Assembly: GCA_014382365.1 (NCBI GenBank)
Contig: JACNJW010000035.1
Location: 1,165-65,164, forward strand
DNA: 64,000 nucleotides
Source of the DNA: SAR324 cluster bacterium
GTDB lineage: Bacteria; SAR324; NAC60-12
Reading direction: 5' to 3'
Shown: positions 1 to 64,000 of the stretch, piece after piece
How positions within the stretch are numbered: the first letter of the stretch is position 1
Layout: every line of letters begins with the position of its first letter
Translations under genes and position numbers: made by a program
The notes under the pieces: generated by a model
Told to the model about the DNA's origin: nothing
The model's input: only the letters and a program-made list of their open reading frames with translations
Databases searched by the model: none

Positions 1-127
1 ATCTTACTGGAGGGAAAATGGGACTGCTTTATCAGCATCATGGATCGGAAACAGGTCTTATATTTATAATGTGAAAAGAAAATAAAAGATTCAAAGGCCT
101 GATATTCATATAAACAGATTTTTGTGC

Positions 128-151
128 ATGGAGGGGTGTTTTTTCCATGCT
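128..151. terminator. Hairpin: 7-bp inverted repeat gcatgga/tccatgc with a T-rich loop and T-rich 3' flank
   Basis: Inverted repeat read directly; the loop contains a T run and the + strand continues with tttcctt. No adjacent + gene is visible in the window. Confidence 0.2.
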
Positions 152-266
152 TTCCTTATTAATAGATGACCCTAATTTAAACATCTAAGACTGACAGGAA
201 ATTTCCTACAACCCATGTGCCGGCAAACAGGAGTTGAGACAAGACACCGACAGAGGAACCACCTGC

Positions 267-1109
267 TCAAAAACCACGTACCGGCATATCCGGAGAACGC
301 TGAAGCCAGTTCCACTCCGGATAAACCGCTGATCCCTCAATTAAATGCAAGGTGAAGGCATGCCGTGTGCGGGTGGAGCGGTTTGCATAACTCATGTGGG
401 GCAGCAGGCCGTGAAGCAACACCAGTGTCCCGGCTTTCACTTCCAGTGGAACTAGTTTTGCAGTTTCCCAGGGTGTTTCATCAAAGACTTCAATTCGGGT
501 TCCATCCCCACTTTTATTACGATAGAATCGCGATTTTAAACGGTTTTTGTGTCCCCCAGGAATAGCCCAGAGACAACCGTTTTCCTGTGTTGCATCTTCC
601 ATGGCAAACCAAAATCCTTTAACGCTCAGAGGTTCGGTGTATAGAAAAGTGGAATCTTGATGACAACTGACTTCACCACCAATATGCGGTTGTTTGAAAA
701 TGAACATGGACTGCAAAATTTTCGGATCTGCAAATCCTATCTCTTTGGCAATTTCTGCTAATTCCGGAGTTCTGGAAAATTCCTCAAAAACAGGATCCAG
801 ATCGTGCATAGCATGGCCGATTTTATTTATTGATTTGGATTTTGCCTGACGCAACTCTCCTTTTTCAGTAAAGGCATCTTCCTCAAAAAAACAACTGATT
901 TTATCTCCGGACTCCATGAAATAACGGTCTGAGTGCCGGGTTTGTTCATTTGTAGTAAAAATAGAAACCGTTTCCGGAGGCTTGAAGGCTTCTACAATTT
1001 CCATGGCACGATTTCTCAATGCTTCACATGCATACTGCGAAACAAAGTCCTTCAGCACCAAAAAACCATCCTGTTCAAATAATTCAATTTCTTCTTGACT
1101 TAAAAGCAT
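267..1109 (-). CDS. Phytanoyl-CoA dioxygenase (PhyH) family Fe(II)/2-oxoglutarate dioxygenase
   Basis: 280-aa ORF with PhyH-like N-terminus (EQDGFLVL) and an HxD iron-binding box (CHQDSTF). Confidence 0.55.
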   Translation of the reverse strand: MLLSQEEIELFEQDGFLVLKDFVSQYACEALRNRAMEIVEAFKPPETVSIFTTNEQTRHSDRYFMESGDKISCFFEEDAFTEKGELRQAKSKSINKIGHAMHDLDPVFEEFSRTPELAEIAKEIGFADPKILQSMFIFKQPHIGGEVSCHQDSTFLYTEPLSVKGFWFAMEDATQENGCLWAIPGGHKNRLKSRFYRNKSGDGTRIEVFDETPWETAKLVPLEVKAGTLVLLHGLLPHMSYANRSTRTRHAFTLHLIEGSAVYPEWNWLQRSPDMPVRGF

Positions 1110-1239
1110 AGTTTCCTTGATTTTGCCTATGATATTGGTGTATTATGATAAGCACGTTCTCGCCAGTCGAGGGATGCGTCAATCTTGATTTGTGAGAAGC
1201 ACAAACTGCTTAATAATTAACTCTCAACCATTGTGGCAT

Positions 1240-1497
1240 ATGTTGTGGGAAGGACTCAAGTTGATGGGTATAGGCATGGCAACTGTCATGCTTTTTCTGT
1301 TGTTGATGATTGCCTGCATTGGGTGGGTGAAACACCTGACCCGCAATTACACCCTGCTCCAGCAGCAAGCACTCAAGTCACTGCGAAAATCCAGTACAAA
1401 CTCCACTCAACCTCTGCCTATTTCTGCTGTACCAGTAGAAGTTTTTGCGGCAGCAATTTCAAAATTTGAATCCGATAATAGCATCACGAAAACTTAA
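1240..1497 (+). CDS. oadG: Oxaloacetate decarboxylase gamma subunit (OadG-like small membrane protein)
   Basis: 85 aa from an internal ATG of the track ORF. Single N-terminal TM with an OadG-like pattern (LWEGLKLMGIGMATVMLFLLLMI). Immediately upstream of oadA. Confidence 0.45.
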   Translation: MLWEGLKLMGIGMATVMLFLLLMIACIGWVKHLTRNYTLLQQQALKSLRKSSTNSTQPLPISAVPVEVFAAAISKFESDNSITKT

Positions 1498-1543
1498 AAT
1501 CCACAGCATCAGCTGACAACCGTTACTTAGAAAGAAAAATATC

Positions 1544-3337
1544 ATGGCCAAGAAACGCATTGAATTTATGGACACATCCTTCCGGGATGGGTTTCAATCC
1601 GTCTTTGGTGCACGAGTTGCTACTAAAGATTTTCTGCCTCCACTACAGGCAGCAATGGAGGCTGGAACAACTTATTTTGAGGCCGGAGGCGGTGCACGTT
1701 TTCAGAGTTTGTTTTTTTATTGTAACGAGTCTGCCTTTGACATGATGGACACCTTCCGCAAAACGGTTGGTGCTGAAGCAAATTTGCAAACACTTGCACG
1801 CGGTATCAATGTAGTTGCTCTCAGTCAACAACCGCGGGACATGATTGATTTGCATGCAAAAATGTTCAAAAAACACGGTATTACCACCATCCGGAACTTT
1901 GATGCATTGAATGATTTACGAAATCTCAAATATTCCGGTGAACGTATCACAGCTCATGGTCTGCATCACCAGATTGTGATTGCCATGATGGATTTGCCTC
2001 CAGGTTGTGAAGGTGCACATGACGTTGAATATTACCTGAAAACTCTTCGTAATATTCTGGATTCAGATGTACCTTTTAACTCGATTTGTTTCAAAGACGC
2101 CAGTGGAACAGCCAACCCCCGTAAAGTTTTCGAAACTATCAAAGGTGCCCGGAAAATGGTTCCGGAAGGTACAATTCTACACCTGCATACTCACGACACA
2201 GCAGGTGCTGCTGTCAGTCAGTACATGGGTGCAATTGAAGGCGGAATTGACAGGATTGATTTAGCAATGAGTCCGGTCAGTGGAGGAACAGGACAGCCTG
2301 ATATCCTTACCATGTGGCATGCACTCAAAGGTACGGATTATACACTGGATATTGATCCGGATAAAATCATCAGAGCAGAAGAAGTTTTTGCTGACAGTTT
2401 TGAGGATTACTTTTTTCCTCCCGAATCCAGGATGGTCTCGCCCTTGATTCCTTTTTCGCCAATGCCAGGAGGTGCGTTGACTGCCAATACGATGATGATG
2501 CGTGATACCGGAACATTGCACCTTTTTCCTGAAGTCATCAAAGAAATGTCGGAAGTTGTACGACTTGGAGGCTTCGGTGCCTCGGTCACCCCTGTTTCTC
2601 AGTTCTATTTTCAGCAAGCCTATCTCAACGTCACACAAGGCAAGTGGAAAAAAATCAATCCATCTTATGGTAATATGGTGCTCGGTTATTTCGGCCGGAC
2701 TCCGGTGGAGGCTGATCCTGAAATTGTCAAGCTGGCTTCAGAACAATTAGAAAAACCGGTTTTCAAAGAAGATCCACTTGATATTCTGGAACCTGGAATT
2801 CCGCAAGCGACCGAGGTGCTCAAGAAACATAACCTGCCTGAAACCGAAGAGAACCTGTTCATCGCCTCAAGCTGTGAAGCAAAAGGCATTGATTATCTGC
2901 TTGGTAAAGGAAAACTTTCGATCCGGAAAAAATCGAATGAAGAAAAAAAAGAAGCTCCTCCTCAATCAAAATCTACGCCGGCTTCTTCAATTGGACCAAA
3001 GGATTACACTATTACAGTCGATGGACGAAGCTATCAAGTTCAGGTCAGTGCCGGTGGTGCACATGCACCTGTGGTATCAAGTAACTCTACTGAACCAGTT
3101 CCCGTTGCTCAAACAGCAACCGGAAATGATATCCCCGCTCCGACACCCGGAAATATTGTGAGCGTCGCTGTTGCTGTTGGCGACAGCATTTCCAAGGACC
3201 AGACGTTGTTGGTGATGGAAGCGATGAAAATGGAATCAGAAGTCAAATCTCCACAAGCCGGAACGGTTCTGGCTGTTTTTGTTAAGATTGGGGATACTGT
3301 TCAAACCGGAGATGCTCTGTTCTCGCTGGGTGAATAA
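1544..3337 (+). CDS. oadA: Oxaloacetate decarboxylase alpha subunit (carboxyltransferase plus C-terminal biotinyl domain)
   Basis: 597 aa. N-terminal carboxyltransferase TIM-barrel motifs (FMDTSFRDGFQS). C-terminal biotin attachment motif EAMKME. Confidence 0.8.
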   Translation: MAKKRIEFMDTSFRDGFQSVFGARVATKDFLPPLQAAMEAGTTYFEAGGGARFQSLFFYCNESAFDMMDTFRKTVGAEANLQTLARGINVVALSQQPRDMIDLHAKMFKKHGITTIRNFDALNDLRNLKYSGERITAHGLHHQIVIAMMDLPPGCEGAHDVEYYLKTLRNILDSDVPFNSICFKDASGTANPRKVFETIKGARKMVPEGTILHLHTHDTAGAAVSQYMGAIEGGIDRIDLAMSPVSGGTGQPDILTMWHALKGTDYTLDIDPDKIIRAEEVFADSFEDYFFPPESRMVSPLIPFSPMPGGALTANTMMMRDTGTLHLFPEVIKEMSEVVRLGGFGASVTPVSQFYFQQAYLNVTQGKWKKINPSYGNMVLGYFGRTPVEADPEIVKLASEQLEKPVFKEDPLDILEPGIPQATEVLKKHNLPETEENLFIASSCEAKGIDYLLGKGKLSIRKKSNEEKKEAPPQSKSTPASSIGPKDYTITVDGRSYQVQVSAGGAHAPVVSSNSTEPVPVAQTATGNDIPAPTPGNIVSVAVAVGDSISKDQTLLVMEAMKMESEVKSPQAGTVLAVFVKIGDTVQTGDALFSLGE

Positions 3338-3341
3338 ATAA

Positions 3342-4856
3342 ATGTCCAAGCTTGCTCAAATCATAAGTATCATTTTATTTTTTGGCTTTTCATCAATTGG
3401 ATTTTCCCAATCCACTGATGAACAGATAAAAATCGTGATGCCTACAGATGCACGAGTGATTCGAGTTGATGCAAAAATAGATCAATGGGTTTATGCTGGG
3501 GATATTCTGGCAGTGCTCAAAGACTCGAAAGGTGCAAAATTCAAGTTCCGTGCTGGTATTTCGGGACAGCTGGTTTTTTGGAGACTGCAGAACCTCAGGC
3601 ATTATGGTGCCGGTGAGACAGTTGGCATCCTGCAGGTTGCACCGGTAATTACTGAAAAAATCACGAATGGTGATGCGGTAGTTGCCTTACCTGCTTTTGA
3701 TAAAATGCTGCTTAACCTTTTCAATTCCACCGGACTCGCAGGACTGATTCGCGGACAGGGTTTGGATTGGACCGAAGGACTGGGGCGCTTAATTATGATA
3801 GGCGTAGGATTAGGCTTGCTCTACCTGGGAATCCGTAGACAATTCGAACCGCTGCTGCTGGTTCCGATTGGTTTTGGTGCAGTACTCTCAAATATTCCAC
3901 TGGCTGGACTTTCGGAACCTGGAGGACTTTTATATTATGTTTATGAAGTTGGAATCACCACAGGAATATTCCCCTTGATAATTTTCATGGGTGTTGGTGC
4001 AATGACCGACTTCGGACCAATGCTGGCCAATCCCAAAACTGCACTGCTGGGTGGTGCAGCACAATTTGGCATTTTCGGTACCTTACTGGGTGCATTAGCC
4101 TTGAACGGAATTCCCGGCATTGATTTTTCACTCAGAGATGCCGCATCTATCGGCATCATTGGGGGTGCAGACGGGCCAACTGCAATTTTTCTTGCCAGCC
4201 AGCTTTCTCCCCGTTTGCTGGGCTCCATTGCGATTGCGGCCTATTCATATATGGCAATGGTTCCAATTATTCAGCCCCCAATCATGCGCTTACTGACTTC
4301 AAAACAGGAGCGTGAAATTGAGATGACTCAGTTGCGGTACGTTTCAACGCGGGAAAAAATTATTTTTCCCCTAGTCGCGCTCAGTCTGTGTGCATTACTG
4401 TTGCCTTCTGCAGCACCGCTGATAGGTATGTTTATGTTTGGAAATTTAGCCAAGGAATGCGGAGTGATACATCGTCTTTCGGATACCATTCAGAAGTCAC
4501 TGATAAATACTGTAACAATATTTCTTGGGCTGAGTATCGGTAGCAAACTGGCTGCAGGTGAATTTCTCAACCTGGAAACTGTTGGAATTCTTGTTTTGGG
4601 AATCATCGCTTTTTCAGTGGGTACGGCAACCGGAGTGCTGATGGCAAAACTCATGAACAAGCTTTCTGCCTCTCCGATCAATCCTCTGATTGGAGCTGCG
4701 GGCGTTTCTGCGGTTCCAATGGCAGCACGGGTTGTAAATCAAGTTGGACTTGAGGCCAACTCGCAAAACCACCTGCTGATGCATGCCATGGGTCCCAATG
4801 TATCAGGTGTAATCGGCTCTGCAGTCGCGGCAGGTGTATTGTTGGCCATGCTGTAA
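3342..4856 (+). CDS. oadB: Na+-translocating decarboxylase beta subunit (OadB) with ~121-aa N-terminal extension
   Basis: Canonical OadB begins at the Met at nt 3705 ([14 protein letters not shown]...[12 protein letters not shown]...[14 protein letters not shown]). The same frame is open back to an ATG at 3342, 4 nt after the oadA stop. The extension has a hydrophobic N-terminus and a biotinyl/lipoyl-like beta-barrel pattern. Confidence 0.8.
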
Positions 4857-4897
4857 GTTCTACTGCCAAACCATTTTATGGCCCAGCATTTTATTGC

Positions 4898-6118
4898 TTA
4901 AATACCCTGACGTTCTACGAATTCAGGATAAGCATGCAGACCGAATTCACTCACATCCATTCCGTTATATTCGTCTTCTTCCGAAACTCTGATGCCTACA
5001 GAATATTTAAGTACTGACCAGACAAGCAGGCTGCTGAAAAAAGTAAACACCCCAATTACAACAATACCTTTGATTTGCGAATAAAGCACAACTTCTGGAT
5101 TGAATACTCCTACCGCCAATGTCCCCCAAATTCCATTCACCAGGTGTACAGATAAAGCACCAACAGGATCATCAATCTTGAGCCTATCAAACACTGGTAC
5201 TGCAAACACAACCAGTAAGCCTCCGATTCCTCCAATCAAAACTGCCAGTGACATACTTGGATAATCCGGTCCAGCCGTAATGGCTACCAGACCAGAAAGT
5301 GCTCCATTGAGAATCATTGTCAAATCTACTTTCTTATAGAGAAGCTGAGTCAAAACCATTGCTGCTAAAGCTCCGGCACAGGCCGCAATATTTGTGTTGG
5401 CAATTACTGCAGAAATAGCATCAATATCTGACTTTGAGCCTAAGGCCAACTGAGAGCCGCCGTTGAAACCAAACCAGCCAAACCATAAAATAAATGTTCC
5501 TAAAGTTGCCAGCGGTAAGTTAGATCCGGGAATTGGATGCATGTTTCCTTTCGAGTCATACTTACCTTTTCTGGCACCCAGCAACAAGACTCCTGCCAGT
5601 GCGGCCCAGCCGCCTACAGAATGTACAATAGTTGAACCTGCAAAATCACTGAATCCGTCAATTATTCCACCCAAACTTGTACCACCCCATGTCCAGTGTC
5701 CCTGGATCGGATAAATAACTGCAGTCAAGAACAATGTGAATCCCATGAAGGGCCAGAACTTTATCCGCTCTGCAACTGTTCCGGACACGATCGAAGCTGC
5801 AGTTGCTACAAAAACAACCTGAAAAAAGAAGTCTGACTGCAAACTGTGTCCATCTGCAGAGGTTCCGTTAAGCAAAAATCCGTCGCCAAAAAAGTCGTTT
5901 CCACTTCCATACATCAAATTGTAGCCGACAAAATAATAAGCCACGCAGGCCAGCGCATAAAGGCAAATATTTTTTGTGAGAATTGCTGTTGTATTTTTGG
6001 TACGCACTAACCCTGTTTCCAGCATCGCAAAACCTGCGGCCATCCACATAACTAAGCAACCACTAATTAATAACCAAAAACTATCAAGCACATATTTCAT
6101 TTCGACTGAAAATTCCAT
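4898..6118 (-). CDS. amtB: Ammonium transporter (Amt family)
   Basis: 406-aa polytopic membrane protein with Amt-family motifs. Directly downstream of glnK on the same strand. Confidence 0.85.
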   Translation of the reverse strand: MEFSVEMKYVLDSFWLLISGCLVMWMAAGFAMLETGLVRTKNTTAILTKNICLYALACVAYYFVGYNLMYGSGNDFFGDGFLLNGTSADGHSLQSDFFFQVVFVATAASIVSGTVAERIKFWPFMGFTLFLTAVIYPIQGHWTWGGTSLGGIIDGFSDFAGSTIVHSVGGWAALAGVLLLGARKGKYDSKGNMHPIPGSNLPLATLGTFILWFGWFGFNGGSQLALGSKSDIDAISAVIANTNIAACAGALAAMVLTQLLYKKVDLTMILNGALSGLVAITAGPDYPSMSLAVLIGGIGGLLVVFAVPVFDRLKIDDPVGALSVHLVNGIWGTLAVGVFNPEVVLYSQIKGIVVIGVFTFFSSLLVWSVLKYSVGIRVSEEDEYNGMDVSEFGLHAYPEFVERQGI

Positions 6119-6160
6119 TTCATCTCCTGTTTATAGGTTTACAAAAACTGTTGTGATTTT

Positions 6161-7048
<888 letters not shown>

Positions 7049-8218
7049 TTGTCTGAGCAAAACCCTGTTTTTATTCCAGGACCGACCAATATTCCTGAGG
7101 AAATACGCAAGGCCTGTGACATAGGCACAATGGATCACCGTTCCGCAAAGTTTTCGGAAATTATCAATCCTGCACTTGCCGGATTGAAAAAAATTTTAAA
7201 AACGGAAACCGCCGAAGTTGTTGTTTTTCCATCATCCGGAACCGGAGCTTGGGAAGCCGCCATCAGCAACACCCTTTCCGCAGGAGATAAAGTTCTGGCC
7301 GCAGAACAAGGAATGTTTTCGCAAAAGTGGATTGAGATGTGTCGGCGGCACAATCTCGAAATGCAGGTGTTTGAAGTGGAATGGGGAGAATCATGTCCGG
7401 TTTCGGCTTATGCGGAAGCACTTAAAGCGGATACCGGACACCAAATAAAAGCCGTTCTCGTAACACACAACGAAACCGCCACCGGAGTTTTGAGCGATGT
7501 TTCTGCTGTGCGTAAAGCACTCGATGCGGCAAATCATCCGGCCTTGCTTTTGGTGGACGGTGTGAGTTCGATTGCTTCTATAGATTTCAAGCTGGACGAA
7601 TGGGGAGTTGACATTGCGGTTGCCGGATCGCAAAAAGGTTTTATGTTACCTGCCGGATTGTCGATTGTCGGCATCAGTCAAAAAGCAATTTCTGCTATGG
7701 AAACAGCAACTTTGCCTCGTTTTTATTTTGATTTGCGTGAAATGATGAAGCACCTTTCTTCCGGAGGTTATCCTTACACACCGATTGTTGGGATGCTCAA
7801 CGGCTTGAAAAAATCAACCGAAATGTTGTTGGCGGAAGGTCTGGAAAATGTTTTTGCGCGCCATCACCGTTTGGCGGAAGGTGTGCGCAAAGCCGTGAAA
7901 GCTTGGGGCTTGGAAATGTGTGCGCTGCGCGAAGAAATTTTTTCTGATACGGTAACGGCAATTTTGGTTCCGGATGGTTTTGACGGCACGGAATTAGTCA
8001 ATCACGCCGCCAATAAATACGGAGTTTCCTTCGGCGGAGGTTTGGGGAGGGTTGCCGGAAAAGTTTTTCGTATAGGTCATTTGGGCAGTCTTACTGATGT
8101 GATGGCTTTGTCCGGAATTGCTGCAGCGGAAATGGCAATGGTCGATTTAGGTTTTCCGATTAAGCTCGGTTCAGGAGTTTCTGCGGCGCAAGAATATTAC
8201 CGTAATTCTGCAAAATAA
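7049..8218 (+). CDS. bhcA: Class V aminotransferase (serine/aspartate-glyoxylate aminotransferase family); BhcA-like
   Basis: 389 aa. N-terminal PGPTNIPEEI and PLP-lysine motif SQKGFMLPAG typical of the AGXT family. TTG start with SD. First gene of an A-B-C-D block. Confidence 0.6.
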   Translation: MSEQNPVFIPGPTNIPEEIRKACDIGTMDHRSAKFSEIINPALAGLKKILKTETAEVVVFPSSGTGAWEAAISNTLSAGDKVLAAEQGMFSQKWIEMCRRHNLEMQVFEVEWGESCPVSAYAEALKADTGHQIKAVLVTHNETATGVLSDVSAVRKALDAANHPALLLVDGVSSIASIDFKLDEWGVDIAVAGSQKGFMLPAGLSIVGISQKAISAMETATLPRFYFDLREMMKHLSSGGYPYTPIVGMLNGLKKSTEMLLAEGLENVFARHHRLAEGVRKAVKAWGLEMCALREEIFSDTVTAILVPDGFDGTELVNHAANKYGVSFGGGLGRVAGKVFRIGHLGSLTDVMALSGIAAAEMAMVDLGFPIKLGSGVSAAQEYYRNSAK

Positions 8219-8231
8219 AAGGAGATTTAAA

Positions 8232-9188
8232 ATGTACATTCCAACATTCGATGATGTGAAAACAGCACAAAAACGCATTGCGCCTTATATTCATAAAACT
8301 CCGGTTTTGACCAGTACTTTTATGAATGAATTAAGTGGGGCAGAATTGTTTTTCAAATGCGAAAATTTCCAAAAAGCCGGAGTTTTCAAAGTTCGGGGTG
8401 CAACGAATGCAGTTTTTGGTTTGAGTGAGGAATTGGCAGTCAAAGGTGTGGCCACTCATTCTTCCGGGAATCATGCTTTGTCGTTGGCTTATGCCGCAGG
8501 TCGCAGGGGAATTCCGGTTACGGTCGTCATGCCCCACACCGCTCCGGAAGCAAAAAAATCGGCGGTGCGCGGGTACGGCGGGAGCATTGTTGAGTGCGAA
8601 CCCAGCACTTCATCGCGTGAAGAAACTTTTGCCAAAGTTGTCGCTGAGTCCGGTGCGGATTTTGTGCATCCGTACAATGACCCGCGTGTAATTTCTGGGC
8701 AAGCAACTTGTTCGCTGGAATTGTTGGAACAAGCCGAAAATTTGGATGCAGTGATTGCGCCGATTGGTGGTGGCGGAATGGTTTCCGGAACTTGTTTGGC
8801 ATTGTCAAATGTTGCTCCGGAAACCAAAATTTATGCGGCAGAACCGAAAAATGCCGATGATGCTTACCGCTCCTTCAAAGCCGGAAAAATCATTGCCGAT
8901 GATGCTCCGGTAACAGTAGCCGACGGCCTGAAAGTGCCGCTCAAAGATTTGACATGGCATTTTGTTTCAAACCATGTTGAAGATATTCTGCTGGCCACTG
9001 AGCAGGAAATCATTGATGCCATGAAGTTGATTTGGCAAAGGATGAAAATCGTCATGGAACCGTCAAGTGCGGTGCCGCTTGCGACCATCCTGAAAAACAA
9101 AAACACCTTCGCCGGAAAGCGGGTTGGTGTGATTATTACCGGAGGCAATGTTGATTTGGACAAATTGCCCTGGAACAACTCAAATTAG
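8232..9188 (+). CDS. bhcB: PLP fold-type II serine/threonine dehydratase family; beta-hydroxyaspartate dehydratase (BhcB)-like
   Basis: 318 aa. PLP lysine motif FKVRGA and glycine-rich loop GGGGMVSG. Confidence 0.6.
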   Translation: MYIPTFDDVKTAQKRIAPYIHKTPVLTSTFMNELSGAELFFKCENFQKAGVFKVRGATNAVFGLSEELAVKGVATHSSGNHALSLAYAAGRRGIPVTVVMPHTAPEAKKSAVRGYGGSIVECEPSTSSREETFAKVVAESGADFVHPYNDPRVISGQATCSLELLEQAENLDAVIAPIGGGGMVSGTCLALSNVAPETKIYAAEPKNADDAYRSFKAGKIIADDAPVTVADGLKVPLKDLTWHFVSNHVEDILLATEQEIIDAMKLIWQRMKIVMEPSSAVPLATILKNKNTFAGKRVGVIITGGNVDLDKLPWNNSN

Positions 9189-9197
9189 GAGAGCTAA

Positions 9198-10370
9198 ATG
9201 AATACAATATCTAGCACCGGACTTTCCGGTTACGAAAATTTAGAAGTCGGTTATGATGTTCCGGCAATGCCCGGAATGAATGAGGCGGATATTCAAACAC
9301 CATGTCTGATGATTGACCTCGACGCGCTGGAGCGCAACATTAAAACCATGGCCGGATTTGCCAAAGAGATGGGAGTACGCCATCGCATACACGGCAAAAT
9401 GCACAAGTCGGTTGACATCGCGAAACTGCAAAGAGACATGGGCGATTCTTGCGGAGTTTGCTGTCAAAAAGTCTCAGAAGCGGAAGTTTTTGCGCGAGGC
9501 GGAATCACTGATGTTTTGGTTTCAAACCAAGTACGCGATGCTGTGAAAATCGACCGTTTAGCACGTATTCCAAAACTGGGCGCACGAACCATTGTTTGCG
9601 TTGATGATCTTGAAAATGTCACTGATCTTTCTGCTGCCGCCGTCAAACACGGGACAACACTCGAATGTTTGGTCGAAATTGATTGCGGTGCAGGGCGTTG
9701 TGGAGTTGCGGCAGGTCAGCCGGTTGTCGAGATTGCCAAAGCGATTGAAGCCGCACCGAACTTAAAGTTCTCCGGAATTCAGGCCTATCAGGGTGCAATG
9801 CAACACATGAAAAGCTACAACGACCGCAAAGCCAAAATCGAGATCGCTGTTGAAATGGTTTCGCGTTCGGTGGAAATGCTGCAAGCCGAAGGACTGGAAT
9901 GCGACATTGTCGGCGGTGCCGGAACCGGAAGTTATTATTTTGAAGGTACATCGGGAGTCTATAACGAATTGCAATGCGGTTCCTACGCCTTCATGGATGC
10001 CGATTATCAAACCATTGAAGATGAAAACGGAAAACCGATTTCCGAGTTTGAAAACTCAATGTTCATTTTAACTTCGGTGATGAGCCACTCCAAAGCCGAC
10101 AAAGCCATTTGCGATGCGGGCTTGAAAGCACAATCTGTGGACAGCGGTTTGCCTTATGTTTTTGGGCGCAAAGATGTGGAGTATATCAAATGTTCGGACG
10201 AACACGGAGTGATTTCCGATCCAAACGGTGCGCTGAAAATCAACGAAAAGTTAAAATTAGTTCCGGGCCATTGCGACCCGACTGCTAATGTTCACGATTG
10301 GTATGTCGGTGTACGCGGCGGAAAAGTTGAAGCTCTGTGGCCGGTTTCGGCTCGCGGCAAGGCGTATTAA
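9198..10370 (+). CDS. bhcC: Alanine-racemase-fold (DSD1/D-threo-3-hydroxyaspartate dehydratase/aldolase) family; BhcC-like beta-hydroxyaspartate aldolase
   Basis: 390 aa. Fold-type III PLP lysine region HGKMHKS. Family typical of D-serine deaminase and D-3-hydroxyaspartate aldolase. Confidence 0.55.
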   Translation: MNTISSTGLSGYENLEVGYDVPAMPGMNEADIQTPCLMIDLDALERNIKTMAGFAKEMGVRHRIHGKMHKSVDIAKLQRDMGDSCGVCCQKVSEAEVFARGGITDVLVSNQVRDAVKIDRLARIPKLGARTIVCVDDLENVTDLSAAAVKHGTTLECLVEIDCGAGRCGVAAGQPVVEIAKAIEAAPNLKFSGIQAYQGAMQHMKSYNDRKAKIEIAVEMVSRSVEMLQAEGLECDIVGGAGTGSYYFEGTSGVYNELQCGSYAFMDADYQTIEDENGKPISEFENSMFILTSVMSHSKADKAICDAGLKAQSVDSGLPYVFGRKDVEYIKCSDEHGVISDPNGALKINEKLKLVPGHCDPTANVHDWYVGVRGGKVEALWPVSARGKAY

Positions 10371-10389
10371 ATATTAACAAAAAATAATC

Positions 10390-11355
10390 ATGATTATCGT
10401 TCCAGAAAAAGCCATTCCAAATTTAATCGACCGTACAACTTCCTTCAAAGCAGTCGAAGCTGTTTTTGCCGCAATGTCAAACGGCGATGCCTATAATTTT
10501 CCGGTCATCCGTGAAGACATTGGTTACGTCGATGCGCTTTACGGTTTCAAATCTGGCTTTGATAAAGCTGGTTTAACACTTGGTTTGAAGTCCGGAGGGT
10601 ACTGGCCAGGTAATGCAGAAAAAGGTCTCACCAATCACCAATCCAGCATATTCCTTTTTGATGCTGATACTGGCCAAGTGAAAGCGTTGGTTGGCGGGAA
10701 TTATCTGACGGCCATACGTACGGCGGCTTCTTCAGCTATTTCCATCAAACACCTGGCTCGTGAAGACTCCAAAGTTTTGGGCATGATCGGTGCGGGGCAT
10801 CAATCGGCATTTCAGTTACGGGCGGCAGTCGAGCAACGCAATTTTGAACGCATTGTCGGCTGGAACCTCCATCCGGAAAGGCTGTCTCGTTTGGAAGAAG
10901 TTTCTGCAGAAATCGGTTTGCCGTTTGAGGCTGTAAGCTTGGAGGAATTAGGAAAAGCGTCTGATGTTATTATTTCCATTACATCCAGTTTTGCACCAAT
11001 CTTAAAAGCAACTCAAGTCAAAGCCGGCACCCACCTCGCTTGTATGGGAACCGACACCAAAGGCAAACAGGAAGTCGAAGCTGAACTGGTCACTAATGCT
11101 ACTGTTTTCACCGATGAAATTGCACAAGCAATCTCCATAGGAGAATGCCAGCACGCTTTTACCAACGGCAGTTTGAAGGCAGAGGATATTTCGGAAATCG
11201 GCCCCGTCATTTCCGGAAAACATTCCGGCAGAACAACAACAAACGAAATCACTCTTTTTGACGGAACCGGAGTCGGCCTTCAAGATTTGGCTGTAGCAAC
11301 TGTTGCTGTCGAGTTGGCCTTAGAATCAGGAGTTGCTATTGAAGTCGAAAACTAA
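10390..11355 (+). CDS. bhcD: Ornithine cyclodeaminase/mu-crystallin family; BhcD-like iminosuccinate reductase
   Basis: 321 aa. OCD/mu-crystallin Rossmann motif GMIGAGHQSAFQL. Confidence 0.55.
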   Translation: MIIVPEKAIPNLIDRTTSFKAVEAVFAAMSNGDAYNFPVIREDIGYVDALYGFKSGFDKAGLTLGLKSGGYWPGNAEKGLTNHQSSIFLFDADTGQVKALVGGNYLTAIRTAASSAISIKHLAREDSKVLGMIGAGHQSAFQLRAAVEQRNFERIVGWNLHPERLSRLEEVSAEIGLPFEAVSLEELGKASDVIISITSSFAPILKATQVKAGTHLACMGTDTKGKQEVEAELVTNATVFTDEIAQAISIGECQHAFTNGSLKAEDISEIGPVISGKHSGRTTTNEITLFDGTGVGLQDLAVATVAVELALESGVAIEVEN

Positions 11356-11437
11356 TAATCTGTATTATTTTATTGATCCTTTTATTCATTTCATTTAATC
11401 TTAAGCAATTGAAAATGTACAATTAATTAGGAGGCTT

Positions 11438-13030
11438 ATGAACAACATAAATATTTCCGGAAAGATGCATCCGGGATTTGAGATAATTCTGACAGAGGAA
11501 GCACAGGAATTTTTAATCAAACTGCATCAAAGATTCAACAATACCCGCAAAGCTCTATTAGGGCGCCGCTCAGAAATTCATCAAAAAATTCTTGCAGGTG
11601 AAAATCCTATATTTTTACCTGAAACCGCATCTGTCCGTAAAGGAAACTGGCAAGTAGCACCCATTCCTGATGACCTGCAGGACCGCCGCTGTGAAATTAC
11701 AGGACCCGCAGAAGCAAAGATGATGATCAACGCACTCAATTCCGGTGCAAAAATTTTCATGGTCGATTTAGAAGATTCGATTACACCCAACTGGTTCAAT
11801 CAAATCCAGGGACAGGCAAATTTATCGGCTGCCTACGAACGCACGCTTGAATTTAACAGTCCGGAAGGCAAGGAATATCGACTAAATTCAGGAGAGCTGG
11901 CAACATTAATTGTCCGTCCACGTGGCTGGCATCTGGAAGAAAAGCATATCCTGATTGATGGTGAGGTTGCTTCAGGTTCACTGGTGGATGCCGGACTTTA
12001 TCTGTTCCACAATATCAAACGAACCCTGAACAAAGGTACCGGTCCGTATTTTTATCTGCCGAAACTGGAAAACCATTTGGAAGCCCGTTTGTGGGATGAG
12101 GTTTTTGCCTTTGCAGAACAGGAGTTGGGTGTAACACATGGCACCATCAAGGTGACTGTGCTGCTGGAAACTATTTTGGCTTCTTTTGAAATTGATGAAA
12201 TTCTGTATGAGTTGCGTGAACACATGGCTGGAATCAATGCCGGACGTTGGGATTATATGTTTAGTGCAATCAAAAAATTTCGGCATGTACCGGAATTCCT
12301 CTGGCCGGACCGTGCACAAGTCACGATGACTGCACCAATGATGAGGGCCTATACTGAATTGCTGGTACAGACTTGTCATAAACGTGGTGCACATGCGATT
12401 GGAGGAATGGCTGCTTTTATTCCCAGCCGCCGTGACGCGGAAGTAAACCGCGTTGCGCTGGCCAAAGTTAAAGAGGATAAGGAACGCGAAGCACAAGATG
12501 GTTTTGACGGCTCATGGGTCGCACACCCTGACCTGGTTCCGGTTTGTACTGATGTTTTCAGCAAGGCTTTTGAAGACGGCAGAGTAAATCAAAAGCACCG
12601 CTTGCGTGAGGATGTTCAAGTAACACCGGAGATGCTGCTGGATTTTAAAATACCGGGAGGAAAAATAACTGAATCCGGTTTGCGCAACAATATCAGTGTG
12701 GGAATCCAATACATTTCTGCCTGGTTAAAAGGTACAGGTGCAGTAGCTATTTTCAATTTGATGGAAGACGCGGCAACAGCTGAAATAGCCAGATCACAGG
12801 TTTGGCAATGGATTCAACATCCTGAAGGAAAATTGGATGACGGTCGTAATATCACGGTTGAGATGGTGCAAAAGCTGATTCCTGAGGAACTCGCAAAAAT
12901 CCGGGAAACTTATGATGATGCATATGATGAAGAAAAGATGAATCAGGCCCGAGACTTGTTTGTCTCATTGGTTATCGAAGAGGATTTTGAGGAGTTCCTT
13001 ACTGTTAGGGCCTATGATCAGTTGGACTGA
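11438..13030 (+). CDS. aceB: Malate synthase A
   Basis: 530 aa with malate synthase A N-terminal and catalytic-region motifs. Good SD (AGGAGG). Confidence 0.85.
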   Translation: MNNINISGKMHPGFEIILTEEAQEFLIKLHQRFNNTRKALLGRRSEIHQKILAGENPIFLPETASVRKGNWQVAPIPDDLQDRRCEITGPAEAKMMINALNSGAKIFMVDLEDSITPNWFNQIQGQANLSAAYERTLEFNSPEGKEYRLNSGELATLIVRPRGWHLEEKHILIDGEVASGSLVDAGLYLFHNIKRTLNKGTGPYFYLPKLENHLEARLWDEVFAFAEQELGVTHGTIKVTVLLETILASFEIDEILYELREHMAGINAGRWDYMFSAIKKFRHVPEFLWPDRAQVTMTAPMMRAYTELLVQTCHKRGAHAIGGMAAFIPSRRDAEVNRVALAKVKEDKEREAQDGFDGSWVAHPDLVPVCTDVFSKAFEDGRVNQKHRLREDVQVTPEMLLDFKIPGGKITESGLRNNISVGIQYISAWLKGTGAVAIFNLMEDAATAEIARSQVWQWIQHPEGKLDDGRNITVEMVQKLIPEELAKIRETYDDAYDEEKMNQARDLFVSLVIEEDFEEFLTVRAYDQLD

Positions 13031-13035
13031 CTTTT

Positions 13036-13536
13036 CTACTGCAGACGTTGAGGAACTTCCTCATCATTAGTCTGCTGCCAGTTTTGCCAAAGCATCCGGA
13101 TACTGACACCGGTTTTCGGATGTTCCCAGGCAGGATTGAGCTCAAGTAGCGGTAACAAAACAAAACTGCGCTTTTCCAGTTCCGGATGTGGAATTCTCAA
13201 ATTATCCTTGTCAATAATTTCATCTGCATAAGCTAAAATATCAATATCAATTGTCCGCGAACCCCACCGCTCGTTACGGACTCGTCCAAGTTTGTTTTCA
13301 ATCTTCTGACATTTATTCAGTAGCTCAAATGGAGAAAGCATAGTCAAACCACAAAGCACAAGATTGAGATATTTTGGCTGTGGCATCTTCAAAAGCGGCT
13401 CACTTTCAAAAATTGAAGAAACTCGAAACTGCTGCAATGGTAGCGACTTTAATTCAGCACAGGCCTGCTTCAGTAAGTCCAGACGATTTCCTAAGTTGCT
13501 CCCCAGACCTAAATGCACTAAAATAGCTTCTGTCAT
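13036..13536 (-). CDS. folK: 2-amino-4-hydroxy-6-hydroxymethyldihydropteridine pyrophosphokinase
   Basis: 166 aa. HPPK signature LGLGSNLGNR. Confidence 0.8.
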   Translation of the reverse strand: MTEAILVHLGLGSNLGNRLDLLKQACAELKSLPLQQFRVSSIFESEPLLKMPQPKYLNLVLCGLTMLSPFELLNKCQKIENKLGRVRNERWGSRTIDIDILAYADEIIDKDNLRIPHPELEKRSFVLLPLLELNPAWEHPKTGVSIRMLWQNWQQTNDEEVPQRLQ

Positions 13537-13626
13537 TATCCGTTTTTAAGTTTGAATTATTGTTAGCATGAGCTTAGCACAGTTGCTGCTAGAGTCGCAA
13601 ACAGAAGCCCGACCAGTTAAGTCAAA

Positions 13627-14184
13627 ATGATACGTATCATCGCAGGAGAATACAGAGGACTAAAATTAAAAGTCCCTACAGGTCAAGATGTACGGCCCAC
13701 TTCAGATCGGGTGCGTGAAGCACTTTTTAATCTGCTTACTCCACTGTTAAATTGGGAAAAGATGACTGTACTAGATCTTTATGCCGGTAGCGGTGCCCTG
13801 GGTTTGGAAGCCCTAAGCCGGGGTGCACTAAAAGCAGTCTTTGTAGAATCTTCACGAAAGCAAATGAAAATTATAAGGCAGAATATTGAACTGCTTTCCC
13901 TGAAGCAAACAAAATTTGAGTTAGTTCAGGACCGTGCCGGAAAATGGATTACTCTTTTTGCAGATCCGCAAAATCCGGCTTTAGTTTTTCTTGATCCACC
14001 ATTTTCAAGTAACGAGTACAAACTTTTGCTGGAAAAATTGTCACTGCTGCCTACAATCAGGTCTGGCTCTCTGATTACTGTAGAATCAACTCAAACCCGT
14101 GAAATTTTGTTTCCGAATAATTTAGAACTTATAAAACACCGCCGATACGGTTCTATCACGCTTGATATTTTACGCAAAGGCTGA
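13627..14184 (+). CDS. rsmD: 16S rRNA (guanine966-N2)-methyltransferase
   Basis: 185 aa. AdoMet-binding motif LDLYAGSGALG and DPPF motif. Confidence 0.75.
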   Translation: MIRIIAGEYRGLKLKVPTGQDVRPTSDRVREALFNLLTPLLNWEKMTVLDLYAGSGALGLEALSRGALKAVFVESSRKQMKIIRQNIELLSLKQTKFELVQDRAGKWITLFADPQNPALVFLDPPFSSNEYKLLLEKLSLLPTIRSGSLITVESTQTREILFPNNLELIKHRRYGSITLDILRKG

Positions 14185-14281
14185 TTCGGCTTGAACACAA
14201 TAATCTTGCCTTGATGGCACCACTAGCCTAATCTTAAACTGAACCACAAATGTTTTTATATAAATTTTACTGTTTTAGGGC

Positions 14282-15097
14282 ATGAGTTTTTTTGCAAAAA
14301 TTGATCGGGAGACACTGCCTCAACATGTTGCCATCATCATGGACGGTAACGGACGCTGGGCTACTCAACGCCGAATGCCAAGACTTCAGGGCCACCGCAA
14401 TGCAGTCAAAGCAGTACGATCCTGTGTCGAAGCTTCAGCAGAGTTGGGTTTAAAAATCCTGACCCTCTATGCATTTTCTACAGAAAACTGGCAGCGCCCA
14501 AAAAAAGAAGTTTCTGCACTGATGAATCTATTTTTTGAGTTTTTGGAAAAGGAACTGCAGACGATGTTGAAAAACAACGTGAGGTTTCAACTGATAGGAG
14601 ATCGAGACGGATTACCGGATTTTCTACAAAAACGCTTGAGCCACGCTCTTGAATCCACTGCAGGCAATACAGGTCTGTTGCTGAATTTGGCAATTAATTA
14701 CGGAGGTCGGGATGAAATGGTACGTGCAGTCCGTACTATTGCAGAAGCAGTTAAGGAAGGAGATTTACTTCCGGAAAATGTTGATGAAGCCTTGATTTCT
14801 GCTAACACCTATACGGCAGGACAACCTGATCCGGATTTAATCATCCGTACCAGTGGTGAGCTTCGTCTTTCAAACTTTTTGATTTGGCAGGCAGCCTATG
14901 CTGAATTTTATTTTACAGAAGTTTTGTGGCCAGATTTTACTAAAGAAAATCTGTATGAGGCTCTGGTGGAATTCCAACAAAGAAAACGCCGCATGGGACG
15001 AACAACAGATTCAGGTGTATATGTTGAAACAGTCATGGATGCTCCACTCAAAGTTTCCAGCATCAATAAAGAATTCACTTCCGGAGCCACTGCCTGA
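14282..15097 (+). CDS. uppS: Undecaprenyl diphosphate synthase
   Basis: HVAIIMDGNGRWA cis-prenyltransferase signature. Confidence 0.85.
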   Translation: MSFFAKIDRETLPQHVAIIMDGNGRWATQRRMPRLQGHRNAVKAVRSCVEASAELGLKILTLYAFSTENWQRPKKEVSALMNLFFEFLEKELQTMLKNNVRFQLIGDRDGLPDFLQKRLSHALESTAGNTGLLLNLAINYGGRDEMVRAVRTIAEAVKEGDLLPENVDEALISANTYTAGQPDPDLIIRTSGELRLSNFLIWQAAYAEFYFTEVLWPDFTKENLYEALVEFQQRKRRMGRTTDSGVYVETVMDAPLKVSSINKEFTSGATA

Positions 15098-15106
15098 GAT
15101 TAATTT

Positions 15107-15934
15107 ATGAGTGAGACCAAGCCCCCTTCTGATTTATCCGCAAGAGTCAAAACCGGGATTCCACTGGCTGCAGGAATTATACTGTTGCTCTTTACGCCAA
15201 CTTATATTATTGGTCTGATTGTGCTTGTTGTGGCTTTCATTGGAGCACAGGAACTTACCGGGATGCTGTCTGCTAAAAGTGGCAAAGCTGAAACAGTGAC
15301 TCTCCCGGAGTGGTTGTTACCAGGAACTGCTGTACTGATGGGGCTGGGAGCACTGGCCGGTGAAACCGGACTTCACGGGGCCTTGCTGCTCAGTGCTCTG
15401 GGCTGGATATTTTATGAACTGGTTTTCACACCAAAAAGTGAACTATCCAAACTGTCCACACTGGGTTTCGGTATGTTTGGTATGGTCTGGGCGGTCTGGA
15501 GTGTTTTACACATTACACTGATTAAAACACTTCCGGATGGAACTGCTTTACTGTTCTATCTTTTACTCGTAATCAGTTTCAGCGACATCTTTGCTTATTT
15601 TGGCGGAAAACGTTTTGGTAAATCTTTGCTTGCTCCGAACATTAGTCCAAAAAAAACCTGGGAAGGCAGTTTTTTTGGAATAGTGGGAGGAGGTCTAGTT
15701 GGTGCGGTTTTTGGCGAGCTGACAATGTCAATGTTCTGGCTTTATGGTTTTGTCCTGGCCATGCTGCTGGCAGTTGTTGGACAACTTGGTGATTTAGTTG
15801 AGTCAAAAATAAAACGGCTCTGTGATGTCAAAGATTCTGGAACACTATTGCCCGGACATGGCGGCATCCTTGACAGGATTGACGGACACATGCTTGCTGC
15901 ACCGGTCTTTTATTATTTGCTGCAACTCGGATGA
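15107..15934 (+). CDS. cdsA: Phosphatidate cytidylyltransferase
   Basis: 275-aa polytopic membrane protein with CdsA C-terminal motifs. Position between uppS and dxr. 4-bp overlap with dxr. Confidence 0.75.
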   Translation: MSETKPPSDLSARVKTGIPLAAGIILLLFTPTYIIGLIVLVVAFIGAQELTGMLSAKSGKAETVTLPEWLLPGTAVLMGLGALAGETGLHGALLLSALGWIFYELVFTPKSELSKLSTLGFGMFGMVWAVWSVLHITLIKTLPDGTALLFYLLLVISFSDIFAYFGGKRFGKSLLAPNISPKKTWEGSFFGIVGGGLVGAVFGELTMSMFWLYGFVLAMLLAVVGQLGDLVESKIKRLCDVKDSGTLLPGHGGILDRIDGHMLAAPVFYYLLQLG

Positions 15935-17184
15935 AATCCTCTGAAAGCACTTCAAACTGTCAGCTAACTCCAGCCTCAGTTCCTGCCAAAATAACGGTCC
16001 TTGGAGCAACCGGTTCGATTGGTCTCAATACACTCGAAATAGTTCGGCAGTTTCCGCAAAAATTTCAAATTGAAGCCTTATCCTGCCGCAATTCTATTGA
16101 GATCTTGGTTGAACAGATCAAAGAATTTAAACCTCGGCTGGCATGTGTAGACAACAGCAAGCAGGCACGTGAGCTGCGTGATGCTTTTCATAACGACGGC
16201 TCCGGATCGGAAACTGAGTTTGTCTGGGGTGTTGAAGGATTAATGCAGATTTCCAGTGCTCCTGAGGTAGATTTGGTTGTGGCTGGAATTGTTGGTGCTG
16301 CAGGACTAAAGCCCACATTTTCTGCAGTCGAAGCCGGAAAAACGGTGGCTGTAGCAAACAAAGAACCGCTGGTAATGGCTGGAGAGTTATTTGTACAGAC
16401 AGCCAAAAAAACTGGCGCAAAGATCTTGCCAACTGACAGCGAACACAACGCTATTTTCCAAGCACTGCACAACGAACCTGTTGAACGTGTGGCCCGCTTA
16501 ATTCTGACTGCTTCCGGAGGCCCCTTCAGGGATCGCTCTCTGGCGGAATTTGAACAAATTACACTTGCTGAAGCACTGGACCACCCAAACTGGGAAATGG
16601 GACAAAAAATAAGCATTGATTCTGCCACAATGATGAACAAGGGTCTGGAAATTATTGAGGCACACTGGCTATTTAATGCACCGGTTGAAAATATTGATGT
16701 GGTGCTGCATCGTGAAAGTATAATCCATTCCATGGTTGAGTTTGTGGACGGATCTTTTTTGGCACAAATGGGATTACCTGATATGAAGGTTCCAATCGCC
16801 TATTGTCTTGGCTGGCCAGAACGTCTGCCTATGAAAATTCCCCGCCTGGATCCACTCTCAATGAATACACTCCATTTTGAAAAAATTGATCCGCAACGAT
16901 ACCCGTGCCTTAACCCTGCCATCGAAGCAGCCAAGCAGGGAGGAGCAGCACCAGCTGTTTTGAACGGCGCCAATGAAACGGTTGTGAGCGCCTTTTTGAG
17001 TGAAGAAATCCGTTTTGTAGAGATTGCTAAAATTATTACTGCTGTAATGCAAAGCCTGAAAGAGGCGACAATGCAAGCAGATCTGCCTGATTATCTCAGG
17101 GAAATCTGCACACTTGAAGATGCAGAACAAGCTGATCAATGGGGACAGGAACAAGCCGGCAATATGCTGGAACAGATTAACTAG
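15931..17184 (+). CDS. dxr: 1-deoxy-D-xylulose-5-phosphate reductoisomerase
   Basis: ITVLGATGSIG NADPH-binding motif and Dxr catalytic-region conservation. Confidence 0.85.
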   Translation: MKSSESTSNCQLTPASVPAKITVLGATGSIGLNTLEIVRQFPQKFQIEALSCRNSIEILVEQIKEFKPRLACVDNSKQARELRDAFHNDGSGSETEFVWGVEGLMQISSAPEVDLVVAGIVGAAGLKPTFSAVEAGKTVAVANKEPLVMAGELFVQTAKKTGAKILPTDSEHNAIFQALHNEPVERVARLILTASGGPFRDRSLAEFEQITLAEALDHPNWEMGQKISIDSATMMNKGLEIIEAHWLFNAPVENIDVVLHRESIIHSMVEFVDGSFLAQMGLPDMKVPIAYCLGWPERLPMKIPRLDPLSMNTLHFEKIDPQRYPCLNPAIEAAKQGGAAPAVLNGANETVVSAFLSEEIRFVEIAKIITAVMQSLKEATMQADLPDYLREICTLEDAEQADQWGQEQAGNMLEQIN

Positions 17185-17207
17185 TTGCATTTAAATCATA
17201 GGAATAA

Positions 17208-17594
17208 TTGAGTTCATCTAATTTAGTATTAACTGTCTTGAAAGAGACTTATACCATTCATAAGCTTGAGCGTAACACTACCTTGCCGGAAGTGTTGACT
17301 GAGTGTGAATTTTACAGTCTGAGCAAAACACAGCAAGAATTATCTCTGGTTTGTTCAGAACAAATTTTTATTCAAAGTGAAAACAGCAGCTCAGACTGGA
17401 AATGTCTGAAAGTAGCAGGACCGCTCGACTTTAATCTGACTGGTATACTTGCTGGACTTTCTGATACACTGGCAAAAGCAAAGATCAGTATCTTTGCCAT
17501 TTCTACATTTAACACAGATTACATTTTGATTCAAAAACAAGACCTGGAAGCTGCTCAAACTGCACTTATCAGTCAAGGATATCAGTTTAAATAA
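17208..17594 (+). CDS. Small ACT-domain-like hypothetical protein
   Basis: 128 aa. ACT-like beta-alpha-beta-beta-alpha-beta pattern. Conserved position between dxr and rseP. Confidence 0.35.
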   Translation: MSSSNLVLTVLKETYTIHKLERNTTLPEVLTECEFYSLSKTQQELSLVCSEQIFIQSENSSSDWKCLKVAGPLDFNLTGILAGLSDTLAKAKISIFAISTFNTDYILIQKQDLEAAQTALISQGYQFK

Positions 17595-17621
17595 ACGTAA
17601 CCATTCTTTTTTTAGCTTATA

Positions 17622-18938
17622 ATGACTACCATTTTATCATTCCTAGCAGTGCTTGGAATTCTGATTTTCATCCATGAACTCGGTCACTATCTCGCCGCCC
17701 GCCATGTAGGAGTACGCGTAGAGGCTTTCTCAATCGGCTTTCCGCCAACAGCATGGGGAAAGCAGATTGGAGAAACTGAATACCGTATTTCGTGGGTTCC
17801 TCTGGGAGGTTATGTCAAATTATTTGGACAGAATGTTAGCGATGAAAATCCGGATGACCCCACAAATTATGCGGCAAAATCAATATTTCAACGGCTTTAT
17901 ATTCTTGTTGCAGGACCGCTGATGAATCTATTGTTTGCCTTAATCATTATGCCACTGGTTTTTTGGATTGGGATGGATGTTCCTGCTTATTTAAATGAGG
18001 TTCCACGCATTCAAAATATCCTAAGCGGAGGCTATGCTCAAAAATTAGGAGTCCTTCCCAATGATGAAATTATAGCGGTGAATGCTAACCCTGTTAAAAA
18101 CTGGGAAGAACTGCATAGTACGATGGGGCAAATTTCACCTGCTGACAGTTTCAGCCTGGAAGTTTATCGAGGTGGTAATTCAGTGGCTCTTGAAGGCTCT
18201 GCTCATGAAATGCTCCGAGCCGGATCAATGGGTTGGTCACCTTTTATGGCACCGGTTGTTGGAGGATTTACCAAACTATCTCCTGCACAACAAGCCGGAA
18301 TCCGAGTAGGTGATCTAGTTTCTGCTATCAATAACAGTGCAATTCAGGACTGGAGTGAGATCTCACCGGCAATTCAAACTATCATGAATAGTAAGCTTGA
18401 TTCTGCAAATAATTCAGAAACAAACATTGCTGTTGAATTACAGAGAAATGGTGAGCTTCTATTAGTAGAAGTTGTTCCCTATTTGGAAGAAAATTCACAA
18501 CGCTGGCTTTTGGGCATGAGCATGTCAAAGATTACGCGCTCACACTCCTTTACTGAATCAGTTAAATTGGGAACCTTCCGCTTGTGGTTTCTGAGCAAAG
18601 CTACCTTTGGGTTTCTGGCTCAAATGTTCCAGGGAGAAGGATCGATGGATGATCTTGGCGGTCCGGTCAAAATCGGGATGGTGATTGGTGATGCTGTACG
18701 CAGTGGCTTGGCTGACCTGCTGTTTTTGATGTCATTCATCAGCCTTCAACTTGGTATCTTCAATTTACTGCCGATTCCTGCTTTGGACGGAGGGCATATC
18801 TTTATGTTGTTGATAGAAAAAATAAACGGTGCTCCTCTAAGTGTGGCTTTACGCGAAAGATCTCAGATGCTTGGTTTTTCTGTCCTAATCTCTTTGATGA
18901 TTTTTGTTACATGGAACGATTTAGTGAGCTTGCTCTGA
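17622..18938 (+). CDS. rseP: RIP zinc metalloprotease (site-2 protease) RseP
   Basis: HELGHY zinc motif, PDZ region, and C-terminal LDGG motif. Confidence 0.8.
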   Translation: MTTILSFLAVLGILIFIHELGHYLAARHVGVRVEAFSIGFPPTAWGKQIGETEYRISWVPLGGYVKLFGQNVSDENPDDPTNYAAKSIFQRLYILVAGPLMNLLFALIIMPLVFWIGMDVPAYLNEVPRIQNILSGGYAQKLGVLPNDEIIAVNANPVKNWEELHSTMGQISPADSFSLEVYRGGNSVALEGSAHEMLRAGSMGWSPFMAPVVGGFTKLSPAQQAGIRVGDLVSAINNSAIQDWSEISPAIQTIMNSKLDSANNSETNIAVELQRNGELLLVEVVPYLEENSQRWLLGMSMSKITRSHSFTESVKLGTFRLWFLSKATFGFLAQMFQGEGSMDDLGGPVKIGMVIGDAVRSGLADLLFLMSFISLQLGIFNLLPIPALDGGHIFMLLIEKINGAPLSVALRERSQMLGFSVLISLMIFVTWNDLVSLL

Positions 18939-18956
18939 ATGTACCTCCATTTTTAC

Positions 18957-18985
18957 TTGACAAGTTTTTAACTTTACTATAAATT
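18957..18985 (+). promoter_or_regulatory. Candidate sigma70-type promoter (TTGACA, about 15-17 nt spacer, TATAAA) for the repeat-protein gene
   Basis: The two hexamers are read directly from the sequence. A strong SD (AGAGGAGA) precedes the ATG at 19153. Confidence 0.3.
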
Positions 18986-19152
18986 TCACTAACGATCATT
19001 TTCATATTGAAAGATGACTGGCAACCGCAGATTATGAAAGGCTATGGAAGTGGATACTGCGGTAAGTATAATCCACTTTCATAAAGACAATAAACTACTC
19101 TTCATGAGCAACTTGGAGAGATATCTTTTTAACGCAAACAGAGGAGACTAAA

Positions 19153-20151
19153 ATGGCAGAAGAAACAACAGGCGGTGAGCCGCAAGCAGGACCGGGACCG
19201 GATGCAGGTCCTCCTCCAGCTGGAGAAGTAAATATAGACGGAAACACACTTTCTTCAGATGGTGAAGGCAACATGAGCTTTGAAGGAGCTGATGGGGCAC
19301 ATGGTGAAATGAGTGCAGACGGATCTGCATCATTTCAAGGACCGGAAGGTTCAGGAATATCTGGAGAAATGAATGCTGATGGTTCAGGATCATGGACTGG
19401 TTCGGACGGTACTACTACTTCTTGGGAAGCCGGTGAAGCTCCTCCTAATGACTTGCCCGGAATGGAAGCACTTCCTGATATGGGAGAAATCGCCAACTCC
19501 CCTGAAGCAGTAGAAGCTTTTGGCGGCCCTCCTCCGGGAATGATGGATGGCGAACCTGGGATAGGTCCAATGCATGGAGACATGGAAGGAGTGACAGGTG
19601 ACGTATCTGGCTGCTCGGGTGACATGACTGGTGTAACTGGAGACGTGTCTGATTGTTCTGGCGATATGTCAGGATGCCAGGGTGATATGACTGGCTGCGA
19701 AGGCGACATGTCTGGAGTCACAGGTGATGTTTCAGATTGTTCTGGAGACATGACTGGTTGTCAGGGTGACGTATCTGGCTGCTCTGGCGACATGACTGGT
19801 TGCGAAGGTGACATGACTGGAGTCACTGGTGACATGGGGCCATACGCTGGTGACATGACTGACGTGACTGGTCCTCCACCAGCTGAAATGATGGGTGCTG
19901 AGGGCGACCAAGGAATGGGTGCCATGGATCAAGCATTTGCTGACCCAGGAATGGATCCTGGAATGGCTCCTCCAGGGGATGATCCAATGGGAGCTGCACT
20001 TGACGATTCTGCTGCGGCAAGTGATGCCGGTGGTGCAGCTGGAGGCCAAGGTCCAGGACCAGACCCAATGGCTGATATGCCTGACCCAGGGATGGATCCT
20101 GGAATGGATAAAGAGCCTGAAGACGACCAGGATGGTGGTGCTATAGGTTAA
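19153..20151 (+). CDS. Acidic Gly/Asp/Met/Cys/Pro-rich repetitive protein with 14 tandem heptads GD(M/V)xG(C/V)x; no recognisable signal peptide
   Basis: 332-aa ORF with its own promoter-like hexamers and a strong SD, followed by a hairpin. No family assigned. Confidence 0.55.
   Translation: MAEETTGGEPQAGPGPDAGPPPAGEVNIDGNTLSSDGEGNMSFEGADGAHGEMSADGSASFQGPEGSGISGEMNADGSGSWTGSDGTTTSWEAGEAPPNDLPGMEALPDMGEIANSPEAVEAFGGPPPGMMDGEPGIGPMHGDMEGVTGDVSGCSGDMTGVTGDVSDCSGDMSGCQGDMTGCEGDMSGVTGDVSDCSGDMTGCQGDVSGCSGDMTGCEGDMTGVTGDMGPYAGDMTDVTGPPPAEMMGAEGDQGMGAMDQAFADPGMDPGMAPPGDDPMGAALDDSAAASDAGGAAGGQGPGPDPMADMPDPGMDPGMDKEPEDDQDGGAIG
19576..19872 (+). repeat. 14 tandem copies of a 21-nt (7-codon) repeat inside the ORF, imperfect at the DNA level
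   Basis: Protein residues 142-240: GDMEGVT GDVSGCS GDMTGVT GDVSDCS GDMSGCQ GDMTGCE GDMSGVT GDVSDCS GDMTGCQ GDVSGCS GDMTGCE GDMTGVT GDMGPYA GDMTDVT. Copies differ mostly by synonymous substitutions. Confidence 0.8.
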
Positions 20152-20168
20152 TACCAGTTGAGATCATG

Positions 20169-20202
20169 TAAGTGGTGCACTAAATTTTTTTTGCACCACT
20201 TA
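20169..20202. terminator. Perfect 11-bp inverted repeat TAAGTGGTGCA-N12-TGCACCACTTA (hairpin; candidate intrinsic terminator/attenuator or regulator site)
   Basis: Read directly. Lies 18 nt after the stop of the repeat-protein gene and 120 nt before the ABC transporter gene. Loop and 3' flank are T-rich. Confidence 0.4.
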
Positions 20203-20321
20203 TTTGACTATTTTATTATCCCAAACAAACCCACAACATGTGTGCCATTTAGAGAGATACACACCTCTTCGTTTTTCTTCAAAAATACTAATCCTAAAAC
20301 CTTCTTAAAAATAAATCCACT

Positions 20322-22547
20322 ATGTTTGGCAAGAAAAAAAATGAAATTCTTGTTGATCACAGGCTGGCTTATTGCGTCTCTTTGACCACCAGAAGGCATG
20401 GAGTATATATAAATCGTGAGGAGGTAGAAAAAAAATTCCCTGAAGACGATCCTCCAAAAACCACTAGAGAATTAAATGCTTTTCTCGCAGAGAGAAAACT
20501 TGAAGCAAATCCAATAAATATTTCAACAGATGATTTCAAGGATAAAAATTTCGTATTTCCCTGTGCAGTTCCATTTACGAATGGTCAGTCAATCATAGCA
20601 TTAAGTGTACTGAAGAAAGACGATGATTTTTTTGTTAAGTTTCTTGACCCGTTAGACCCTCAAGCCAGGCAACAGGAAGTTGGAATAAATGAATTTGAGA
20701 AACTTTGGAAAAATATTGTTTTTTCAGTAAATGCACTAAGAGGTACTGAAAGTAAAGAAAGATCTTTTGATTTAGAATGGTTCCTTCCTGAATTATGGAA
20801 ATGCAGATATATGCTTCTTTGTGCTTTCATAATTTCTATTCTACTGAATATATTATCATTTACTCCTATAATTTTCATACAGATAGCCTTAGATAAAGTT
20901 GTAGGATATAAAGCTATTTCTACTTTATATGTACTGACAGCAGGAGTTGTTGTTGCACTAATATTTAATGCAATAATGGGTTTTATTCGCGATTACATTT
21001 TCAATTACATAGGAGATATACTTGAGTCCAGAATTGCAACTGATGTCTTTGACAAATTGCTGGGACTACCCTTAATAGAAGTTCAAGGAGAAAACATAAC
21101 TAAATTTGGGGGCTCAATGCAATCAATTACAGCCTTAAGGAATACTCTGGTCATGAGAGTGTTTAAGGTAGTTTTCGATTTGACTGCTGTACTCGTTTTT
21201 GTCCCAGTTATGTTTGCATATAATTTCCTGATGGGAATAATAGTGCTTGGATTTTCTCTGTTGATGGGTTTTAACAAAATCATTTTTAACAATATTGCAG
21301 GTAAATCTCCAGAAATACTAAACGAAGTGGAAAGTAGTAAAAACAGTCTGGTTCGCGAAACCCTGCATGGAATGACAATGCTCAAAGAGTTTGAAGAGGA
21401 AGAATCGGAGAGGAAAAATTGGCGAAAATCTGCTGCTGCTTCAATTATGTTAAGATCAAAGAAAAATCAGGTAAACAGCGCATCCACCGAGATTAACAGC
21501 TTTCTTCAACAAGCAATGACAATTGTAATTATCTTTACTGGAGTACAATTAGTTTTTGCTGAGCAGCTTTCTGCTGGTTCAATCATAGCGATTAATATGG
21601 TCGCTGGAAAATTAACCTCTCCTATTATTGCTGCAATCACATTATTTGGTGAAAGAACACAAATATTAAACCTTATCTCTCAAATAGGTGAGATTTGGAA
21701 TAAGGGAAAAGAACAATTGGGAGCAGGTGTTCACTCAGCCATAAGTGGAAAATATACTTTTGATAAAATTTCAATGAGTTTTGGAGATGTAAAAGCATTA
21801 AACAAAATATCTTTTGAGCTAACACCAAAATCCAAAGTTGGAGTAGTGGGTCCTACTGGAGCAGGCAAAAGCACATTGTTAAATATTCTTGCAGGAACAT
21901 TTCATCCTACAGAAGGTAGAATGGAAATAGATGGAGTAGGAATAAATCAATATGATTTATCATATTACCGTTCGCAGGTTATGCTGTTGGATAAGAAACC
22001 CATATTTTTTAAAGGTACAATAGAAGACAATATGTCCCGGGTGACACACAACATTGGTAAAAATGAACTTGCACACATTTTTGCTTTAACAGGATTTGAT
22101 GAACACCTACAAAAACTGCCTGAAGGTATTCATACAACAATTGATGAAACTGCCAGCCAATTGGCTGGTGGAGCTGCAAGCCTGCTTGCACTTTCAAGGG
22201 CTTTGCTTGCAAATCCAAAAGTCTTGCTTTTGGATGAGTTTGCAGATTCACTTGATATTGATACCAGAATTAAATTACAAGATAACTTTTCTACTATCGC
22301 CAGTGAAAGAACCGTGGTCGATGCTCAAAATGTAATAAGTCATGAATTAGATTCAATATCGAATTATGATAAAATTATTGTCTTAGATGGAGGTAAAGTA
22401 GTTGGACAAGGCAAGCATGAGCAGCTGCTTGTTAGTTGTGAAATTTATAGGCAAATGCTGGAAAAAGAAAAAAAATTGAGTGCAATTGGTGAATCGAAAA
22501 ATACAGAAACAAAAGAAAATCCTCCTGTGGATCAAGAAAATGCTTAG
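20322..22547 (+). CDS. Type I secretion/bacteriocin-type ABC exporter with N-terminal C39-peptidase-like domain, 6-TM exporter domain and C-terminal ATPase
   Basis: 741 aa. N-terminal ~150 aa resembles the C39 Cys-box (LAYCVSLTTRRHGVYINREEV). Then a type I exporter TMD. Walker A GPTGAGKST, Walker B LLLDEFADSLD, H-loop SHE. The signature motif reads LAGGAASL rather than LSGGQ. Confidence 0.75.
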   Translation: MFGKKKNEILVDHRLAYCVSLTTRRHGVYINREEVEKKFPEDDPPKTTRELNAFLAERKLEANPINISTDDFKDKNFVFPCAVPFTNGQSIIALSVLKKDDDFFVKFLDPLDPQARQQEVGINEFEKLWKNIVFSVNALRGTESKERSFDLEWFLPELWKCRYMLLCAFIISILLNILSFTPIIFIQIALDKVVGYKAISTLYVLTAGVVVALIFNAIMGFIRDYIFNYIGDILESRIATDVFDKLLGLPLIEVQGENITKFGGSMQSITALRNTLVMRVFKVVFDLTAVLVFVPVMFAYNFLMGIIVLGFSLLMGFNKIIFNNIAGKSPEILNEVESSKNSLVRETLHGMTMLKEFEEEESERKNWRKSAAASIMLRSKKNQVNSASTEINSFLQQAMTIVIIFTGVQLVFAEQLSAGSIIAINMVAGKLTSPIIAAITLFGERTQILNLISQIGEIWNKGKEQLGAGVHSAISGKYTFDKISMSFGDVKALNKISFELTPKSKVGVVGPTGAGKSTLLNILAGTFHPTEGRMEIDGVGINQYDLSYYRSQVMLLDKKPIFFKGTIEDNMSRVTHNIGKNELAHIFALTGFDEHLQKLPEGIHTTIDETASQLAGGAASLLALSRALLANPKVLLLDEFADSLDIDTRIKLQDNFSTIASERTVVDAQNVISHELDSISNYDKIIVLDGGKVVGQGKHEQLLVSCEIYRQMLEKEKKLSAIGESKNTETKENPPVDQENA

Positions 22548-22564
22548 GTTTGGGAAATAACTAA

Positions 22565-24313
22565 ATGACTGTAGCAACAAACACATTGAAACCCCAATTA
22601 TTAGTGCTGAAAAAAGGGGAGTATGTCTTTGAAGAAGGAGATGAAGCAATATTTGCTTATGTTCTCACTGAAGGCACAATTGAGATTGTTGCAATTATCA
22701 AAGGAGAAGAACTGGTTCTGGGAAAAGTAGAAAAAGGGACTATTTTTGGAGAAATGGCAATAATTGATGGCTTCCCGAGAAGCGCATCAGCACGTGCTGC
22801 CACTGCTTGTAAAGTACAAGAAGTTGGTCATAAAGAATTTCTTAATTATATTTCTAAAAAACCGGATGCTGCATTCCAAATAATGGGTAGACTATCTGGT
22901 TTTGTCAGGTCTGCTGATAAAAAAGCAAGTGAAAGTTTTTTGCTTCGTAAAACAGGTGTAAGTGAGGAAGAAGAAGATGGAAATAATGATAAGACCGACA
23001 TCGTTGCTGTACATAATTTTGAAGACACAGAGTCGATTTATGCCAGACCTCCTGCTAAACCTGTCATCGTCACTGCAGTCAGTTTGATCCTATTCATGTT
23101 GGTCATGACCCTCTGGGCATCTTTTTCTTTTGTTGATAAAACAGTTTCTGCACGTGGTAAATTCACAAATACTGCACCTAATATTGAAATTCAATCTACT
23201 GGTAGTTCAATTATTGAGGAATTAAATTTAGAACGAGGTCAATTCATTACAAAAGGAGAAACAGTTGCAAAACTTGATGGCACTGTTGTAAATGCAAATC
23301 TCAAAATTACCAGAGACAAAATATATGCAGTAAAAAATAAAATTTTGCGCCTTGAACTTCAAAAAATATCAATCTTACAAAAATCCTTAAATGAGGAATC
23401 TCTGGTTGAACTGGACAGTATTAACAAAGAAATATTAAACAGACACTTTGATGAATTTATGATTACAATGAAAACATTTTCTTCTGATCTTTTACGGTTA
23501 GAAACAGAAATTGTTTCAATGTCTGCAGATAAAGATTTAATTCGTGACCAGCTGGATATAAAAATTAAAATTGAAGATGGAAAAAAGAAGTTGTTTGAGA
23601 AAAATGTTGGTTCATTAATGGACACATTGAGTTCTACTGATCAAAGAATTTCTGTGAACCGTCAATTATTGTCAACAACTGGAAGTATCAAAAAACTCAA
23701 ATCAGAAAAAACAGCACTTGATGACCAGAGATCCTCTTATTTGACTGGAGAATTAGCAGGAATCGCAGTAGAACTTTCTTCTTTTAATGATCAATTACTT
23801 CAATTAAATGAGGAGTTAATTAAAAATGAATTAGAGAGAAGCAATTTATTTATTAAATCTCCAGTTGAAGGTGTTGTCTTAAATTTGCCTACAATTACGA
23901 TTGGATCTCTCATAAATAAAGGAGAGCCTATAGTAACATTAGTAAGAGCCGGATTACCCCTTGTTTTAGAGATTGATGTAGATCCAAAAGATGCCAGTGA
24001 TTTGTATAATGGGAATCCTGTTTCAGTCAAAATTGATGCCCTGCCATTTCAACAGTTTGGAGACCTGGCAGGAACCCTGGTCTATATTTCAGATGATACT
24101 GTAGAAGAATCCCTTCAGGGAGAATCCGGTGCTTTTTATCGTGGAAGAGTTCATGTTAAAGATTCTGAAATTATGGGATTGCCTGAAGAATTCGATTTAA
24201 CACCAGGTATGCTGGCAACTGCAGATTTAAAAGTAGGCAAAAGAAGATTGATTACATATTTTACAAATCCAATTCTAAAATCACTTTCAAGTGCTATGCG
24301 TGAACCGGATTAA
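22565..24313 (+). CDS. HlyD-family membrane fusion protein with N-terminal cyclic-nucleotide-binding (CAP-family) domain
   Basis: 582 aa. Residues ~15-120 carry cNMP-binding motifs (GEYVFEEGDEA...FGEMAIIDG..RSASARA). One TM (VIVTAVSLILFMLVMTLWASF). Long coiled-coil and a C-terminal HlyD beta-barrel region (...PGMLATADLKVGKRRL...). Confidence 0.7.
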   Translation: MTVATNTLKPQLLVLKKGEYVFEEGDEAIFAYVLTEGTIEIVAIIKGEELVLGKVEKGTIFGEMAIIDGFPRSASARAATACKVQEVGHKEFLNYISKKPDAAFQIMGRLSGFVRSADKKASESFLLRKTGVSEEEEDGNNDKTDIVAVHNFEDTESIYARPPAKPVIVTAVSLILFMLVMTLWASFSFVDKTVSARGKFTNTAPNIEIQSTGSSIIEELNLERGQFITKGETVAKLDGTVVNANLKITRDKIYAVKNKILRLELQKISILQKSLNEESLVELDSINKEILNRHFDEFMITMKTFSSDLLRLETEIVSMSADKDLIRDQLDIKIKIEDGKKKLFEKNVGSLMDTLSSTDQRISVNRQLLSTTGSIKKLKSEKTALDDQRSSYLTGELAGIAVELSSFNDQLLQLNEELIKNELERSNLFIKSPVEGVVLNLPTITIGSLINKGEPIVTLVRAGLPLVLEIDVDPKDASDLYNGNPVSVKIDALPFQQFGDLAGTLVYISDDTVEESLQGESGAFYRGRVHVKDSEIMGLPEEFDLTPGMLATADLKVGKRRLITYFTNPILKSLSSAMREPD

Positions 24314-24368
24314 TTAATTTTGCAGTTGATAAAACAGGCCACTGCAGTCCTCTTCAACACCTCGTTTG

Positions 24369-25742
24369 TCAAGTCAGCCAGACACTCCAATAAGAATAAG
24401 CAAAAACAATAATCAGAAAAATTCCTGCCAAATTAAAGAAAAATCCAAATTTTGCCATTGTTTGTACATTCACCACGCCACTGCTCATCGCAATTGCATT
24501 TGGCGGAGTAGCGATAGGAAGCATGAAAGCATAACTTGAACAAATTGTGGCAACCATCAAAAAAAGCCGAGTATCCAGCCCATTTCTTTCAGAAACTTCA
24601 TAGAGTACTGGCAAGAGCATTGAAATCAGTGCTGTGTTGCTTGTTATTTCTGTTGTAAATGTGACCAGTAAAGCAATGATCAGCAGCAGCAGCAAAGGAG
24701 GAAGAGTTGTTATGCTTGAAAGCTGTTCAGCCAGTACCTGTGACAGTCCTGTGTGTGAGAAGGAGTATGCAATGGAAAAACCTGCACCAAAGAGGAACAT
24801 TATTTCAAAGGGAATTTTTTTGGTATCTTCCCAAACCAGCAGGTTGAATGGAGGAACAAACATCAGCAAACCAAAACTGAGTAGAATTGCTTTTTCGTTA
24901 AGATTCAAACCGGGATAATAAGGTTCTAGTGGTGAATTGGCAAAGAGGAGCAGTACCAGTGCGCCAAGTGTGTACATCAGTTTTTTTTGATCAAAACTTA
25001 AAGCATCCAACGCTTTGACTGAATCCAGTTTTTTGCTTTCAAGTCCAAAGGAGAGAACGAAGGAAACAACAAAAAACATCAACAAGGCCAGTGGTGCCAC
25101 CATTAATACCCATTGAATGAAGGGTAATGTTTCGATGCCCTTATCTTCTAAAACACCATATAAAATCAGATTGGGCGGTGTTCCAATTGGAGTAGTAATA
25201 CCTCCAACACTAGCTCCATATGCAATTGCCAGAGCAAAGCGGATTTTTAGAGTAACATCAGTCGTCAAAAAGAAGGCCAGTGGCATCAGCAATAAAGTCG
25301 TTGTTGTATTTGATAGACAGGAGCTTAAAACACCGGAAGTGATCGAAAGCGCAAAGATCATTCCTCGGGGTGTTTCAGGAAATATCCGCAGCATTTTTGT
25401 GGCAATCACTTTATGCAAACCAGTCTTTTCAACTGCAATCGCCAGCATAAAACCTCCGAGAAACAAAAATATGATTGACTTAGAATAGTTTGGTACGATC
25501 TGGTTGACTTCTGCAATATCAAAAGCTGGAAAAAGAATAATCGGCAAGAGAGATGTAACTCCAAAAGGAATTGCTTCGTTACTCCAATAAATCACCATTG
25601 CGGCAATCAGACTGAGCAGCATTGCCTGAGTATGAATTAAGATCATACTGCTCAAAACATAGATCAGACCTCCAAATGCCAGTCCGCTCAAAATACCAAC
25701 CCAGGAGTGTTTATGCTTGATTCCTTTTGTTAAAATACTCAT
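24369..25742 (-). CDS. DASS/SLC13-family anion:Na+ symporter (ArsB/NhaD permease superfamily)
   Basis: 457-aa polytopic protein with two SNT(T/A) hairpin motifs (LSNTTTTLLLMP; TSNTALISMLLP). Confidence 0.6.
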   Translation of the reverse strand: MSILTKGIKHKHSWVGILSGLAFGGLIYVLSSMILIHTQAMLLSLIAAMVIYWSNEAIPFGVTSLLPIILFPAFDIAEVNQIVPNYSKSIIFLFLGGFMLAIAVEKTGLHKVIATKMLRIFPETPRGMIFALSITSGVLSSCLSNTTTTLLLMPLAFFLTTDVTLKIRFALAIAYGASVGGITTPIGTPPNLILYGVLEDKGIETLPFIQWVLMVAPLALLMFFVVSFVLSFGLESKKLDSVKALDALSFDQKKLMYTLGALVLLLFANSPLEPYYPGLNLNEKAILLSFGLLMFVPPFNLLVWEDTKKIPFEIMFLFGAGFSIAYSFSHTGLSQVLAEQLSSITTLPPLLLLLIIALLVTFTTEITSNTALISMLLPVLYEVSERNGLDTRLFLMVATICSSYAFMLPIATPPNAIAMSSGVVNVQTMAKFGFFFNLAGIFLIIVFAYSYWSVWLT

Positions 25743-25827
25743 TTTTGTCTTTAAGGAAAATAATTCTACCGCCTCATGCTGAGGCTGATTATTGTTGAAA
25801 CAAATCAGTAGTTATAATCAATTTTTG

Positions 25828-27075
25828 TCAATGAAGAATTTGACTCATATTTAACATCGGCAAGAGGACTGCGAGTGCAATAAACCCGACAACGCCGCCC
25901 AGGACCAATATCAAGGCAGGTTGCAAAAGAGAGGTCAGGGCTTCCAGCAAGGTATTTACTTCTTCCTGCATTCGGTCTCCCACTTTTTCCAGCAGTTCAT
26001 CTACTCTTGCAGCTTCTTCGCCAATTGACACTACATGCCGAACGTATTCAGGAAAATAATCAATTCGTGACATTGCAGCAGAAAGAGGAACTCCCTTATC
26101 GTTCACATCAATAATCAGTAAATCCAGTTTATTTATAAATACTTTGTTAACTACAACATGTTTTGATATTTCGAGAGTAGTTTTTAAATCAACTCCACTT
26201 TTTAATAACGTACTAAGTGTCTGACAGTAGCGGGCAACCATGATTTTTATCCGCAGATTTTTCAGTAACGGGAGTTTCAGTTCAAGTTGGTCGCGCAGTG
26301 TACGACCGCGTTTACTGCGCAAAAATGTTATTGTTCCGGAGGCAATTACAAAAAATGCCAGCAACAGCATAAACCAATGATTTACCACAAAATCACTGAC
26401 ATTCATTAAAACCCGTGTTGGCAACGGCAGTGCCGCTTCCTGTTTTTCAAAGATGCGGGTGATTTTTGGTACTATAGTTGTGACCATAAATATTACTACT
26501 GCCACTCCAAAAACCATCATGAAAGCGGGATAAATGAGAGCACCCTGGATCTTAGAGTGTAAACGCTCCTGTGCTTCATAATAGTCTGCAAGCCTTCTCA
26601 TTATTGAACCAAGGTTGCCGGCATTTTCTCCGGAACGAACCATACTTACATACATTGCAGGGAAAACTTCCGGATGCATTTCCATTGCTCCAGCCAGCGA
26701 TACACCTTCCATCACCCGTCCACGTACTTCTGATAGTATGCTCTGAAAACCGGAATCCTCAGTCTGTGGAATTATTAATTGAAAAGCCTTGTCATAAGGA
26801 ATGGTGGCATCCAACAATACTTCTAACTGACGGGTAAATTGAGTTAACACCTTACCTGAAACACCTTTATTAAAAGATATTTTGGGCCAGTTTAATTTGC
26901 TGCTTTTTACAGCTCCAGCATGTTTTTTTCTGGTAAACCGGCTGGTTCGAATTTCCTTGGGAAAAAGTTCTTTAGAGCGTAAATATTGTCGAACTTCAGA
27001 TTCAGAAGCAGCATCTTTGGTTCCCTTGTGCAAAGTACCCTCACCATCAAAGGCCTGATAATTATAGATCGGCAT
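25828..27075 (-). CDS. gspF: Type II secretion system F / type IV pilus PilC family inner-membrane platform protein
   Basis: 415 aa. N-terminal YQAFDGEGTLHKG...EVRQYLRSKELFP motif and two T2SSF repeats. Confidence 0.75.
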   Translation of the reverse strand: MPIYNYQAFDGEGTLHKGTKDAASESEVRQYLRSKELFPKEIRTSRFTRKKHAGAVKSSKLNWPKISFNKGVSGKVLTQFTRQLEVLLDATIPYDKAFQLIIPQTEDSGFQSILSEVRGRVMEGVSLAGAMEMHPEVFPAMYVSMVRSGENAGNLGSIMRRLADYYEAQERLHSKIQGALIYPAFMMVFGVAVVIFMVTTIVPKITRIFEKQEAALPLPTRVLMNVSDFVVNHWFMLLLAFFVIASGTITFLRSKRGRTLRDQLELKLPLLKNLRIKIMVARYCQTLSTLLKSGVDLKTTLEISKHVVVNKVFINKLDLLIIDVNDKGVPLSAAMSRIDYFPEYVRHVVSIGEEAARVDELLEKVGDRMQEEVNTLLEALTSLLQPALILVLGGVVGFIALAVLLPMLNMSQILH

Positions 27076-27080
27076 TTTTG

Positions 27081-28358
27081 CTATTGCTTCAAATAAGTTT
27101 CCAGTGTTTCTTTTGACGCCTGTAGAGAGTTCATGTCGTTCGGTTCAACACGGACTTTTGAGGATTGTACTTTCCATTTCCATTGATTTTCTTGAGCATC
27201 ACTCATGATACCCTGCCGGCCTCGTCCGTCCGGCGCAAACTCTGCCTGAGCAAGCACATAACCTTGACCGGTACTTTTTTCACTTGCTTCCAATATTACA
27301 GATACATATTCATATTGTGGATTATCTGGTGCACCTGAAAGCTCACTGTTATGAATCTGCCTGGCTGCATTCATGGCCACACGGGCACGCTCCCTGGCGG
27401 TTCTTGCTTCCGGAGCAATAATACGAACCAACAAACGTGTCCGTGTTGAACTGCTCTGATCTTCGACCATCAAAACCTGATAGGGTGGAATAGGACTGTT
27501 ATTATTTGCAGTCCTGACTTTCTGTGCAGACAACTGACTCAACAGCAAAATCAGTAATGCCAGTAAAGAACCAATTGCTAAAAGAGACCAACGTTCCCAA
27601 CTATGTTTCATAAACGATAAAAACCTGGGCCAGCGAAGCATAAGCGGAGGAAAAAATGGGATGCTCCAGACAACAAGAAAAACTCCGGCAAGTGGTGAAA
27701 ATAAAGATATTCCCACTCCAAGAGAAATACTTAAAATTGAAAACAGCCAATCCATCACATAACCCTCAATATGTTTAACTTTTGGCTGTTCAGACTCTGC
27801 AGCTGAATCTCTAACCACAGTTCCACCACCATCAGCTAATGCTGGAGGTTCCGGAATACTTTCGGTAACAGGCGGCAGTTTCAAGGATTCTTCTTCAATA
27901 TCTTTGGCTGCCAGATATATTGAATTGCACCAGATATTTGCTGAATATAATGTTGACTCACAACTTGGATTTGGTACCGGTAAATTCTGTAATGCTGTGT
28001 GTAGTGGTAGAACCAAACTGTGCATTTTGCTGCAGGAAGAACAACAACTGGAACTATTTATTTTTACTTTTTGCTGCCCATTCTGCTGCAGGTCCAGCAA
28101 ACGTGATTGGTGTGATTTTTGTTGATATACAAAAGAATTTTCACCAAGTTTGTCCTTGAACAGGGCCATATTCCAGTACAGCATCTGCAAGGTTTGATAG
28201 TTGATGGCCTTTTTTGCCAAATCTTCAAAAAGAGAGAAAAACACCTCATTTTCATCAACTTCTTCCCCAGCAGATTTGCTGAGTAAATTCATTTTTTCGT
28301 CAAAATCTTTGGCAGTAACCCCAAATGCACGTAAATCTTCGGGAATGGAAACAGTCAT
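27081..28358 (-). CDS. Hypothetical membrane protein co-oriented with gspF (cytoplasmic N-domain, hydrophobic core, C-terminal domain)
   Basis: 425 aa, no confident family. Architecture loosely resembles GspL-like platform partners. Cys-cluster CCSSCS. Confidence 0.35.
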   Translation of the reverse strand: MTVSIPEDLRAFGVTAKDFDEKMNLLSKSAGEEVDENEVFFSLFEDLAKKAINYQTLQMLYWNMALFKDKLGENSFVYQQKSHQSRLLDLQQNGQQKVKINSSSCCSSCSKMHSLVLPLHTALQNLPVPNPSCESTLYSANIWCNSIYLAAKDIEEESLKLPPVTESIPEPPALADGGGTVVRDSAAESEQPKVKHIEGYVMDWLFSILSISLGVGISLFSPLAGVFLVVWSIPFFPPLMLRWPRFLSFMKHSWERWSLLAIGSLLALLILLLSQLSAQKVRTANNNSPIPPYQVLMVEDQSSSTRTRLLVRIIAPEARTARERARVAMNAARQIHNSELSGAPDNPQYEYVSVILEASEKSTGQGYVLAQAEFAPDGRGRQGIMSDAQENQWKWKVQSSKVRVEPNDMNSLQASKETLETYLKQ

Positions 28359-28463
28359 GACAAGGCAGGATAATGCAGGTTTACGCTAAACAGTTGACGC
28401 TGAGCAGTTCTGTCCGTAAACTAGAGACTGCCGCTTACTTTAATTATACACTAGGAGTTTAAT

Positions 28464-29654
28464 ATGGCAATGGACTATCCTCCATTGAAAAGAGTACCGG
28501 GGTTTTCTTGGCTTGGTATAAACCTGGGCATCAAGGATGAAACTTTAGATTTTGGAGTTATTGCCTCAGACTGCAAATGTTCTGCTGCAGGTGTATTCAC
28601 CAAAAACAATTTCCCTGGCGCACCTGTCATAGTGGGACGGGAAAATTTGCAAAACGCTCAGCTACAGGCCATTGTTGTCAACTCCAAAATTGCCAATGTT
28701 GCCACAGGAAATGTCGGAATTGAAGATGCAAAAAATATGTGTCGCTGGACCGGAGAAGCCTTAGGAATTGATCCGGAACTTGTTTTGCCTTCCTCAACCG
28801 GTGTGATCGGCCGCCGCTTACCTGTTGAACAGATCAGTATAGGCTGTAAGCTCATTCCTGAAAATCTAGGCTCATCTCCGGAATATATTGAAAAATTTGC
28901 CAGGGCAATAATGACCACAGACAAACAGCCGAAATGGATTTCTGATTCAATTGGAAAGGCTACTCTGCTTGGAGTTGCCAAGGGTGCCGGAATGATTGAA
29001 CCAAACATGGCAACCATGCTCAGTTATTTTGTGACAGATGCTCAGCTGAACCCTGAACAACTACAAAAAATTCTTCTACGAGTTGTTGACAAGTCCTTTA
29101 ACCGCGTTTCAATTGATTCTGACACCTCAACTAGTGATACTGTCATAATTCTGGCAAATGGACTGGCTGGCCCCGTTGATTCAGAAAATTTTGAAAATAT
29201 ATTCTCAAACTGTGCAATACACTTGAGCAAAGAAATTGCACGCGATGGAGAAGGCTCAACTAAGCTGATTGAGCTCAAAGTTACAGGTGCAGAATCTCAG
29301 CAAATGGCTTTACAGATTGCAAAATCAGTCATCAATTCACCGCTGGTCAAAACTGCAATCCATGGAGCCGATCCCAACTGGGGGCGTTTTGTAATGGCTG
29401 TCGGTAAGGTTTTAGATTATCCTGTCTGCCTTGATGATTTAACAATCCAGTTTGGCAAGGGCAGCCAAAGTCTGACTGTTAATTCTGCCAGCCTCGCTGC
29501 TGGTACTGTAAATTTAAACGCCATTTCTCAATTGCTGAACAATAAGGAAGTCTACCTGAAAATCGTGGTTGGTGACGGTGAATACTCAGAAACCGTCTGG
29601 GGTTGTGATCTGACTAAGGGCTATATTGAAGAGAACGCATTTTACACTACCTGA
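28464..29654 (+). CDS. argJ: Bifunctional glutamate N-acetyltransferase/amino-acid acetyltransferase
   Basis: 396 aa. Autoproteolytic ATML site and ArgJ N-terminal motifs. Confidence 0.8.
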   Translation: MAMDYPPLKRVPGFSWLGINLGIKDETLDFGVIASDCKCSAAGVFTKNNFPGAPVIVGRENLQNAQLQAIVVNSKIANVATGNVGIEDAKNMCRWTGEALGIDPELVLPSSTGVIGRRLPVEQISIGCKLIPENLGSSPEYIEKFARAIMTTDKQPKWISDSIGKATLLGVAKGAGMIEPNMATMLSYFVTDAQLNPEQLQKILLRVVDKSFNRVSIDSDTSTSDTVIILANGLAGPVDSENFENIFSNCAIHLSKEIARDGEGSTKLIELKVTGAESQQMALQIAKSVINSPLVKTAIHGADPNWGRFVMAVGKVLDYPVCLDDLTIQFGKGSQSLTVNSASLAAGTVNLNAISQLLNNKEVYLKIVVGDGEYSETVWGCDLTKGYIEENAFYTT

Positions 29655-29725
29655 ATAAGATTGCTGGCATGAGAGCTTAGTTCTCAGGAATAATCAAAAT
29701 ATCATCAAAATTAAAGTAAAATAAT

Positions 29726-30787
29726 TTGCAAACAAGTGAACAAAAGTCCCACGGTAAAAATATAAAAACTGGGATCCTGCTGATAAATCTTGGTACACCT
29801 GATGCGCCACGGACACGTGAAGTACGTGCATATTTGAAAGAATTCTTTGCCAGTCGGCGGATTCTGGACATTAACCCTGTCTGGCGTTGGTTCTTGGTAA
29901 ACTTGCTGATACTACCTTTTCGCCCCAGACTCTCTGCAAAAGCCTATCAACAAATCTGGCTGGAAGATGGTTCTCCGTTTTTAGTCCATAGTCTGCAGTT
30001 GAAAAATTCACTGACTGAACAATTTGCTGCAGAAAATATTCCTGTTGAACTGGGAATGCAGTGTGGAAATCCCAGTTTGAAAAGTTCCCTGGAAAGGCTG
30101 AGAAGACTTGAATGTAACAATATTATCGTGCTACCACTTTATCCACAGTATGCCTCCAGTACATATGGTTCTGCAATAGAAGAGCTCTACAAAGAAATTA
30201 TAAATGACTGGAATATACCGTTTCTGCAAATCATTCCTCCTTTTTATTCTGATCCACGTTTTATTACTGCCTGGACAAAAGTGGGTTCAGCTTATCTTGA
30301 AAATGAACCGGACCATGTTTTGTTCAGTTTTCATAGTCTTCCGCTACGGCATTTACAGAAGAGTCACAGCAGTAAAACTTTCTGTAAGAATGAAAATGGC
30401 TGCTGTCTGGAATTAGTAAATGAGAACCGCAACTGTTATAGTGCTCAATGCTATCAGACAGCAAAATTAATTGCAGAAAATTTGAACTTGGAAGAAAATA
30501 AGTGGTCAGTGAGTTTTCAGTCCCGATTAGGACGAACGGAATGGATCAAACCATACACGGAAACACATCTCAGACAGCTTGCAGAACGAGGGGTCAAGAA
30601 AGCCTTGGTATTTTGTCCGTCATTTGTGACAGACAATCTGGAAACGCTTGAGGAAATTGGGATTCGGGCAGCGGTACATTTTCGTCAGTACGGAGGAGAA
30701 GAGCTTAAACTTGTACCATCTTTGAATAATAACCCGGAATGGGTTGAGGCTCTGAGCTCAATTATCAGGCAAAAATTAGCCTGCTGA
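29726..30787 (+). CDS. hemH: Ferrochelatase
   Basis: ILLINLGTPDAP N-terminal signature. Apparent TTG start. Confidence 0.8.
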   Translation: MQTSEQKSHGKNIKTGILLINLGTPDAPRTREVRAYLKEFFASRRILDINPVWRWFLVNLLILPFRPRLSAKAYQQIWLEDGSPFLVHSLQLKNSLTEQFAAENIPVELGMQCGNPSLKSSLERLRRLECNNIIVLPLYPQYASSTYGSAIEELYKEIINDWNIPFLQIIPPFYSDPRFITAWTKVGSAYLENEPDHVLFSFHSLPLRHLQKSHSSKTFCKNENGCCLELVNENRNCYSAQCYQTAKLIAENLNLEENKWSVSFQSRLGRTEWIKPYTETHLRQLAERGVKKALVFCPSFVTDNLETLEEIGIRAAVHFRQYGGEELKLVPSLNNNPEWVEALSSIIRQKLAC

Positions 30788-30799
30788 TTTTACAAGTAT

Positions 30800-31786
30800 T
30801 TATTTTTTCCAAAGTAAATATACTTTGGCACTCATGCCTGCCCTCAATTTGTGATCCTTGTTGTCTGCTTTGACAAATATCGGGAAGCGTCCTGTTTCCG
30901 GATCTGCGGACCATGAAATTCGTTCTATTGTTCCAGAAAATTTGGTGTTCTGATAACCTGGTGTAGTAAAGACAACTGACTGCCCCTCACTTATATTAGG
31001 TAGATCTTCTTCTCCCACCTGTATTCCAATTTCCACCTGAGTGATGTCTATAATTTGAAAAAGAACTGCGCCTGGAGTGATCACTTCTCCCTCTTCAAAA
31101 AATTTTGCAGTAATAATTCCTGTAATTTTTGCTTTGATTTGAGTGTCTCCCAGAGTTTCCTCACGAAGTGCAACATCATGTTTAGAACGCTCCACCGCTA
31201 AACGAGCATTTTCCACTCCCAACTGAGCACGCTTAACTTCCTGCTCCGTTCGCTTTAAACCAAGTATAACGTTTTTTAGTGCCAATTCTCCTCGATTGTA
31301 CTGTAACTGCAATGACTCTAATTGTGAACGGGTAGAGGAACCTTGATTAAATAAAGTTTTTTCATCTAACAACCTGCGTTGAATGTCCTTCAAATTTGTT
31401 TCCAAATCTTTGACATTATTAACACTGACTGCAATTTGTACTTTTGCCAAATTGAGTTGTACTTCACGATCAGCCACACTATTTTCATTAACTTTGTGCT
31501 GCAATCGGGTTAATTCCAGTTGCCGTTTCTGTGTTTCATGATGGAGTGTGAGCAGCAACTGATCTTTGGCAACAGTTTGATTCTCTTTTACATGAATAGC
31601 CGTAACTCTTCCGCCAACACTGGCCTGAACTTTCAGGGTTTCTGCTGCCTGAATTATGCCGGAAAGAGAAATTGGATTCTGCACGTAATCTGCAGCTTTT
31701 GTTTCCAGTGAAGTTGCTGACGTTGACAAAGGTAAAACTAAAACTAGCGCTAATGAATTACAGAAAATTTTTAGACGAATAAACAT
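30800..31786 (-). CDS. Efflux/secretion periplasmic adaptor (HlyD/MFP family) with signal peptide
   Basis: 328 aa. Biotinyl-lipoyl-like hairpin, coiled-coil, beta-barrel pattern. Downstream of TolC on the same strand. Confidence 0.65.
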   Translation of the reverse strand: MFIRLKIFCNSLALVLVLPLSTSATSLETKAADYVQNPISLSGIIQAAETLKVQASVGGRVTAIHVKENQTVAKDQLLLTLHHETQKRQLELTRLQHKVNENSVADREVQLNLAKVQIAVSVNNVKDLETNLKDIQRRLLDEKTLFNQGSSTRSQLESLQLQYNRGELALKNVILGLKRTEQEVKRAQLGVENARLAVERSKHDVALREETLGDTQIKAKITGIITAKFFEEGEVITPGAVLFQIIDITQVEIGIQVGEEDLPNISEGQSVVFTTPGYQNTKFSGTIERISWSADPETGRFPIFVKADNKDHKLRAGMSAKVYLLWKK

Positions 31787-31823
31787 ATAACTCCTCTTTT
31801 AAAAATGTGAAAAATATTATTTT

Positions 31824-33398
31824 TTAATTCAACTCGTACTGCTCATAAAATCCTCCAGCCAAAGCCAGTAATTCTACTCGGACTTTCTCTTGACGAATCC
31901 GGATAAGGATTAGCTGCTGTTGTGCTTCCACCACATCCTGTTGATACTGTGAAATTCGATAGCTGGTACTTTTACCTAACTTGAAGCGCTCAATTTCATT
32001 ACGTAACTGATCTTGAGAAAGCAGACTCACTGCTGATGCAGTTGTTTGTTCCTTCTCAATCAAACTCAATGTACGTAATAAAGATTGTAAGTTGACATCC
32101 AACTGAGATTTACGATCCTCTATCTGCAGAATTAGCTGTTGCTGCTCCAGACGTTTGCGCTGGATGTTTTCACTGGTAGCCTGATCTCCCAATGGAACGT
32201 TCCAGGTCAGTGTTGCACTCAAACCATGAAGTTTGCTTTTAGCAAAATCGGCTGTTCCACCAAAAGCACTTTTGCTGTAACCATTTAAGATATAGGACAA
32301 GTTCAAGTCCAGGTTAGTCTTTTGTTTGTTAAATTCCTGTTCCAACTGCTGCCGATTTTGCTCCAATGTAGCTTTTGTCAATCCAATTTGGGAATCGTGC
32401 TGATAGATTTTTTCCAACAGCTCTGTAACATTCTCCGGAACGACAGACTTAGCTCCCGGCTTATCTACTGGAAAAAGACCAACAGGTAAGTTTTTCAAAT
32501 TAAGTGCTGCACGAACCTGATCTTCGACGCGCAGAGCGTCTAATCTTGACGAAAGCAGGCCCTGACGATTCCGCATCAATTGAGTTTCAGTAACCCTGAC
32601 TTCAGTTGAACTCAACATACCTGCCTCAAGTTTTGCCTGATTGTCACGTAATAATTTTTCTGACAAATCTACTGCTTTCTTTTTAACCTCAATAGTTTCT
32701 AATATTCCAACTAAATCCCAATATATTGATGCAACTTGCTTAAGCAGAGACAATTCCGTTTGACTGGTATTCAGCCTTCCTCTGGTCAGACCAATTTCCG
32801 CCAACCGGACTGGTATTTCGTTAAATTCTGTACCCCAATCCTGAAAAATTGGTATCGAAATGCTGCTGGTTAAGCTAACCGTGTTCAGTACATCTCCAGT
32901 AGTTCCAGCAGTAACATCACCACCTAGTTCCGCCTGCGAAAGAGTTGTTGATTTTTTGCTTTTTTCAGAATAAGTCAGGCCATAAGTCAAACCGCTGTCA
33001 GTACGCTGACTGTATGCAGAAGAAAAAGATATGCTGTTGGTACTGCTTCCGCAAAGTTCTGCGGGAGAACAACTTGAAGAGGCGGTTAGAGCTGGGGTAT
33101 TGGAGTAAGCAAAACTCGTTGTAATGCTGGGAGTGTTTCTTTCTTCTGCCGCATTCACGGCACGTTGTGCTGCATCGTTACCAAGTTTTGAGACCTTCAG
33201 CAAAATGCTCCTGTCAATTGCCAGCTGCAATACTAGTTTAAGCGGGACTTCCGCCATTTCGCGGCCGTCCACTGTTATCAAGTTAACCTGTTTCAACAGC
33301 TGGGCAGTTGCAGTCTGTGCATGAACTGGAGCTGTACCTGCAAAGACAAACAACAATAGAAAAAACATTTGTATTTTTATTAATTTTTTCAAATACAT
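31824..33398 (-). CDS. tolC: TolC-family outer membrane channel
   Basis: 524 aa. Signal peptide, two coiled-coil/beta repeat halves typical of outer-membrane efflux proteins. Confidence 0.7.
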   Translation of the reverse strand: MYLKKLIKIQMFFLLLFVFAGTAPVHAQTATAQLLKQVNLITVDGREMAEVPLKLVLQLAIDRSILLKVSKLGNDAAQRAVNAAEERNTPSITTSFAYSNTPALTASSSCSPAELCGSSTNSISFSSAYSQRTDSGLTYGLTYSEKSKKSTTLSQAELGGDVTAGTTGDVLNTVSLTSSISIPIFQDWGTEFNEIPVRLAEIGLTRGRLNTSQTELSLLKQVASIYWDLVGILETIEVKKKAVDLSEKLLRDNQAKLEAGMLSSTEVRVTETQLMRNRQGLLSSRLDALRVEDQVRAALNLKNLPVGLFPVDKPGAKSVVPENVTELLEKIYQHDSQIGLTKATLEQNRQQLEQEFNKQKTNLDLNLSYILNGYSKSAFGGTADFAKSKLHGLSATLTWNVPLGDQATSENIQRKRLEQQQLILQIEDRKSQLDVNLQSLLRTLSLIEKEQTTASAVSLLSQDQLRNEIERFKLGKSTSYRISQYQQDVVEAQQQLILIRIRQEKVRVELLALAGGFYEQYELN

Positions 33399-33715
33399 CC
33401 TTTGCTGTAAGAGAAATACGAAACTGTTTTGTTTAACATTTCAGTTTCAAGTTAAATCCAGTTTAGCTCAAGTTTAAGCAGAAATCATTTCTGCAGTGTA
33501 ACGAATTGTATCCACTGAAGCTACTTTACACTTCAGTTTCACACAATCATAAGGAGCGCTTTATTCTGCATTTTTATTGATTTAATTACAAGTTTTATGC
33601 TATTTCTAGCATTACTTATTTTGTAAATATAAACCTCAGTGCTGAGTCATAAATGCAAAATTATAGCACATCATATCTTAACAATAGTTTTGCTTCACAC
33701 ATTATGAGTTAAATC

Positions 33716-34120
33716 ATGGCCGACAAAACAACTTTATCTGAAGAAGACTGGCAAGAGCGGTTAACTCCGGAACAATTTGAAATCTGTAGAAAAAAAGGTA
33801 CTGAAAGACCATTCAGTGGAGATTATGTTGAGACAAAAAACAAAGGCACATACCATTGTTCCTGTTGCGGAAATGAATTATTTAAATCTGAAGAAAAATT
33901 TGATTCTGGTTCCGGCTGGCCCAGTTTTTGGGATTCAATAGGTGAAGACAAGGTACGAACACAGGAGGATCATAGTTTGTTCAGGCAGAGGACGGAAGTA
34001 CTTTGCAGTCAGTGTGACGCACATTTAGGCCACGTTTTTGAGGATGGCCCACTGCCGACAGGTTTACGCTATTGCATAAATTCTGTTTCACTCGTTTTTG
34101 AGGAAGACAAGGAATCTTGA
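33716..34120 (+). CDS. msrB: Peptide-methionine (R)-S-oxide reductase
   Basis: 134 aa. Two CxxC zinc motifs and GWPSF catalytic motif. Confidence 0.85.
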
Positions 34121-34188
34121 TCTGGCGCCCTTTTCCTGTCAGAATAAGAAGATCGACTTAACTATTCTAAATTACAATTTGAAGCAAA

Positions 34189-34733
34189 TGAAAATCTGTT
34201 CCGATGTGGATGGAGTAATCCTGGATTACATTCAGGGATTTATTGATTTCACAAAAAGAGAAAATATCCCCTACACACACAATCCAGAACTTTATGGTGT
34301 CATCCGGAATTTTCCCGACAACTTTCAGGTCAGGGATCAATTTCATGCAGGAGATTCATTGTGCCGTTTAAACTTTATTACCGGCTCACTCGAAACATTG
34401 AATTTACTGGCCAGTGTGCATGAATTACATCTCGTTACTGCTTTGGAACCTGAACAGTCTCTAAAACGTGCTGAGAATTTAAAAACTCTTAACTATGACT
34501 CTTTACAGTGTGTTGGTGATCAACGCAAAGAACAAATTATAGTCGAAGAGCTTCAGCCGGATGTAATGATTGAAGATCGTCCGGAGTTGATCGAAGCATT
34601 TCATCTTGCTGGGCTAAAAGTAATTTTTCCCGACTGGCATCCCTACACAAAAGGAATGGAGCGTTTTGCAACTCCTTTTTCCTGCTGGGAGGAAGTTCCG
34701 GATTTGCTCAAACAAGCTGTTCATCCAAATTAA
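34189..34733 (+). CDS. HAD-superfamily 5'(3')-deoxyribonucleotidase (NT5C-like)
   Basis: Motif I DVDGVILDY as in the NT5C family DxDGVxxDF. Start taken at the internal ATG because the track ORF start overlaps msrB. Confidence 0.5.
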
Positions 34734-34769
34734 TATTATAATTATTTTTCTTCAACTGAAAGTTAGTTC

Positions 34770-35426
34770 ATGTCACATATTTATTCAATATATTTTGCAG
34801 GTGATTTGTTTAACCACAAGGATCTGGTCGGCAACCTGCTGCTCTCTGAGGCTATCGAAAAAGAGTCAGCTGGACGCTATGTCTGTGTTGTACCTCAACA
34901 TCTTGAACAAAGCACCAGTCGTTCTGTTGATATCCGCAACAATGATTTAAGTGAAGTTGTTAAAGCAGACTTAATCCTTGTCAATTTTGATGGTACCGAG
35001 CTCGATTCAGGAACAGTAATCGAATTTTTGTTTGCCAAAGCACTCGACATACCCGCTGTTATTTTGCGTTCTGATTTCCGCTCAGCAGGTGACCAGGAAC
35101 GTGGTGACCCTTGGAATTTGATGTGCTCCGGCTATCCACGCACGCGCACAGTAACTTTGAATGCCATGACCTGGTATCAGGAAGCCTGGAACGAAGGTGG
35201 TGGCACCTCTGCTGTGCTTGCACGTTTCTACCAGAAATTATCAAAAACCATCAATGCTGAATTTGAGCTCGTACTCAAAGAAAACTCTCTGATTGACAGT
35301 GAACAAATGCTGCAGAATGTCTATGAGTGGGCTTTGCGTTTTCCTGGAAATGGTTTCTCTGATTTGTTTAGTGAAGAAGAACTCAGGACCTTGCTTGAGA
35401 ATAAAAAAAATAAAAACTCAGTCTAA
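34770..35426 (+). CDS. Nucleoside 2-deoxyribosyltransferase-like (NDT/LOG-like Rossmann) protein
   Basis: 218 aa. IYFAGDLF N-terminal motif and DGTELDSGTVIEF catalytic-Glu region typical of the NDT family. Confidence 0.5.
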   Translation: MSHIYSIYFAGDLFNHKDLVGNLLLSEAIEKESAGRYVCVVPQHLEQSTSRSVDIRNNDLSEVVKADLILVNFDGTELDSGTVIEFLFAKALDIPAVILRSDFRSAGDQERGDPWNLMCSGYPRTRTVTLNAMTWYQEAWNEGGGTSAVLARFYQKLSKTINAEFELVLKENSLIDSEQMLQNVYEWALRFPGNGFSDLFSEEELRTLLENKKNKNSV

Positions 35427-35445
35427 TTTAACTAATAAGTTTTAA

Positions 35446-36879
35446 ATGCAATTTGAGCCTGTCATCGGTTTGGAGATTCATGTCCAGTTGGCAACTGCAT
35501 CCAAAATATTTTGCAGTTGTTCCACAGAGTTTGGTAAACCTCCAAATTCAAATACTTGTCCGGTTTGTCTGGGGTTACCTGGAGCACTGCCCGTACTGAA
35601 CCGCAGGGTTCCAGAATTTGCAGCACAACTTGGACTTGCTTTGAACTGTGAAATCCGGTTGGATTCGCAATTTGCACGTAAAAACTATTTCTATCCCGAC
35701 TTGCCAAAAGCCTATCAGGTTTCGCAATTTGACCGGCCAATTTGTGAAAATGGCTGGCTGGAAATTGAAACAGAATCCAGAGGTAAAAGTCGAATCGGTA
35801 TCACTCGAATACACATGGAAGAAGATGCAGGAAAACTGGTTCATGCAGAAGGTAGTGATGAAAGTTTGGTTGATTTAAATCGTGCTGGTGTACCTTTACT
35901 GGAAATAGTAAGTGAACCGGATGTCCGATCTGCAGAAGAAGCCAAAGCCTACATGGAGAAAATCCATGCAATTGTCACTGCAATCGGTGTTTCTGATGGT
36001 GATATGGAAAAGGGGCACTTGCGTTGTGATGCCAATGTTTCATTGCGTCCGCATGGACAAAAAGAATTTGGAACCCGGACAGAAACTAAAAACCTGAATT
36101 CTTTTCGCTTTGTGCAACAGGCAGTAGTATACGAAATAGAAAGACAGCGCGAAGAAATTCTGGATGGCAAAACAATTGTACAGGAAACCAGGCTCTGGGA
36201 CACCGACCGTAAAATCACTTTCAGTATGCGTTCCAAAGAAGAAGCCGATGAATACCGCTATTTTCCTGATCCGGATTTGCCTATAGTAGAGCTTTCTGCA
36301 GAACTAGTGGAAACTTTTCGGAAAAATCTTCCGGAACTTCCTGAAGCAAAACAGCAGCGTTTTATGGCAGAACTCGGCTTAAACAATTATGATGCAAAAG
36401 TACTTTCTGCAGGACGTGAAATGTCAGAGTATTTTGAAAAAGTACTGACTCATGGTGCAGCACCAAAACTTGCCTGTAACTGGATAATTGGTGATTTGAC
36501 TCGTGTCATGAATGAATCCGGAAAATCACTCAGTGAAATCGGCCTTCTTCCGGAGCATTTGGCAGACTTGACTAAACTTATTGAAAAAGGTGAGATCAGC
36601 AGCAAAATTGCAAAAACCATCTTTGAGGAAATGCTTGTCTCGGCAAAAACTCCTGCACTGATTGTTGAAGAAAAAGGCTTGAAACAAGTTTCAGATGAGG
36701 CAGAGCTTGGCAGAATTGTTGATGAACTGCTTGTTGCAAACCAGCAGCAGGTAGAGCAGTATCGGACTGGAAAAACACAATTGCTGGGTTTCTTTGTAGG
36801 ACAGATGATGAAACAAACTCGAGGAAAAGGTAACCCTGCTGTAATTAACCGGCTGTTGAAGGAGAAACTTGATGTTTAG
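35446..36879 (+). CDS. gatB: Asp-tRNA(Asn)/Glu-tRNA(Gln) amidotransferase subunit B
   Basis: [16 protein letters not shown]-terminus and full-length GatB conservation. Confidence 0.9.
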
Positions 36880-37570
36880 CCTGAAAAAAACAATTTTATT
36901 TTTAGAATGGACATCAATTTTAGGACTGCTGGTCTGTGGACTGTGGGTATTTTTAAAGCTACCAATGGAAACCAGTCAGGGATTTCCACAAAAAATTATG
37001 TATCTGCATGTGCCTTCAGTGATTACGACATATCTGGCATTTTTTGTTGTCTTTGTTTACAGCATCGCCTATCTTTGGAAACGAGAGTTGATGTTTGATC
37101 AGATGGCAAAAGCCTCTGCAGAGGTTGGTTTGGTTTTTTGTGCACTTGTTCTGGTAACAGGTGCAATCTGGGGACGGCCGACCTGGGGAACCTACTGGGT
37201 TTGGGATGCACGCCTGACCACAACTCTGCTCTTGTTTTTAATTTTTATGGGCTACTTCCTGTTACGGATGTCGGTTAATGATCGAGATAAAGAAGCCCGT
37301 CTGGCTGCAGTTTTAGGTATTATCGGTTTTTTAGATATTCCCATAATTCACAAATCAGTTGAATGGTGGCGGACCTTGCACCAGCCCTCAACTCTATTTA
37401 AGACCGATTCTGGAGAAGCAAAACCGTCGATGCCTCCGGAATTGTTATATCCGCTTCTGGCATCAATATTAATTATGTTGGCTTTTTATCTCTACTTACT
37501 GCTCATGCGTTTTGAGGCAGAAAAACGCCAGGATGAACTGAATCAACTACTTGCTGAAACACAGGATTAA
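36872..37570 (+). CDS. ccmC: Heme exporter protein C (cytochrome c maturation system I)
   Basis: WWD domain ([12 protein letters not shown]). GGAG SD 7 nt upstream of the ATG. Overlaps the gatB stop. Confidence 0.8.
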
Positions 37571-37735
37571 ATGCTAATAGGTTTAGAATACGTTATAGCT
37601 GCATATGTAATTTGGCTCAGCACATTTGTAATTTATATATTATTGACAAAACGGCGGTTGAAAATCGTAAACTCATCCGTAGCTGCATTGCAGGAAAGAA
37701 AATCAAAAATTGATGATAACTCTGTAAATGTATAG
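37571..37735 (+). CDS. ccmD: Heme exporter protein D (small single-TM protein)
   Basis: 54-aa ORF not in the track: MLIGLEYVIAAYVIWLSTFVIYILLTKRRLK... It starts 1 nt after the ccmC stop. Size, position and TM fit CcmD. Confidence 0.5.
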   Translation: MLIGLEYVIAAYVIWLSTFVIYILLTKRRLKIVNSSVAALQERKSKIDDNSVNV

Positions 37736-37753
37736 CCAAAAGCTTCAAAAACT

Positions 37754-38176
37754 ATGAGACATAAAATATCTTCTGCAGATAGAAATTTTTTAGCTGCTTT
37801 TGAATCCTGTGAACTTAGTACAGCAAATTTTCACCATCGTGAACACCTTCGTTTAGCTTACATTCTGCTGGTTCAACTTAGCTTAAATGATGCACAAAGC
37901 AAATTGAAAAAAGATCTGCTCCAATTCTTAGAATTTAATGGAATTAACAACACAAAATATCACGAAACACTTACCTGGGCCTGGCTCCTCGCTGTCAGGC
38001 ATTTTATGTGTAAATCCGAGCCAATGCAGGATTCAGAGTTGTTCATGAAGGACAATCAGATTTTGCTGGACAAAGAAATTATGTATACACACTACACCCA
38101 CAAACTGATAAACTCGGAGCTGGCACGAAAAACTGTGCTTGAAGCAGATCTGGAGCCAATCCCACTTTATGAGTGA
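37754..38176 (+). CDS. Hypothetical protein inserted between ccmD and ccmE
   Basis: 140-aa ORF, no recognisable family. Confidence 0.35.
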   Translation: MRHKISSADRNFLAAFESCELSTANFHHREHLRLAYILLVQLSLNDAQSKLKKDLLQFLEFNGINNTKYHETLTWAWLLAVRHFMCKSEPMQDSELFMKDNQILLDKEIMYTHYTHKLINSELARKTVLEADLEPIPLYE

Positions 38177-38202
38177 AATACAAAATTATTAATAAGAAAA
38201 CA

Positions 38203-38640
38203 ATGAAAACACGAACAAAATTCGTAATAGGAGGAGCAGTAATTATTGCAGTAATTACTGCATTATCGATCCAGAGTTTACAGGAAATGACGGTTTTCTT
38301 TTATACTCCTCAAGAAGTTCTGGCCAGTCCAAATGAGTTTGAAAACAAAACAATCCGCATTGGTGCACTTGTACAAAAGAGCAGTGTAGAATGGGATGCG
38401 CAAGCTATTAAACTTTCATTCAACATAACGGAAGACGGCAAAAAATTTATTCCAGTTATCTATGCCGGAGTTAAACCTGATTTGTTCCGTGAAGGACAGG
38501 GTGTTGTTGTTGAGGGGAAAATGCAGGGACAACATTTTGAAGCTCGACAATTGCTGGTCAAACACAGTGAAGAATATTCAGTTGAAACTGAACATCAGAA
38601 AACAAAAGAAGAATATTACAAATCGATTCAGACAAATTAA
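38203..38640 (+). CDS. ccmE: Cytochrome c-type biogenesis heme chaperone
   Basis: N-terminal TM, OB-fold region, heme-binding His in LLVKHSEEY. The internal ATG is preferred over the GTG at 38173. Confidence 0.75.
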   Translation: MKTRTKFVIGGAVIIAVITALSIQSLQEMTVFFYTPQEVLASPNEFENKTIRIGALVQKSSVEWDAQAIKLSFNITEDGKKFIPVIYAGVKPDLFREGQGVVVEGKMQGQHFEARQLLVKHSEEYSVETEHQKTKEEYYKSIQTN

Positions 38641-38673
38641 CCCCAGGAATCGTGGAACATTAGACAGAAGTTA

Positions 38674-40956
38674 ATGACTTCTGAATCTTGTTTCCTCCAA
38701 CATGTCTCAAGGGACTTGCCGCTCAATATGTCATTACGTCTCCAGGAATTACTGAAAAATTACAAAGAATTAATTGCTTCCGATCCTAACATCCGTAACA
38801 GGATGCTGGCAGTAGTCGTCTTATTGTTTTTGCTGCTTGTACTGGTAATGTTCAGTATGCAACAGGGATTTTCAGTACTTGAGCAATCAGGATCGCAGTT
38901 GATGATATTTGTGGCAATCAATGTAAATATTGTCCTGCTGGCAATTGTTTTTTACCTGATTGCACGGAATCTACTCAAGCTTTCTTATGAGCGCCGGCGT
39001 CATGTTCTTGGTGTTAATTTAAAAACAAAACTCATTACTTCCTTCATTGTCCTCTCTTTACCGGCAATGGGTTTTCACCTTTTTGCCAGTTTCTTCATTG
39101 CCACAAACCTGGAGTCCTGGCTCAAAGGTCAACAGGAGTCTATGCTGCACAGTGCCCAAAATGTTTCTGAAGCATACCACAACAATCTCCGCAAAACCAT
39201 GGAACTCCAAAATATGATCTGGGAAAATCATTTGAAAGAGAATCCTGGAGAATTAGAGATGCTGACTCCACCGAAAAATGTTGGGGCAGACGCGACTCTT
39301 TACTCCAAAGATCAGGAGTTGATAAAGCAGTGGATTCAAAATGAGATAACACAACTCTATTGGAAAAACCCTTCATTAAATGACTGGTACCAGATAAAAG
39401 CAAAAAACCAAACATGGTTTACTGCAGACTTGGGTGAGCGCTACATTTACCGCCTGATCAGGCCCATTGTACTGGATAACAAAAAATTATATTTAGAGAC
39501 TTTTTATCCGGCAACACCACATGCTTCAGGAGCAGTTAACGAAATCATTGCCCAGGATCAAAACAGTCAATTTTTTACAGAATCTGAAGATTTGGTGCGC
39601 GGCTATTATTTGATCATTTTTCTGTTGATGACTCTCTTTATTATTTTTGTGGCCACCTGGCTGGCTTTCTATCTGGCACGTGGTTTTGTGCAGCCTATCG
39701 AAGATCTGGCACTTGCTACGCAACGTGTTTCAGAAGGTGAATTGGGTTATCAGGTAGAGCTGCGTGGGCCTTTAGACAAAGACTTTGCCTTATTGATGCA
39801 GTCGTTTAACTCCATGAGCCGAGATCTGCTTGAAAATCAGGTTGCACTGAATAAAACAACCATGCATCTCCAGGAAAGCCATCGGACTCTGGAAAGCCAG
39901 ATTCGTTTTGTTGAGCTTGTTTTGGAAAACATCACAACTGGTGTCATGTCTTTGGATATGGCTGGAAGAGTCGAAATTTTAAATCACTCTGCGAAACAAA
40001 TGCTCCAACTGAAAAGCAACTCAGAGGGTAGAAAACACTACCGGGAGGTTCTGGAAAAAGAATCGCTTGAAATGTTTGAGGAAATGGTGGCACAAATTGA
40101 GTCTGCAAAAGAACGCTCCATTTCCCGCAACCTGATCGTTCACAAAAAAGAGGGTCCTGTTCAAGTTTCAGCAACTCTTCTGCTCCTGCAAAACAGTGAA
40201 GGTAAATCTGCAGGAATGGTCTGTGTTTACAACAACATTACAGAAATACAACGTCTGCAGCGGGCCCGTGCATGGAGAGAAGTAGCACGGCGTATTGCCC
40301 ATGAAATTAAAAACCCTCTCACTCCAATCCAACTTTCTGCAGAGCGGATCCAGCGAAAATATGCGGGAGAGGTTTCAGATGATGTTGCGCTTCAGCAGTC
40401 AACACAGACTATCATCAAAGAAGTTCAACATCTAAAACAGATGGTCAGTGAATTTTCCAACTTTGCAAAAATTCCTGAAACAAATCCTCATTTAAGTGAT
40501 TTGAACCAAATTGTCAGGGAAGCCCTTTTACTATATCATGAAAACATGCCTGCCAGAATTTCCCTGAATACTGAGTTAAGTGAGTCACTTCCGCAACTTC
40601 CATTAGATAGTGACCAAATACGGCGGGTTGTTATCAATTTAGTCGACAATGCTATCAGTTCAATTGAAAAAAAAGGAGCGCTTTCGCGTATTTTCCGTCA
40701 GGGAGAAATCATTGTCCGTACCCGTCATGTTCCTGATTTGAACATTATTTTCCTTGATGTCGAGGATAACGGAACCGGAATTTCTCCAGAAATTTCAGAC
40801 GATCTTTTTGAACCTTATACAACAACCAAAGAGCATGGTACCGGACTTGGACTGACCATCGTCAGTCAAACTATTTCCGATCACAACGGCTTCACCCGTT
40901 TCCGCAATTTAGAATCCGGTGGTGTCTGTTTTACAATCGAACTTCCTGTTGCTTGA
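38674..40956 (+). CDS. NtrY-like sensor histidine kinase (membrane sensor, HAMP, PAS, HisKA, HATPase)
   Basis: 760 aa. H-box AHEIKNPLTPIQLSAERI characteristic of NtrY-type kinases. G-box DNGTGI...GTGLGL. Confidence 0.7.
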   Translation: MTSESCFLQHVSRDLPLNMSLRLQELLKNYKELIASDPNIRNRMLAVVVLLFLLLVLVMFSMQQGFSVLEQSGSQLMIFVAINVNIVLLAIVFYLIARNLLKLSYERRRHVLGVNLKTKLITSFIVLSLPAMGFHLFASFFIATNLESWLKGQQESMLHSAQNVSEAYHNNLRKTMELQNMIWENHLKENPGELEMLTPPKNVGADATLYSKDQELIKQWIQNEITQLYWKNPSLNDWYQIKAKNQTWFTADLGERYIYRLIRPIVLDNKKLYLETFYPATPHASGAVNEIIAQDQNSQFFTESEDLVRGYYLIIFLLMTLFIIFVATWLAFYLARGFVQPIEDLALATQRVSEGELGYQVELRGPLDKDFALLMQSFNSMSRDLLENQVALNKTTMHLQESHRTLESQIRFVELVLENITTGVMSLDMAGRVEILNHSAKQMLQLKSNSEGRKHYREVLEKESLEMFEEMVAQIESAKERSISRNLIVHKKEGPVQVSATLLLLQNSEGKSAGMVCVYNNITEIQRLQRARAWREVARRIAHEIKNPLTPIQLSAERIQRKYAGEVSDDVALQQSTQTIIKEVQHLKQMVSEFSNFAKIPETNPHLSDLNQIVREALLLYHENMPARISLNTELSESLPQLPLDSDQIRRVVINLVDNAISSIEKKGALSRIFRQGEIIVRTRHVPDLNIIFLDVEDNGTGISPEISDDLFEPYTTTKEHGTGLGLTIVSQTISDHNGFTRFRNLESGGVCFTIELPVA

Positions 40957-40972
40957 AAAGAGTAAACCAGCA

Positions 40973-41392
40973 ATGAAAATATTTCAGCAAGTTCTGCAGT
41001 TCAAGACCCGCGGCAAAGGGCTGCTGGAAATCACAAACGAAGTCCAGGAGATAATACGAGCCTCTGAAATTACTTCCGGATTATGTAGTTTATTTGTTCG
41101 GCACACTTCAGCAAGTCTTGTTATTCAGGAAAATGCCGATCCTGATGTTCAAGAGGATCTCGAATATTTTTTTGGAAAGCTGGTTCCGGAAAACGATTTA
41201 GGATATACTCACACCATGGAAGGGCCAGATGACATGCCTTCACATATCCGAAGTGCCTTAACCAGAACATCTGAGCAGATTCCAATTATCGGTGCTAAAA
41301 TGCTTTTGGGAACCTGGCAGGGAATTTTTCTCTGGGAACACCGCTCGACTGGTCATAGCAGAAATGTGGTAGTGCATATTTCCGGAAATTAA
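40973..41392 (+). CDS. YjbQ/UPF0047 family protein (secondary thiamine-phosphate synthase-like)
   Basis: 139 aa from the internal ATG. YjbQ-like conserved core (LLEITNEV...SLVIQENADPDV). Confidence 0.65.
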   Translation: MKIFQQVLQFKTRGKGLLEITNEVQEIIRASEITSGLCSLFVRHTSASLVIQENADPDVQEDLEYFFGKLVPENDLGYTHTMEGPDDMPSHIRSALTRTSEQIPIIGAKMLLGTWQGIFLWEHRSTGHSRNVVVHISGN

Positions 41393-41483
41393 TTCTTGTA
41401 TTTGGCTTGTGAATACTTTCATGCTGCTTTAAAGTTCAAACTTTTTTAACTAAAAACTTATTCCAGAAAAAAACACTAGATCC

Positions 41484-43163
41484 ATGCAAACAAAATTTAT
41501 ATTTATTACCGGAGGTGTAGTTTCCGGTCTGGGCAAAGGAATTGCTGCTGCTTCTATCGGAGCATTACTTGAGTCAAGGGGTCTGACAGTCAGTCTAATG
41601 AAATTAGATCCCTATATAAATGTAGACGCCGGTACCATGAATCCCTTTCAGCACGGTGAAGTTTTTGTCACGGTGGATGGTGCAGAAACAGACTTGGATC
41701 TTGGACATTACGAACGCTACACAAATGCTGTCCTGACCCGCAGGCATAACCGTACAACCGGTCAGATATATGATGCCGTTATTCGAAAAGAACGTGCCGG
41801 TGACTATTTGGGTGCAACTGTTCAGGTGATTCCGCATGTAATTGATGAAATTAAGGACACGATCTCTGAAGCTGCCAGATTGGCAAAAAATAATGACAAA
41901 TCAGGTACTGCTCCAAACGCAGATATTTGTATTGTAGAAATCGGCGGTACTGTTGGAGATATTGAATCCCTGCCTTTTCTTGAAGCAATCCGTCAGTATA
42001 GACATGATCATGGTCGAGAAAACACTTTGTTCATTCATTTGACTTTGATTATTCAAACTACAGAAATGAAAACTAAACCTACTCAGCACAGCGTAGGTAA
42101 ACTGAGGGAAATCGGAATTCAGCCTGATATCCTGATCTGCCGTACTTCAGAGATGCTGACGGAAAAAGTTCGTAGCAAAATATCTCTCTTTACCAATGTT
42201 CCGGAAAATTCTGTTGTGAATGGACTTGACGTTGAGTCGGTATATGAAGCTCCATTGATGTTTCATCAACAGGAGTTGGACAATACAATCATGAGCTATC
42301 TACAAATGTGGACAGGAAGTCCAAAGCTGCAGCCCTGGGTTGATTTGATTGATAATTATAAAAATCCGCAGGATGAAGTTGATATTGCTTTTATTGGAAA
42401 ATATGTTGCACACCGGGATTCCTATGAAAGTCTGAATGAGGCGTTGCTGCATGGTGGTATTGCAAACCGCCTGAAAGTTAATCTGCATTATATTGATTCA
42501 GAATTTTTAACTGAAGAAAATGTAGTTGAGCAGTTGAAAGATATGGATGGTGTGCTCGTTGCTCCAGGTTTTGGAGAACGTGGTACTGAAGGAAAGATAT
42601 CTGCAATCCAAATTGCCAGGACAAAGAAAATACCTTTTTTTGGCATCTGCCTCGGAATGCAAATGGCATTCATAGAGTTTGCACGCAATGTTGTTGGAAT
42701 TAAAACTGCAAATTCTGGTGAGTCCCGACCGGACCATCCTGAAAACGTGATTGATTTGATGCCGGAACAAGAAGGACAGGAGGAAACTGGTGGTACAATG
42801 CGCCTTGGCAGTCAAACTACTGAACTGAAAAAAGGCACCCTGATTGCTGATATATACAATAAAACAACAATTTCAGAACGACATCGGCACCGCTATGAAG
42901 TAATGAATTATTTTGTTCCCAGGTTTGAAGAAGCAGGAATGACTATTTCCGGCCGTCATCCTGAACGCAATTTAGTTGAAACGATTGAACTGCAAGAACA
43001 TCCTTGGTTCATTGGTTGTCAATACCATCCTGAACTCCAATCAAAACCACTAAGACCACATCCTCTGTTTTCTGCATTTATAGCAGCCTCTTATGTTAAT
43101 CGACAGACAAGACTAGGTCTTAAACAAAATTCGAAAAAAACAGTCACTACTTCAAATGTTTAA
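41484..43163 (+). CDS. pyrG: CTP synthase
   Basis: KFIFITGGVVSGLGKG P-loop and C-terminal glutamine amidotransferase (GICLGMQ). Confidence 0.9.
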   Translation: MQTKFIFITGGVVSGLGKGIAAASIGALLESRGLTVSLMKLDPYINVDAGTMNPFQHGEVFVTVDGAETDLDLGHYERYTNAVLTRRHNRTTGQIYDAVIRKERAGDYLGATVQVIPHVIDEIKDTISEAARLAKNNDKSGTAPNADICIVEIGGTVGDIESLPFLEAIRQYRHDHGRENTLFIHLTLIIQTTEMKTKPTQHSVGKLREIGIQPDILICRTSEMLTEKVRSKISLFTNVPENSVVNGLDVESVYEAPLMFHQQELDNTIMSYLQMWTGSPKLQPWVDLIDNYKNPQDEVDIAFIGKYVAHRDSYESLNEALLHGGIANRLKVNLHYIDSEFLTEENVVEQLKDMDGVLVAPGFGERGTEGKISAIQIARTKKIPFFGICLGMQMAFIEFARNVVGIKTANSGESRPDHPENVIDLMPEQEGQEETGGTMRLGSQTTELKKGTLIADIYNKTTISERHRHRYEVMNYFVPRFEEAGMTISGRHPERNLVETIELQEHPWFIGCQYHPELQSKPLRPHPLFSAFIAASYVNRQTRLGLKQNSKKTVTTSNV

Positions 43164-44403
43164 GCAACTGATCTTCAAAACACTGCCTGTCTTGCTCTTC
43201 TTTTTCAGTCTTGTTGTAACTGAACCTGCCTGGAATTTGAATCAAAAAAGTTTCAGTTCACCAAACAGTGGCTACAAAATCACACGCAATACACTGAATC
43301 ACTTACAAAGAGAAGGCTTTTCAAAAACACTTACTGGTCTGCTGTCTCCCATCTTGAATAATGTTTATCTCAACCGCAAAAAATTTATTGCCGACTTGCC
43401 GATACATCTCACGAAAAAAGAACAGGATCTTCTTTTACGCTTTGCTTCAACAGAGCAAATAAAAATACAGGCTGATGAATTCAGCAGTGATCTTAATGAA
43501 AATGCTGCCGTTTTCCGTGGAAACGTAAAAGGAGTCATTCCCAGAGAAAACATAGAGTTGGCTACTGCAAAACTTCGTCTGGTCTCAGGAAATGGAAGTA
43601 ACTTCGAAAAATTGATTGGTGAGGGTGGTGTTCAGATCAAACAATGGGACAGAGAGGTTCGCTCTGATTTTGCAATTTATACACAGATTGATCTTGAAAA
43701 ACCAGTACCTGATAAAATTTCTGCTGAAACAATCCGGACGCCTCAGCAAACATTACAGCTGAAAGGTAAAGTCCTGATGAAAGCCGCTCAGGGCATGGTA
43801 AACAGCGAAACTGTTTTTGTGGATCTTCTTCAGCAACAGGCTGTCCTGGAAGGTCAGGATGCAAGCAGTGACGGTCGCATTCGGGTTGAAGCAAATCTCA
43901 CTGAACTGGAAACAAACCAAGATCAGCAGGACAAGGCAAACAAAACAGCTCCTGCAGAAGATGGCTCCAAGAATCCTACTCAACCAAGCAAAGTTATTTT
44001 ATTTGCCTCACGAGCAGTGTTGGACAATACAAAGCATCAGGCAATGTTTGAGGGTAATGTTGAAATGGAACGAAACCCCGATAAACTCTATATAAATGCA
44101 GGGAAAATCACTTTACGTCTGAATGACTTACAGGAACTGCTCTCTATCAAGGCTGAGCAGGGTGTCTGTTTTGAGCAACCTGGACGTGTTGCTAAAGCCG
44201 AACAGGCTAACTTTAATGAAATTGAACAAACCATTTTACTTGAAGGAAATGCGGAGGTTCAGTCAGGACAATATCATCTGCAGGGCAACTCTATCAATTT
44301 ATATCTTGATGTAAATAAAGGAGTGGCTCAGGGTGATAACAAAGCCCCCATCCAAATGACAATCCTGGGAAAACAGTCCCCGTCAATCTTTGCCTGTAGA
44401 TGA
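43156..44403 (+). CDS. Secreted protein with OstA/LptA-like beta-jellyroll repeats (LptA-like, unusually long)
   Basis: 415 aa. Signal peptide. Two regions with the F.GNV...ad pattern of the OstA_N fold. Confidence 0.4.
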   Translation: MFKQLIFKTLPVLLFFFSLVVTEPAWNLNQKSFSSPNSGYKITRNTLNHLQREGFSKTLTGLLSPILNNVYLNRKKFIADLPIHLTKKEQDLLLRFASTEQIKIQADEFSSDLNENAAVFRGNVKGVIPRENIELATAKLRLVSGNGSNFEKLIGEGGVQIKQWDREVRSDFAIYTQIDLEKPVPDKISAETIRTPQQTLQLKGKVLMKAAQGMVNSETVFVDLLQQQAVLEGQDASSDGRIRVEANLTELETNQDQQDKANKTAPAEDGSKNPTQPSKVILFASRAVLDNTKHQAMFEGNVEMERNPDKLYINAGKITLRLNDLQELLSIKAEQGVCFEQPGRVAKAEQANFNEIEQTILLEGNAEVQSGQYHLQGNSINLYLDVNKGVAQGDNKAPIQMTILGKQSPSIFACR

Positions 44404-44825
44404 AAATTGGCTCAGCTGCAGCTACTCAACAGCAAACTACTAAAGTAAATAAACGACCGCAATTAGCTCTTGATGCAGCTTTTAAAAACTCAGGATCAGG
44501 AATTCAAATTTACATCGAACGACCTGGACACGGAGACAAATCAAAAGACGGCAGTCACCTCAAAGTGCACTATGAAGGCTGGCTGGCAGAGGACTTCAAA
44601 TTGTTTGACAGCAGCCGGGCAAAGCGACGTCCTTTTGAGTTTAATTTAGGAAAAGGCAACGTAATTACCGGCTGGGATGAGGCTCTCAAAGGTGTAAGGG
44701 AAGGTACAAAACTGCAGCTTAAAATACCTGCCAGACTGGCTTACGGCCGGGAAGGAGTTTCCTCAATGGGAATCCCGCCAAATGCCAATTTGATCTTCAA
44801 GGTAGAAGTCCTTAAAGTAACCTGA
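44400..44825 (+). CDS. FKBP-type peptidyl-prolyl cis-trans isomerase
   Basis: FKBP core (VHYEGWLAEDFKLFDSS...GWDEAL...IPARLAYG). Confidence 0.75.
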   Translation: MKIGSAAATQQQTTKVNKRPQLALDAAFKNSGSGIQIYIERPGHGDKSKDGSHLKVHYEGWLAEDFKLFDSSRAKRRPFEFNLGKGNVITGWDEALKGVREGTKLQLKIPARLAYGREGVSSMGIPPNANLIFKVEVLKVT

Positions 44826-44919
44826 AACAAAGTCATTTTTTCTGAACAAGCAGCTTTTACTAACTCCACTTTGATGCAGATAATCTAAAATTCAACAGAA
44901 ATTTGCATAAAATTATTCT

Positions 44920-45687
44920 ATGAAACCGGCAAACAGAAGAACTGAAATCGTGAAGATGGTTCGGCAGCGCAACCGCATTACTGTGGATGAACTGGCAGCT
45001 AAGCTTCATATTTCGCGGGAAACCGTAAGGCGGGATTTAACTATGCTGGCCAAAACGGGGGAAATTCAAAAATATCACGGTGGAGCTTCATTACCAACTA
45101 TGCTGGGAGAAGGTCCTTTTTTAAGCAGAATGGGCAAAAACACAGAAGCCAAAGTTCTGATTGCAGAGGAAGCAGTAAAACTAGTAATCCCGGGAGAAAC
45201 TCTTTTTATTGATACCGGTTCAACCACACTTTATTTTGCTGAAAAACTGGCAAAAATACCGGATTTAACAGTAGTTACAAATTCTGCAGAAATTGCCAGA
45301 ACGATCAGCATTGCTCCTCTACAGTCTAAAGTGTTTTTGCTGGGAGGAGAGTTCAGTGCAGATAATCGTCAAACTTTTGGAAGTCTGGCTATCTCACAAA
45401 TTCACTCCTTCCGTGCGCATCATGCCATTCTTGCCGTTGGTGCACTTGATTCACAAACCGGAGTGATGGATTTCAATATCAACGAAGCACAAGTCGCACA
45501 AGCCATGCTCACACAAGCTGAATCTTTAACTATTTTAGTGGATAGTTCAAAATTTGAAAAAATTGCTTCATTTGAAGTATGTGAGCTTGAGAGAATCACC
45601 AACCTGGTCTGTGAACAGCCTCCTCCAGATGAAATAAAAGAAGCCCTGTTGAAAGCAAAAGTAAACATTTGTTGTGCTGCCGTATAA
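44920..45687 (+). CDS. glpR: DeoR-family transcriptional regulator (GlpR-like)
   Basis: N-terminal HTH (ITVDELAAKLHISRETVRRDL) and DeoR C-terminal sugar-phosphate-binding domain. Confidence 0.75.
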   Translation: MKPANRRTEIVKMVRQRNRITVDELAAKLHISRETVRRDLTMLAKTGEIQKYHGGASLPTMLGEGPFLSRMGKNTEAKVLIAEEAVKLVIPGETLFIDTGSTTLYFAEKLAKIPDLTVVTNSAEIARTISIAPLQSKVFLLGGEFSADNRQTFGSLAISQIHSFRAHHAILAVGALDSQTGVMDFNINEAQVAQAMLTQAESLTILVDSSKFEKIASFEVCELERITNLVCEQPPPDEIKEALLKAKVNICCAAV

Positions 45688-45758
45688 TAACCTCCTCATA
45701 TAAATCCAGTTGTAAAATAATAGTTGACTGAACGGTTGTTTTATTCTACTATTCGGTC

Positions 45759-47216
45759 ATGACAAAACTGCTTAATATTAAATCTACTACAAAGGATAAT
45801 TCAAACAGTCCTTCATTACTTGCAACTGCAGATGTTGCTGTGATCGGCGGGGGAGTGGTCGGTTGTGCGGTTGCCAGGCGGTTAGCCCTTGAAGGAGCTT
45901 CGGTTGTTTTGCTGGAAAAAGCAGCAGACATTCTTGGCGGTGCCAGCAAAGGCAACAGTGCTATTCTTCATACTGGATTTGATGCTCCGATAGATTCGTT
46001 GGAAATGGAATGTGTCCGTAACGGCTACCATGAATATCTGCAAATTCATAAAAGCCTCAATCTTCCGGTGCTTAAAACTGGAGCACTTGTGGCAGCCTGG
46101 ACTGAAGAAGAAGTAGAGCGTTTTGCTGGTATTTTAGCAAAAGCACAGCATAACGGCATTGAGGATTTGCGTTTACTGAATCCGGAGGAAACCCTCAAAC
46201 TGGAACCTAAGCTATCGAGCAGTATTCGGGCAGCCATTCTCGTTCCTCGGGAATTCGTGATTGATCCTTGGTCTGCACCGCTGGCATATCTGAAACAGGC
46301 TCTGGCAAATGGAGGGCAAGCAATTTTTAACGCCGAAGTACTCAGTGGCGATTTCGATGGTTCAAACTGGCTGCTTCAAACAAGTCGTGGCGGAGTAAAA
46401 GCTAAATATGTCATTAATTGCGCCGGACTATACGGTGATCTACTGGATCGGAATCTGCTTGGAGAAAGCAAATTCACAATCAAGCCGCGCAAGGGCCAAT
46501 TCGTAGTTTTTGACAAAGCAGCGAATGCTTTGATTCAAGCAATTATTTTACCTGTACCTACAGAACGCACAAAAGGGATTGTGATTTTTCCCACAATTTT
46601 TGGTAACCTTGCAGTTGGTCCAACTGCAGAAGAGCAGGAAAGCAGGAATGATGCATCCGTGCACAAAAACACTTTGAACGATCTGCATACACAGGCTGTT
46701 AATAGAATTCCTGCACTTGCCAATATTCCGATCACGGCCACTTATGCCGGAATTCGTCCGGCAAGTGAAAAGAAAGAGTACCGGATTGTTGAAGATGTAT
46801 CCCGTAACTGGATCACACTTGGAGGTATTCGCTCCACCGGATTAACTTCTGCACTCGGTCTCGCTCAACATGTACTCGGCCTGCTTGAAAATCAAGGCGC
46901 TGAATTTGAATCCCTCTCTGAACCTGTTGTGCCACAGGTTCCTAATCTTGCGGAACATTTACAACGCGATTGGGAAACTCACAGTGGACATTCAGCCGGA
47001 TACGGTGAAATTGTGTGTCATTGCGAAATGGTCACGCAACGCGAAATTTCCAACGCACTTGAAGGCCTTGTGCCTGCAGGAAGTGTTGACGGTTTGAAAC
47101 GCAGAACCCGCGCCACAATGGGGCGCTGTCAAGGATTCTATTGTGCCGCGCGACTTGCCGAATTGACTGAAGGGAGATTCGAAGAACCATTTGCCGTTGG
47201 AAAAGCCCATGGATAA
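45759..47216 (+). CDS. glpA: FAD-dependent glycerol-3-phosphate dehydrogenase, GlpA-like with C-terminal BFD-like [2Fe-2S] domain
   Basis: GxGxxG FAD motif (VIGGGVVGCA). C-terminal Cys cluster CHCEMV...GRCQGFYC. Confidence 0.6.
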   Translation: MTKLLNIKSTTKDNSNSPSLLATADVAVIGGGVVGCAVARRLALEGASVVLLEKAADILGGASKGNSAILHTGFDAPIDSLEMECVRNGYHEYLQIHKSLNLPVLKTGALVAAWTEEEVERFAGILAKAQHNGIEDLRLLNPEETLKLEPKLSSSIRAAILVPREFVIDPWSAPLAYLKQALANGGQAIFNAEVLSGDFDGSNWLLQTSRGGVKAKYVINCAGLYGDLLDRNLLGESKFTIKPRKGQFVVFDKAANALIQAIILPVPTERTKGIVIFPTIFGNLAVGPTAEEQESRNDASVHKNTLNDLHTQAVNRIPALANIPITATYAGIRPASEKKEYRIVEDVSRNWITLGGIRSTGLTSALGLAQHVLGLLENQGAEFESLSEPVVPQVPNLAEHLQRDWETHSGHSAGYGEIVCHCEMVTQREISNALEGLVPAGSVDGLKRRTRATMGRCQGFYCAARLAELTEGRFEEPFAVGKAHG

Positions 47217-48225
47217 AAGTGTTCTGAATGACAATTGCGATGTGGCAATTATTGGTTCCGGACCAGCCGGACTGGCTGCTGCAATCCTCTTGAAATATTC
47301 CGGAATCCAAAAAGTTGTCGTTTTGGAACGTGAAGCCGAAGCTGGTGGAATTCCCCGGCATTGCGGTCACCCCCCATTTGGTATTCGAGAATTTAAACGT
47401 ATTCTGACCGGACCGAAATATGCGAAAAAGCTCGTTGAAACTGCATTAAATGCAGGAGTTGAGATTGTGCTTAAAACGACAGTGACCTCGCTGGGTACTG
47501 AAGGTGAACTCAGTCTTGTATCACCTGAAGGCCCAAGTCAACTTTCAGCAAAACGTGTTCTGCTGGCTACCGGAATTCGGGAAACTCCGCGCTCTGCAAG
47601 ATTCGTTTCCGGAAGCCGTGCTTTGGGCATCTGCACCACCGGCACACTGCAGTCGATGGTTTATTTGAAAAACCGGATTCCGTTTCGTAGTCCGCTGGTC
47701 GTGGGTACAGAGATTGTCAGTTTTTCTGCACTGCTCACTTGCAAAAATGCAGGCATTCAGCCAGTTGCAATGCTGGAAGAAAAACCGCAGCCCCATGTAC
47801 GTTGGCCGATTTATCAACTGACCCGCTGGTTTTGCGTACCATTATTACTGCAAACAAGCATCGTCAATATTCTGGGCACTGAACGTGTAGAAGCAGTTCA
47901 AGTTTCTGATGAAAACGGAAATGTCCGCGAAATTGCTTGTGACGGAGTTTTATTCACGGGACAATACACTCCGGAATCCAGTTTAGTCCGAGAAAGTCAT
48001 CTTGAGCTTGATCCGGAAACAAACAGTCCTGTTGTTGATTCATTTGGACGTTGTTCTGATCCGGTCTATTTTGCTACAGGAAATATGGTGCAGCTACCTC
48101 GGAATCAAGCCAGGGTTCCTATTTTTTATCTGGCTGAAAACCTGCCAAATCCAGTGGACGATGCGGGTCAATGCTGGAGTCAGGGCCGAGCAGTCGCAAA
48201 AAACATCGTGAAAGATTTGAACTGA
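47209..48225 (+). CDS. FAD/NAD(P)-binding oxidoreductase (GlpB-like partner?)
   Basis: IIGSGPAGLAAA dinucleotide-binding motif. 8-bp overlap with the upstream gene. Confidence 0.45.
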   Translation: MDKSVLNDNCDVAIIGSGPAGLAAAILLKYSGIQKVVVLEREAEAGGIPRHCGHPPFGIREFKRILTGPKYAKKLVETALNAGVEIVLKTTVTSLGTEGELSLVSPEGPSQLSAKRVLLATGIRETPRSARFVSGSRALGICTTGTLQSMVYLKNRIPFRSPLVVGTEIVSFSALLTCKNAGIQPVAMLEEKPQPHVRWPIYQLTRWFCVPLLLQTSIVNILGTERVEAVQVSDENGNVREIACDGVLFTGQYTPESSLVRESHLELDPETNSPVVDSFGRCSDPVYFATGNMVQLPRNQARVPIFYLAENLPNPVDDAGQCWSQGRAVAKNIVKDLN

Positions 48226-48262
48226 AGTTTGTCTTTTGCCTCCACTTATAAACGAATGTAAA

Positions 48263-49681
48263 ATGAAACTTGGAGCCATCGATCAGGGAACTACCAGTTC
48301 CCGTGCATTGCTGCTATGTGATGAAAAAGCTGAGGTTTGTGCAACATTCAAACATCAGCAAATATATCCCCATGCCGGTTGGGTGGAACATGATCCGAGA
48401 GAATTACTAAAAAATGTGCTGGCTTGCACAACTGTACTCAAAAATGCAGATGCACTGGGTCTAGATAATCAGGGAGAAAGCTGTCTGGCATGGGATAAAA
48501 AAACAGGTGAACCTCTTGCTCCAGTCATCGTCTGGCAGGACAACCGTACCTCAAATGTTATTGAAAAATTAAAAAATGAAGGACACGAAGAGCGAATAAA
48601 AGAGTTATCCGGACTGCCGTTGGATCCGTATTTTTCTGCCACTAAATTGGCCTGGCTGTTGGAAAAAATTCCTGAAGCAAAAATACTTTTGCGTGAAAAG
48701 CGTTTGGCTCTCGGAACAACTGATGCGTTTTTCCTGCAACATCTCGTGGGTCGTTGTGTCACGGATGTGACGACCGCTTCGCGCACTTCGTTAATGAATT
48801 TATCCACACTAGAATGGGATCCAGAACTTTGTGAATTATTCGGTATACCTCAGGAAACTTTACCGGAAATTCTGCCAACCCAAACTGAATTTGGTGAGTT
48901 GAATGTAAAAGGCCGAAAGATTCCGCTTCTTGCCAGCATAGTTGATCAACAGGCCGCACTTTACGGTCATGGCTGCCGCAAAGCAGGTGACGCAAAAATC
49001 ACACTCGGTACTGGTGCCTTTGCGCTGGCTATCAACGGTAACTCTCCGGAAATGAACAATCCGCATGGACTGTTACCAACGGTGGCCTGGCAATTGGGAA
49101 ATGAGGTTCCGATTTTTGCTCTGGACGGTGGAGTCTACAACGCTGCATCTGCAGTGAATTGGGCTCACTCATTGGGGCTTTTTTCGACTTATGAAGAAAT
49201 CAATTCTTTTGAAAAACCTCCTGCAGTTGAACGAGGTTTAATTTTTGTTCCGGCACTTTCCGGTCTGGGATGTCCGCATTGGCAAAGTGAAACAAGGGCT
49301 GGTTTTGAAGGTCTTTCTCTGGATACCGGACCATTGGACATGGCACAAGCCCTTTTGGAAGGAGTAGCTTTGCGAATTGCCGAAGTGATTTTAGCCATGG
49401 ACAAAAGCGTTTCTATTGGTGAAGAAATCACCATCGACGGAGGCTTATCCAACAATTCCTACATTTGTCAGTTTTTGGCAGATGTTTTGGGCCGACGTAT
49501 CCGCGTTACAAATGAAGCGGAGTTGACTGCCATCGGCTGTGCACAAATGGCTGGAGTTGGTTTAGAAGAAGTTTGCCTTTTCGGAAATGGAGGCCGGCTT
49601 TATCTTCCAAAGGGTAAACTGCGTCAGGACTGGATAGAAATTTTTTCAGCGGCAGTCGCCCGTCTCTCTCAATCAACTTGA
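48263..49681 (+). CDS. glpK: Glycerol kinase (FGGY family)
   Basis: Strong match to GlpK N-terminus (AIDQGTTSSRA...YPHAGWVEHDP...VWQDNRT...DPYFSATK). Confidence 0.8.
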   Translation: MKLGAIDQGTTSSRALLLCDEKAEVCATFKHQQIYPHAGWVEHDPRELLKNVLACTTVLKNADALGLDNQGESCLAWDKKTGEPLAPVIVWQDNRTSNVIEKLKNEGHEERIKELSGLPLDPYFSATKLAWLLEKIPEAKILLREKRLALGTTDAFFLQHLVGRCVTDVTTASRTSLMNLSTLEWDPELCELFGIPQETLPEILPTQTEFGELNVKGRKIPLLASIVDQQAALYGHGCRKAGDAKITLGTGAFALAINGNSPEMNNPHGLLPTVAWQLGNEVPIFALDGGVYNAASAVNWAHSLGLFSTYEEINSFEKPPAVERGLIFVPALSGLGCPHWQSETRAGFEGLSLDTGPLDMAQALLEGVALRIAEVILAMDKSVSIGEEITIDGGLSNNSYICQFLADVLGRRIRVTNEAELTAIGCAQMAGVGLEEVCLFGNGGRLYLPKGKLRQDWIEIFSAAVARLSQST

Positions 49682-49688
49682 AAAAGAC

Positions 49689-50723
49689 TTATTTTTCACT
49701 TATCACTGCAAATAGTTCTTCCCACAAATCTGCTGATTTATCTGCATCAAGATCTGCTAAGGTTCCACCCAGTAATTTTAAATGTTTCCGGAGTTCCTGG
49801 ACAGAGCGGATTTTTAAACTCAAAGTAAGGTCGTCATTTTCAAAATAAGGATCGCTCTCAAGTGTTATCCTTGGAGCTAAATTAAGGCGCTGAAGTCGCT
49901 GTTCAAAGCGCTTCCGCATTGCACTCAATTCCGGATAGCGCAAGGTTTCCAGTTGCTGTTTCAGTAAACGATACCGAACAGGACTTTGCAGACTGGAACG
50001 TCCAAGAATTTCCAAAATTTCCGGAAGTTTTAATACTTCAGCCACAGAAATCTGCAATAAGCGACTTACTTCATCCAACAGCTGAAGCAAATTACGCCAC
50101 TTTTTTCCAGTGACTTCCATTCTTGTGCAGAGTGCAGTTACGTCCGGAAGAACACTCTGCGAAAATTTCAGCAGGGGCAACAAATCTTCACAACCCAAAT
50201 TCAGTAATGCTTTCTGCAGAGTCATTGTTTTTAAAACAATATTTAAATCCAACAATTGACGAACAAGTCTAACTGAAGGTTTCAGGCCAAATTTAGGGAA
50301 AACCTGTGCGGCAATTTCTGCGTTGCTAAAATCCAAATCATGCAGCTGCTTCAAAATTCTGCCTACATGCACGCCGGAATAATTACTTGAAGACGTATTT
50401 AAAGTTTCCAGGCGAACATATACGACTTCCCGTTCCGGCATAGATTCGGAAATAATTACGCACGGAATTGAGATTTTCTCTTTGTTCTGCAGGGAAGTTG
50501 GGCCGTTGTTTGCGAGCCAGGAAATGCGCTTAAAACCATCAATGACTCGGTATTTTTTTCCTGGAACTGCCTGTACCAGTAGAGGATAAAGGACTCCATT
50601 CTGCTGAAGTGAATCCCGAACTGCAGTTGTGAGCACCCGAGGGAACCAGTTGTATTGGAGATCTTTTAACTCAATTTGGTCAAGATGGAGAGTGGAAAAC
50701 TCCCATTCAGGTTGTATTTTCAT
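49689..50723 (-). CDS. ParB/Srx-fold (DGQHR-like) domain protein of unknown function
   Basis: 344 aa. N-terminal LYPLLVQAVPGKKYRVIDGFKRISW resembles the ParB N-domain/DGQHR motif with the GERRxRA arginines replaced. Confidence 0.35.
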   Translation of the reverse strand: MKIQPEWEFSTLHLDQIELKDLQYNWFPRVLTTAVRDSLQQNGVLYPLLVQAVPGKKYRVIDGFKRISWLANNGPTSLQNKEKISIPCVIISESMPEREVVYVRLETLNTSSSNYSGVHVGRILKQLHDLDFSNAEIAAQVFPKFGLKPSVRLVRQLLDLNIVLKTMTLQKALLNLGCEDLLPLLKFSQSVLPDVTALCTRMEVTGKKWRNLLQLLDEVSRLLQISVAEVLKLPEILEILGRSSLQSPVRYRLLKQQLETLRYPELSAMRKRFEQRLQRLNLAPRITLESDPYFENDDLTLSLKIRSVQELRKHLKLLGGTLADLDADKSADLWEELFAVISEK

Positions 50724-50837
50724 TTAGCAATTGCTGAGGAAGGATTTTTGCAGTTCATTCGATAAGATTGTGTTATTTTCAGTATCTTCAAACTGGATCT
50801 CAGACTCAAGTCCAGAACTTTAATTACAACAAAAAAT

Positions 50838-51248
50838 ATGCTTGATCCAGCTTTGATCAGCCTGCTTGCTCTTGGAGCTGCGGCCTTGTTTGGACTGCAG
50901 GGTGCTCTAATTCTCGCTGTAAAGCATAATCTTGTCAGGAGCAATCATCATGGCTCTGCCTGCAGCAAAATTGTTCTTTCCAAAGAAGCATTCATTGCCA
51001 AAATTCCGGTAGCATATGGAGCCGTGGTTTTTTATGCACTGGTCTTGTACTTGTTGATCAGCGGGGTTTTTCTGCAGGAAATGCCGCTGTTCTGGCTCAA
51101 TACAGGAGTTGTTGTTGCACTGCTGGTGACTTGTTATTATGCATATTTGATGTTCTTTAAATTACGCCTTGTTTGCATGGGTTGCCTGCGTATCTATCTG
51201 GCAAACCTGCTGATGGGAGCTTCACTGCTGGCTTATCATTTTTATTAG
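50838..51248 (+). CDS. Small VKOR-like (vitamin K epoxide reductase family) membrane protein
   Basis: 136 aa. Loop motif SACSKIVLSKEAF..IPVAYGAVVFY and a TM CxxC (CMGC). Only one loop Cys is visible. Confidence 0.4.
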   Translation: MLDPALISLLALGAAALFGLQGALILAVKHNLVRSNHHGSACSKIVLSKEAFIAKIPVAYGAVVFYALVLYLLISGVFLQEMPLFWLNTGVVVALLVTCYYAYLMFFKLRLVCMGCLRIYLANLLMGASLLAYHFY

Positions 51249-51723
51249 TTTTTCCTCGACAGCTCATTTCATTTTCCTGATTGATTTTAATTATGCTGCA
51301 AAGTAGCTCATTTTAGATATTGTTTACGCAATTATTGTCATGCTGTGATTTTCTGTTTCCGGTTTGAGTTTTGATGAACCTTTTGACTTCTGCAACAGAA
51401 AAGGTCATGCTTATTATATATATAATAAATCCCCGAGTATTTAAGTTCTGGAAAATCTTGCAGACAGTACTAAGATTAGTTTTCCGGGACTTCCTGAAAT
51501 AACAAACAATTCCTCTAAAATTTCCTTTCCTGCCGATACTCTTAAAGAATTTGTTTTGTCACTCTAATTTTGGTAGAATTACAGGTCAAACTAGAAAGAA
51601 TCAATTCAGGAAAACTTCTCTGCTAAATAACTTCCATTCAAATAATAAAAGGGAAACCATCAAGAAGAAACTTTAGCTTTTTGAGAAAAGATCCTGATTA
51701 ACTCCATTCAAAACATTGACAAC

Positions 51724-54669
51724 ATGTCTTCTATTTTCAGTGCTTCAAAAAAATCACAATCAAATAATCCTGGCAGCCTGTGTGTACTTGAGCAGAGGGA
51801 CAGATTTGTTCACCGTCATATCGGACCCTCTGAAAATGATATTTCAGGTATGCTGGAAAGCCTGGGAATGAGTTCTCTGGACGAGTTGATCAACAAAGTG
51901 GTGCCGGATTCAATCCGCATGTCCGGTGAACTGGATTTGTCCGGCAGCCGTACAGAAACAGAAGTTCTGGCTGAACTTCGCAACATTGCGAATCGCAATC
52001 AGCTTGCACAATCAATGATCGGCATGGGCTATCACAACACAATCATGCCCGGAGTCATACAACGCAATCTGCTGGAAAATCCAGGCTGGTACACTGCGTA
52101 CACACCATACCAGCCTGAAGTTTCTCAGGGACGTCTTGAGGCCCTGCTGAACTACCAGCAAATGATAATCGACCTGACAGGTATGGATGTCGCAAATGCT
52201 TCACTCCTGGATGAGGCTACTGCTGCAGCTGAAGCAATGACATTTTGCAAAAGAATTACACGCAGCAAAAGCATGCGTTTTTTTGTGGCAAACGACTGTC
52301 ATCCTCAAATAATTGATGTTTTGAAAACCAGAGCAGAACCTCTGGGTTTTGAGCTGGTCTGTGGAAATCTCCTAGAACAGTTTGAAAAACCGGAAGTAGA
52401 CCTATTTGGTGCCCTGATTCAGTATCCAGGAACTTACGGGAAGATTCATGATATTGAAAAACTGATCGAAAATTGGCACGAGTCCGGTACCCTGGTGACT
52501 GTTGCCTCAGATCCGCTGAGTCTCGTTTTACTTAAACCACCTGGTGAATTGGGTGCAGATGTGGTCATCGGCAGTTCACAAAGATTTGGTGTCCCAATGG
52601 GATTTGGTGGACCGCATGCTGCTTTTTTTGCTGCCCGTGAAAAAAATATGCGGAGCATTCCTGGACGAATTATCGGCGCTTCCATAGACCGTAGAGGTAA
52701 AACTGCACTGCGGATGGCCCTGCAGACCCGTGAACAACACATTCGCCGTGAAAAAGCGACAAGCAACATTTGTACTGCACAGGTTTTACTGGGTGTGATT
52801 GCTGGCTGTTATGCCGTATATCATGGTCCGGACGGCTTGAAAATTATCGCCCGGCGGGTTCACAGGTTGACCAGAATTCTCCAGGCAGGTTTGACGCAGC
52901 TAGGAATTACTGTAGATAATGAAAATTTTTTTGATACCCTCACTTTATCTGTTGCAGAGAAACGCAACAGTTTTTACCAGAGTGCACTGGAAAATGGAAT
53001 TAATCTACGTAAAATTGGTTCAGATAAATTAGGAATAAGTCTGGATGAAACCACCTCCAGAGAAGATGTTGCTGCACTTTGGTCGGTCTTTGCTGCTGAT
53101 AACAAATTACCCTCAGTTGAAGAACTGGATTTGCAAATTGCAGACGACAGCAGTGATAACGGAATTCCGCAAAAGCTGCGCCGGAACTCAAAAATATTAA
53201 CACATCCGGTGTTCCATCAATATCATTCGGAAACTGCAATGCTGCGTTATCTCAGATACCTTCAGGACAAAGATATTGCTCTGGACCGGGCTATGATTCC
53301 ACTGGGTTCCTGCACAATGAAACTCAATGCAACTGCCGAAATGATCCCGATCAGTTGGCCTGAGTTTGCCAATATCCATCCCTTTGCCCCGTCTGAGCAG
53401 ACCGAGGGCTACCGGGAAATGATTACTGATCTTGAAAATGACCTGGCACGCATTACCGGCTTTGATGCAGTTTCAATGCAGCCGAATTCAGGTGCTCAGG
53501 GAGAGTATACCGGATTACTGACTATCCGCTCCTACCATAAATCCCGTGGCGAGGGGCAGCGGAATGTCTGCCTGATTCCCAGCTCTGCACACGGCACAAA
53601 TCCTGCGAGTGCCATGATGGCCAGCATGAAAATAGTCATCATCAAGTGTGATCATGATGGAAACATCGATGTGGATAATTTGCAGGAATTAGCAGAAAAA
53701 CATGCTGATAATCTTGCCGCCCTGATGATAACCTACCCTTCTACCCATGGAGTTTTTGAGGACAGCTTAATCCGGATATGTGAAATTATTCATAATTACG
53801 GCGGTCAGGTTTATATGGACGGTGCAAACCTGAATGCTTTGATGGGCATAGCGCAGCCGGGAAAATTAGGACCAGATGTTCTGCACATGAATCTGCACAA
53901 AACTTTTAGTATTCCTCACGGCGGAGGAGGTCCAGGAATGGGACCTATCGGTTTGAAAACACATCTTGCTCAGTTTGCACCAAATCACAGCGTTGTTAAA
54001 ATCGAGGGCTTACCACTGGAAAATACTGCTGTTTCTGCAGCACCATGGGGCAGTCCCAGCATCCTGCCGATATCCTGGGTTTATATCAAACTCATGGGAG
54101 GTTTTGGTTTGAAAAAATCTTCTCAAGTTGCAATTCTAAATGCCAATTATCTGGCACAGCGTTTAAAAGAGCATTTTCCGATTGTCTACACCGGTAAAAA
54201 TGGACTTGTTGCACATGAGTGTATTATCGATGTTCGGCCCCTGAAAGAGCTCTGTGGAATCACTGAGGAGGACATTGCCAAGCGTTTAATAGATTATGGT
54301 TTCCACGCACCAACCATGTCCTGGCCGGTGCCCGGAACTCTAATGATTGAACCCACCGAAAGTGAGCCGAAAGCAGAAATCGATCGTTTTTGTGAGGCCA
54401 TGATTTCGATCCGTGAAGAAACAAAACGTGTTGAATCCGGAGAGTGGGACAAAATTGATAATCCGCTAAAAAATTCGCCGCATCCGTCAGAAGATCTTAC
54501 TGATTCTGAATGGACTCATCCCTATTCTCAGGCAGCAGCAGTTTACCCTTTGGCTTCACTCCGCCGTCACAAGTATTGGCCTCCTTCAGCCCGTGTGGAC
54601 AATGTGCACGGTGATCGAAACGTGGTTTGTTCCTGTCCACCGCTGGAAAATTATGAGGATGGAGAGTGA
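51724..54669 (+). CDS. gcvP: Glycine dehydrogenase (decarboxylating), fused alpha-beta form
   Basis: 981 aa. N-terminal [10 protein letters not shown] and PLP-lysine region. Full-length GcvP architecture. Confidence 0.9.
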
Positions 54670-55406
54670 ATCCTGCCGACAACTTCGGAATTGTACACAA
54701 TCTTCCTTTTGAGGAGTATCAACAACTATCCGGCCTGAATCAATCGACCATCAAGCAGTGGCTTTCAACTGCACCCAAACAACATCATGCATACAAAAAT
54801 CTGCAGGCTTTACAGTTTGGAAGTGCCGGACACTGCCTGCTGCTTGAACCGGAGAGATTTGAAAAACTTTATGTCCGTGCCCCAAATGGTTTACGCCAGC
54901 GTGGAAAACTGGGCAAAAAGCGCTGGACCGAATTTTGTGAACAGCATAATGGAAAAATAGTTTTACGTGCCAATGAATGGGACAGCTTAACAACTATCCG
55001 TGAAATCTTTCTGCTTCATCCACAAATCAAAAAACTGTGGACTGCAGGAAAAGCAGAGGTGTCTTTATTTTGGCAGGACACAGAATATGGTATGGACTGC
55101 AAGGCACGGCTGGACTGGTTTGATGCCAAGTCTGGTACAATTGTTGATCTTAAATTTACAAAAAATATTGGCGATAGTTCAATCCAAAAACAGATTGAAA
55201 ATTATTATGCCATTCAGGCTGCCTGGTACTGTCGTGGGATATTTCAGTTAAGTCAAATAACTGCCGCATTTTTGTTCGTCTTTATCGAAAAATATGCACC
55301 CTATAAAATCCGCGTGATTTCTGTCTGCGAAAATGTATTAGAACTTGGACTACACAAAATTGAGGTTGGCATCAACAATATTTCCCAAAATAAAAATGAC
55401 AACTAG
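54666..55406 (+). CDS. PD-(D/E)XK nuclease (RecB/Cas4/lambda-exonuclease-like fold)
   Basis: 246 aa. Motifs D...IVDLKFTK and QxxxY ([13 protein letters not shown]). 4-bp overlap with the gcvP stop. Confidence 0.5.
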
Positions 55407-56760
55407 TCCTCGCCCGCTTGAATCGGTCTCAGTTTTATTCATGTTTGAGGAGCAGGTTTTTGCAGTACAACGACAGTCGTATCTACTGGCCTTTCCCGGC
55501 TACCATGCTTTTCCAGGTGGGAAAATAGATCATGACGAACTTTCAACTCCATTTAAAACAAAGTTTCTCTGTGACAGAGATGCTCTGCTAATGAGAGCCC
55601 TGCAAAGAGAAATTAGTGAAGAATTAGGTTACGATCTGGAGAAAGGAATTCTGAGTGGTGAGGTGTTGTCTGTCAGTGAACTTGCTGAAGCCCTTGCACC
55701 ACCTTTTGCGCCGGTTCGTTTCAGAACGTGGTTTTACCGGGTTGACCTGAAGGAACGTCTTAATTTTAAAATTGATCCGGGAGAATTCAGCAGTGGTTTT
55801 TGGAGTACACCTGCTGAGCTGCTCAAAACTTATATTACAGGCAAGAGCTTGATGGTTCCACCTGCACGTTGGGTTCTAGACGGTTTAGTCAATAATCCAG
55901 CAGCCACTGAATTCGGAGATTTGTCACAGGATTTTTCTGAAGGAGCTAGGATACCAACACTGGAAATGCTCGATGGGATTCCGATGCTTGCGGTTCGCTC
56001 AGCAACTCTTCCGCCTGCCAGCCGAACCAATGCATTTCTGCTGGGAGATCCTGGTGCAGCAAAAATTCTGGTTGATCCGTCACCTGATTCTGAAGAAGAA
56101 TTTCAACGCCTGCTCAACACCATAAAAGACAAACTACTGGATGCAATTTTCCTGACTCATCATCATCCTGATCATCACCAGTTTGCAAACCTGCTGGCCC
56201 GCAAACTGAAAGTTCCAATTATTCTCAGCCGGGATACCCGGCAGCGGCTGACTGAAAAATTTGGAGAAGTATATTTTGAGCAAGTTGAGCTGCAGTTTGC
56301 AACAGAAAATCAAGAGGTAACAAGCTGGCATGGTTCCGCAGTAAGGGTTTATGAGATTCCCGGACATGATGCCGGACATCTTGGTTTAGCACCGGACTCA
56401 CTGGACTGGTTTATAGTTGGTGACCTGATTCAGGGAATTGGGACAGTAGTAATTTCTGCACCTGAAGGAGACATGGCAACCTATTTTGCAACACTTAAAA
56501 AAGTGATTGCCCTCAATCCGGCTGTCATCATACCTTCACACGGAATCCCAATGCGCAGTACACACCGTCTTCAGGAAACATTAAAACATCGCCAGCAACG
56601 CGAAACACAAATACTAACTTTACATAAATCCGGAAAATCCAAAGCGGAAATTCTGGAAGAGCTTTACGTTGGAATAGACCAGCGCCTGTATCCACTGGCG
56701 CTGAAAAATATCGAATCCCACTTGCTGAAGCTGCAAAAAGAAAAACAAATAAACGAATGA
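55396..56760 (+). CDS. Nudix hydrolase fused to a metallo-beta-lactamase-fold hydrolase
   Basis: Nudix box GGKIDHDE...REISEELGY in the N-terminal ~150 aa. HxHxDH motif LTHHHPDHH in the C-terminal domain. The start is uncertain: 55345 or 55396. Confidence 0.55.
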   Translation: MTTSPRPLESVSVLFMFEEQVFAVQRQSYLLAFPGYHAFPGGKIDHDELSTPFKTKFLCDRDALLMRALQREISEELGYDLEKGILSGEVLSVSELAEALAPPFAPVRFRTWFYRVDLKERLNFKIDPGEFSSGFWSTPAELLKTYITGKSLMVPPARWVLDGLVNNPAATEFGDLSQDFSEGARIPTLEMLDGIPMLAVRSATLPPASRTNAFLLGDPGAAKILVDPSPDSEEEFQRLLNTIKDKLLDAIFLTHHHPDHHQFANLLARKLKVPIILSRDTRQRLTEKFGEVYFEQVELQFATENQEVTSWHGSAVRVYEIPGHDAGHLGLAPDSLDWFIVGDLIQGIGTVVISAPEGDMATYFATLKKVIALNPAVIIPSHGIPMRSTHRLQETLKHRQQRETQILTLHKSGKSKAEILEELYVGIDQRLYPLALKNIESHLLKLQKEKQINE

Positions 56761-58997
56761 AATCACATAAAAAAACAATTCTCCGGATGTTGGAAAAACA
56801 CGGAGACTCATTATCTGTAAAACAAATCCGCGGTGCACTTGGACTTAATAAAGCCGCAACTATAAAATTGAAAGCAGAATTACAAAAACTAATCAAAACC
56901 GGGAAAATTGCCAAACATGGTACCCGCTATTTTAAAGTTCAGGAAACAAAAAACAGAGCTCTGACAAAACCTGCAAAAAAAGCCAAAAAAGAAATTGAGC
57001 AAAAAGAACTGATCTGGAAACAAAGACCAAAGCGTCAACAAATAAGCAGTTCAGGAAAAACTGAAAAAGGCTATTTCACTCGAAATCGAAAAGGCTTCGG
57101 TTTTGTTGCCATTGGAGGTGGCCGTCCGGATGTTTTCATCGGCGAACAGGAGCAGGGGTTTGCCATGGAAGGTGATTTGGTACAAATTGGAATCTTCCGG
57201 AAACGCGGTTTTCGCAGCAAACAAAAAGGAGAAATCATCAAAGTTCTTGAGCGTGCATCCAGAGAAATACTGGCACGTTTAAAAAGAACTAAACGTAAAA
57301 CCGTTGCCGTTCCGGTACATCCTAATTCCGGCCTGCCCTTCCTCTGGATTGCTCAGGAGGATGATTTACCTGAACTTGAAACTGGAACTCTGGTTGAAGT
57401 TGAGTTACTGGAAGAAAGCAAACATCCAAAAAAATCCTTTGCTGCACCCAGCGGAAAGGTCTTGCGGGCTCTGGAAAACACCAGTGACCACGAATTGGGC
57501 TTTCAACTGATTCTTAATGAAAACCTGATTCGAACCGAGTATCCAGAAGCAGCCCTGACACATGTAGATAATTTTTCAAAACAGGTTCGCTATGATGCTT
57601 CTTCCGGACGCCGGGATTTGCGTGAGCTGGAGTTTGTGACAATTGACGGAAAAACCGCCCGCGATTTTGATGATGCGGTCTGTGTACTTCCGGACAAAGA
57701 TTCTGCCGGTGGATTCCGGCTTTTTGTGGCAATTGCAGATGTGGCCCATTACGTACGCCCACTGGATCCGGTTGACGAAGAAGCGCTTCTGCGTGGAACA
57801 AGTGTCTATTTTCCAACTCATGCAGTACCCATGCTGCCTGAGGCTCTTTCCAATAATTTATGCAGTTTACGTCCAAATGTGAACCGGCTGACATTGACCT
57901 GTGAAATGCGGATTGATTCCGTAGGTGAAGTAGTCGGCTACTCACTTTCAGAAAGTATTATCCGCAGCCGAGCCCGTCTAATTTATGAGGATGTGGCCGA
58001 CTTACTTGATGGACGAAGCTCTTCTATACGTGAACCGAAACTGCAGGCAAATATCCGGAAAATGCACAAACTGGCAAAAATTCTTGAACAAAAAAGGATT
58101 AAGCGTGGTGCAGTACAGTTCAGTTTTGCTGAAGAAGTCTTTGAATTTGATGCAGACCAGCAAATGACTGGTATCGGTAGAAGTTATCAATCCAGTGCAA
58201 TGAAACTGATTGAACAGTTTATGCTGGAAGCCAATGAAACTGTCGCCAGACACTGCGTGAAAAATAAAATGCCTGCTCTTTACCGTGTACACGACAAACC
58301 GGACCTGAGAAAACTGCAAAAACTGCAGCAAACTTTTTTTCGCTTTGGTGTACGCACATCCCTGACAAAATTAGCAAACCCTCAGGAGTTTAATGCAGTC
58401 ATCGAGCAAATTCAGGAGTTGCCCCATTTTGAACAACTGCAGGTTCTTTTGCTGCGTACAATGGCTTTGGCAGTCTATCAGACAGCAAACAAGGGTCATT
58501 TTGGTCTGGCGGCAAAATATTATGCTCATTTTACTTCACCGATCCGCAGGTATCCGGATTTAGTTGTACATCGTGCAATTAAGGAAAAACTACACAGGGA
58601 TCAGGGTTTAAAGACTAAACTTTTGCTGGTAAACAGTGAGTTGGCAGAGCAATGTTCCCAACAGGAACGAAGAGCAGAAAAAGCTGAGCGCCAGAGTATT
58701 GACTTGATGAAAGTTGATTTTCTGGCTCCACATGCAGGACAAACTTTTCAGGCTGTTGTGACTTCTGTTGACAGTCAGGGGTTTCGGGTAAATCTGGAAC
58801 CCCACGGGCTTGAATGGTTATTACCCCTCGACTCAATGCCGGATGATACTTATCAGTATGATGAGATACGGCTAAGCTTACAGGGGCGCTACAAAAACCG
58901 AACGCTGCAGGCAGGACAACGTCTGGAAATAAGACTTCTGCGTGCAGATCCAATTCAGCGGACACTGGAATTTACAGTGGAACACTGGTTGAGCTGA
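56757..58997 (+). CDS. rnr: Ribonuclease R
   Basis: 746 aa. N-terminal HTH, cold-shock domains, RNB catalytic domain, C-terminal S1 and basic tail. Confidence 0.85.
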   Translation: MKSHKKTILRMLEKHGDSLSVKQIRGALGLNKAATIKLKAELQKLIKTGKIAKHGTRYFKVQETKNRALTKPAKKAKKEIEQKELIWKQRPKRQQISSSGKTEKGYFTRNRKGFGFVAIGGGRPDVFIGEQEQGFAMEGDLVQIGIFRKRGFRSKQKGEIIKVLERASREILARLKRTKRKTVAVPVHPNSGLPFLWIAQEDDLPELETGTLVEVELLEESKHPKKSFAAPSGKVLRALENTSDHELGFQLILNENLIRTEYPEAALTHVDNFSKQVRYDASSGRRDLRELEFVTIDGKTARDFDDAVCVLPDKDSAGGFRLFVAIADVAHYVRPLDPVDEEALLRGTSVYFPTHAVPMLPEALSNNLCSLRPNVNRLTLTCEMRIDSVGEVVGYSLSESIIRSRARLIYEDVADLLDGRSSSIREPKLQANIRKMHKLAKILEQKRIKRGAVQFSFAEEVFEFDADQQMTGIGRSYQSSAMKLIEQFMLEANETVARHCVKNKMPALYRVHDKPDLRKLQKLQQTFFRFGVRTSLTKLANPQEFNAVIEQIQELPHFEQLQVLLLRTMALAVYQTANKGHFGLAAKYYAHFTSPIRRYPDLVVHRAIKEKLHRDQGLKTKLLLVNSELAEQCSQQERRAEKAERQSIDLMKVDFLAPHAGQTFQAVVTSVDSQGFRVNLEPHGLEWLLPLDSMPDDTYQYDEIRLSLQGRYKNRTLQAGQRLEIRLLRADPIQRTLEFTVEHWLS

Positions 58998-59030
58998 AAC
59001 ATTAACCAAAAAACAAAATAATATAATAAA

Positions 59031-60860
59031 ATGGAAAATACCACAACAAATAATCGTATCCGAAACATTGCCATCATTGCACATGTTGATCATGGAAAAA
59101 CCACACTCGTTGATCACATGTTCCGTCAGAGTGGACTCTTTCGTGATAATCAGTCTGTAGATGAACGTATCATGGACAGTATGGATTTGGAACGTGAAAG
59201 AGGAATCACAATTGCGGCAAAAAACTGTTCTGTCACCTGGAATGACACAAAAATAAATATTCTTGATACTCCCGGACACGCAGATTTTGGCGGAGAAGTT
59301 GAGCGTGCCCTGATGATGGTAGATGGTGCAATCCTGCTGGTTGATGCTTCAGAAGGTCCTTTACCGCAAACTCGATTTGTCCTGAAAAAAGCCCTTGAGG
59401 GTCAGAAAAAAGTGGTGGTGGTAATCAATAAAATTGATCGACAGGATGCACGTGTCACAGAAGTCTTAAATGAAATATATGACCTGTTCATTGACCTGGA
59501 TGCAACTGAGGAGCAACTTGAATTTCCAGTCTTGTATGCAATCGGTAAGGATGGCATTGCCAAACATGATATGGAGGATGATTCTGATAGTCTATTTCCT
59601 TTATTTGAGATAATTGTTAAAGAACTGCCTGCACCAAAACATACTCCCTCAGAACCATTTCAGATGCTGGTTGCAGATTTGGATTACTCTGACTATCTGG
59701 GTCAGCTGGCAATTGGCCGTGTTGCAAATGGTACTGCTGCAAAAAACGAACAGCTGGTTTGTATTGGTGAAGGAGACAGGGAAATTGCCCTGCGGGCCAG
59801 TAAAGTTCAGGTTTATGAAGGCTTTACCATGCAAGAAGTAGATCAGATTGAACCGGGTGAAATAATGATTCTGGCTGGAATCGAAAATGTCCGGATCGGT
59901 GATACAATTTGTACCAAAGAACAGCCCAAAGCACTCAAAAGAATTACCGTTGATGAGCCGACCATCTCCATGTATTTCTACACCAACACCTCACCCTTTG
60001 CAGGTCAGGAAGGAAAACTGGTTCAGTCAAATAAAATTAAAGAGCGGCTTTACAAAGAATCTCTTTCAAATGTTTCGCTGCAGTTTGAAGAAACAAAAGA
60101 TGCCGAACGCTTTCTGGTCAAAGGTCGGGGTGAGCTGCAGATGGCAATTCTGATTGAAACTATGCGGCGCGAAGGTTTTGAACTCGCAGTTGGTCGGCCT
60201 GAAGTTATTTATAAAGAAGAAAAGGGAGAACGCTTGGAACCAATTGAGCATGTTTATGTGGATTGCGAAGAAGGATTTTTAGGTATAGTATCCGAAAAAC
60301 TATCACTGAGAAAAGGTCGGATGATCAATCTGGTAAATCACGGCACAGGCCGGGTTCAGGTTCAGTTTAACATTCCATCCCGAGGACTAATCGGCTACCG
60401 CAACGAGTTTTTAACTGATACACGGGGCACCGGAATTTTAAATTCATATCTTTCAGGATATGAACCATTTAGAGGTGATTTTCCTATCCGTTTTACCGGC
60501 TCAATTGTAGCAGACCGCCAGGGTAAGGGTGTCCCGTATGCACTTTTCAATTTGGAACCGCGTGGAGTTTTGTTTATCACTGCAGGTGAACGTGTCTATG
60601 AAGGCATGATCATTGGTGAACATAACCGTGACTCCGACCTCAACGTAAATCCCTGTAAAGAAAAGAAACTCACGAATCACCGTGCTTCCGGAAAAGATGA
60701 AAACACTGTGCTGACACCAATTATTCCCATGACTTTAGAAAGAGCAATTGAATTCATCCGTGAAGGTGAGATTGTTGAAGTCACTCCGGATAATATTCGT
60801 TTACGCAAAGTCTTGCTCTCCGCAACCGGACGTCATACTGCGCGGCCGCCAAAATCATGA
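59031..60860 (+). CDS. typA: Translational GTPase TypA/BipA
   Basis: AHVDHGKTT G1, DTPGHADF G3, NKIDR G4. 609-aa length typical of BipA. Confidence 0.9.
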   Translation: MENTTTNNRIRNIAIIAHVDHGKTTLVDHMFRQSGLFRDNQSVDERIMDSMDLERERGITIAAKNCSVTWNDTKINILDTPGHADFGGEVERALMMVDGAILLVDASEGPLPQTRFVLKKALEGQKKVVVVINKIDRQDARVTEVLNEIYDLFIDLDATEEQLEFPVLYAIGKDGIAKHDMEDDSDSLFPLFEIIVKELPAPKHTPSEPFQMLVADLDYSDYLGQLAIGRVANGTAAKNEQLVCIGEGDREIALRASKVQVYEGFTMQEVDQIEPGEIMILAGIENVRIGDTICTKEQPKALKRITVDEPTISMYFYTNTSPFAGQEGKLVQSNKIKERLYKESLSNVSLQFEETKDAERFLVKGRGELQMAILIETMRREGFELAVGRPEVIYKEEKGERLEPIEHVYVDCEEGFLGIVSEKLSLRKGRMINLVNHGTGRVQVQFNIPSRGLIGYRNEFLTDTRGTGILNSYLSGYEPFRGDFPIRFTGSIVADRQGKGVPYALFNLEPRGVLFITAGERVYEGMIIGEHNRDSDLNVNPCKEKKLTNHRASGKDENTVLTPIIPMTLERAIEFIREGEIVEVTPDNIRLRKVLLSATGRHTARPPKS

Positions 60861-60902
60861 TTTCAACAAAGTGTGGTAATTGACTGAAAAGGAACAGAAA
60901 CC

Positions 60903-61595
60903 ATGTTCAGCTACAAATCCTTTAGTGAAGGTCTGAAATCCAGCCTGCCGATTGTGGCAGGGTATCTTCCAGTCAGTTTTGCCTTTGGAGTGGCAGCAGA
61001 AGGAGCAGAATTGGGAACGTTGCCTGCGGTTTTTACTTCACTCTTCATTTATGCCGGAGCCAGCCAGTTTGCACTGGTTGGCCTGCTCAAAGACGGTGTC
61101 CCCATTCTGAGTGCTGCATTAATTACACTTGGCCTGAACATTCGACACTCCCTCTATGGCCCAGCTTTATCCCGGGATACTGAAAATTTTTCATTGAGAG
61201 AACGTCTGCTTTCTGCCTTCGGTCTAACTGATGAGGTATTTGCAGTCGCATTTTCCCGTATCGGAAAAAGACCTGCAGCAACCAGATTCTGGTGGCTCAT
61301 GGGTTTGGAGTTTGCTGCATATACCAGTTGGGTTGGCGGTACCTTAGCCGGAAGCATCAGCGGAGTGCTGCTGCTCAGTCATTATTCTTTTTTAAGACCG
61401 GCACTTGCATTTGCACTGCCGGCTCTTTTTCTCAGTTTGCTGCTTTCCATGCTCAAACCCAGCAATCGTTCGGCAGTTTTAATTTCTCTGATTCTGGCAG
61501 CAGTTTTCCATTGGAGCGGACACACAGAAACTGGAATCATTGCTGCGGCACTGCTGGGACCAGGACTTGGAATTATCGGCAGGAGATGCCAGTGA
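60903..61595 (+). CDS. azlC: AzlC-family branched-chain amino acid exporter component
   Basis: 230-aa membrane protein with AzlC motifs (GASQFA). Confidence 0.7.
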   Translation: MFSYKSFSEGLKSSLPIVAGYLPVSFAFGVAAEGAELGTLPAVFTSLFIYAGASQFALVGLLKDGVPILSAALITLGLNIRHSLYGPALSRDTENFSLRERLLSAFGLTDEVFAVAFSRIGKRPAATRFWWLMGLEFAAYTSWVGGTLAGSISGVLLLSHYSFLRPALAFALPALFLSLLLSMLKPSNRSAVLISLILAAVFHWSGHTETGIIAAALLGPGLGIIGRRCQ

Positions 61596-61921
61596 AAACA
61601 GATTTTATCTTTGCTGTGCTGCTGATTGCAGTTGGAACATATCTAATTCGTGCAGTTCCGTTTGTACTTAGTTCCAGAAGTGCAACAGAAAAGAAAAACC
61701 GGACTCAAATCCAGCTTTTTTTTCAACTGATGGGGCCTTCAATTATTGCTGCTTTACTGGTGGTTTCGCTGGAATCTCCTCTGGAACCAGGGGCTTCCTC
61801 CCAACTGGTTAATGCAGCTTTTGGTTTTGCAGGAGTAACAGTAAGTCGGTGGCTTTGGAATAATTCTGGAATTAGTGTACTTGCAGGCATTGTCTGTTTT
61901 ACTGCGGCGCTGCTGGTTTAA
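61586..61921 (+). CDS. azlD: AzlD-family small membrane protein
   Basis: 111 aa from the internal ATG (MPVKTDFIFAVLLIAVGTYLIRAVPF). 10-bp overlap with azlC. Confidence 0.55.
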   Translation: MPVKTDFIFAVLLIAVGTYLIRAVPFVLSSRSATEKKNRTQIQLFFQLMGPSIIAALLVVSLESPLEPGASSQLVNAAFGFAGVTVSRWLWNNSGISVLAGIVCFTAALLV

Positions 61922-61935
61922 AAGCCACAAAAATT

Positions 61936-62856
61936 TTATTCAGCAGTTTCCGGTATATCAAAACTCAAACGGCCCAGTCTGCCTGCCCTGAAATCACGAA
62001 GCAGCAGACTTTCCGCACGTGGGTGATCAATTTCTCCTCCGCCTTTCAGGCAACCTCGTTTTTTGGCAATTTTTTCCAGCAAATCTCCAGGAAGCAAACC
62101 CAGATCTTCCCGAGCCAACTGATAGTGCTGCAGAAGCTGCTCCGGTGCTTTTTGCAGTAAAATTTCCAACAAATAGTCACTCAACATCGAAGTTCCAACA
62201 ACAGAATCTTTGATGGCACCAGTAATCGTCAACCGTAAACCAGCTTCGCGATTTTCTATTTTTGGCCACAGAATTCCGGGAGTATCCAGCAGTTCAACAT
62301 CTTTGCCCAATTTGATCCAGTCCTGATGTTTTGTCACTCCGGGATTAGGCCCTGTTTCGGCTGCTTTACGCTTTGAAAGTCTGTTTATTAAACTGGATTT
62401 GCCAACATTTGGAATACCTGTAATCAACAGTTTGAGTGATGGAGGACGTATTCCACGCCTATTAAAATTGGCCCATTTTTCCTGCATTAATTTGCGTGAT
62501 AGTGGTAGTATATTTTGCAGTTCCCGTTTGTTCATTGCATCCACAAAAAGGAATGGTGTCGTTTTTTTTTGAAAGTAGGCAACCCATTTTCTGGTTATTT
62601 CTACATCTGCCAAACCGGTTTTATTGAAAAGCAGGATCCTCTTTTTTTGCTGCAGCATTTCCTCAAAATCCAGATTTACCGAAGAAAGCGGAATTCTTGC
62701 GTCCCTCATTTCCAAAACAACATCAACACGTTTGAGCTGTTTCGCCAAGGCTTTTTTGGCTTTCAGCATATGACCTGGATACCAATTTATATCCGGTGTA
62801 TCCCAGCTTTTACCCAATAGTTCCGGTGCTTCTATGACTCCGTATTTGATCCGCAT
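61936..62856 (-). CDS. rbgA: Ribosome biogenesis GTPase A (YlqF/RbgA)
   Basis: Circularly permuted GTPase. INWYPGHMLKA signature and GIPNVGKSS P-loop. Confidence 0.75.
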   Translation of the reverse strand: MRIKYGVIEAPELLGKSWDTPDINWYPGHMLKAKKALAKQLKRVDVVLEMRDARIPLSSVNLDFEEMLQQKKRILLFNKTGLADVEITRKWVAYFQKKTTPFLFVDAMNKRELQNILPLSRKLMQEKWANFNRRGIRPPSLKLLITGIPNVGKSSLINRLSKRKAAETGPNPGVTKHQDWIKLGKDVELLDTPGILWPKIENREAGLRLTITGAIKDSVVGTSMLSDYLLEILLQKAPEQLLQHYQLAREDLGLLPGDLLEKIAKKRGCLKGGGEIDHPRAESLLLRDFRAGRLGRLSFDIPETAE

Positions 62857-62862
62857 TTTGCT

Positions 62863-63750
62863 TTACCAGTAGTATGTTGTGCTGATTACCTGCTCATCCG
62901 GTTCTGCTTCAGCCTTTTCTTCAACTTCCTGATCCTGCAGTCGTCTCTCAGTAGCGAGCATACTGCCCTGTTCAATGATGTCACGAATAACATCTTTTCC
63001 GGCTACCCGGCCTTCATCATCTGTGTAGCCCAAATCTTCAACAGAGAGCTGCTCCTGAACAATCTGCTCCATTTCATCAAAGAGCGTTCCCATGCTTAAA
63101 TCGAATTTCCAGTCAGGATTTTCATAAAAACTCTCTGCACTCAGCAGAGCCAGGAAAACAACTCTGTAGGGATCAATGCCCTTTTGTTCTGCAACCGCAA
63201 CCCGCAAATCAGACCACCTGTCACCTTCCAGCAAATCTGTTTTTGGATCACCAAATGTACCTTCAGCTAAATCAACATAGGCATAGACATCAAAATGTAC
63301 TACATATGCTTCAAGTTGATCTACTAAGTGCTGATAAACCTCAAGACCTTTTGCAGATACCTGATAATAGTTGTCGCTGCCGACTGTCAGAGTACCCCGC
63401 TGCTCCATAAAGTTCAGCAGGGCCTCTAGTCCCTGGTCGTCTTCCTCAAAAAGAGCCAGATTCAAACGACAGCTTTCATTTTCCTTCAGCTCTTTTTCAA
63501 CTTGTGTCAAAGCTTCTTTTGCTTCAGACAGTTCATCTTTTTCAAAGCCCAGTTGTTGTTCCTGTTCTTCGGAATGAAAAAAACCTTTTTTCAGTTCAGC
63601 AACTTCCTTTTCAAGTAGACTCACGGATTCAAGCAAATCTTCTTTTTCGTGCAGCAGCAGATCAAAACGCATCAACTGATCCAGGAGCAGTAATGCCCCA
63701 AATTCCTGTTTTGATTCCGGACTCAAAAGACTTAAAGCAGTAGATTTCAT
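62863..63750 (-). CDS. Acidic hypothetical protein upstream of rbgA
   Basis: 295-aa ORF, Glu/Asp/Leu-rich, with coiled-coil-like segments. No family recognised. Confidence 0.35.
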   Translation of the reverse strand: MKSTALSLLSPESKQEFGALLLLDQLMRFDLLLHEKEDLLESVSLLEKEVAELKKGFFHSEEQEQQLGFEKDELSEAKEALTQVEKELKENESCRLNLALFEEDDQGLEALLNFMEQRGTLTVGSDNYYQVSAKGLEVYQHLVDQLEAYVVHFDVYAYVDLAEGTFGDPKTDLLEGDRWSDLRVAVAEQKGIDPYRVVFLALLSAESFYENPDWKFDLSMGTLFDEMEQIVQEQLSVEDLGYTDDEGRVAGKDVIRDIIEQGSMLATERRLQDQEVEEKAEAEPDEQVISTTYYW

Positions 63751-64000
63751 GAAAAACTTATATTACAAAAAACTATTAATTTGTTCTTCTCAACAATAAT
63801 GAGATTGATCTATCAAAAAAAACCTGTTAGAAACTAACCTATAAGTTAGAATAACTTACACTTTATCACATTCAGAAATTATTCGCATCAGCTTCAATGG
63901 ATGTGCTTCACTTAACAATTTAATATTTGAGCTGCTTAACACAGCACAAAAAACAGTAAGTAAAAAAGGGGTTATTGTGCAGGATAACGACAACAGGCAA

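Follow-up and report, generated by a model that had tools for sequence, protein, structure and literature searches.

The 741-aa ABC exporter encoded in the 64-kb stretch of SAR324 DNA analysed here (the window) represents a subfamily not described before, which is widespread among marine bacteria, and judging from the aligned motifs both composite ATP sites of a homodimer are atypical. Profile matches and structure prediction identify it as the inner-membrane ABC component of a T1SS module with HlyB/PCAT architecture, which is encoded together with a candidate cargo and a HlyD-family adaptor carrying a cNMP-binding domain (Table 1). We favour, with moderate confidence, the reading that this module is a cNMP-controlled T1SS variant, the ABC protein of which has ATP sites incapable of canonical work.

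Table 1. Features of the putative secretion module and of related genes in the window
Feature	Position	Strand	Basis or size
Candidate cargo, 332 aa	19153..20151	+	gene neighbourhood, C-terminal resemblance
Perfect 8-bp hairpin GTGGTGCA, 12-nt loop, TGCACCAC, then TTATTT	20172..20199	+	read directly from sequence
ABC exporter, HlyB/LssB-type T1SS, degenerate ATP-site motifs	20322..22547	+	741 aa
C39-like N-domain, aa 1-150, predicted catalytically dead	20322..20771	+	AF2, Foldseek, profile alignment
Transmembrane domain, aa about 150-465	20769..21716	+	Pfam ABC_membrane
Walker A GPTGAGKST, aa 510-518, intact	21849..21875	+	
Q-loop region VMLLDKKPI, aa 553-561, Lys558 for Q-loop Gln	21978..22004	+	
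Degenerate ABC signature LAGGA, aa 614-618, replaces LSGGQ	22161..22175	+	
Walker B and D-loop LLLDEFADSLD, aa 635-645, D638/E639 intact	22224..22256	+	
H-loop VISHEL, aa 671-676, H674	22332..22349	+	
HlyD-family T1SS adaptor, 582 aa	22565..24313	+	Pfam, NCBIfam
Phosphate-binding cassette FGEMAIIDGFPRSASARA, aa 61-78 of adaptor	22745..22798	+	pattern match
Small HlyD-like adaptor, neighbour of the OEP/TolC-family gene	30800-31786	-	
OEP/TolC-family outer-membrane factor, 524 aa	31824..33398	-	Pfam OEP E 2.9e-21

Pfam assigns residues 165-432 of the exporter to ABC_membrane and residues 493-639 to ABC_tran. The top curated NCBIfam profile is LssB (TIGR03375, 361 bits), which covers residues 14-703, and the HlyB profile (TIGR01846) scores 354 bits; both values are far under the whole-protein cut-offs of 693 and 726 bits, respectively. 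HlyB is also the top sequence match in the PDB (257 bits) and the top Foldseek match of the full-length AF2 model (pLDDT 84.6; 7sgr_A, E 2e-46, TM 0.71/0.74). Within the transmembrane domain (TMD) a family-specific arginine, R368, replaces a canonical Asp/Glu. The GC content of the gene is unusually low, 0.35 versus 0.425 for the window. We found no publication on any SAR324 T1SS, and a literature search pairing C39-like domains with degenerate T1SS signature motifs returned one general review and nothing specific.

Profile alignment and structure prediction support an inactive C39-like N-domain. Its Peptidase_C39 score (PF03412, 15.2 bits, E=0.02) is under the Pfam cut-off of 22, and the AF2 model of the domain (pLDDT 92.8) was matched by Foldseek to 3zua (best), 6mpz, 3k8u, PCAT1 and 3b79. 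The peptidase domains of LahT, ComA and PCAT1 were matched at TM 0.60-0.70, which points to a papain-like C39 fold. A profile search against the PDB sets the register of the catalytic residues, and family alignments agree with it: R14 (±1) takes the position of the catalytic Cys at the N-terminus of helix 13-26, S90 that of the His and E8 that of the oxyanion Gln, so that D109 of the 'DP' motif is the sole triad member kept. The only histidines in residues 1-150 are H13 and H26, and across the subfamily alignments no conserved His occupies the position of HlyB H83. In the C39-like domain of HlyB this retained His stacks on a conserved Trp, W77 (PMC8277102); here the pair is replaced by S90/P84. 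C18 was considered as catalytic Cys and rejected, as it lies four residues downstream of the catalytic position and thus four residues into helix 13-26, pairs with the second, non-catalytic Cys of PCAT1 C-GAAC and gives way to Ser in 6/120 close homologues. An active peptidase-containing transporter was likewise dismissed, with both Cys and His missing. The original prediction had related this domain to C39 peptidases through a Cys-box, had seen no convincing His-box and had supposed an inactive domain as in HlyB. The relationship is borne out by the fold obtained from the structure prediction it had suggested, as are the missing His-box and, with 3zua as the best fold match and Cys and His both replaced, the comparison with HlyB; the Cys-box itself was placed out of register by about four residues, at the non-catalytic C18.

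In HMMER alignments against HlyB (7sgr/8dck) and P-glycoprotein, LSGGQRQRIAIARAL pairs residue for residue with LAGGAASLLALSRAL (aa 614-628), and the register of the signature is identical in MAFFT alignments with 14 to 78 relatives. LAGGA is followed by ASL where canonical proteins have RQR. A chance origin of this sequence is contradicted by the motif LAGGAA[S/N]LLALSRAL, which is invariant in 120 homologues of 87-93% identity, and since neither SGG, GGQ nor a PROSITE-like ABC signature occurs anywhere in the 741-aa protein, no canonical motif is hidden elsewhere. At the position of the Q-loop Gln, which is present in 42/42 canonical relatives, the SAR324 protein carries K558 (VSQEP/VLQDN to LDKKP). 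The D-loop SALD reads DSLD, the first Ser now being Asp, and a SAR324-specific insertion of four residues (VDAQN) precedes the H-loop where canonical relatives have a single residue; the pLDDT of the AF2 model dips at this insertion. The set of consensus motifs for ATP hydrolysis is hence incomplete, with LAGGA, K558 and DSLD deviating while Walker A, Walker B and H-loop conform; the Phe at the A-loop aromatic position and the two glycines of the signature are likewise kept. The original prediction had described precisely this combination of an atypical signature with a good Walker A, a Walker B with the catalytic Glu and an H-loop, and had proposed that, if the signature was confirmed by alignment, both ATP sites of a homodimer would be atypical. 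Its reasoning stands, as LAGGA is upheld by both alignment methods, profile alignment located neither a canonical LSGGQ elsewhere nor an intact Cys/His/Asp triad, and the window encodes no partner ABC exporter. The loss of the Q-loop Gln had been overlooked, and out of sight for the original prediction were the conservation of the trait across the subfamily and its association with a cNMP-sensing adaptor and a candidate cargo without Lys/Arg.

Orthologues are present in about 80 marine species, and LSGGQ was found in 0/77 non-identical orthologues taken from 80 genome loci and other contigs. Carriers are SAR324, SAR116, Rhodobacteraceae-type bacteria (including a Planktomarina MAG), marine Rhodospirillales and Betaproteobacteria. 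Residue retention was counted in a non-redundant set of 25 subfamily members: of the signature, G608 is retained in 2/25, G609 in 9/25 and Q610 in 2/25, the Q-loop Gln in 6/25 and the H-loop His in 14/25, and the Walker A Lys is found in 22/25, the Walker B Asp in 24/25 and the catalytic Glu in 18/25. These alignments show subfamily-wide decay of the signature, the Q-loop, a portion of the D-loop and often the H-loop, motifs that would contribute the second half of the ATP site at the dimer interface or link the site to the TMD, and they show that the predicted nucleotide-binding side (Walker A Lys, Walker B Asp/Glu, A-loop aromatic) is mostly kept. Of 25 positions that are lost in the subfamily although at least 85% of canonical T1SS ABCs conserve them, 22 fall in the NBD. 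Within the subfamily, pairwise identity reaches 0.405 in the TMD and 0.376 in the NBD, compared to 0.315 and 0.483 in canonical controls, so that the TMD is the best-conserved part, the reverse of the controls. SAR116 members and the protein of locus L009 have lost Walker A wholly, with intact ORFs and the adaptor gene kept. Within the subfamily the SAR324 protein has degenerated least: signature GG, catalytic Glu and H-loop His are all kept.

Purifying selection acts on every domain of the SAR324 ABC gene. Relative to six SAR324 orthologues dN/dS is 0.085-0.125 over the whole gene; domain by domain, the NBD gives 0.08-0.13, the TMD 0.05-0.10 and the C39-like domain 0.06-0.17. More than 120 close homologues have the 741-aa ORF intact and the motifs invariant, and gene order is kept across SAR324, Alphaproteobacteria, Betaproteobacteria and other lineages. 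In one SAR324 MAG (L073) the ABC copy is fragmented.

A cNMP-HlyD adaptor gene lies directly 3' of the ABC gene in almost every locus for which downstream DNA is available. In the SAR324 adaptor a cytoplasmic cNMP-binding domain at the N-terminus is joined through an acidic linker to a single TM helix (aa 167-190, taken from the sequence), followed by a periplasmic HlyD body. Pfam reports cNMP_binding (PF00027, aa 14-98, E 9e-19, 67.7 bits versus a threshold of 27.5) and HlyD_3, and the NCBIfam model TIGR01843 is passed with 257.6 bits at a cut-off of 208.65. The partner adaptors always have a cytoplasmic cNMP-binding domain, and 75 distinct ones show the cassette pattern FGE[MV]A[LIV]ID..PRSA.A.A almost without variation. 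A class III cyclase (PF00211) is encoded between the cargo and ABC genes in Rhodobacteraceae-type loci and near the ABC gene in SAR116 loci and L064; no nucleotide cyclase was found in the 64-kb SAR324 window. We also considered whether cNMP-HlyD fusions occur strictly with degenerate ATPases. This was rejected because P0132, the nearest canonical (LSGGQ) relative, is likewise followed by an adaptor with a cNMP-like domain, the phosphate-binding cassette of which is degraded; degenerate ATPases are thus not the only ones that the fusion accompanies. The acidic cytoplasmic segment of HlyD touches basic residues of the C39-like domain of HlyB (PMC11026475), and cNMP-type domains may bind other ligands, such as ppGpp in the case of HetC (PMC10986499). 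A search of the published literature for a cNMP-HlyD secretion system found nothing.

The gene preceding the exporter likely encodes its cargo, as suggested by the gene neighbourhood and by its C-terminus. The protein contains 44 Asp and 23 Glu, a single Lys and no Arg (net charge about -66), 23% Gly, 9% Met and 10% Pro, and includes GDMTGCx heptad repeats; it has no RTX nonapeptides and no match in Pfam or NCBIfam. Its C-terminal ~90 residues, ending ...DDQDGGAIG, are conserved, and in other SAR324 loci with different flanks a homologue is found directly upstream of the ABC gene, with a different number of repeats and the same C-terminus. Across loci 61 same-strand acidic ORFs poor in Lys/Arg adjoin the ABC-adaptor pairs, 35 of them without any K/R (background 10.9% K+R). 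These cargo-like proteins are 100-770 aa in size, acidic and rich in Met/Pro/Gly/Ala, and have in common a C-proximal motif and an acidic-then-hydrophobic end. Of the loci with sufficient flanking sequence, roughly one in four yielded no Lys/Arg-poor ORF at the thresholds used. RTX cargo was ruled out, as 0/61 cargo-like ORFs contain three or more GGxGxD motifs. Sensitivity of T1SS export to charge is documented (PMC11031901).

Just 3' of the stop codon of the candidate cargo gene lies a perfect hairpin, possibly an attenuating terminator that separates the cargo gene from the transporter gene. A terminator scan skipped it because its loop exceeds 8 nt, and promoter and terminator matches in 18900-24500 were no more numerous than in shuffled sequence. 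The outer-membrane exit of the module may possibly be the OEP/TolC-family protein encoded 7.5 kb away in the window, an assignment that we regard as uncertain. The same gene is found at the same distance in SAR324 loci L010 and L073, and a TolC gene is located within the operon in L064, L075, L076, L079-82 and L084.

According to the favoured reading, the candidate cargo, the ABC protein and the cNMP-HlyD adaptor form one module, which would be completed by a TolC-family channel encoded elsewhere, possibly the OEP protein of the window. The ABC homodimer would still bind ATP, with hydrolysis slow or nil, and its dead C39-like domain would dock unfolded cargo as that of HlyB does. The cNMP domain of the adaptor would be placed beside the C39-like domain and the NBD, and binding of cAMP or cGMP to this cytoplasmic domain may license opening or assembly of the conduit. 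The polyanionic protein without Lys/Arg would then be exported via a C-terminal signal, and the inside-negative membrane potential probably helps its export. The SAR324 protein itself may still hydrolyse ATP at a useful rate, considering its GG, catalytic Glu and H-loop His and the purifying selection on its NBD.

An ABC-derived channel without any ATP hydrolysis, opened by cAMP/cGMP via the adaptor and relying on the membrane potential to drive unfolded cargo electrophoretically, seems possible to us at a rather low probability. The ATP sites would now be structural or regulatory and lost outright in some lineages, and such a channel would explain the near absence of Lys/Arg from the cargo and its net charge near -66, the better conservation of the TMD than of the NBD, and the basic R368 where canonical relatives have Asp/Glu. 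We also hold it to be unlikely that the protein is an ordinary ATP-driven T1SS exporter which tolerates LAGGA and the missing Q-loop Gln and hydrolyses ATP at both sites, with cNMP only modulating the rate. Walker A, the Walker B D-E pair, the H-loop His, the A-loop Phe and both signature glycines of the SAR324 protein would suit such an exporter, as would the low dN/dS of the NBD (0.08-0.13) and the modelled overall fold, which equals that of HlyB. However, the passage of PMC4389535 that cites Tombline 2004 states that Ser-to-Ala replacement in both signatures together abolishes the ATPase of P-glycoprotein, and the Q-loop Gln common to all canonical relatives examined is absent here. The drift of signature, Q-loop and H-loop extends through the subfamily, the operon is retained by some members in which Walker A or the catalytic Glu is missing, and conservation is lower in the NBD than in the TMD, all of which argues against an ordinary exporter.

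It appears very improbable that the protein is the degenerate partner of a canonical ABC half-transporter whose gene lies elsewhere, in a heterodimer with one consensus and one degenerate site like those of TM287/288, TAP or RtxB/RtxE-type T1SS. Degenerate signatures such as LSQSH and LAAGQ are typical of asymmetric ABC proteins, but known partners are normally adjacent, and no second TMD-containing ABC was found anywhere in the window or in the 10 kb around the gene in about 80 loci from many lineages; a search for a partner exporter across the window and about 90 loci yielded importer-type ATPases only. Even in a heterodimer both composite sites would be impaired, because degeneration in this one subunit affects its own Q-loop/H-loop as well as the signature that it lends, and hence the two sides of the site alike. 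We give hardly more than marginal credence to a cyclic-nucleotide-triggered membrane effector of the Pycsar-like anti-phage type, in which a cyclase signals, the adaptor opens the ABC channel and the cell is depolarised, the acidic protein being incidental. A dispensable ATPase would fit the channel role, and a class III cyclase and a cNMP-domain membrane protein do share one operon in several lineages. A PADLOC search for known defence systems gave matches for the cNMP domain (Pycsar effectors, E 2.5e-7) and for the cyclase (PycC, E 1.2e-6), but these are weak and at domain level only. The SAR324 window lacks a cyclase, its flanking genes are housekeeping genes rather than a defence island, and the conserved same-strand cargo-like gene, the TolC genes within operons and the full periplasmic HlyD body indicate secretion. 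Finally, a decaying gene on its way to a pseudogene would account for the lost catalytic motifs, the low GC content and the fragmented copy in MAG L073, but this is effectively refuted by the dN/dS of about 0.1 in every domain, and the intact ORF, the motifs invariant in more than 120 close homologues and the gene order conserved across lineages speak against it too.

Among known systems the E. coli haemolysin T1SS (HlyB/HlyD/TolC, group 2; 7sgr, 8dck, 3zua) is closest in fold and three-domain ABC architecture. Shared with it are the missing catalytic Cys of the C39-like domain, the HlyD-family adaptor gene immediately downstream, an upstream gene, here that of the candidate cargo, with a conserved C-terminal region and, in SAR324, the presence of Walker A, Walker B and H-loop. 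In contrast to HlyB, the SAR324 protein has LAGGA instead of LSGGQ, has lost the Q-loop Gln and the H83/W77 pair, and scores about half the NCBIfam cut-off of that family; its adaptor carries a cNMP-binding domain in place of the short cytoplasmic tail of HlyD, and the candidate cargo is non-RTX and almost without Lys/Arg. LssB/LssD-type systems provide the best profile, yet by the NCBI cut-off the SAR324 protein is a non-member, and canonical LssB proteins keep LSGGQ. PCAT1, ComA and LahT share the papain-like C39 fold and the exporter core type, whereas the N-domain studied here is without catalytic Cys/His and under the Pfam C39 threshold, and the candidate cargo proteins with their conserved C-terminus differ from small double-glycine-leader peptides.

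Non-consensus signatures of a similar type are found in TM287/288, TAP1/2, CFTR and SUR (in the comparison, LSHGH, LAAGQ and FSQGQ stand beside LSQSH, LAGGA and LSQGN). Such degenerate-site ABC proteins keep ATP binding and lose hydrolysis at the affected site, and CFTR illustrates that an ABC exporter fold can turn into a gated channel. They are, however, heterodimers or two-NBD chains that keep one consensus site, while here a single gene product would leave both sites degenerate. Homodimeric ABC transporters are expected to keep two consensus ATP sites, an expectation challenged by a conserved and selected subfamily in which both are degenerate and in some lineages gone, and this raises the testable question of how protein export is energised and gated in a system with a crippled ATP motor. 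A precedent for a cNMP-type domain attached to a C39-class ABC export system is HetC of Nostoc PCC 7120, a PCAT with an N-terminal domain of this type that is needed for function (PMC10986499). Unlike in the SAR324 system, the domain of HetC forms one polypeptide with the ABC protein, its peptidase and ATPase are both active and essential, no adaptor gene is adjacent and the in-vitro ligand is ppGpp. The fixed pairing with a cNMP sensor, in some lineages together with a dedicated cyclase, suggests second-messenger control at the T1SS machine itself. Given the spread of carriers, many marine lineages may release such Met-rich polyanionic proteins, and since they are devoid of Lys/Arg, trypsin-based proteomics would miss these cargo-like proteins.

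Together the exporter, the ORF upstream of it and the adaptor downstream form a module of the T1SS type, in which the C39-like domain is dead, the composite ATP sites are degenerate and the adaptor is cNMP-sensing. In Pfam the exporter (ABC) matches ABC_membrane at residues 165-432 and ABC_tran at 493-639, and in NCBIfam it scores highest against two T1SS permease/ATPase families, LssB (361 bits) and HlyB (354 bits), reaching about half of the cut-off in each case. Its best match among solved structures is E. coli HlyB (257 bits, residues 15-707 aligned), which in the HlyB/HlyD complex (7sgr_A) is also the top match of the AlphaFold2 model (pLDDT 84.6, alignment input 68 sequences; E 2e-46, TM 0.71/0.74), followed by PCAT1. 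Homologues with 87-93% identity carry the label SAR324 cluster bacterium, and public annotations are generic.

Coordinates of the module and of neighboring features in the window
Feature	Position	Strand	Basis or setting
Candidate cargo, 332 aa	19153..20151	+	Gene neighbourhood and C-terminal resemblance
ABC exporter, 741 aa	20322..22547	+	ORF; Pfam, NCBIfam, AlphaFold2
cNMP-HlyD adaptor	22565..24313	+	TIGR01843 257.6 bits vs cut-off 208.65
T2SS protein F homologue	25828-27075	-	Just past the module
DUF4875 protein	27081-28358	-	Adjoins the T2SS protein F homologue
Small HlyD-like adaptor, 328 aa	30800-31786	-	Beside the OEP gene
OEP/TolC-family gene	31824-33398	-	7.5 kb from the module

Structure prediction had been proposed as a check, and the model of residues 1-150 alone (pLDDT 92.8) matched best the C39-like domain of HlyB (3zua) and then the active C39 peptidases LahT, ComA and PCAT1, because of which we assign the predicted fold to C39; the Pfam Peptidase_C39 score of 15.2 bits lies under the gathering score of 22. 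In a profile search against the PDB, R14 (±1), at the start of helix 1 (residues 13-26), takes the position of the catalytic Cys of PCAT1, while C18 lies opposite the second, non-catalytic Cys of the PCAT1 C-GAAC motif and is replaced by Ser in 6 of 120 close homologues, so that the cysteine of the proposed Cys-box did not hold up. S90 and P84 align with HlyB H83 and W77, respectively, and a residue search of the domain returned H13 and H26 as its only His. D109, the Asp of a 'DP' motif, is unchanged throughout the family. With Arg at the Cys position, Ser at the H83 position and a C39 fold, the original suggestion of an inactive domain without a convincing His-box is borne out, and as far as alignment and model can tell the domain is catalytically dead. 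The HlyB-type C39-like domain retains a His/Trp pair (PMC8277102), which is absent from the SAR324 ABC.

The reading of the ABC signature as degenerate likewise stood. LSGGQRQRIAIARAL (residues 614-628) matches LAGGAASLLALSRAL without gaps in HMMER alignments to HlyB and both P-glycoprotein halves, MAFFT alignments gave the identical register, and a motif search found no SGG or GGQ in the whole protein. Walker A (GPTGAGKST) and Walker B (LLLDE, including the catalytic Glu) are intact and the H-loop keeps its His (VISHEL), as had been noted before. K558 occupies the position of the Q-loop Gln, which is Gln in 42/42 canonical relatives; the D-loop is DSLD vs SALD, and four additional residues precede the H-loop. 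Across 120 close homologues the signature stretch is unchanged and the Q-loop Gln is present in none.

When 1.84 billion cluster representatives were searched exhaustively with HMMER, a tier of relatives at 27-46% identity appeared ahead of the first canonical T1SS ABCs, and a scan with one genome per species yielded 80 loci. Carriers are SAR324, Rhodospirillaceae, Thalassospiraceae, Magnetovibrio, SAR116/Puniceispirillum, Rhodobacteraceae/Paracoccaceae, marine Burkholderiaceae, Magnetococcales and the cultured Terasakiella sp. A23. LSGGQ occurs in 0/77 aligned non-identical members, with variants such as LAGGA, LPGAQ, LSQSH, LSQGN/D, LPSSY, LSTGI, LPRSL and IWNAD in its place. Retention counts in a non-redundant family set (n=25) are 2 for signature residue G608, 9 for G609, 2 for Q610, 6 for the Q-loop Gln, 14 for the H-loop His, 22 for the Walker A Lys, 24 for the Walker B Asp, 18 for the Glu and 20 for an A-loop aromatic residue; Walker A is wholly lost in SAR116 members and at locus L009. 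Of 25 positions that are ≥85% conserved in canonical relatives and lost in the family, 22 fall in the NBD. Family members share a mean pairwise identity of 0.405 in the TMD and 0.376 in the NBD, vs 0.315 and 0.483 in canonical controls. Neighbour joining places the degenerate sequences in two basal groups, separate from a single large LSGGQ clade. Judged from these alignments, degenerate ATP motifs are a family trait and no one-off. Arg368 (nt 21423-21425), which lies beside the near-invariant Trp367 in the membrane domain's cytoplasmic extension, is conserved in 12/14 members; canonical T1SS ABCs carry Asp or Glu there, a charge reversal.

Compared with six SAR324 orthologues (dS 0.2-2.1), dN/dS per domain was 0.06-0.17 (C39-like), 0.05-0.10 (TMD) and 0.08-0.13 (NBD). 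Because dN/dS is 0.05-0.17 in all domains, the gene is maintained, atypical NBD included, and gene decay is ruled out. At L073:10599-13994 (SAR324 MAG FRAM18_bin343) ABC and adaptor are split into several ORFs, either a real pseudogene or an assembly/frameshift error.

The adaptor ORF begins 18 nt past the ABC stop codon and comprises an N-terminal cNMP_binding domain (residues 14-98, E 9e-19), an acidic linker and one TM helix (167-190). Where a locus includes downstream DNA, ABC is nearly always followed directly by a cNMP-HlyD fusion on the same strand, and the gap measures -82 to +68 nt with few exceptions. Across 75 distinct adaptors the phosphate-binding cassette hardly varies from FGE[MV]A[LIV]ID..PRSA.A.A, a conservation far above that of the adjacent ABC's ATPase motifs. 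In HlyB, basic residues of the C39-like domain are bound by an acidic cytoplasmic cluster of HlyD (PMC11026475), and therefore the sensor domain of the adaptor would adjoin the C39-like domain and NBD. A precedent for a cNMP-type domain with C39-class export is HetC of Nostoc (PMC10986499). Rhodobacteraceae-type loci carry a 295-aa class III nucleotide cyclase (PF00211, E 6.5e-16) between cargo and ABC; a PF00211 adenylate/guanylate cyclase lies there in loci L029, L031, L035, L038, L042, L045, L046, L049, L052, L054, L055, L059, L067 and L072, and near the module in SAR116 loci L087-L089 (~7 kb downstream) and at L064:15391-17142. The SAR324 window yielded no cyclase. In another SAR324 genome, about 7 kb upstream of the module, a 745-aa protein with metallo-beta-lactamase/Apyc1-like and cNMP-binding domains (L001:1041-3278, minus strand) could be a cyclic-nucleotide phosphodiesterase. 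P0132, the nearest canonical (LSGGQ) relative, also has an adaptor downstream that bears a cNMP-like domain, with a degraded phosphate-binding cassette, and the semi-degenerate P0133 has a separate CRP-like regulator gene upstream instead (L090:3146-3910, L092:505-1191).

The candidate cargo contains 44 Asp, 23 Glu, 1 Lys and no Arg (net charge about -66), is made up of 23% Gly, 9% Met and 10% Pro, carries GDMTGCx heptad repeats and has no match in Pfam or NCBIfam. A second SAR324 genome holds this three-gene module between other flanking genes; its cargo has a longer repeat array and a near-identical C-terminal stretch of ~90 aa. Among related loci, 61 same-strand ORFs adjoining the ABC-adaptor pair contain ≤1.2% Lys+Arg (background 10.9%; zero in 35/61), with medians of 12% Met, 15% Pro, 16% Ala, 17% Gly and 12% Asp. 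They share a C-proximal motif of about DPMAGLDAALGGAMDQAMDQG and end in acidic residues followed by a short tail that is hydrophobic (...DEPIVG, ...AGMG, ...GDVV), which seems to resemble protease/lipase-type T1SS signals. RTX repeat arrays were found in 0/61. These secreted-looking proteins are the likely cargo; they would be invisible to trypsin-based proteomics. Their repeats include MPPEAMxGMDADMM (Alphaproteobacteria) and GDMTGCx (SAR324), and variants with His/Cys in some copies recall Met-rich motifs that bind Cu(I).

We propose that the module exports this polyanionic protein under control of cAMP or cGMP, as suggested by the conserved adaptor cassette and the operon cyclases. ABC would act as a homodimer, since no partner gene was found nearby; a heterodimer with a distant partner ABC is unlikely because the same subunit is degenerate on both sides of the ATP site. 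The homodimer would bind ATP and hydrolyse little or none, given that Ser-to-Ala in both P-glycoprotein signatures abolished the ATPase (as cited in PMC4389535) and that the family tolerates further catalytic losses. The main caveat is that the ATPase may be normally active, as the SAR324 ABC retains GG, the catalytic Glu and the H-loop His. Cationic stretches block T1SS export, an effect attributed to the membrane potential (PMC11031901), and a cargo virtually free of Lys/Arg is the extreme of this charge tendency; it is therefore possible that most of the export work is done by the potential rather than by ATP. A Pycsar-like cNMP-triggered effector is an unlikely alternative, for which PADLOC gave only weak matches. 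The literature searches turned up no secretion system of the cNMP-HlyD type, no T1SS ABC whose ATP sites are degenerate and no such cargo proteins.

In several lineages TolC genes lie inside the operon. The OEP and small HlyD-like adaptor pair of the window (30800-33398, minus strand) has no adjoining inner-membrane pump gene, and the same OEP gene is located downstream of ABC in SAR324 loci L010 and L073. Among the window ORFs scanned, the T2SS protein F homologue is accompanied by no further type II or type IV pilus genes. The module occurs in at least two SAR324 contexts, after dxr-rseP in the window and near pheT at L001, and its GC content shifts sharply within 19153-24313 (cargo 0.535, ABC 0.350, adaptor 0.348; window 0.425).

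What the first reader, a model, noticed from the sequence alone, without database searches (positions are those of the whole stretch)
22565..24313. Cyclic-nucleotide-binding domain fused to an HlyD-type membrane fusion protein
The first ~120 residues carry the CAP/CNB hallmarks: beta-roll glycines (GEYVFEEGDEA), FGEMA, and an RSA(S)A phosphate-binding cassette. They precede the single TM and the periplasmic HlyD coiled-coil.

This puts a cytoplasmic second-messenger sensor on the adaptor of a tripartite exporter. Secretion could therefore be gated by cAMP or cGMP. Such fusions are uncommon and, to my knowledge, functionally uncharacterised.
Basis: partly seen in the sequence, partly recalled or inferred. 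Interest (0 to 1): 0.7.

Follow-up and report, generated by a model that had tools for sequence, protein, structure and literature searches.

The report
Cyclic-nucleotide sensor fused to secretion adaptor
A marine SAR324 bacterium carries a protein-export pump whose adaptor subunit has a cAMP/cGMP-type sensor domain on its cytoplasmic end; it sits in a conserved, unstudied three-gene module with an unusual ATPase and an extremely acidic candidate cargo protein, so export may be switched by a small signalling molecule.

Summary
ORF 22565-24313 (+) is one 582-aa protein. It has a CRP-like cyclic-nucleotide-binding (CNB) domain with an intact phosphate-binding cassette (G62-E63 ... R72-S73-A74), a disordered acidic linker, one TM helix, and a HlyD-type type I secretion (T1SS) adaptor.

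It is not a one-off. About 43 of the best 150 50%-identity cluster representatives share the fusion. They come from SAR324, Alpha-, Beta- and Gammaproteobacteria and Magnetococcales. Databases name them only as "HlyD family adaptor", and I found no functional study.

1. A HlyB-like ABC gene always lies directly upstream. It has a non-catalytic C39-like domain. None of 30 partner ABCs has the LSGGQ signature.
2. About 20 loci also encode a hyper-acidic, almost Lys/Arg-free, Gly/Asp/Pro/Met-rich repeat protein with a conserved C-terminal region. This is the likely cargo (window 19153-20151).
3. Related exporters carry the same CNB module as a separate 114-129-aa gene. This suggests the domain acts by docking onto another component.

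The most likely function is ligand-gated secretion of the acidic protein. The ligand is unproven: the CNB domain of Nostoc HetC binds ppGpp, not cAMP. No cyclase lies in the window. I rate this a new variant of a known kind.

The parts
18957..18985 (+). Promoter-like site (TTGACA-17-TAAATT) upstream of the candidate cargo gene
   Evidence: Consensus scan, 10 of 12 matches. This is weak evidence: the region has no more such sites than shuffled sequence. A strong Shine-Dalgarno (GGAGA) lies 7 nt before the ATG at 19153.
19153..20151 (+). Candidate secreted cargo. 332-aa hyper-acidic protein (net charge -66, 1 Lys, 0 Arg; Gly 23%, Asp 13%, Pro 10%, Met 9%) with GDMTGCx/GDVSGCx heptad repeats and a conserved C-terminal region ending ...DDQDGGAIG.
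   Evidence: Translation, composition and 21/42/84-nt tandem repeats. No Pfam or NCBIfam family. Homologous or analogous K/R-free acidic genes lie next to the ABC+CNB-MFP pair in about 20 loci. Only one was found in 344 kb of loci scored as non-fusion, and that locus (L047) is itself a fusion locus cut by the contig end. The C-terminal 100 aa align across these loci.
20161..20209 (+). Stable hairpin followed by a U-rich tract, between the cargo and ABC genes. Possible attenuating terminator.
   Evidence: RNA fold -21.2 kcal/mol, z-score -5.5, with 0 of 200 shuffles folding as well. The terminator scan missed it because the loop exceeds 8 nt. Its function is inferred.
20322..22547 (+). HlyB/LssB-like T1SS ABC exporter, 741 aa. 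It has an N-terminal C39-like domain without the catalytic Cys, six-helix ABC_membrane domain (165-432) and an NBD with atypical motifs (LAGGA instead of LSGGQ; Q-loop Gln replaced by Lys). Walker A, the Walker B Glu and the H-loop His are kept.
   Evidence: Pfam ABC_membrane and ABC_tran. NCBIfam LssB 361 bits and HlyB 354 bits, both far below their cutoffs of 693 and 726. Residue-level alignment to E. coli HlyB 7sgr/8dck over residues 15-707. Motif table of 30 partner ABCs.
22565..24313 (+). The reported gene: CNB-domain / HlyD-type membrane fusion protein, 582 aa
22592..22942 (+). Cytoplasmic CNB domain (residues about 10-126): beta-roll plus B and C helices, with no N-terminal alpha-A helix
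   Evidence: Pfam E 9.1e-19. AF2 N-domain model. Foldseek best hits are cAMP-bound MtbCRP, GlxR, Clr, E. coli CRP and the Bd1971 cNMP domain. The ORF cannot extend upstream.
22745..22792 (+). Phosphate-binding cassette F61-GEMAIIDGFPRSASA-76 (G62, E63, R72, A74 invariant in family alignments)
22943..23056 (+). Acidic linker predicted as disordered (residues 127-164, ...SEEEEDGNNDKTD...) plus the juxtamembrane segment
   Evidence: pLDDT below 50 for residues 127-157 in the full-length model. The region is variable in family alignments.
23057..23125 (+). Single transmembrane helix (residues 165-187)
   Evidence: Hydrophobic stretch PVIVTAVSLILFMLVMTLWASF. AF2 helix 165-187.
23126..24310 (+). Periplasmic HlyD-type adaptor part (barrel and lipoyl-like strands plus long alpha-helical hairpin, residues 240-426)
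   Evidence: TIGR01843 above cutoff. Foldseek hits: E. coli HlyD 5c21/5c22 (TM 0.76 on the target), LipC 5nen (0.85), EmrA 4tko.
31824..33398 (-). TolC-like outer-membrane factor, 524 aa. Candidate third component (not adjacent).
   Evidence: Pfam OEP E 2.9e-21. In L009, L010 and L013 an OEP gene lies inside the CNB-MFP operon. Its assignment to this system in the window is inferred only.

Best explanation
The gene encodes the membrane fusion (adaptor) subunit of a type I secretion system. Its cytoplasmic N-terminus is a CRP-like cyclic-nucleotide-binding domain.

It works with the HlyB-like ABC protein encoded directly upstream and a TolC-like outer-membrane factor. Together they probably export the hyper-acidic, almost Lys/Arg-free Gly/Asp/Met/Pro-rich repeat protein encoded at 19153-20151, recognised through its conserved C-terminal region.

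The CNB domain is tethered to the membrane by a flexible acidic linker of about 35 residues. In HlyD, the same position holds the small cytoplasmic segment that contacts HlyB and is needed for substrate engagement and TolC recruitment.

The most likely mechanism is as follows. Binding of a small nucleotide ligand changes how the tethered domain docks on, or dimerises beside, the cytoplasmic parts of the ABC protein (its C39-like domain or its atypical NBD). This permits or blocks assembly and export. cAMP or cGMP is most likely, given the canonical Gly-Glu ... Arg-Ser-Ala cassette.

Shown here: the architecture, the intact and conserved cassette, the conserved three-gene module, and the existence of unfused versions. 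Inferred: ligand identity, the docking target, the direction of regulation, and that the acidic protein is the cargo.
For: Architecture and fold.

Selection on the ligand site:
- G62, E63, R72 and A74 are invariant in alignments of 25 and 30 diverse fusion proteins sharing 24-47% identity.
- The Gly-Glu and Arg are kept in about 39-40 of 43 50%-identity representatives.

Spread of the fusion:
- 42 fused ORFs occur in the held loci.
- Source names include SAR324, Magnetospira sp. QH-2 (a complete 4.02-Mb genome record), Rhodospirillales, Magnetococcales, Gammaproteobacteria and Burkholderiaceae.

Operon:
- An ABC gene lies immediately upstream on the same strand in all 37 loci where the contig leaves room.
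- An OEP gene is in the operon in L009, L010 and L013.

Cargo:
- K/R-free acidic ORFs flank the pair in about 20 loci, against essentially none in 344 kb of control loci.
- Their C-terminal 100 residues share a pattern: GGMDALDGAL, then GGDPAGGDMPPP, then DDPMGAALD, then an acidic tail.
- None has an N-terminal signal peptide or a double-glycine leader.

Docking model:
- Loci L049, L051, L052, L056, L058 and L072 encode ABC(s), a plain HlyD and a stand-alone 114-129-aa CNB protein.
- That protein has nearly the same cassette (GGIFGEMALIDxxPRMA) and is 50% identical to the window domain over 66 residues.

Role of the adaptor's cytoplasmic segment in the HlyA system:
- bioRxiv 10.1101/2025.05.27.656419 describes the charged motif R34EKDE38, which contacts HlyB and is essential for TolC recruitment.
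- The review PMC8277102 states that the cytoplasmic domains of T1SS adaptors are essential for substrate recognition and complex assembly.
Against: - No ligand binding was measured.
- The one characterised CNB domain on a related exporter, Nostoc HetC, did not respond to cAMP and bound ppGpp with Kd about 59 uM (PMC10986499).
- No cyclase or phosphodiesterase lies in the 64-kb window.
- The domain lacks the N-terminal alpha-A helix found in many CNB domains.
- The PBC loop has low model confidence in the full-length prediction.
- The cargo is assigned only from gene neighbourhood and composition. Four loci with at least 3 kb of flank (L012, L030, L033, L038) show no such gene.
- The SAR324 cargo contains Cys. 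To my own knowledge, Cys is uncommon in classical T1SS substrates.
- The outer-membrane factor is not adjacent in the window.
Confidence: 0.5

Rival explanations
1. The architecture and regulatory role are as above, but the ligand is not a cyclic mononucleotide. The domain would sense ppGpp or another metabolite and so couple export to the stringent response or nutrient status.
For: The HetC N-terminal cNMP-type domain bound ppGpp (Kd 59 uM) and GTP/GDP. It did not respond to cAMP, cCMP, c-di-GMP or 2-oxoglutarate, and it is required in vivo (PMC10986499). According to that paper, CRP/FNR-type domains bind many effectors. No cyclase lies in the window.
Against: The cassette here is the canonical cNMP type (FGEMA...PRSASA) and aligns residue for residue with PKA and Clr cassettes. 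The Glu and Arg that contact the ribose and the cyclic phosphate in CRP and PKA (my own knowledge: CRP E72 and R82) are invariant across the family. The best fold matches are cAMP-bound CRP-family structures. I did not compare the HetC cassette directly.
Confidence: 0.2
2. The CNB domain is a ligand-independent structural module. It would serve as a dimerisation or docking piece that organises the cytoplasmic face of the six adaptor protomers around the ABC dimers, with no signalling role.
For: The long C helix (100-129) resembles the CRP dimerisation helix. A few family members have lost the cassette (P0143, P0216; partly P0162 and P0168) yet keep the fusion. The partner ABCs have atypical NBDs that might need an extra structural partner.
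Against: The ligand-contacting Gly-Glu and Arg-x-Ala are kept in about 90% of representatives across 24-47% overall identity. This is hard to explain without ligand binding. The stand-alone CNB proteins keep the same cassette.
Confidence: 0.1
3. The ABC/MFP pair is not a protein secretion system for the neighbouring acidic protein. It would export something else, such as a small molecule, a peptide or another protein. The acidic protein would then be a cytoplasmic or regulatory partner.
For: The ABC scores far below every curated T1SS ABC cutoff and lacks LSGGQ. The cargo has no RTX nonapeptides. Four loci lack the acidic gene.
Against: The MFP passes the T1SS-specific TIGR01843 cutoff. The ABC aligns end to end with HlyB, including the C39-like domain that binds substrate in the HlyA system. 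The acidic genes are linked in about 20 loci from different lineages and share a conserved C-terminal region, which is where T1SS signals lie.
Confidence: 0.1
4. The fusion is an assembly or annotation artefact: two genes joined by a sequencing error.
For: None found. One related locus (L006) does carry frameshifts, but they break the genes apart rather than join them.
Against: The same continuous ORF occurs on more than 40 independent contigs from different projects and lineages.
Confidence: 0.01

Closest known systems
E. coli HlyB-HlyD-TolC haemolysin type I secretion system (PDB 7sgr, 8dck; HlyD 5c21/5c22)
   Same: - The gene order is cargo, then ABC, then MFP.
- The MFP has an N-terminal cytoplasmic segment, one TM helix and a long periplasmic alpha-hairpin (TIGR01843 above cutoff; Foldseek TM 0.76 to HlyD).
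- The ABC aligns with HlyB over residues 15-707, including a C39-like domain without the catalytic Cys.
- There is a hairpin between the cargo and transporter genes.
   Different: [quoted passage not shown] Here it is a complete 120-residue CNB domain plus an acidic linker.
- The ABC lacks LSGGQ and the Q-loop Gln, and scores about half the HlyB/LssB family cutoffs.
- The candidate cargo is a K/R-free low-complexity acidic protein with no RTX nonapeptides.
Nostoc PCC 7120 HetC, a peptidase-containing ABC exporter with an N-terminal cNMP-type domain (PMC10986499)
   Same: A CNB-superfamily domain sits on the cytoplasmic side of a T1SS/PCAT-type exporter. It is required for function in vivo. This sets the precedent for small-ligand control of such exporters.
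   Different: - In HetC the domain is on the ABC protein, not the adaptor.
- HetC has an active C39 peptidase.
- No MFP gene lies nearby.
- The ligand found was ppGpp, not cAMP.
- I did not compare the HetC cassette with this one.
NCBIfam TIGR03896 'cyc_nuc_ocin' (bacteriocin-type transport-associated protein)
   Same: It shows a recurrent link between CNB domains and HlyD/ABC peptide exporters. The window domain and the stand-alone CNB of L058 both give weak hits to TIGR03896.
   Different: - The scores are far below cutoff (18.3 and 35.8 bits against 161).
- The window MFP scores 54.6 against 156.2 for the NHLP HlyD model TIGR03794.
- TIGR03896 proteins are separate polypeptides; that they carry two CNB domains is my own recollection of the model description.
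CRP/CAP-family cAMP receptor domains (E. coli CRP 1i5z, M. tuberculosis CRP 4a2u, GlxR 4cyd, Clr 7pza) and the Bd1971 cNMP domain (6hq3)
   Same: These are the best sequence and fold matches for residues 10-129: beta-roll, PBC helix, and the Gly-Glu and Arg-Ser-Ala positions, followed by a long C helix.
   Different: - There is no DNA-binding or enzymatic output domain. The output is a membrane-anchored secretion adaptor.
- There is no N-terminal alpha-A helix.
- Ligand specificity cannot be read from the sequence.

Membership tests
Cyclic-nucleotide-binding domain (Pfam PF00027, CAP/CNB superfamily) | Profile match above the curated threshold | tested here: met
   67.7 bits against a gathering score of 27.5, E 9.1e-19, residues 14-98 covering profile positions 3-88 of 89.
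Cyclic-nucleotide-binding domain (Pfam PF00027, CAP/CNB superfamily) | Eight-stranded beta-roll with conserved glycines, followed by B/C (hinge and lid) helices | tested here: met
   The AF2 model shows strands 12-87, a PBC helix 63-68 and helices 89-98 and 100-129, with pLDDT about 90 over residues 11-110. Foldseek probability is 1.00 to CRP-family structures. G18, G25 and G37 are conserved.
Cyclic-nucleotide-binding domain (Pfam PF00027, CAP/CNB superfamily) | Phosphate-binding cassette: Gly-Glu and Arg-(Ser/Thr)-Ala | tested here: met
   G62-E63 and R72-S73-A74 align to the PKA and Clr cassettes. They are invariant in alignments A1 and A3 and kept in about 39-40 of 43 representatives.
Cyclic-nucleotide-binding domain (Pfam PF00027, CAP/CNB superfamily) | N-terminal alpha-A helix (N-terminal helical bundle of many CNB domains) | tested here: not met
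   The first beta strand starts at residue 12, and an in-frame stop lies directly before the start codon. The stand-alone relatives are equally short.
Cyclic-nucleotide-binding domain (Pfam PF00027, CAP/CNB superfamily) | Actual binding of cAMP or cGMP | not testable with these tools
   This needs ITC or DSF on the purified domain. HetC shows that such domains can bind other ligands.
HlyD-family type I secretion periplasmic adaptor (NCBIfam TIGR01843) | Profile match above the curated cutoff | tested here: met
   257.6 bits against 208.65, residues 168-580 covering profile positions 5-421 of 422.
HlyD-family type I secretion periplasmic adaptor (NCBIfam TIGR01843) | Single N-terminal TM anchor and periplasmic barrel/lipoyl plus long alpha-hairpin fold | tested here: met
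   TM helix 165-187 and helices 240-426. Foldseek hits: HlyD 5c21/5c22, LipC 5nen, EmrA 4tko.
HlyD-family type I secretion periplasmic adaptor (NCBIfam TIGR01843) | Encoded next to its ABC partner | tested here: met
   The ABC gene ends 17 nt upstream. The same holds in all 37 related loci with room on the contig.
HlyD-family type I secretion periplasmic adaptor (NCBIfam TIGR01843) | TolC-like outer-membrane partner | tested here: inconclusive
   An OEP gene lies 7.5 kb away at 31824-33398 (-), next to another MFP. An OEP gene is inside the operon in L009, L010 and L013.
HlyB / LssB-type T1SS ABC exporter (NCBIfam TIGR01846, TIGR03375) | Profile match above the curated cutoff | tested here: not met
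   354.1 against 725.55 bits and 361.1 against 693.1 bits for the window ABC. Partner ABCs from L008, L011 and L058 also fall below every cutoff.
HlyB / LssB-type T1SS ABC exporter (NCBIfam TIGR01846, TIGR03375) | N-terminal C39-like domain lacking the catalytic Cys | tested here: met
   Alignment to HlyB starts at residue 15 (HlyB residue 11). By extrapolating that register upstream, using my own knowledge that HlyB Tyr9 occupies the C39 Cys position, the catalytic position corresponds to H13 or R14. The nearby C18 is Ser in L003.
HlyB / LssB-type T1SS ABC exporter (NCBIfam TIGR01846, TIGR03375) | Canonical NBD motifs (Walker A, Q-loop Gln, LSGGQ, Walker B Asp-Glu, H-loop His) | tested here: not met
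   Walker A, Walker B Asp-Glu and the H-loop His are present. The signature is LAGGA and the Q-loop Gln is Lys. None of 30 partner ABCs has LSGGQ.
RTX-type T1SS substrate (for the candidate cargo) | GGxGxDxUx nonapeptide repeats | tested here: not met
   The repeats are GDMTGCx heptads, encoded by 21-nt units and their 42- and 84-nt multiples. No Pfam family matches.
RTX-type T1SS substrate (for the candidate cargo) | Acidic protein, no N-terminal signal peptide, uncleaved C-terminal secretion signal | tested here: inconclusive
   Net charge is -66, there is no signal peptide, and the C-terminal 100 residues are conserved across lineages. Secretion itself was not tested.
NHLP bacteriocin export system (TIGR03794 / 03796 / 03797 with TIGR03896) | Profile matches above the curated cutoffs | tested here: not met
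   MFP 54.6 against 156.2 bits. ABC 210 against 853 and 198 against 709 bits. CNB 18.3 against 161 bits.
HetC-type peptidase-containing ABC exporter with a CNB domain | CNB domain on the ABC polypeptide and an active C39 Cys | tested here: not met
   The CNB domain is on the MFP. The ABC N-terminus has no CNB domain and no Cys at the catalytic position.

The most novel reading that the evidence does not exclude
This clade may not be a conventional ATP-driven T1SS. It could instead be a ligand-gated conduit for polyanionic proteins.

The supporting pieces are these. The partner ABC proteins have lost the LSGGQ signature in all 30 cases, and many have also lost the H-loop His, the Q-loop Gln or the Walker B Glu, although each locus has only one ABC gene. 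The cargos carry essentially no Lys or Arg and have net charges of -18 to -118.

Export could therefore be driven largely by the inside-negative membrane potential. ATP binding, rather than hydrolysis, together with occupancy of the CNB domain, would act as gates. The logic resembles CFTR, an ABC exporter fold turned into a cAMP-pathway-regulated anion channel with one degenerate site (my own knowledge), but applied to protein export.
Probability: 0.12. Interest if true: 0.85.

Novelty: new variant of a known kind. Interest (0 to 1): 0.6.

Why it matters
As far as I know, how type I secretion is switched after translation is largely unaddressed; that is my own impression rather than a finding of the literature searches. 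A ligand-binding domain built into the adaptor, at the position where HlyD's cytoplasmic segment contacts HlyB and is needed for TolC recruitment, would be a direct switch and is easy to test.

The family is abundant in marine metagenomes. The SAR324 form alone gave 558 hits at E <= 1e-5, and all 120 listed were near-identical (87-100%) 90%-identity clusters. The family also occurs in a complete genome record, Magnetospira sp. QH-2, which I believe is a cultured strain.

The linked observations raise two further questions. First, how does an ABC exporter work without its signature motif? Second, what do ocean bacteria do with secreted, Lys/Arg-free proteins rich in Met, Asp, Cys and His? Their composition would suit metal binding, but that is speculation.

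Tried and rejected
1. The genome-contig scan with the single protein returned only SAR324 relatives and one spurious CNB hit.
2. The 25-sequence alignment A1 was too diverse for the metagenome scan. The 8-sequence alignment A2 worked.
3. The Foldseek search with the full-length model returned only adaptor proteins. A separate N-domain model was needed to see the CNB fold.
4. The terminator scan missed the intergenic hairpin because its loop exceeds 8 nt. Direct folding found it.
5. I looked for a cyclase or phosphodiesterase by running Pfam on all ORFs of at least 150 aa in the window. None was found.
6. Pfam and NCBIfam scans of eight candidate cargos gave only compositional noise, such as Cementoin and UBM.
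7. Seven literature searches for the fusion, or for SAR324 type I secretion, found nothing on point except HetC.
8. I considered mapping the invariant C-helix Arg115 onto CRP Arg123 or Thr127/Ser128. The helix register against CRP is ambiguous, so I make no claim.
9. I considered horizontal transfer, because GC dips to 0.35 over the ABC and MFP genes and the flanks differ between SAR324 genomes. The evidence is suggestive only, since amino-acid composition could explain the dip.
10. I ran no further search on the cargo family or the ABC family.
Full report
**1.

- ORF 22565-24313 (+) is a single 582-codon frame.
- The upstream ABC gene stops at 22547, and an in-frame TAA at 22562-22564 lies directly before the ATG. 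The protein therefore cannot be longer at its N-terminus, and no frameshift needs to be invoked.
- Pfam finds cNMP_binding at residues 14-98 (E 9.1e-19, 67.7 bits against a gathering score of 27.5), plus HlyD_3 and HlyD_D23 near the C-terminus.
- NCBIfam TIGR01843, the type I secretion HlyD adaptor model, matches residues 168-580 at 257.6 bits, above its cutoff of 208.65.
In phmmer alignments to solved structures, F61-G-E-M-A...P-R72-S-A falls exactly on the phosphate-binding cassettes of PKA ('FGELALLYNAPRAAT') and Clr 7pza ('FGEMALLDGQPRSA').

**2. Structure**

- An AlphaFold2 model of residues 1-143, built on 30 family sequences, has pLDDT about 90 over residues 11-110. It shows the beta-roll, a short cassette helix (63-68) and two helices (89-98 and 100-129).
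- Its best matches in the PDB are cAMP-bound CRP-family proteins (M. tuberculosis CRP, GlxR, Clr, E. coli CRP) and the cNMP domain of Bd1971.
- The full-length model (mean pLDDT 79) adds a disordered acidic linker (127-157), a TM helix (165-187) and a periplasmic part with a very long helical hairpin.
- That periplasmic part matches E. coli HlyD (5c21/5c22), LipC and EmrA.
- The domain lacks the N-terminal alpha-A helix of many CNB domains.

**3. Organism and spread**

- An identical protein is named in NCBI as a HlyD family adaptor from a SAR324 cluster bacterium. Hundreds of variants about 88% identical occur in marine assemblies. Six SAR324 genome loci were recovered.
- A search of 1.84 billion 50%-identity representatives returned 26,315 HlyD-like hits. 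About 43 of the best 150 are full-length fusions, 25-77% identical to the window protein.
- Source names for members include a Gammaproteobacteria MAG, many Burkholderiaceae MAGs, Rhodospirillales, Magnetococcales and Magnetospira sp. QH-2, a complete 4.02-Mb genome record.
- All are annotated simply as HlyD adaptors. One UniRef name begins 'Cyclic nucleotide-binding' (truncated in the output).
- The architecture is therefore neither rare nor invisible to databases. I found no paper that studies it, bearing in mind that the library covers only open-access papers and bioRxiv.

**4. The ligand site is under selection**

- In alignments of 25 and 30 diverse fusions, the cassette Gly, Glu, Arg and Ala are invariant. 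Those sets were partly chosen by a motif search.
- I therefore also examined all 43 representatives. The Gly-Glu and Arg are kept in about 39-40 of them. They are clearly lost in P0143 and P0216 and diverged in P0162 and P0168.

**5. Conserved operon**

In Magnetospira the two genes overlap by 4 nt.
- The window ABC (20322-22547) aligns with E. coli HlyB (7sgr/8dck) from residue 15 to 707. This includes the N-terminal C39-like domain, but there is no Cys at the catalytic position.
- It scores only about half the curated cutoffs of the HlyB and LssB families. Partner ABCs from other lineages behave the same way.
- An OEP/TolC-type gene is part of the operon in L009, L010 and L013. In the window, the nearest one is 7.5 kb away at 31824-33398 (-), beside a second, ordinary MFP.

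**6. An unexpected feature of the ABC partners**

- Against HlyB, the window protein keeps Walker A (GPTGAGKST), Walker B (LLLDE), the D-loop and the H-loop His. It has LAGGA in place of LSGGQ and Lys in place of the Q-loop Gln.
- Across 30 partner ABCs, none has LSGGQ. Variants include LAGAG, LSQGN, LSQSH, LSHGN, LPNSY, LSTGL and LTAGQ.
- About half lack the H-loop His. One clade has Asp-Asp in Walker B. One protein (L041) has lost Walker A.
- Each locus has a single ABC gene, so both ATP sites of a homodimer would be non-canonical.
- I cannot say whether these proteins hydrolyse ATP. Of the family, the SAR324 form is the least degenerate.

**7. A candidate cargo**

- Directly upstream of the ABC gene, the window encodes a 332-aa protein (19153-20151). 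It has a net charge of -66, one Lys and no Arg, and 23% Gly, 13% Asp, 10% Pro and 9% Met.
- It carries GDMTGCx/GDVSGCx heptad repeats and has no signal peptide.
- The gene has a strong Shine-Dalgarno sequence and a promoter-like site. A stable hairpin with a U-rich tail follows it (-21.2 kcal/mol, z -5.5). This could lower read-through into the transporter genes; I recall a similar arrangement between hlyA and hlyB (my own knowledge).
- Proteins of the same kind lie beside the ABC/CNB-MFP pair in about 20 loci from different lineages:
  - EGDMPPP repeats in Magnetospira;
  - DGQPPM repeats in a Magnetococcales MAG;
  - EGEHPEGEM repeats in L013;
  - Met-rich (up to 25% Met) forms in L011, L018 and L023.
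- With the same filter, 344 kb of control loci gave one hit, and that locus (L047) proved to be a truncated fusion locus. The rest of the 64-kb window gave none.
- The last 100 residues align across lineages into a shared pattern: GGMDALDGAL, then GGDPAGGDMPPP, then DDPMGAALD, then an acidic tail ending in DDVV, GGAIG or AGMG. Type I signals lie at the C-terminus.
- No Pfam family covers these proteins.
- Four loci with adequate flanks lack such a gene (L012, L030, L033, L038).

**8. Unfused versions**

- Loci L049, L051, L052, L056, L058 and L072 encode one or two ABC proteins, a plain HlyD adaptor (TIGR01843, 395.8 bits in L058) and then a separate 114-129-aa CNB protein.
- This small protein has nearly the same cassette (GGIFGEMALIDxxPRMA) and the same short N-terminus. 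The L058 protein is 50% identical to the window domain over 66 residues.
- Their ABCs also lack LSGGQ; they have LPRGI, MPTSL and LPSSF.
- A module that works both as a free protein and as a tethered domain most likely acts by docking on another component, not by pushing on the TM helix. The disordered linker in the window protein fits this.

**9. How it most likely works**

- In the haemolysin system, the adaptor's small cytoplasmic N-terminus contacts HlyB. It carries a charged motif essential for TolC recruitment (bioRxiv 10.1101/2025.05.27.656419). Reviews state that these regions are essential for substrate recognition and assembly, although their structure is poorly known (PMC8277102).
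- Here that position is occupied by a CRP-like ligand sensor.
- I therefore propose that ligand occupancy changes the docking or pairing of the tethered CNB domains on the cytoplasmic face of the ABC protein. This would license or block export of the acidic protein.
- The HlyB/HlyD inner-membrane complex is a trimer of HlyB dimers with associated HlyD protomers; the count of six adaptors per complex is my own knowledge. The CRP-like C helix suggests that these could form three CNB pairs. That step is pure inference.
- The direction of control and the physiological signal are unknown.

**10. Ligand caveat**

- The cassette is of the canonical cNMP type, which favours cAMP or cGMP.
- However, the CNB-type domain of Nostoc HetC, the closest studied case of such a domain on a related exporter, showed no response to cAMP and bound ppGpp with a Kd of 59 uM (PMC10986499).
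- No cyclase or phosphodiesterase is encoded among the ORFs of at least 150 aa in the window. The rest of the genome could not be examined.

**11. Comparison and novelty**

- The adaptor part is a bona fide member of the T1SS HlyD family.
- The sensor is a bona fide CNB-superfamily domain, minus the alpha-A helix.
- The ABC works like HlyB but fails the family cutoffs and the motif test.
- The cargo is not an RTX protein.
- The system is not an NHLP bacteriocin exporter or a HetC-type PCAT, because all relevant profile scores are far below cutoff.
- A link between CNB domains and such exporters is already known in two other forms: on the ABC protein (HetC) and as separate proteins (TIGR03896). 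I therefore rate this a new variant of a known kind.
- It is of real interest because it is widespread in marine metagenomes, experimentally untouched, and directly testable.

**12. The boldest reading not excluded**

Degenerate ABC sites, a ligand sensor and Lys/Arg-free polyanionic cargos may together mean a gated, membrane-potential-assisted protein conduit rather than a classical ATP-driven pump. I give this roughly a one in eight chance.

Noticed in passing
window 19153-20151 (+); also L003 6224-7591, L008 11933-13339, L009 6755-7525, L011 6715-7665, L013 305-1165, L023 1349-2977 and 3217-4554, L035 1628-2626: This is an undescribed family of hyper-acidic, essentially Lys/Arg-free repeat proteins rich in Gly, Asp, Glu, Pro, Met and Ala. 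Net charges run from -18 to -118 and Met reaches 25%. Some members also carry Cys or His. They share a conserved C-terminal region and match no Pfam family. The composition would suit metal binding, which is speculation.
   Followed up: partly
window 20322-22547 (+), NBD residues about 490-710; 30 partner ABCs in L001-L047: All ABC partners of CNB-adaptors lack the LSGGQ signature. Many also lack the Q-loop Gln, the H-loop His or the Walker B Glu, although each locus has only one ABC gene. The SAR324 proteins also carry a 4-residue insertion (DAQN) before the H-loop.
   Followed up: partly
L049, L051, L052, L056, L058, L072; L064, L066, L093: Stand-alone 114-141-aa CNB proteins carry the same cassette as the fused domain. 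In the first six loci they are encoded downstream of ABC plus plain-HlyD operons. In L064, L066 and L093, four such genes lie in tandem.
   Followed up: partly
L006 7811-11726 (SAR324 FRAM18_bin343, 863-kb contig): In this genome, which is otherwise syntenic with the window, the ABC gene is split across at least five frame segments and the CNB-MFP gene into two. Neighbouring genes are intact. The cause is either pseudogenisation or homopolymer errors in a long-read assembly.
   Followed up: partly
L011 2013-2963 and 6715-7665: Two identical copies of the 316-aa acidic Met-rich gene flank a histidine-kinase and response-regulator (GerE-type) pair just upstream of the ABC/CNB-MFP genes.
   Followed up: no
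L008 19142-21710 (-) (Magnetospira sp. QH-2): An 868-aa protein combining metallo-beta-lactamase/Apyc1-like, cNMP_binding and hemerythrin domains lies 7.4 kb from the CNB-MFP gene. It could be a cNMP-degrading or cNMP-sensing enzyme. A PAS histidine kinase lies closer.
   Followed up: no
L009 3684-4151 (-): A MamC (magnetosome protein) gene lies about 3.5 kb upstream of the acidic protein and T1SS module in the Magnetococcales MAG. This is probably coincidental, but two of the named hosts are magnetotactic lineages.
   Followed up: no
window 30800-33398 (-): A second MFP (328 aa; HlyD_D23, HlyD_3) and a TolC-like OEP gene (524 aa) form a pair with no adjacent inner-membrane transporter gene. 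The pair is conserved in L006.
   Followed up: no
window 20001-24000: GC drops to 0.35-0.36 over the ABC and CNB-MFP genes, against about 0.43 in the flanks. The cassette sits in different neighbourhoods in the window/L006, L003 and L004. This suggests mobility, but amino-acid composition could also explain it.
   Followed up: partly
window 27081-28358 (-), 49689-50723 (-), 62863-63750 (-), 34098-34733 (+): One 425-aa protein carries only a C-terminal DUF4875 domain and lies next to a T2SS/pilus F-type gene (25828-27075). Three further ORFs of 211-344 aa have no Pfam match.
   Followed up: no
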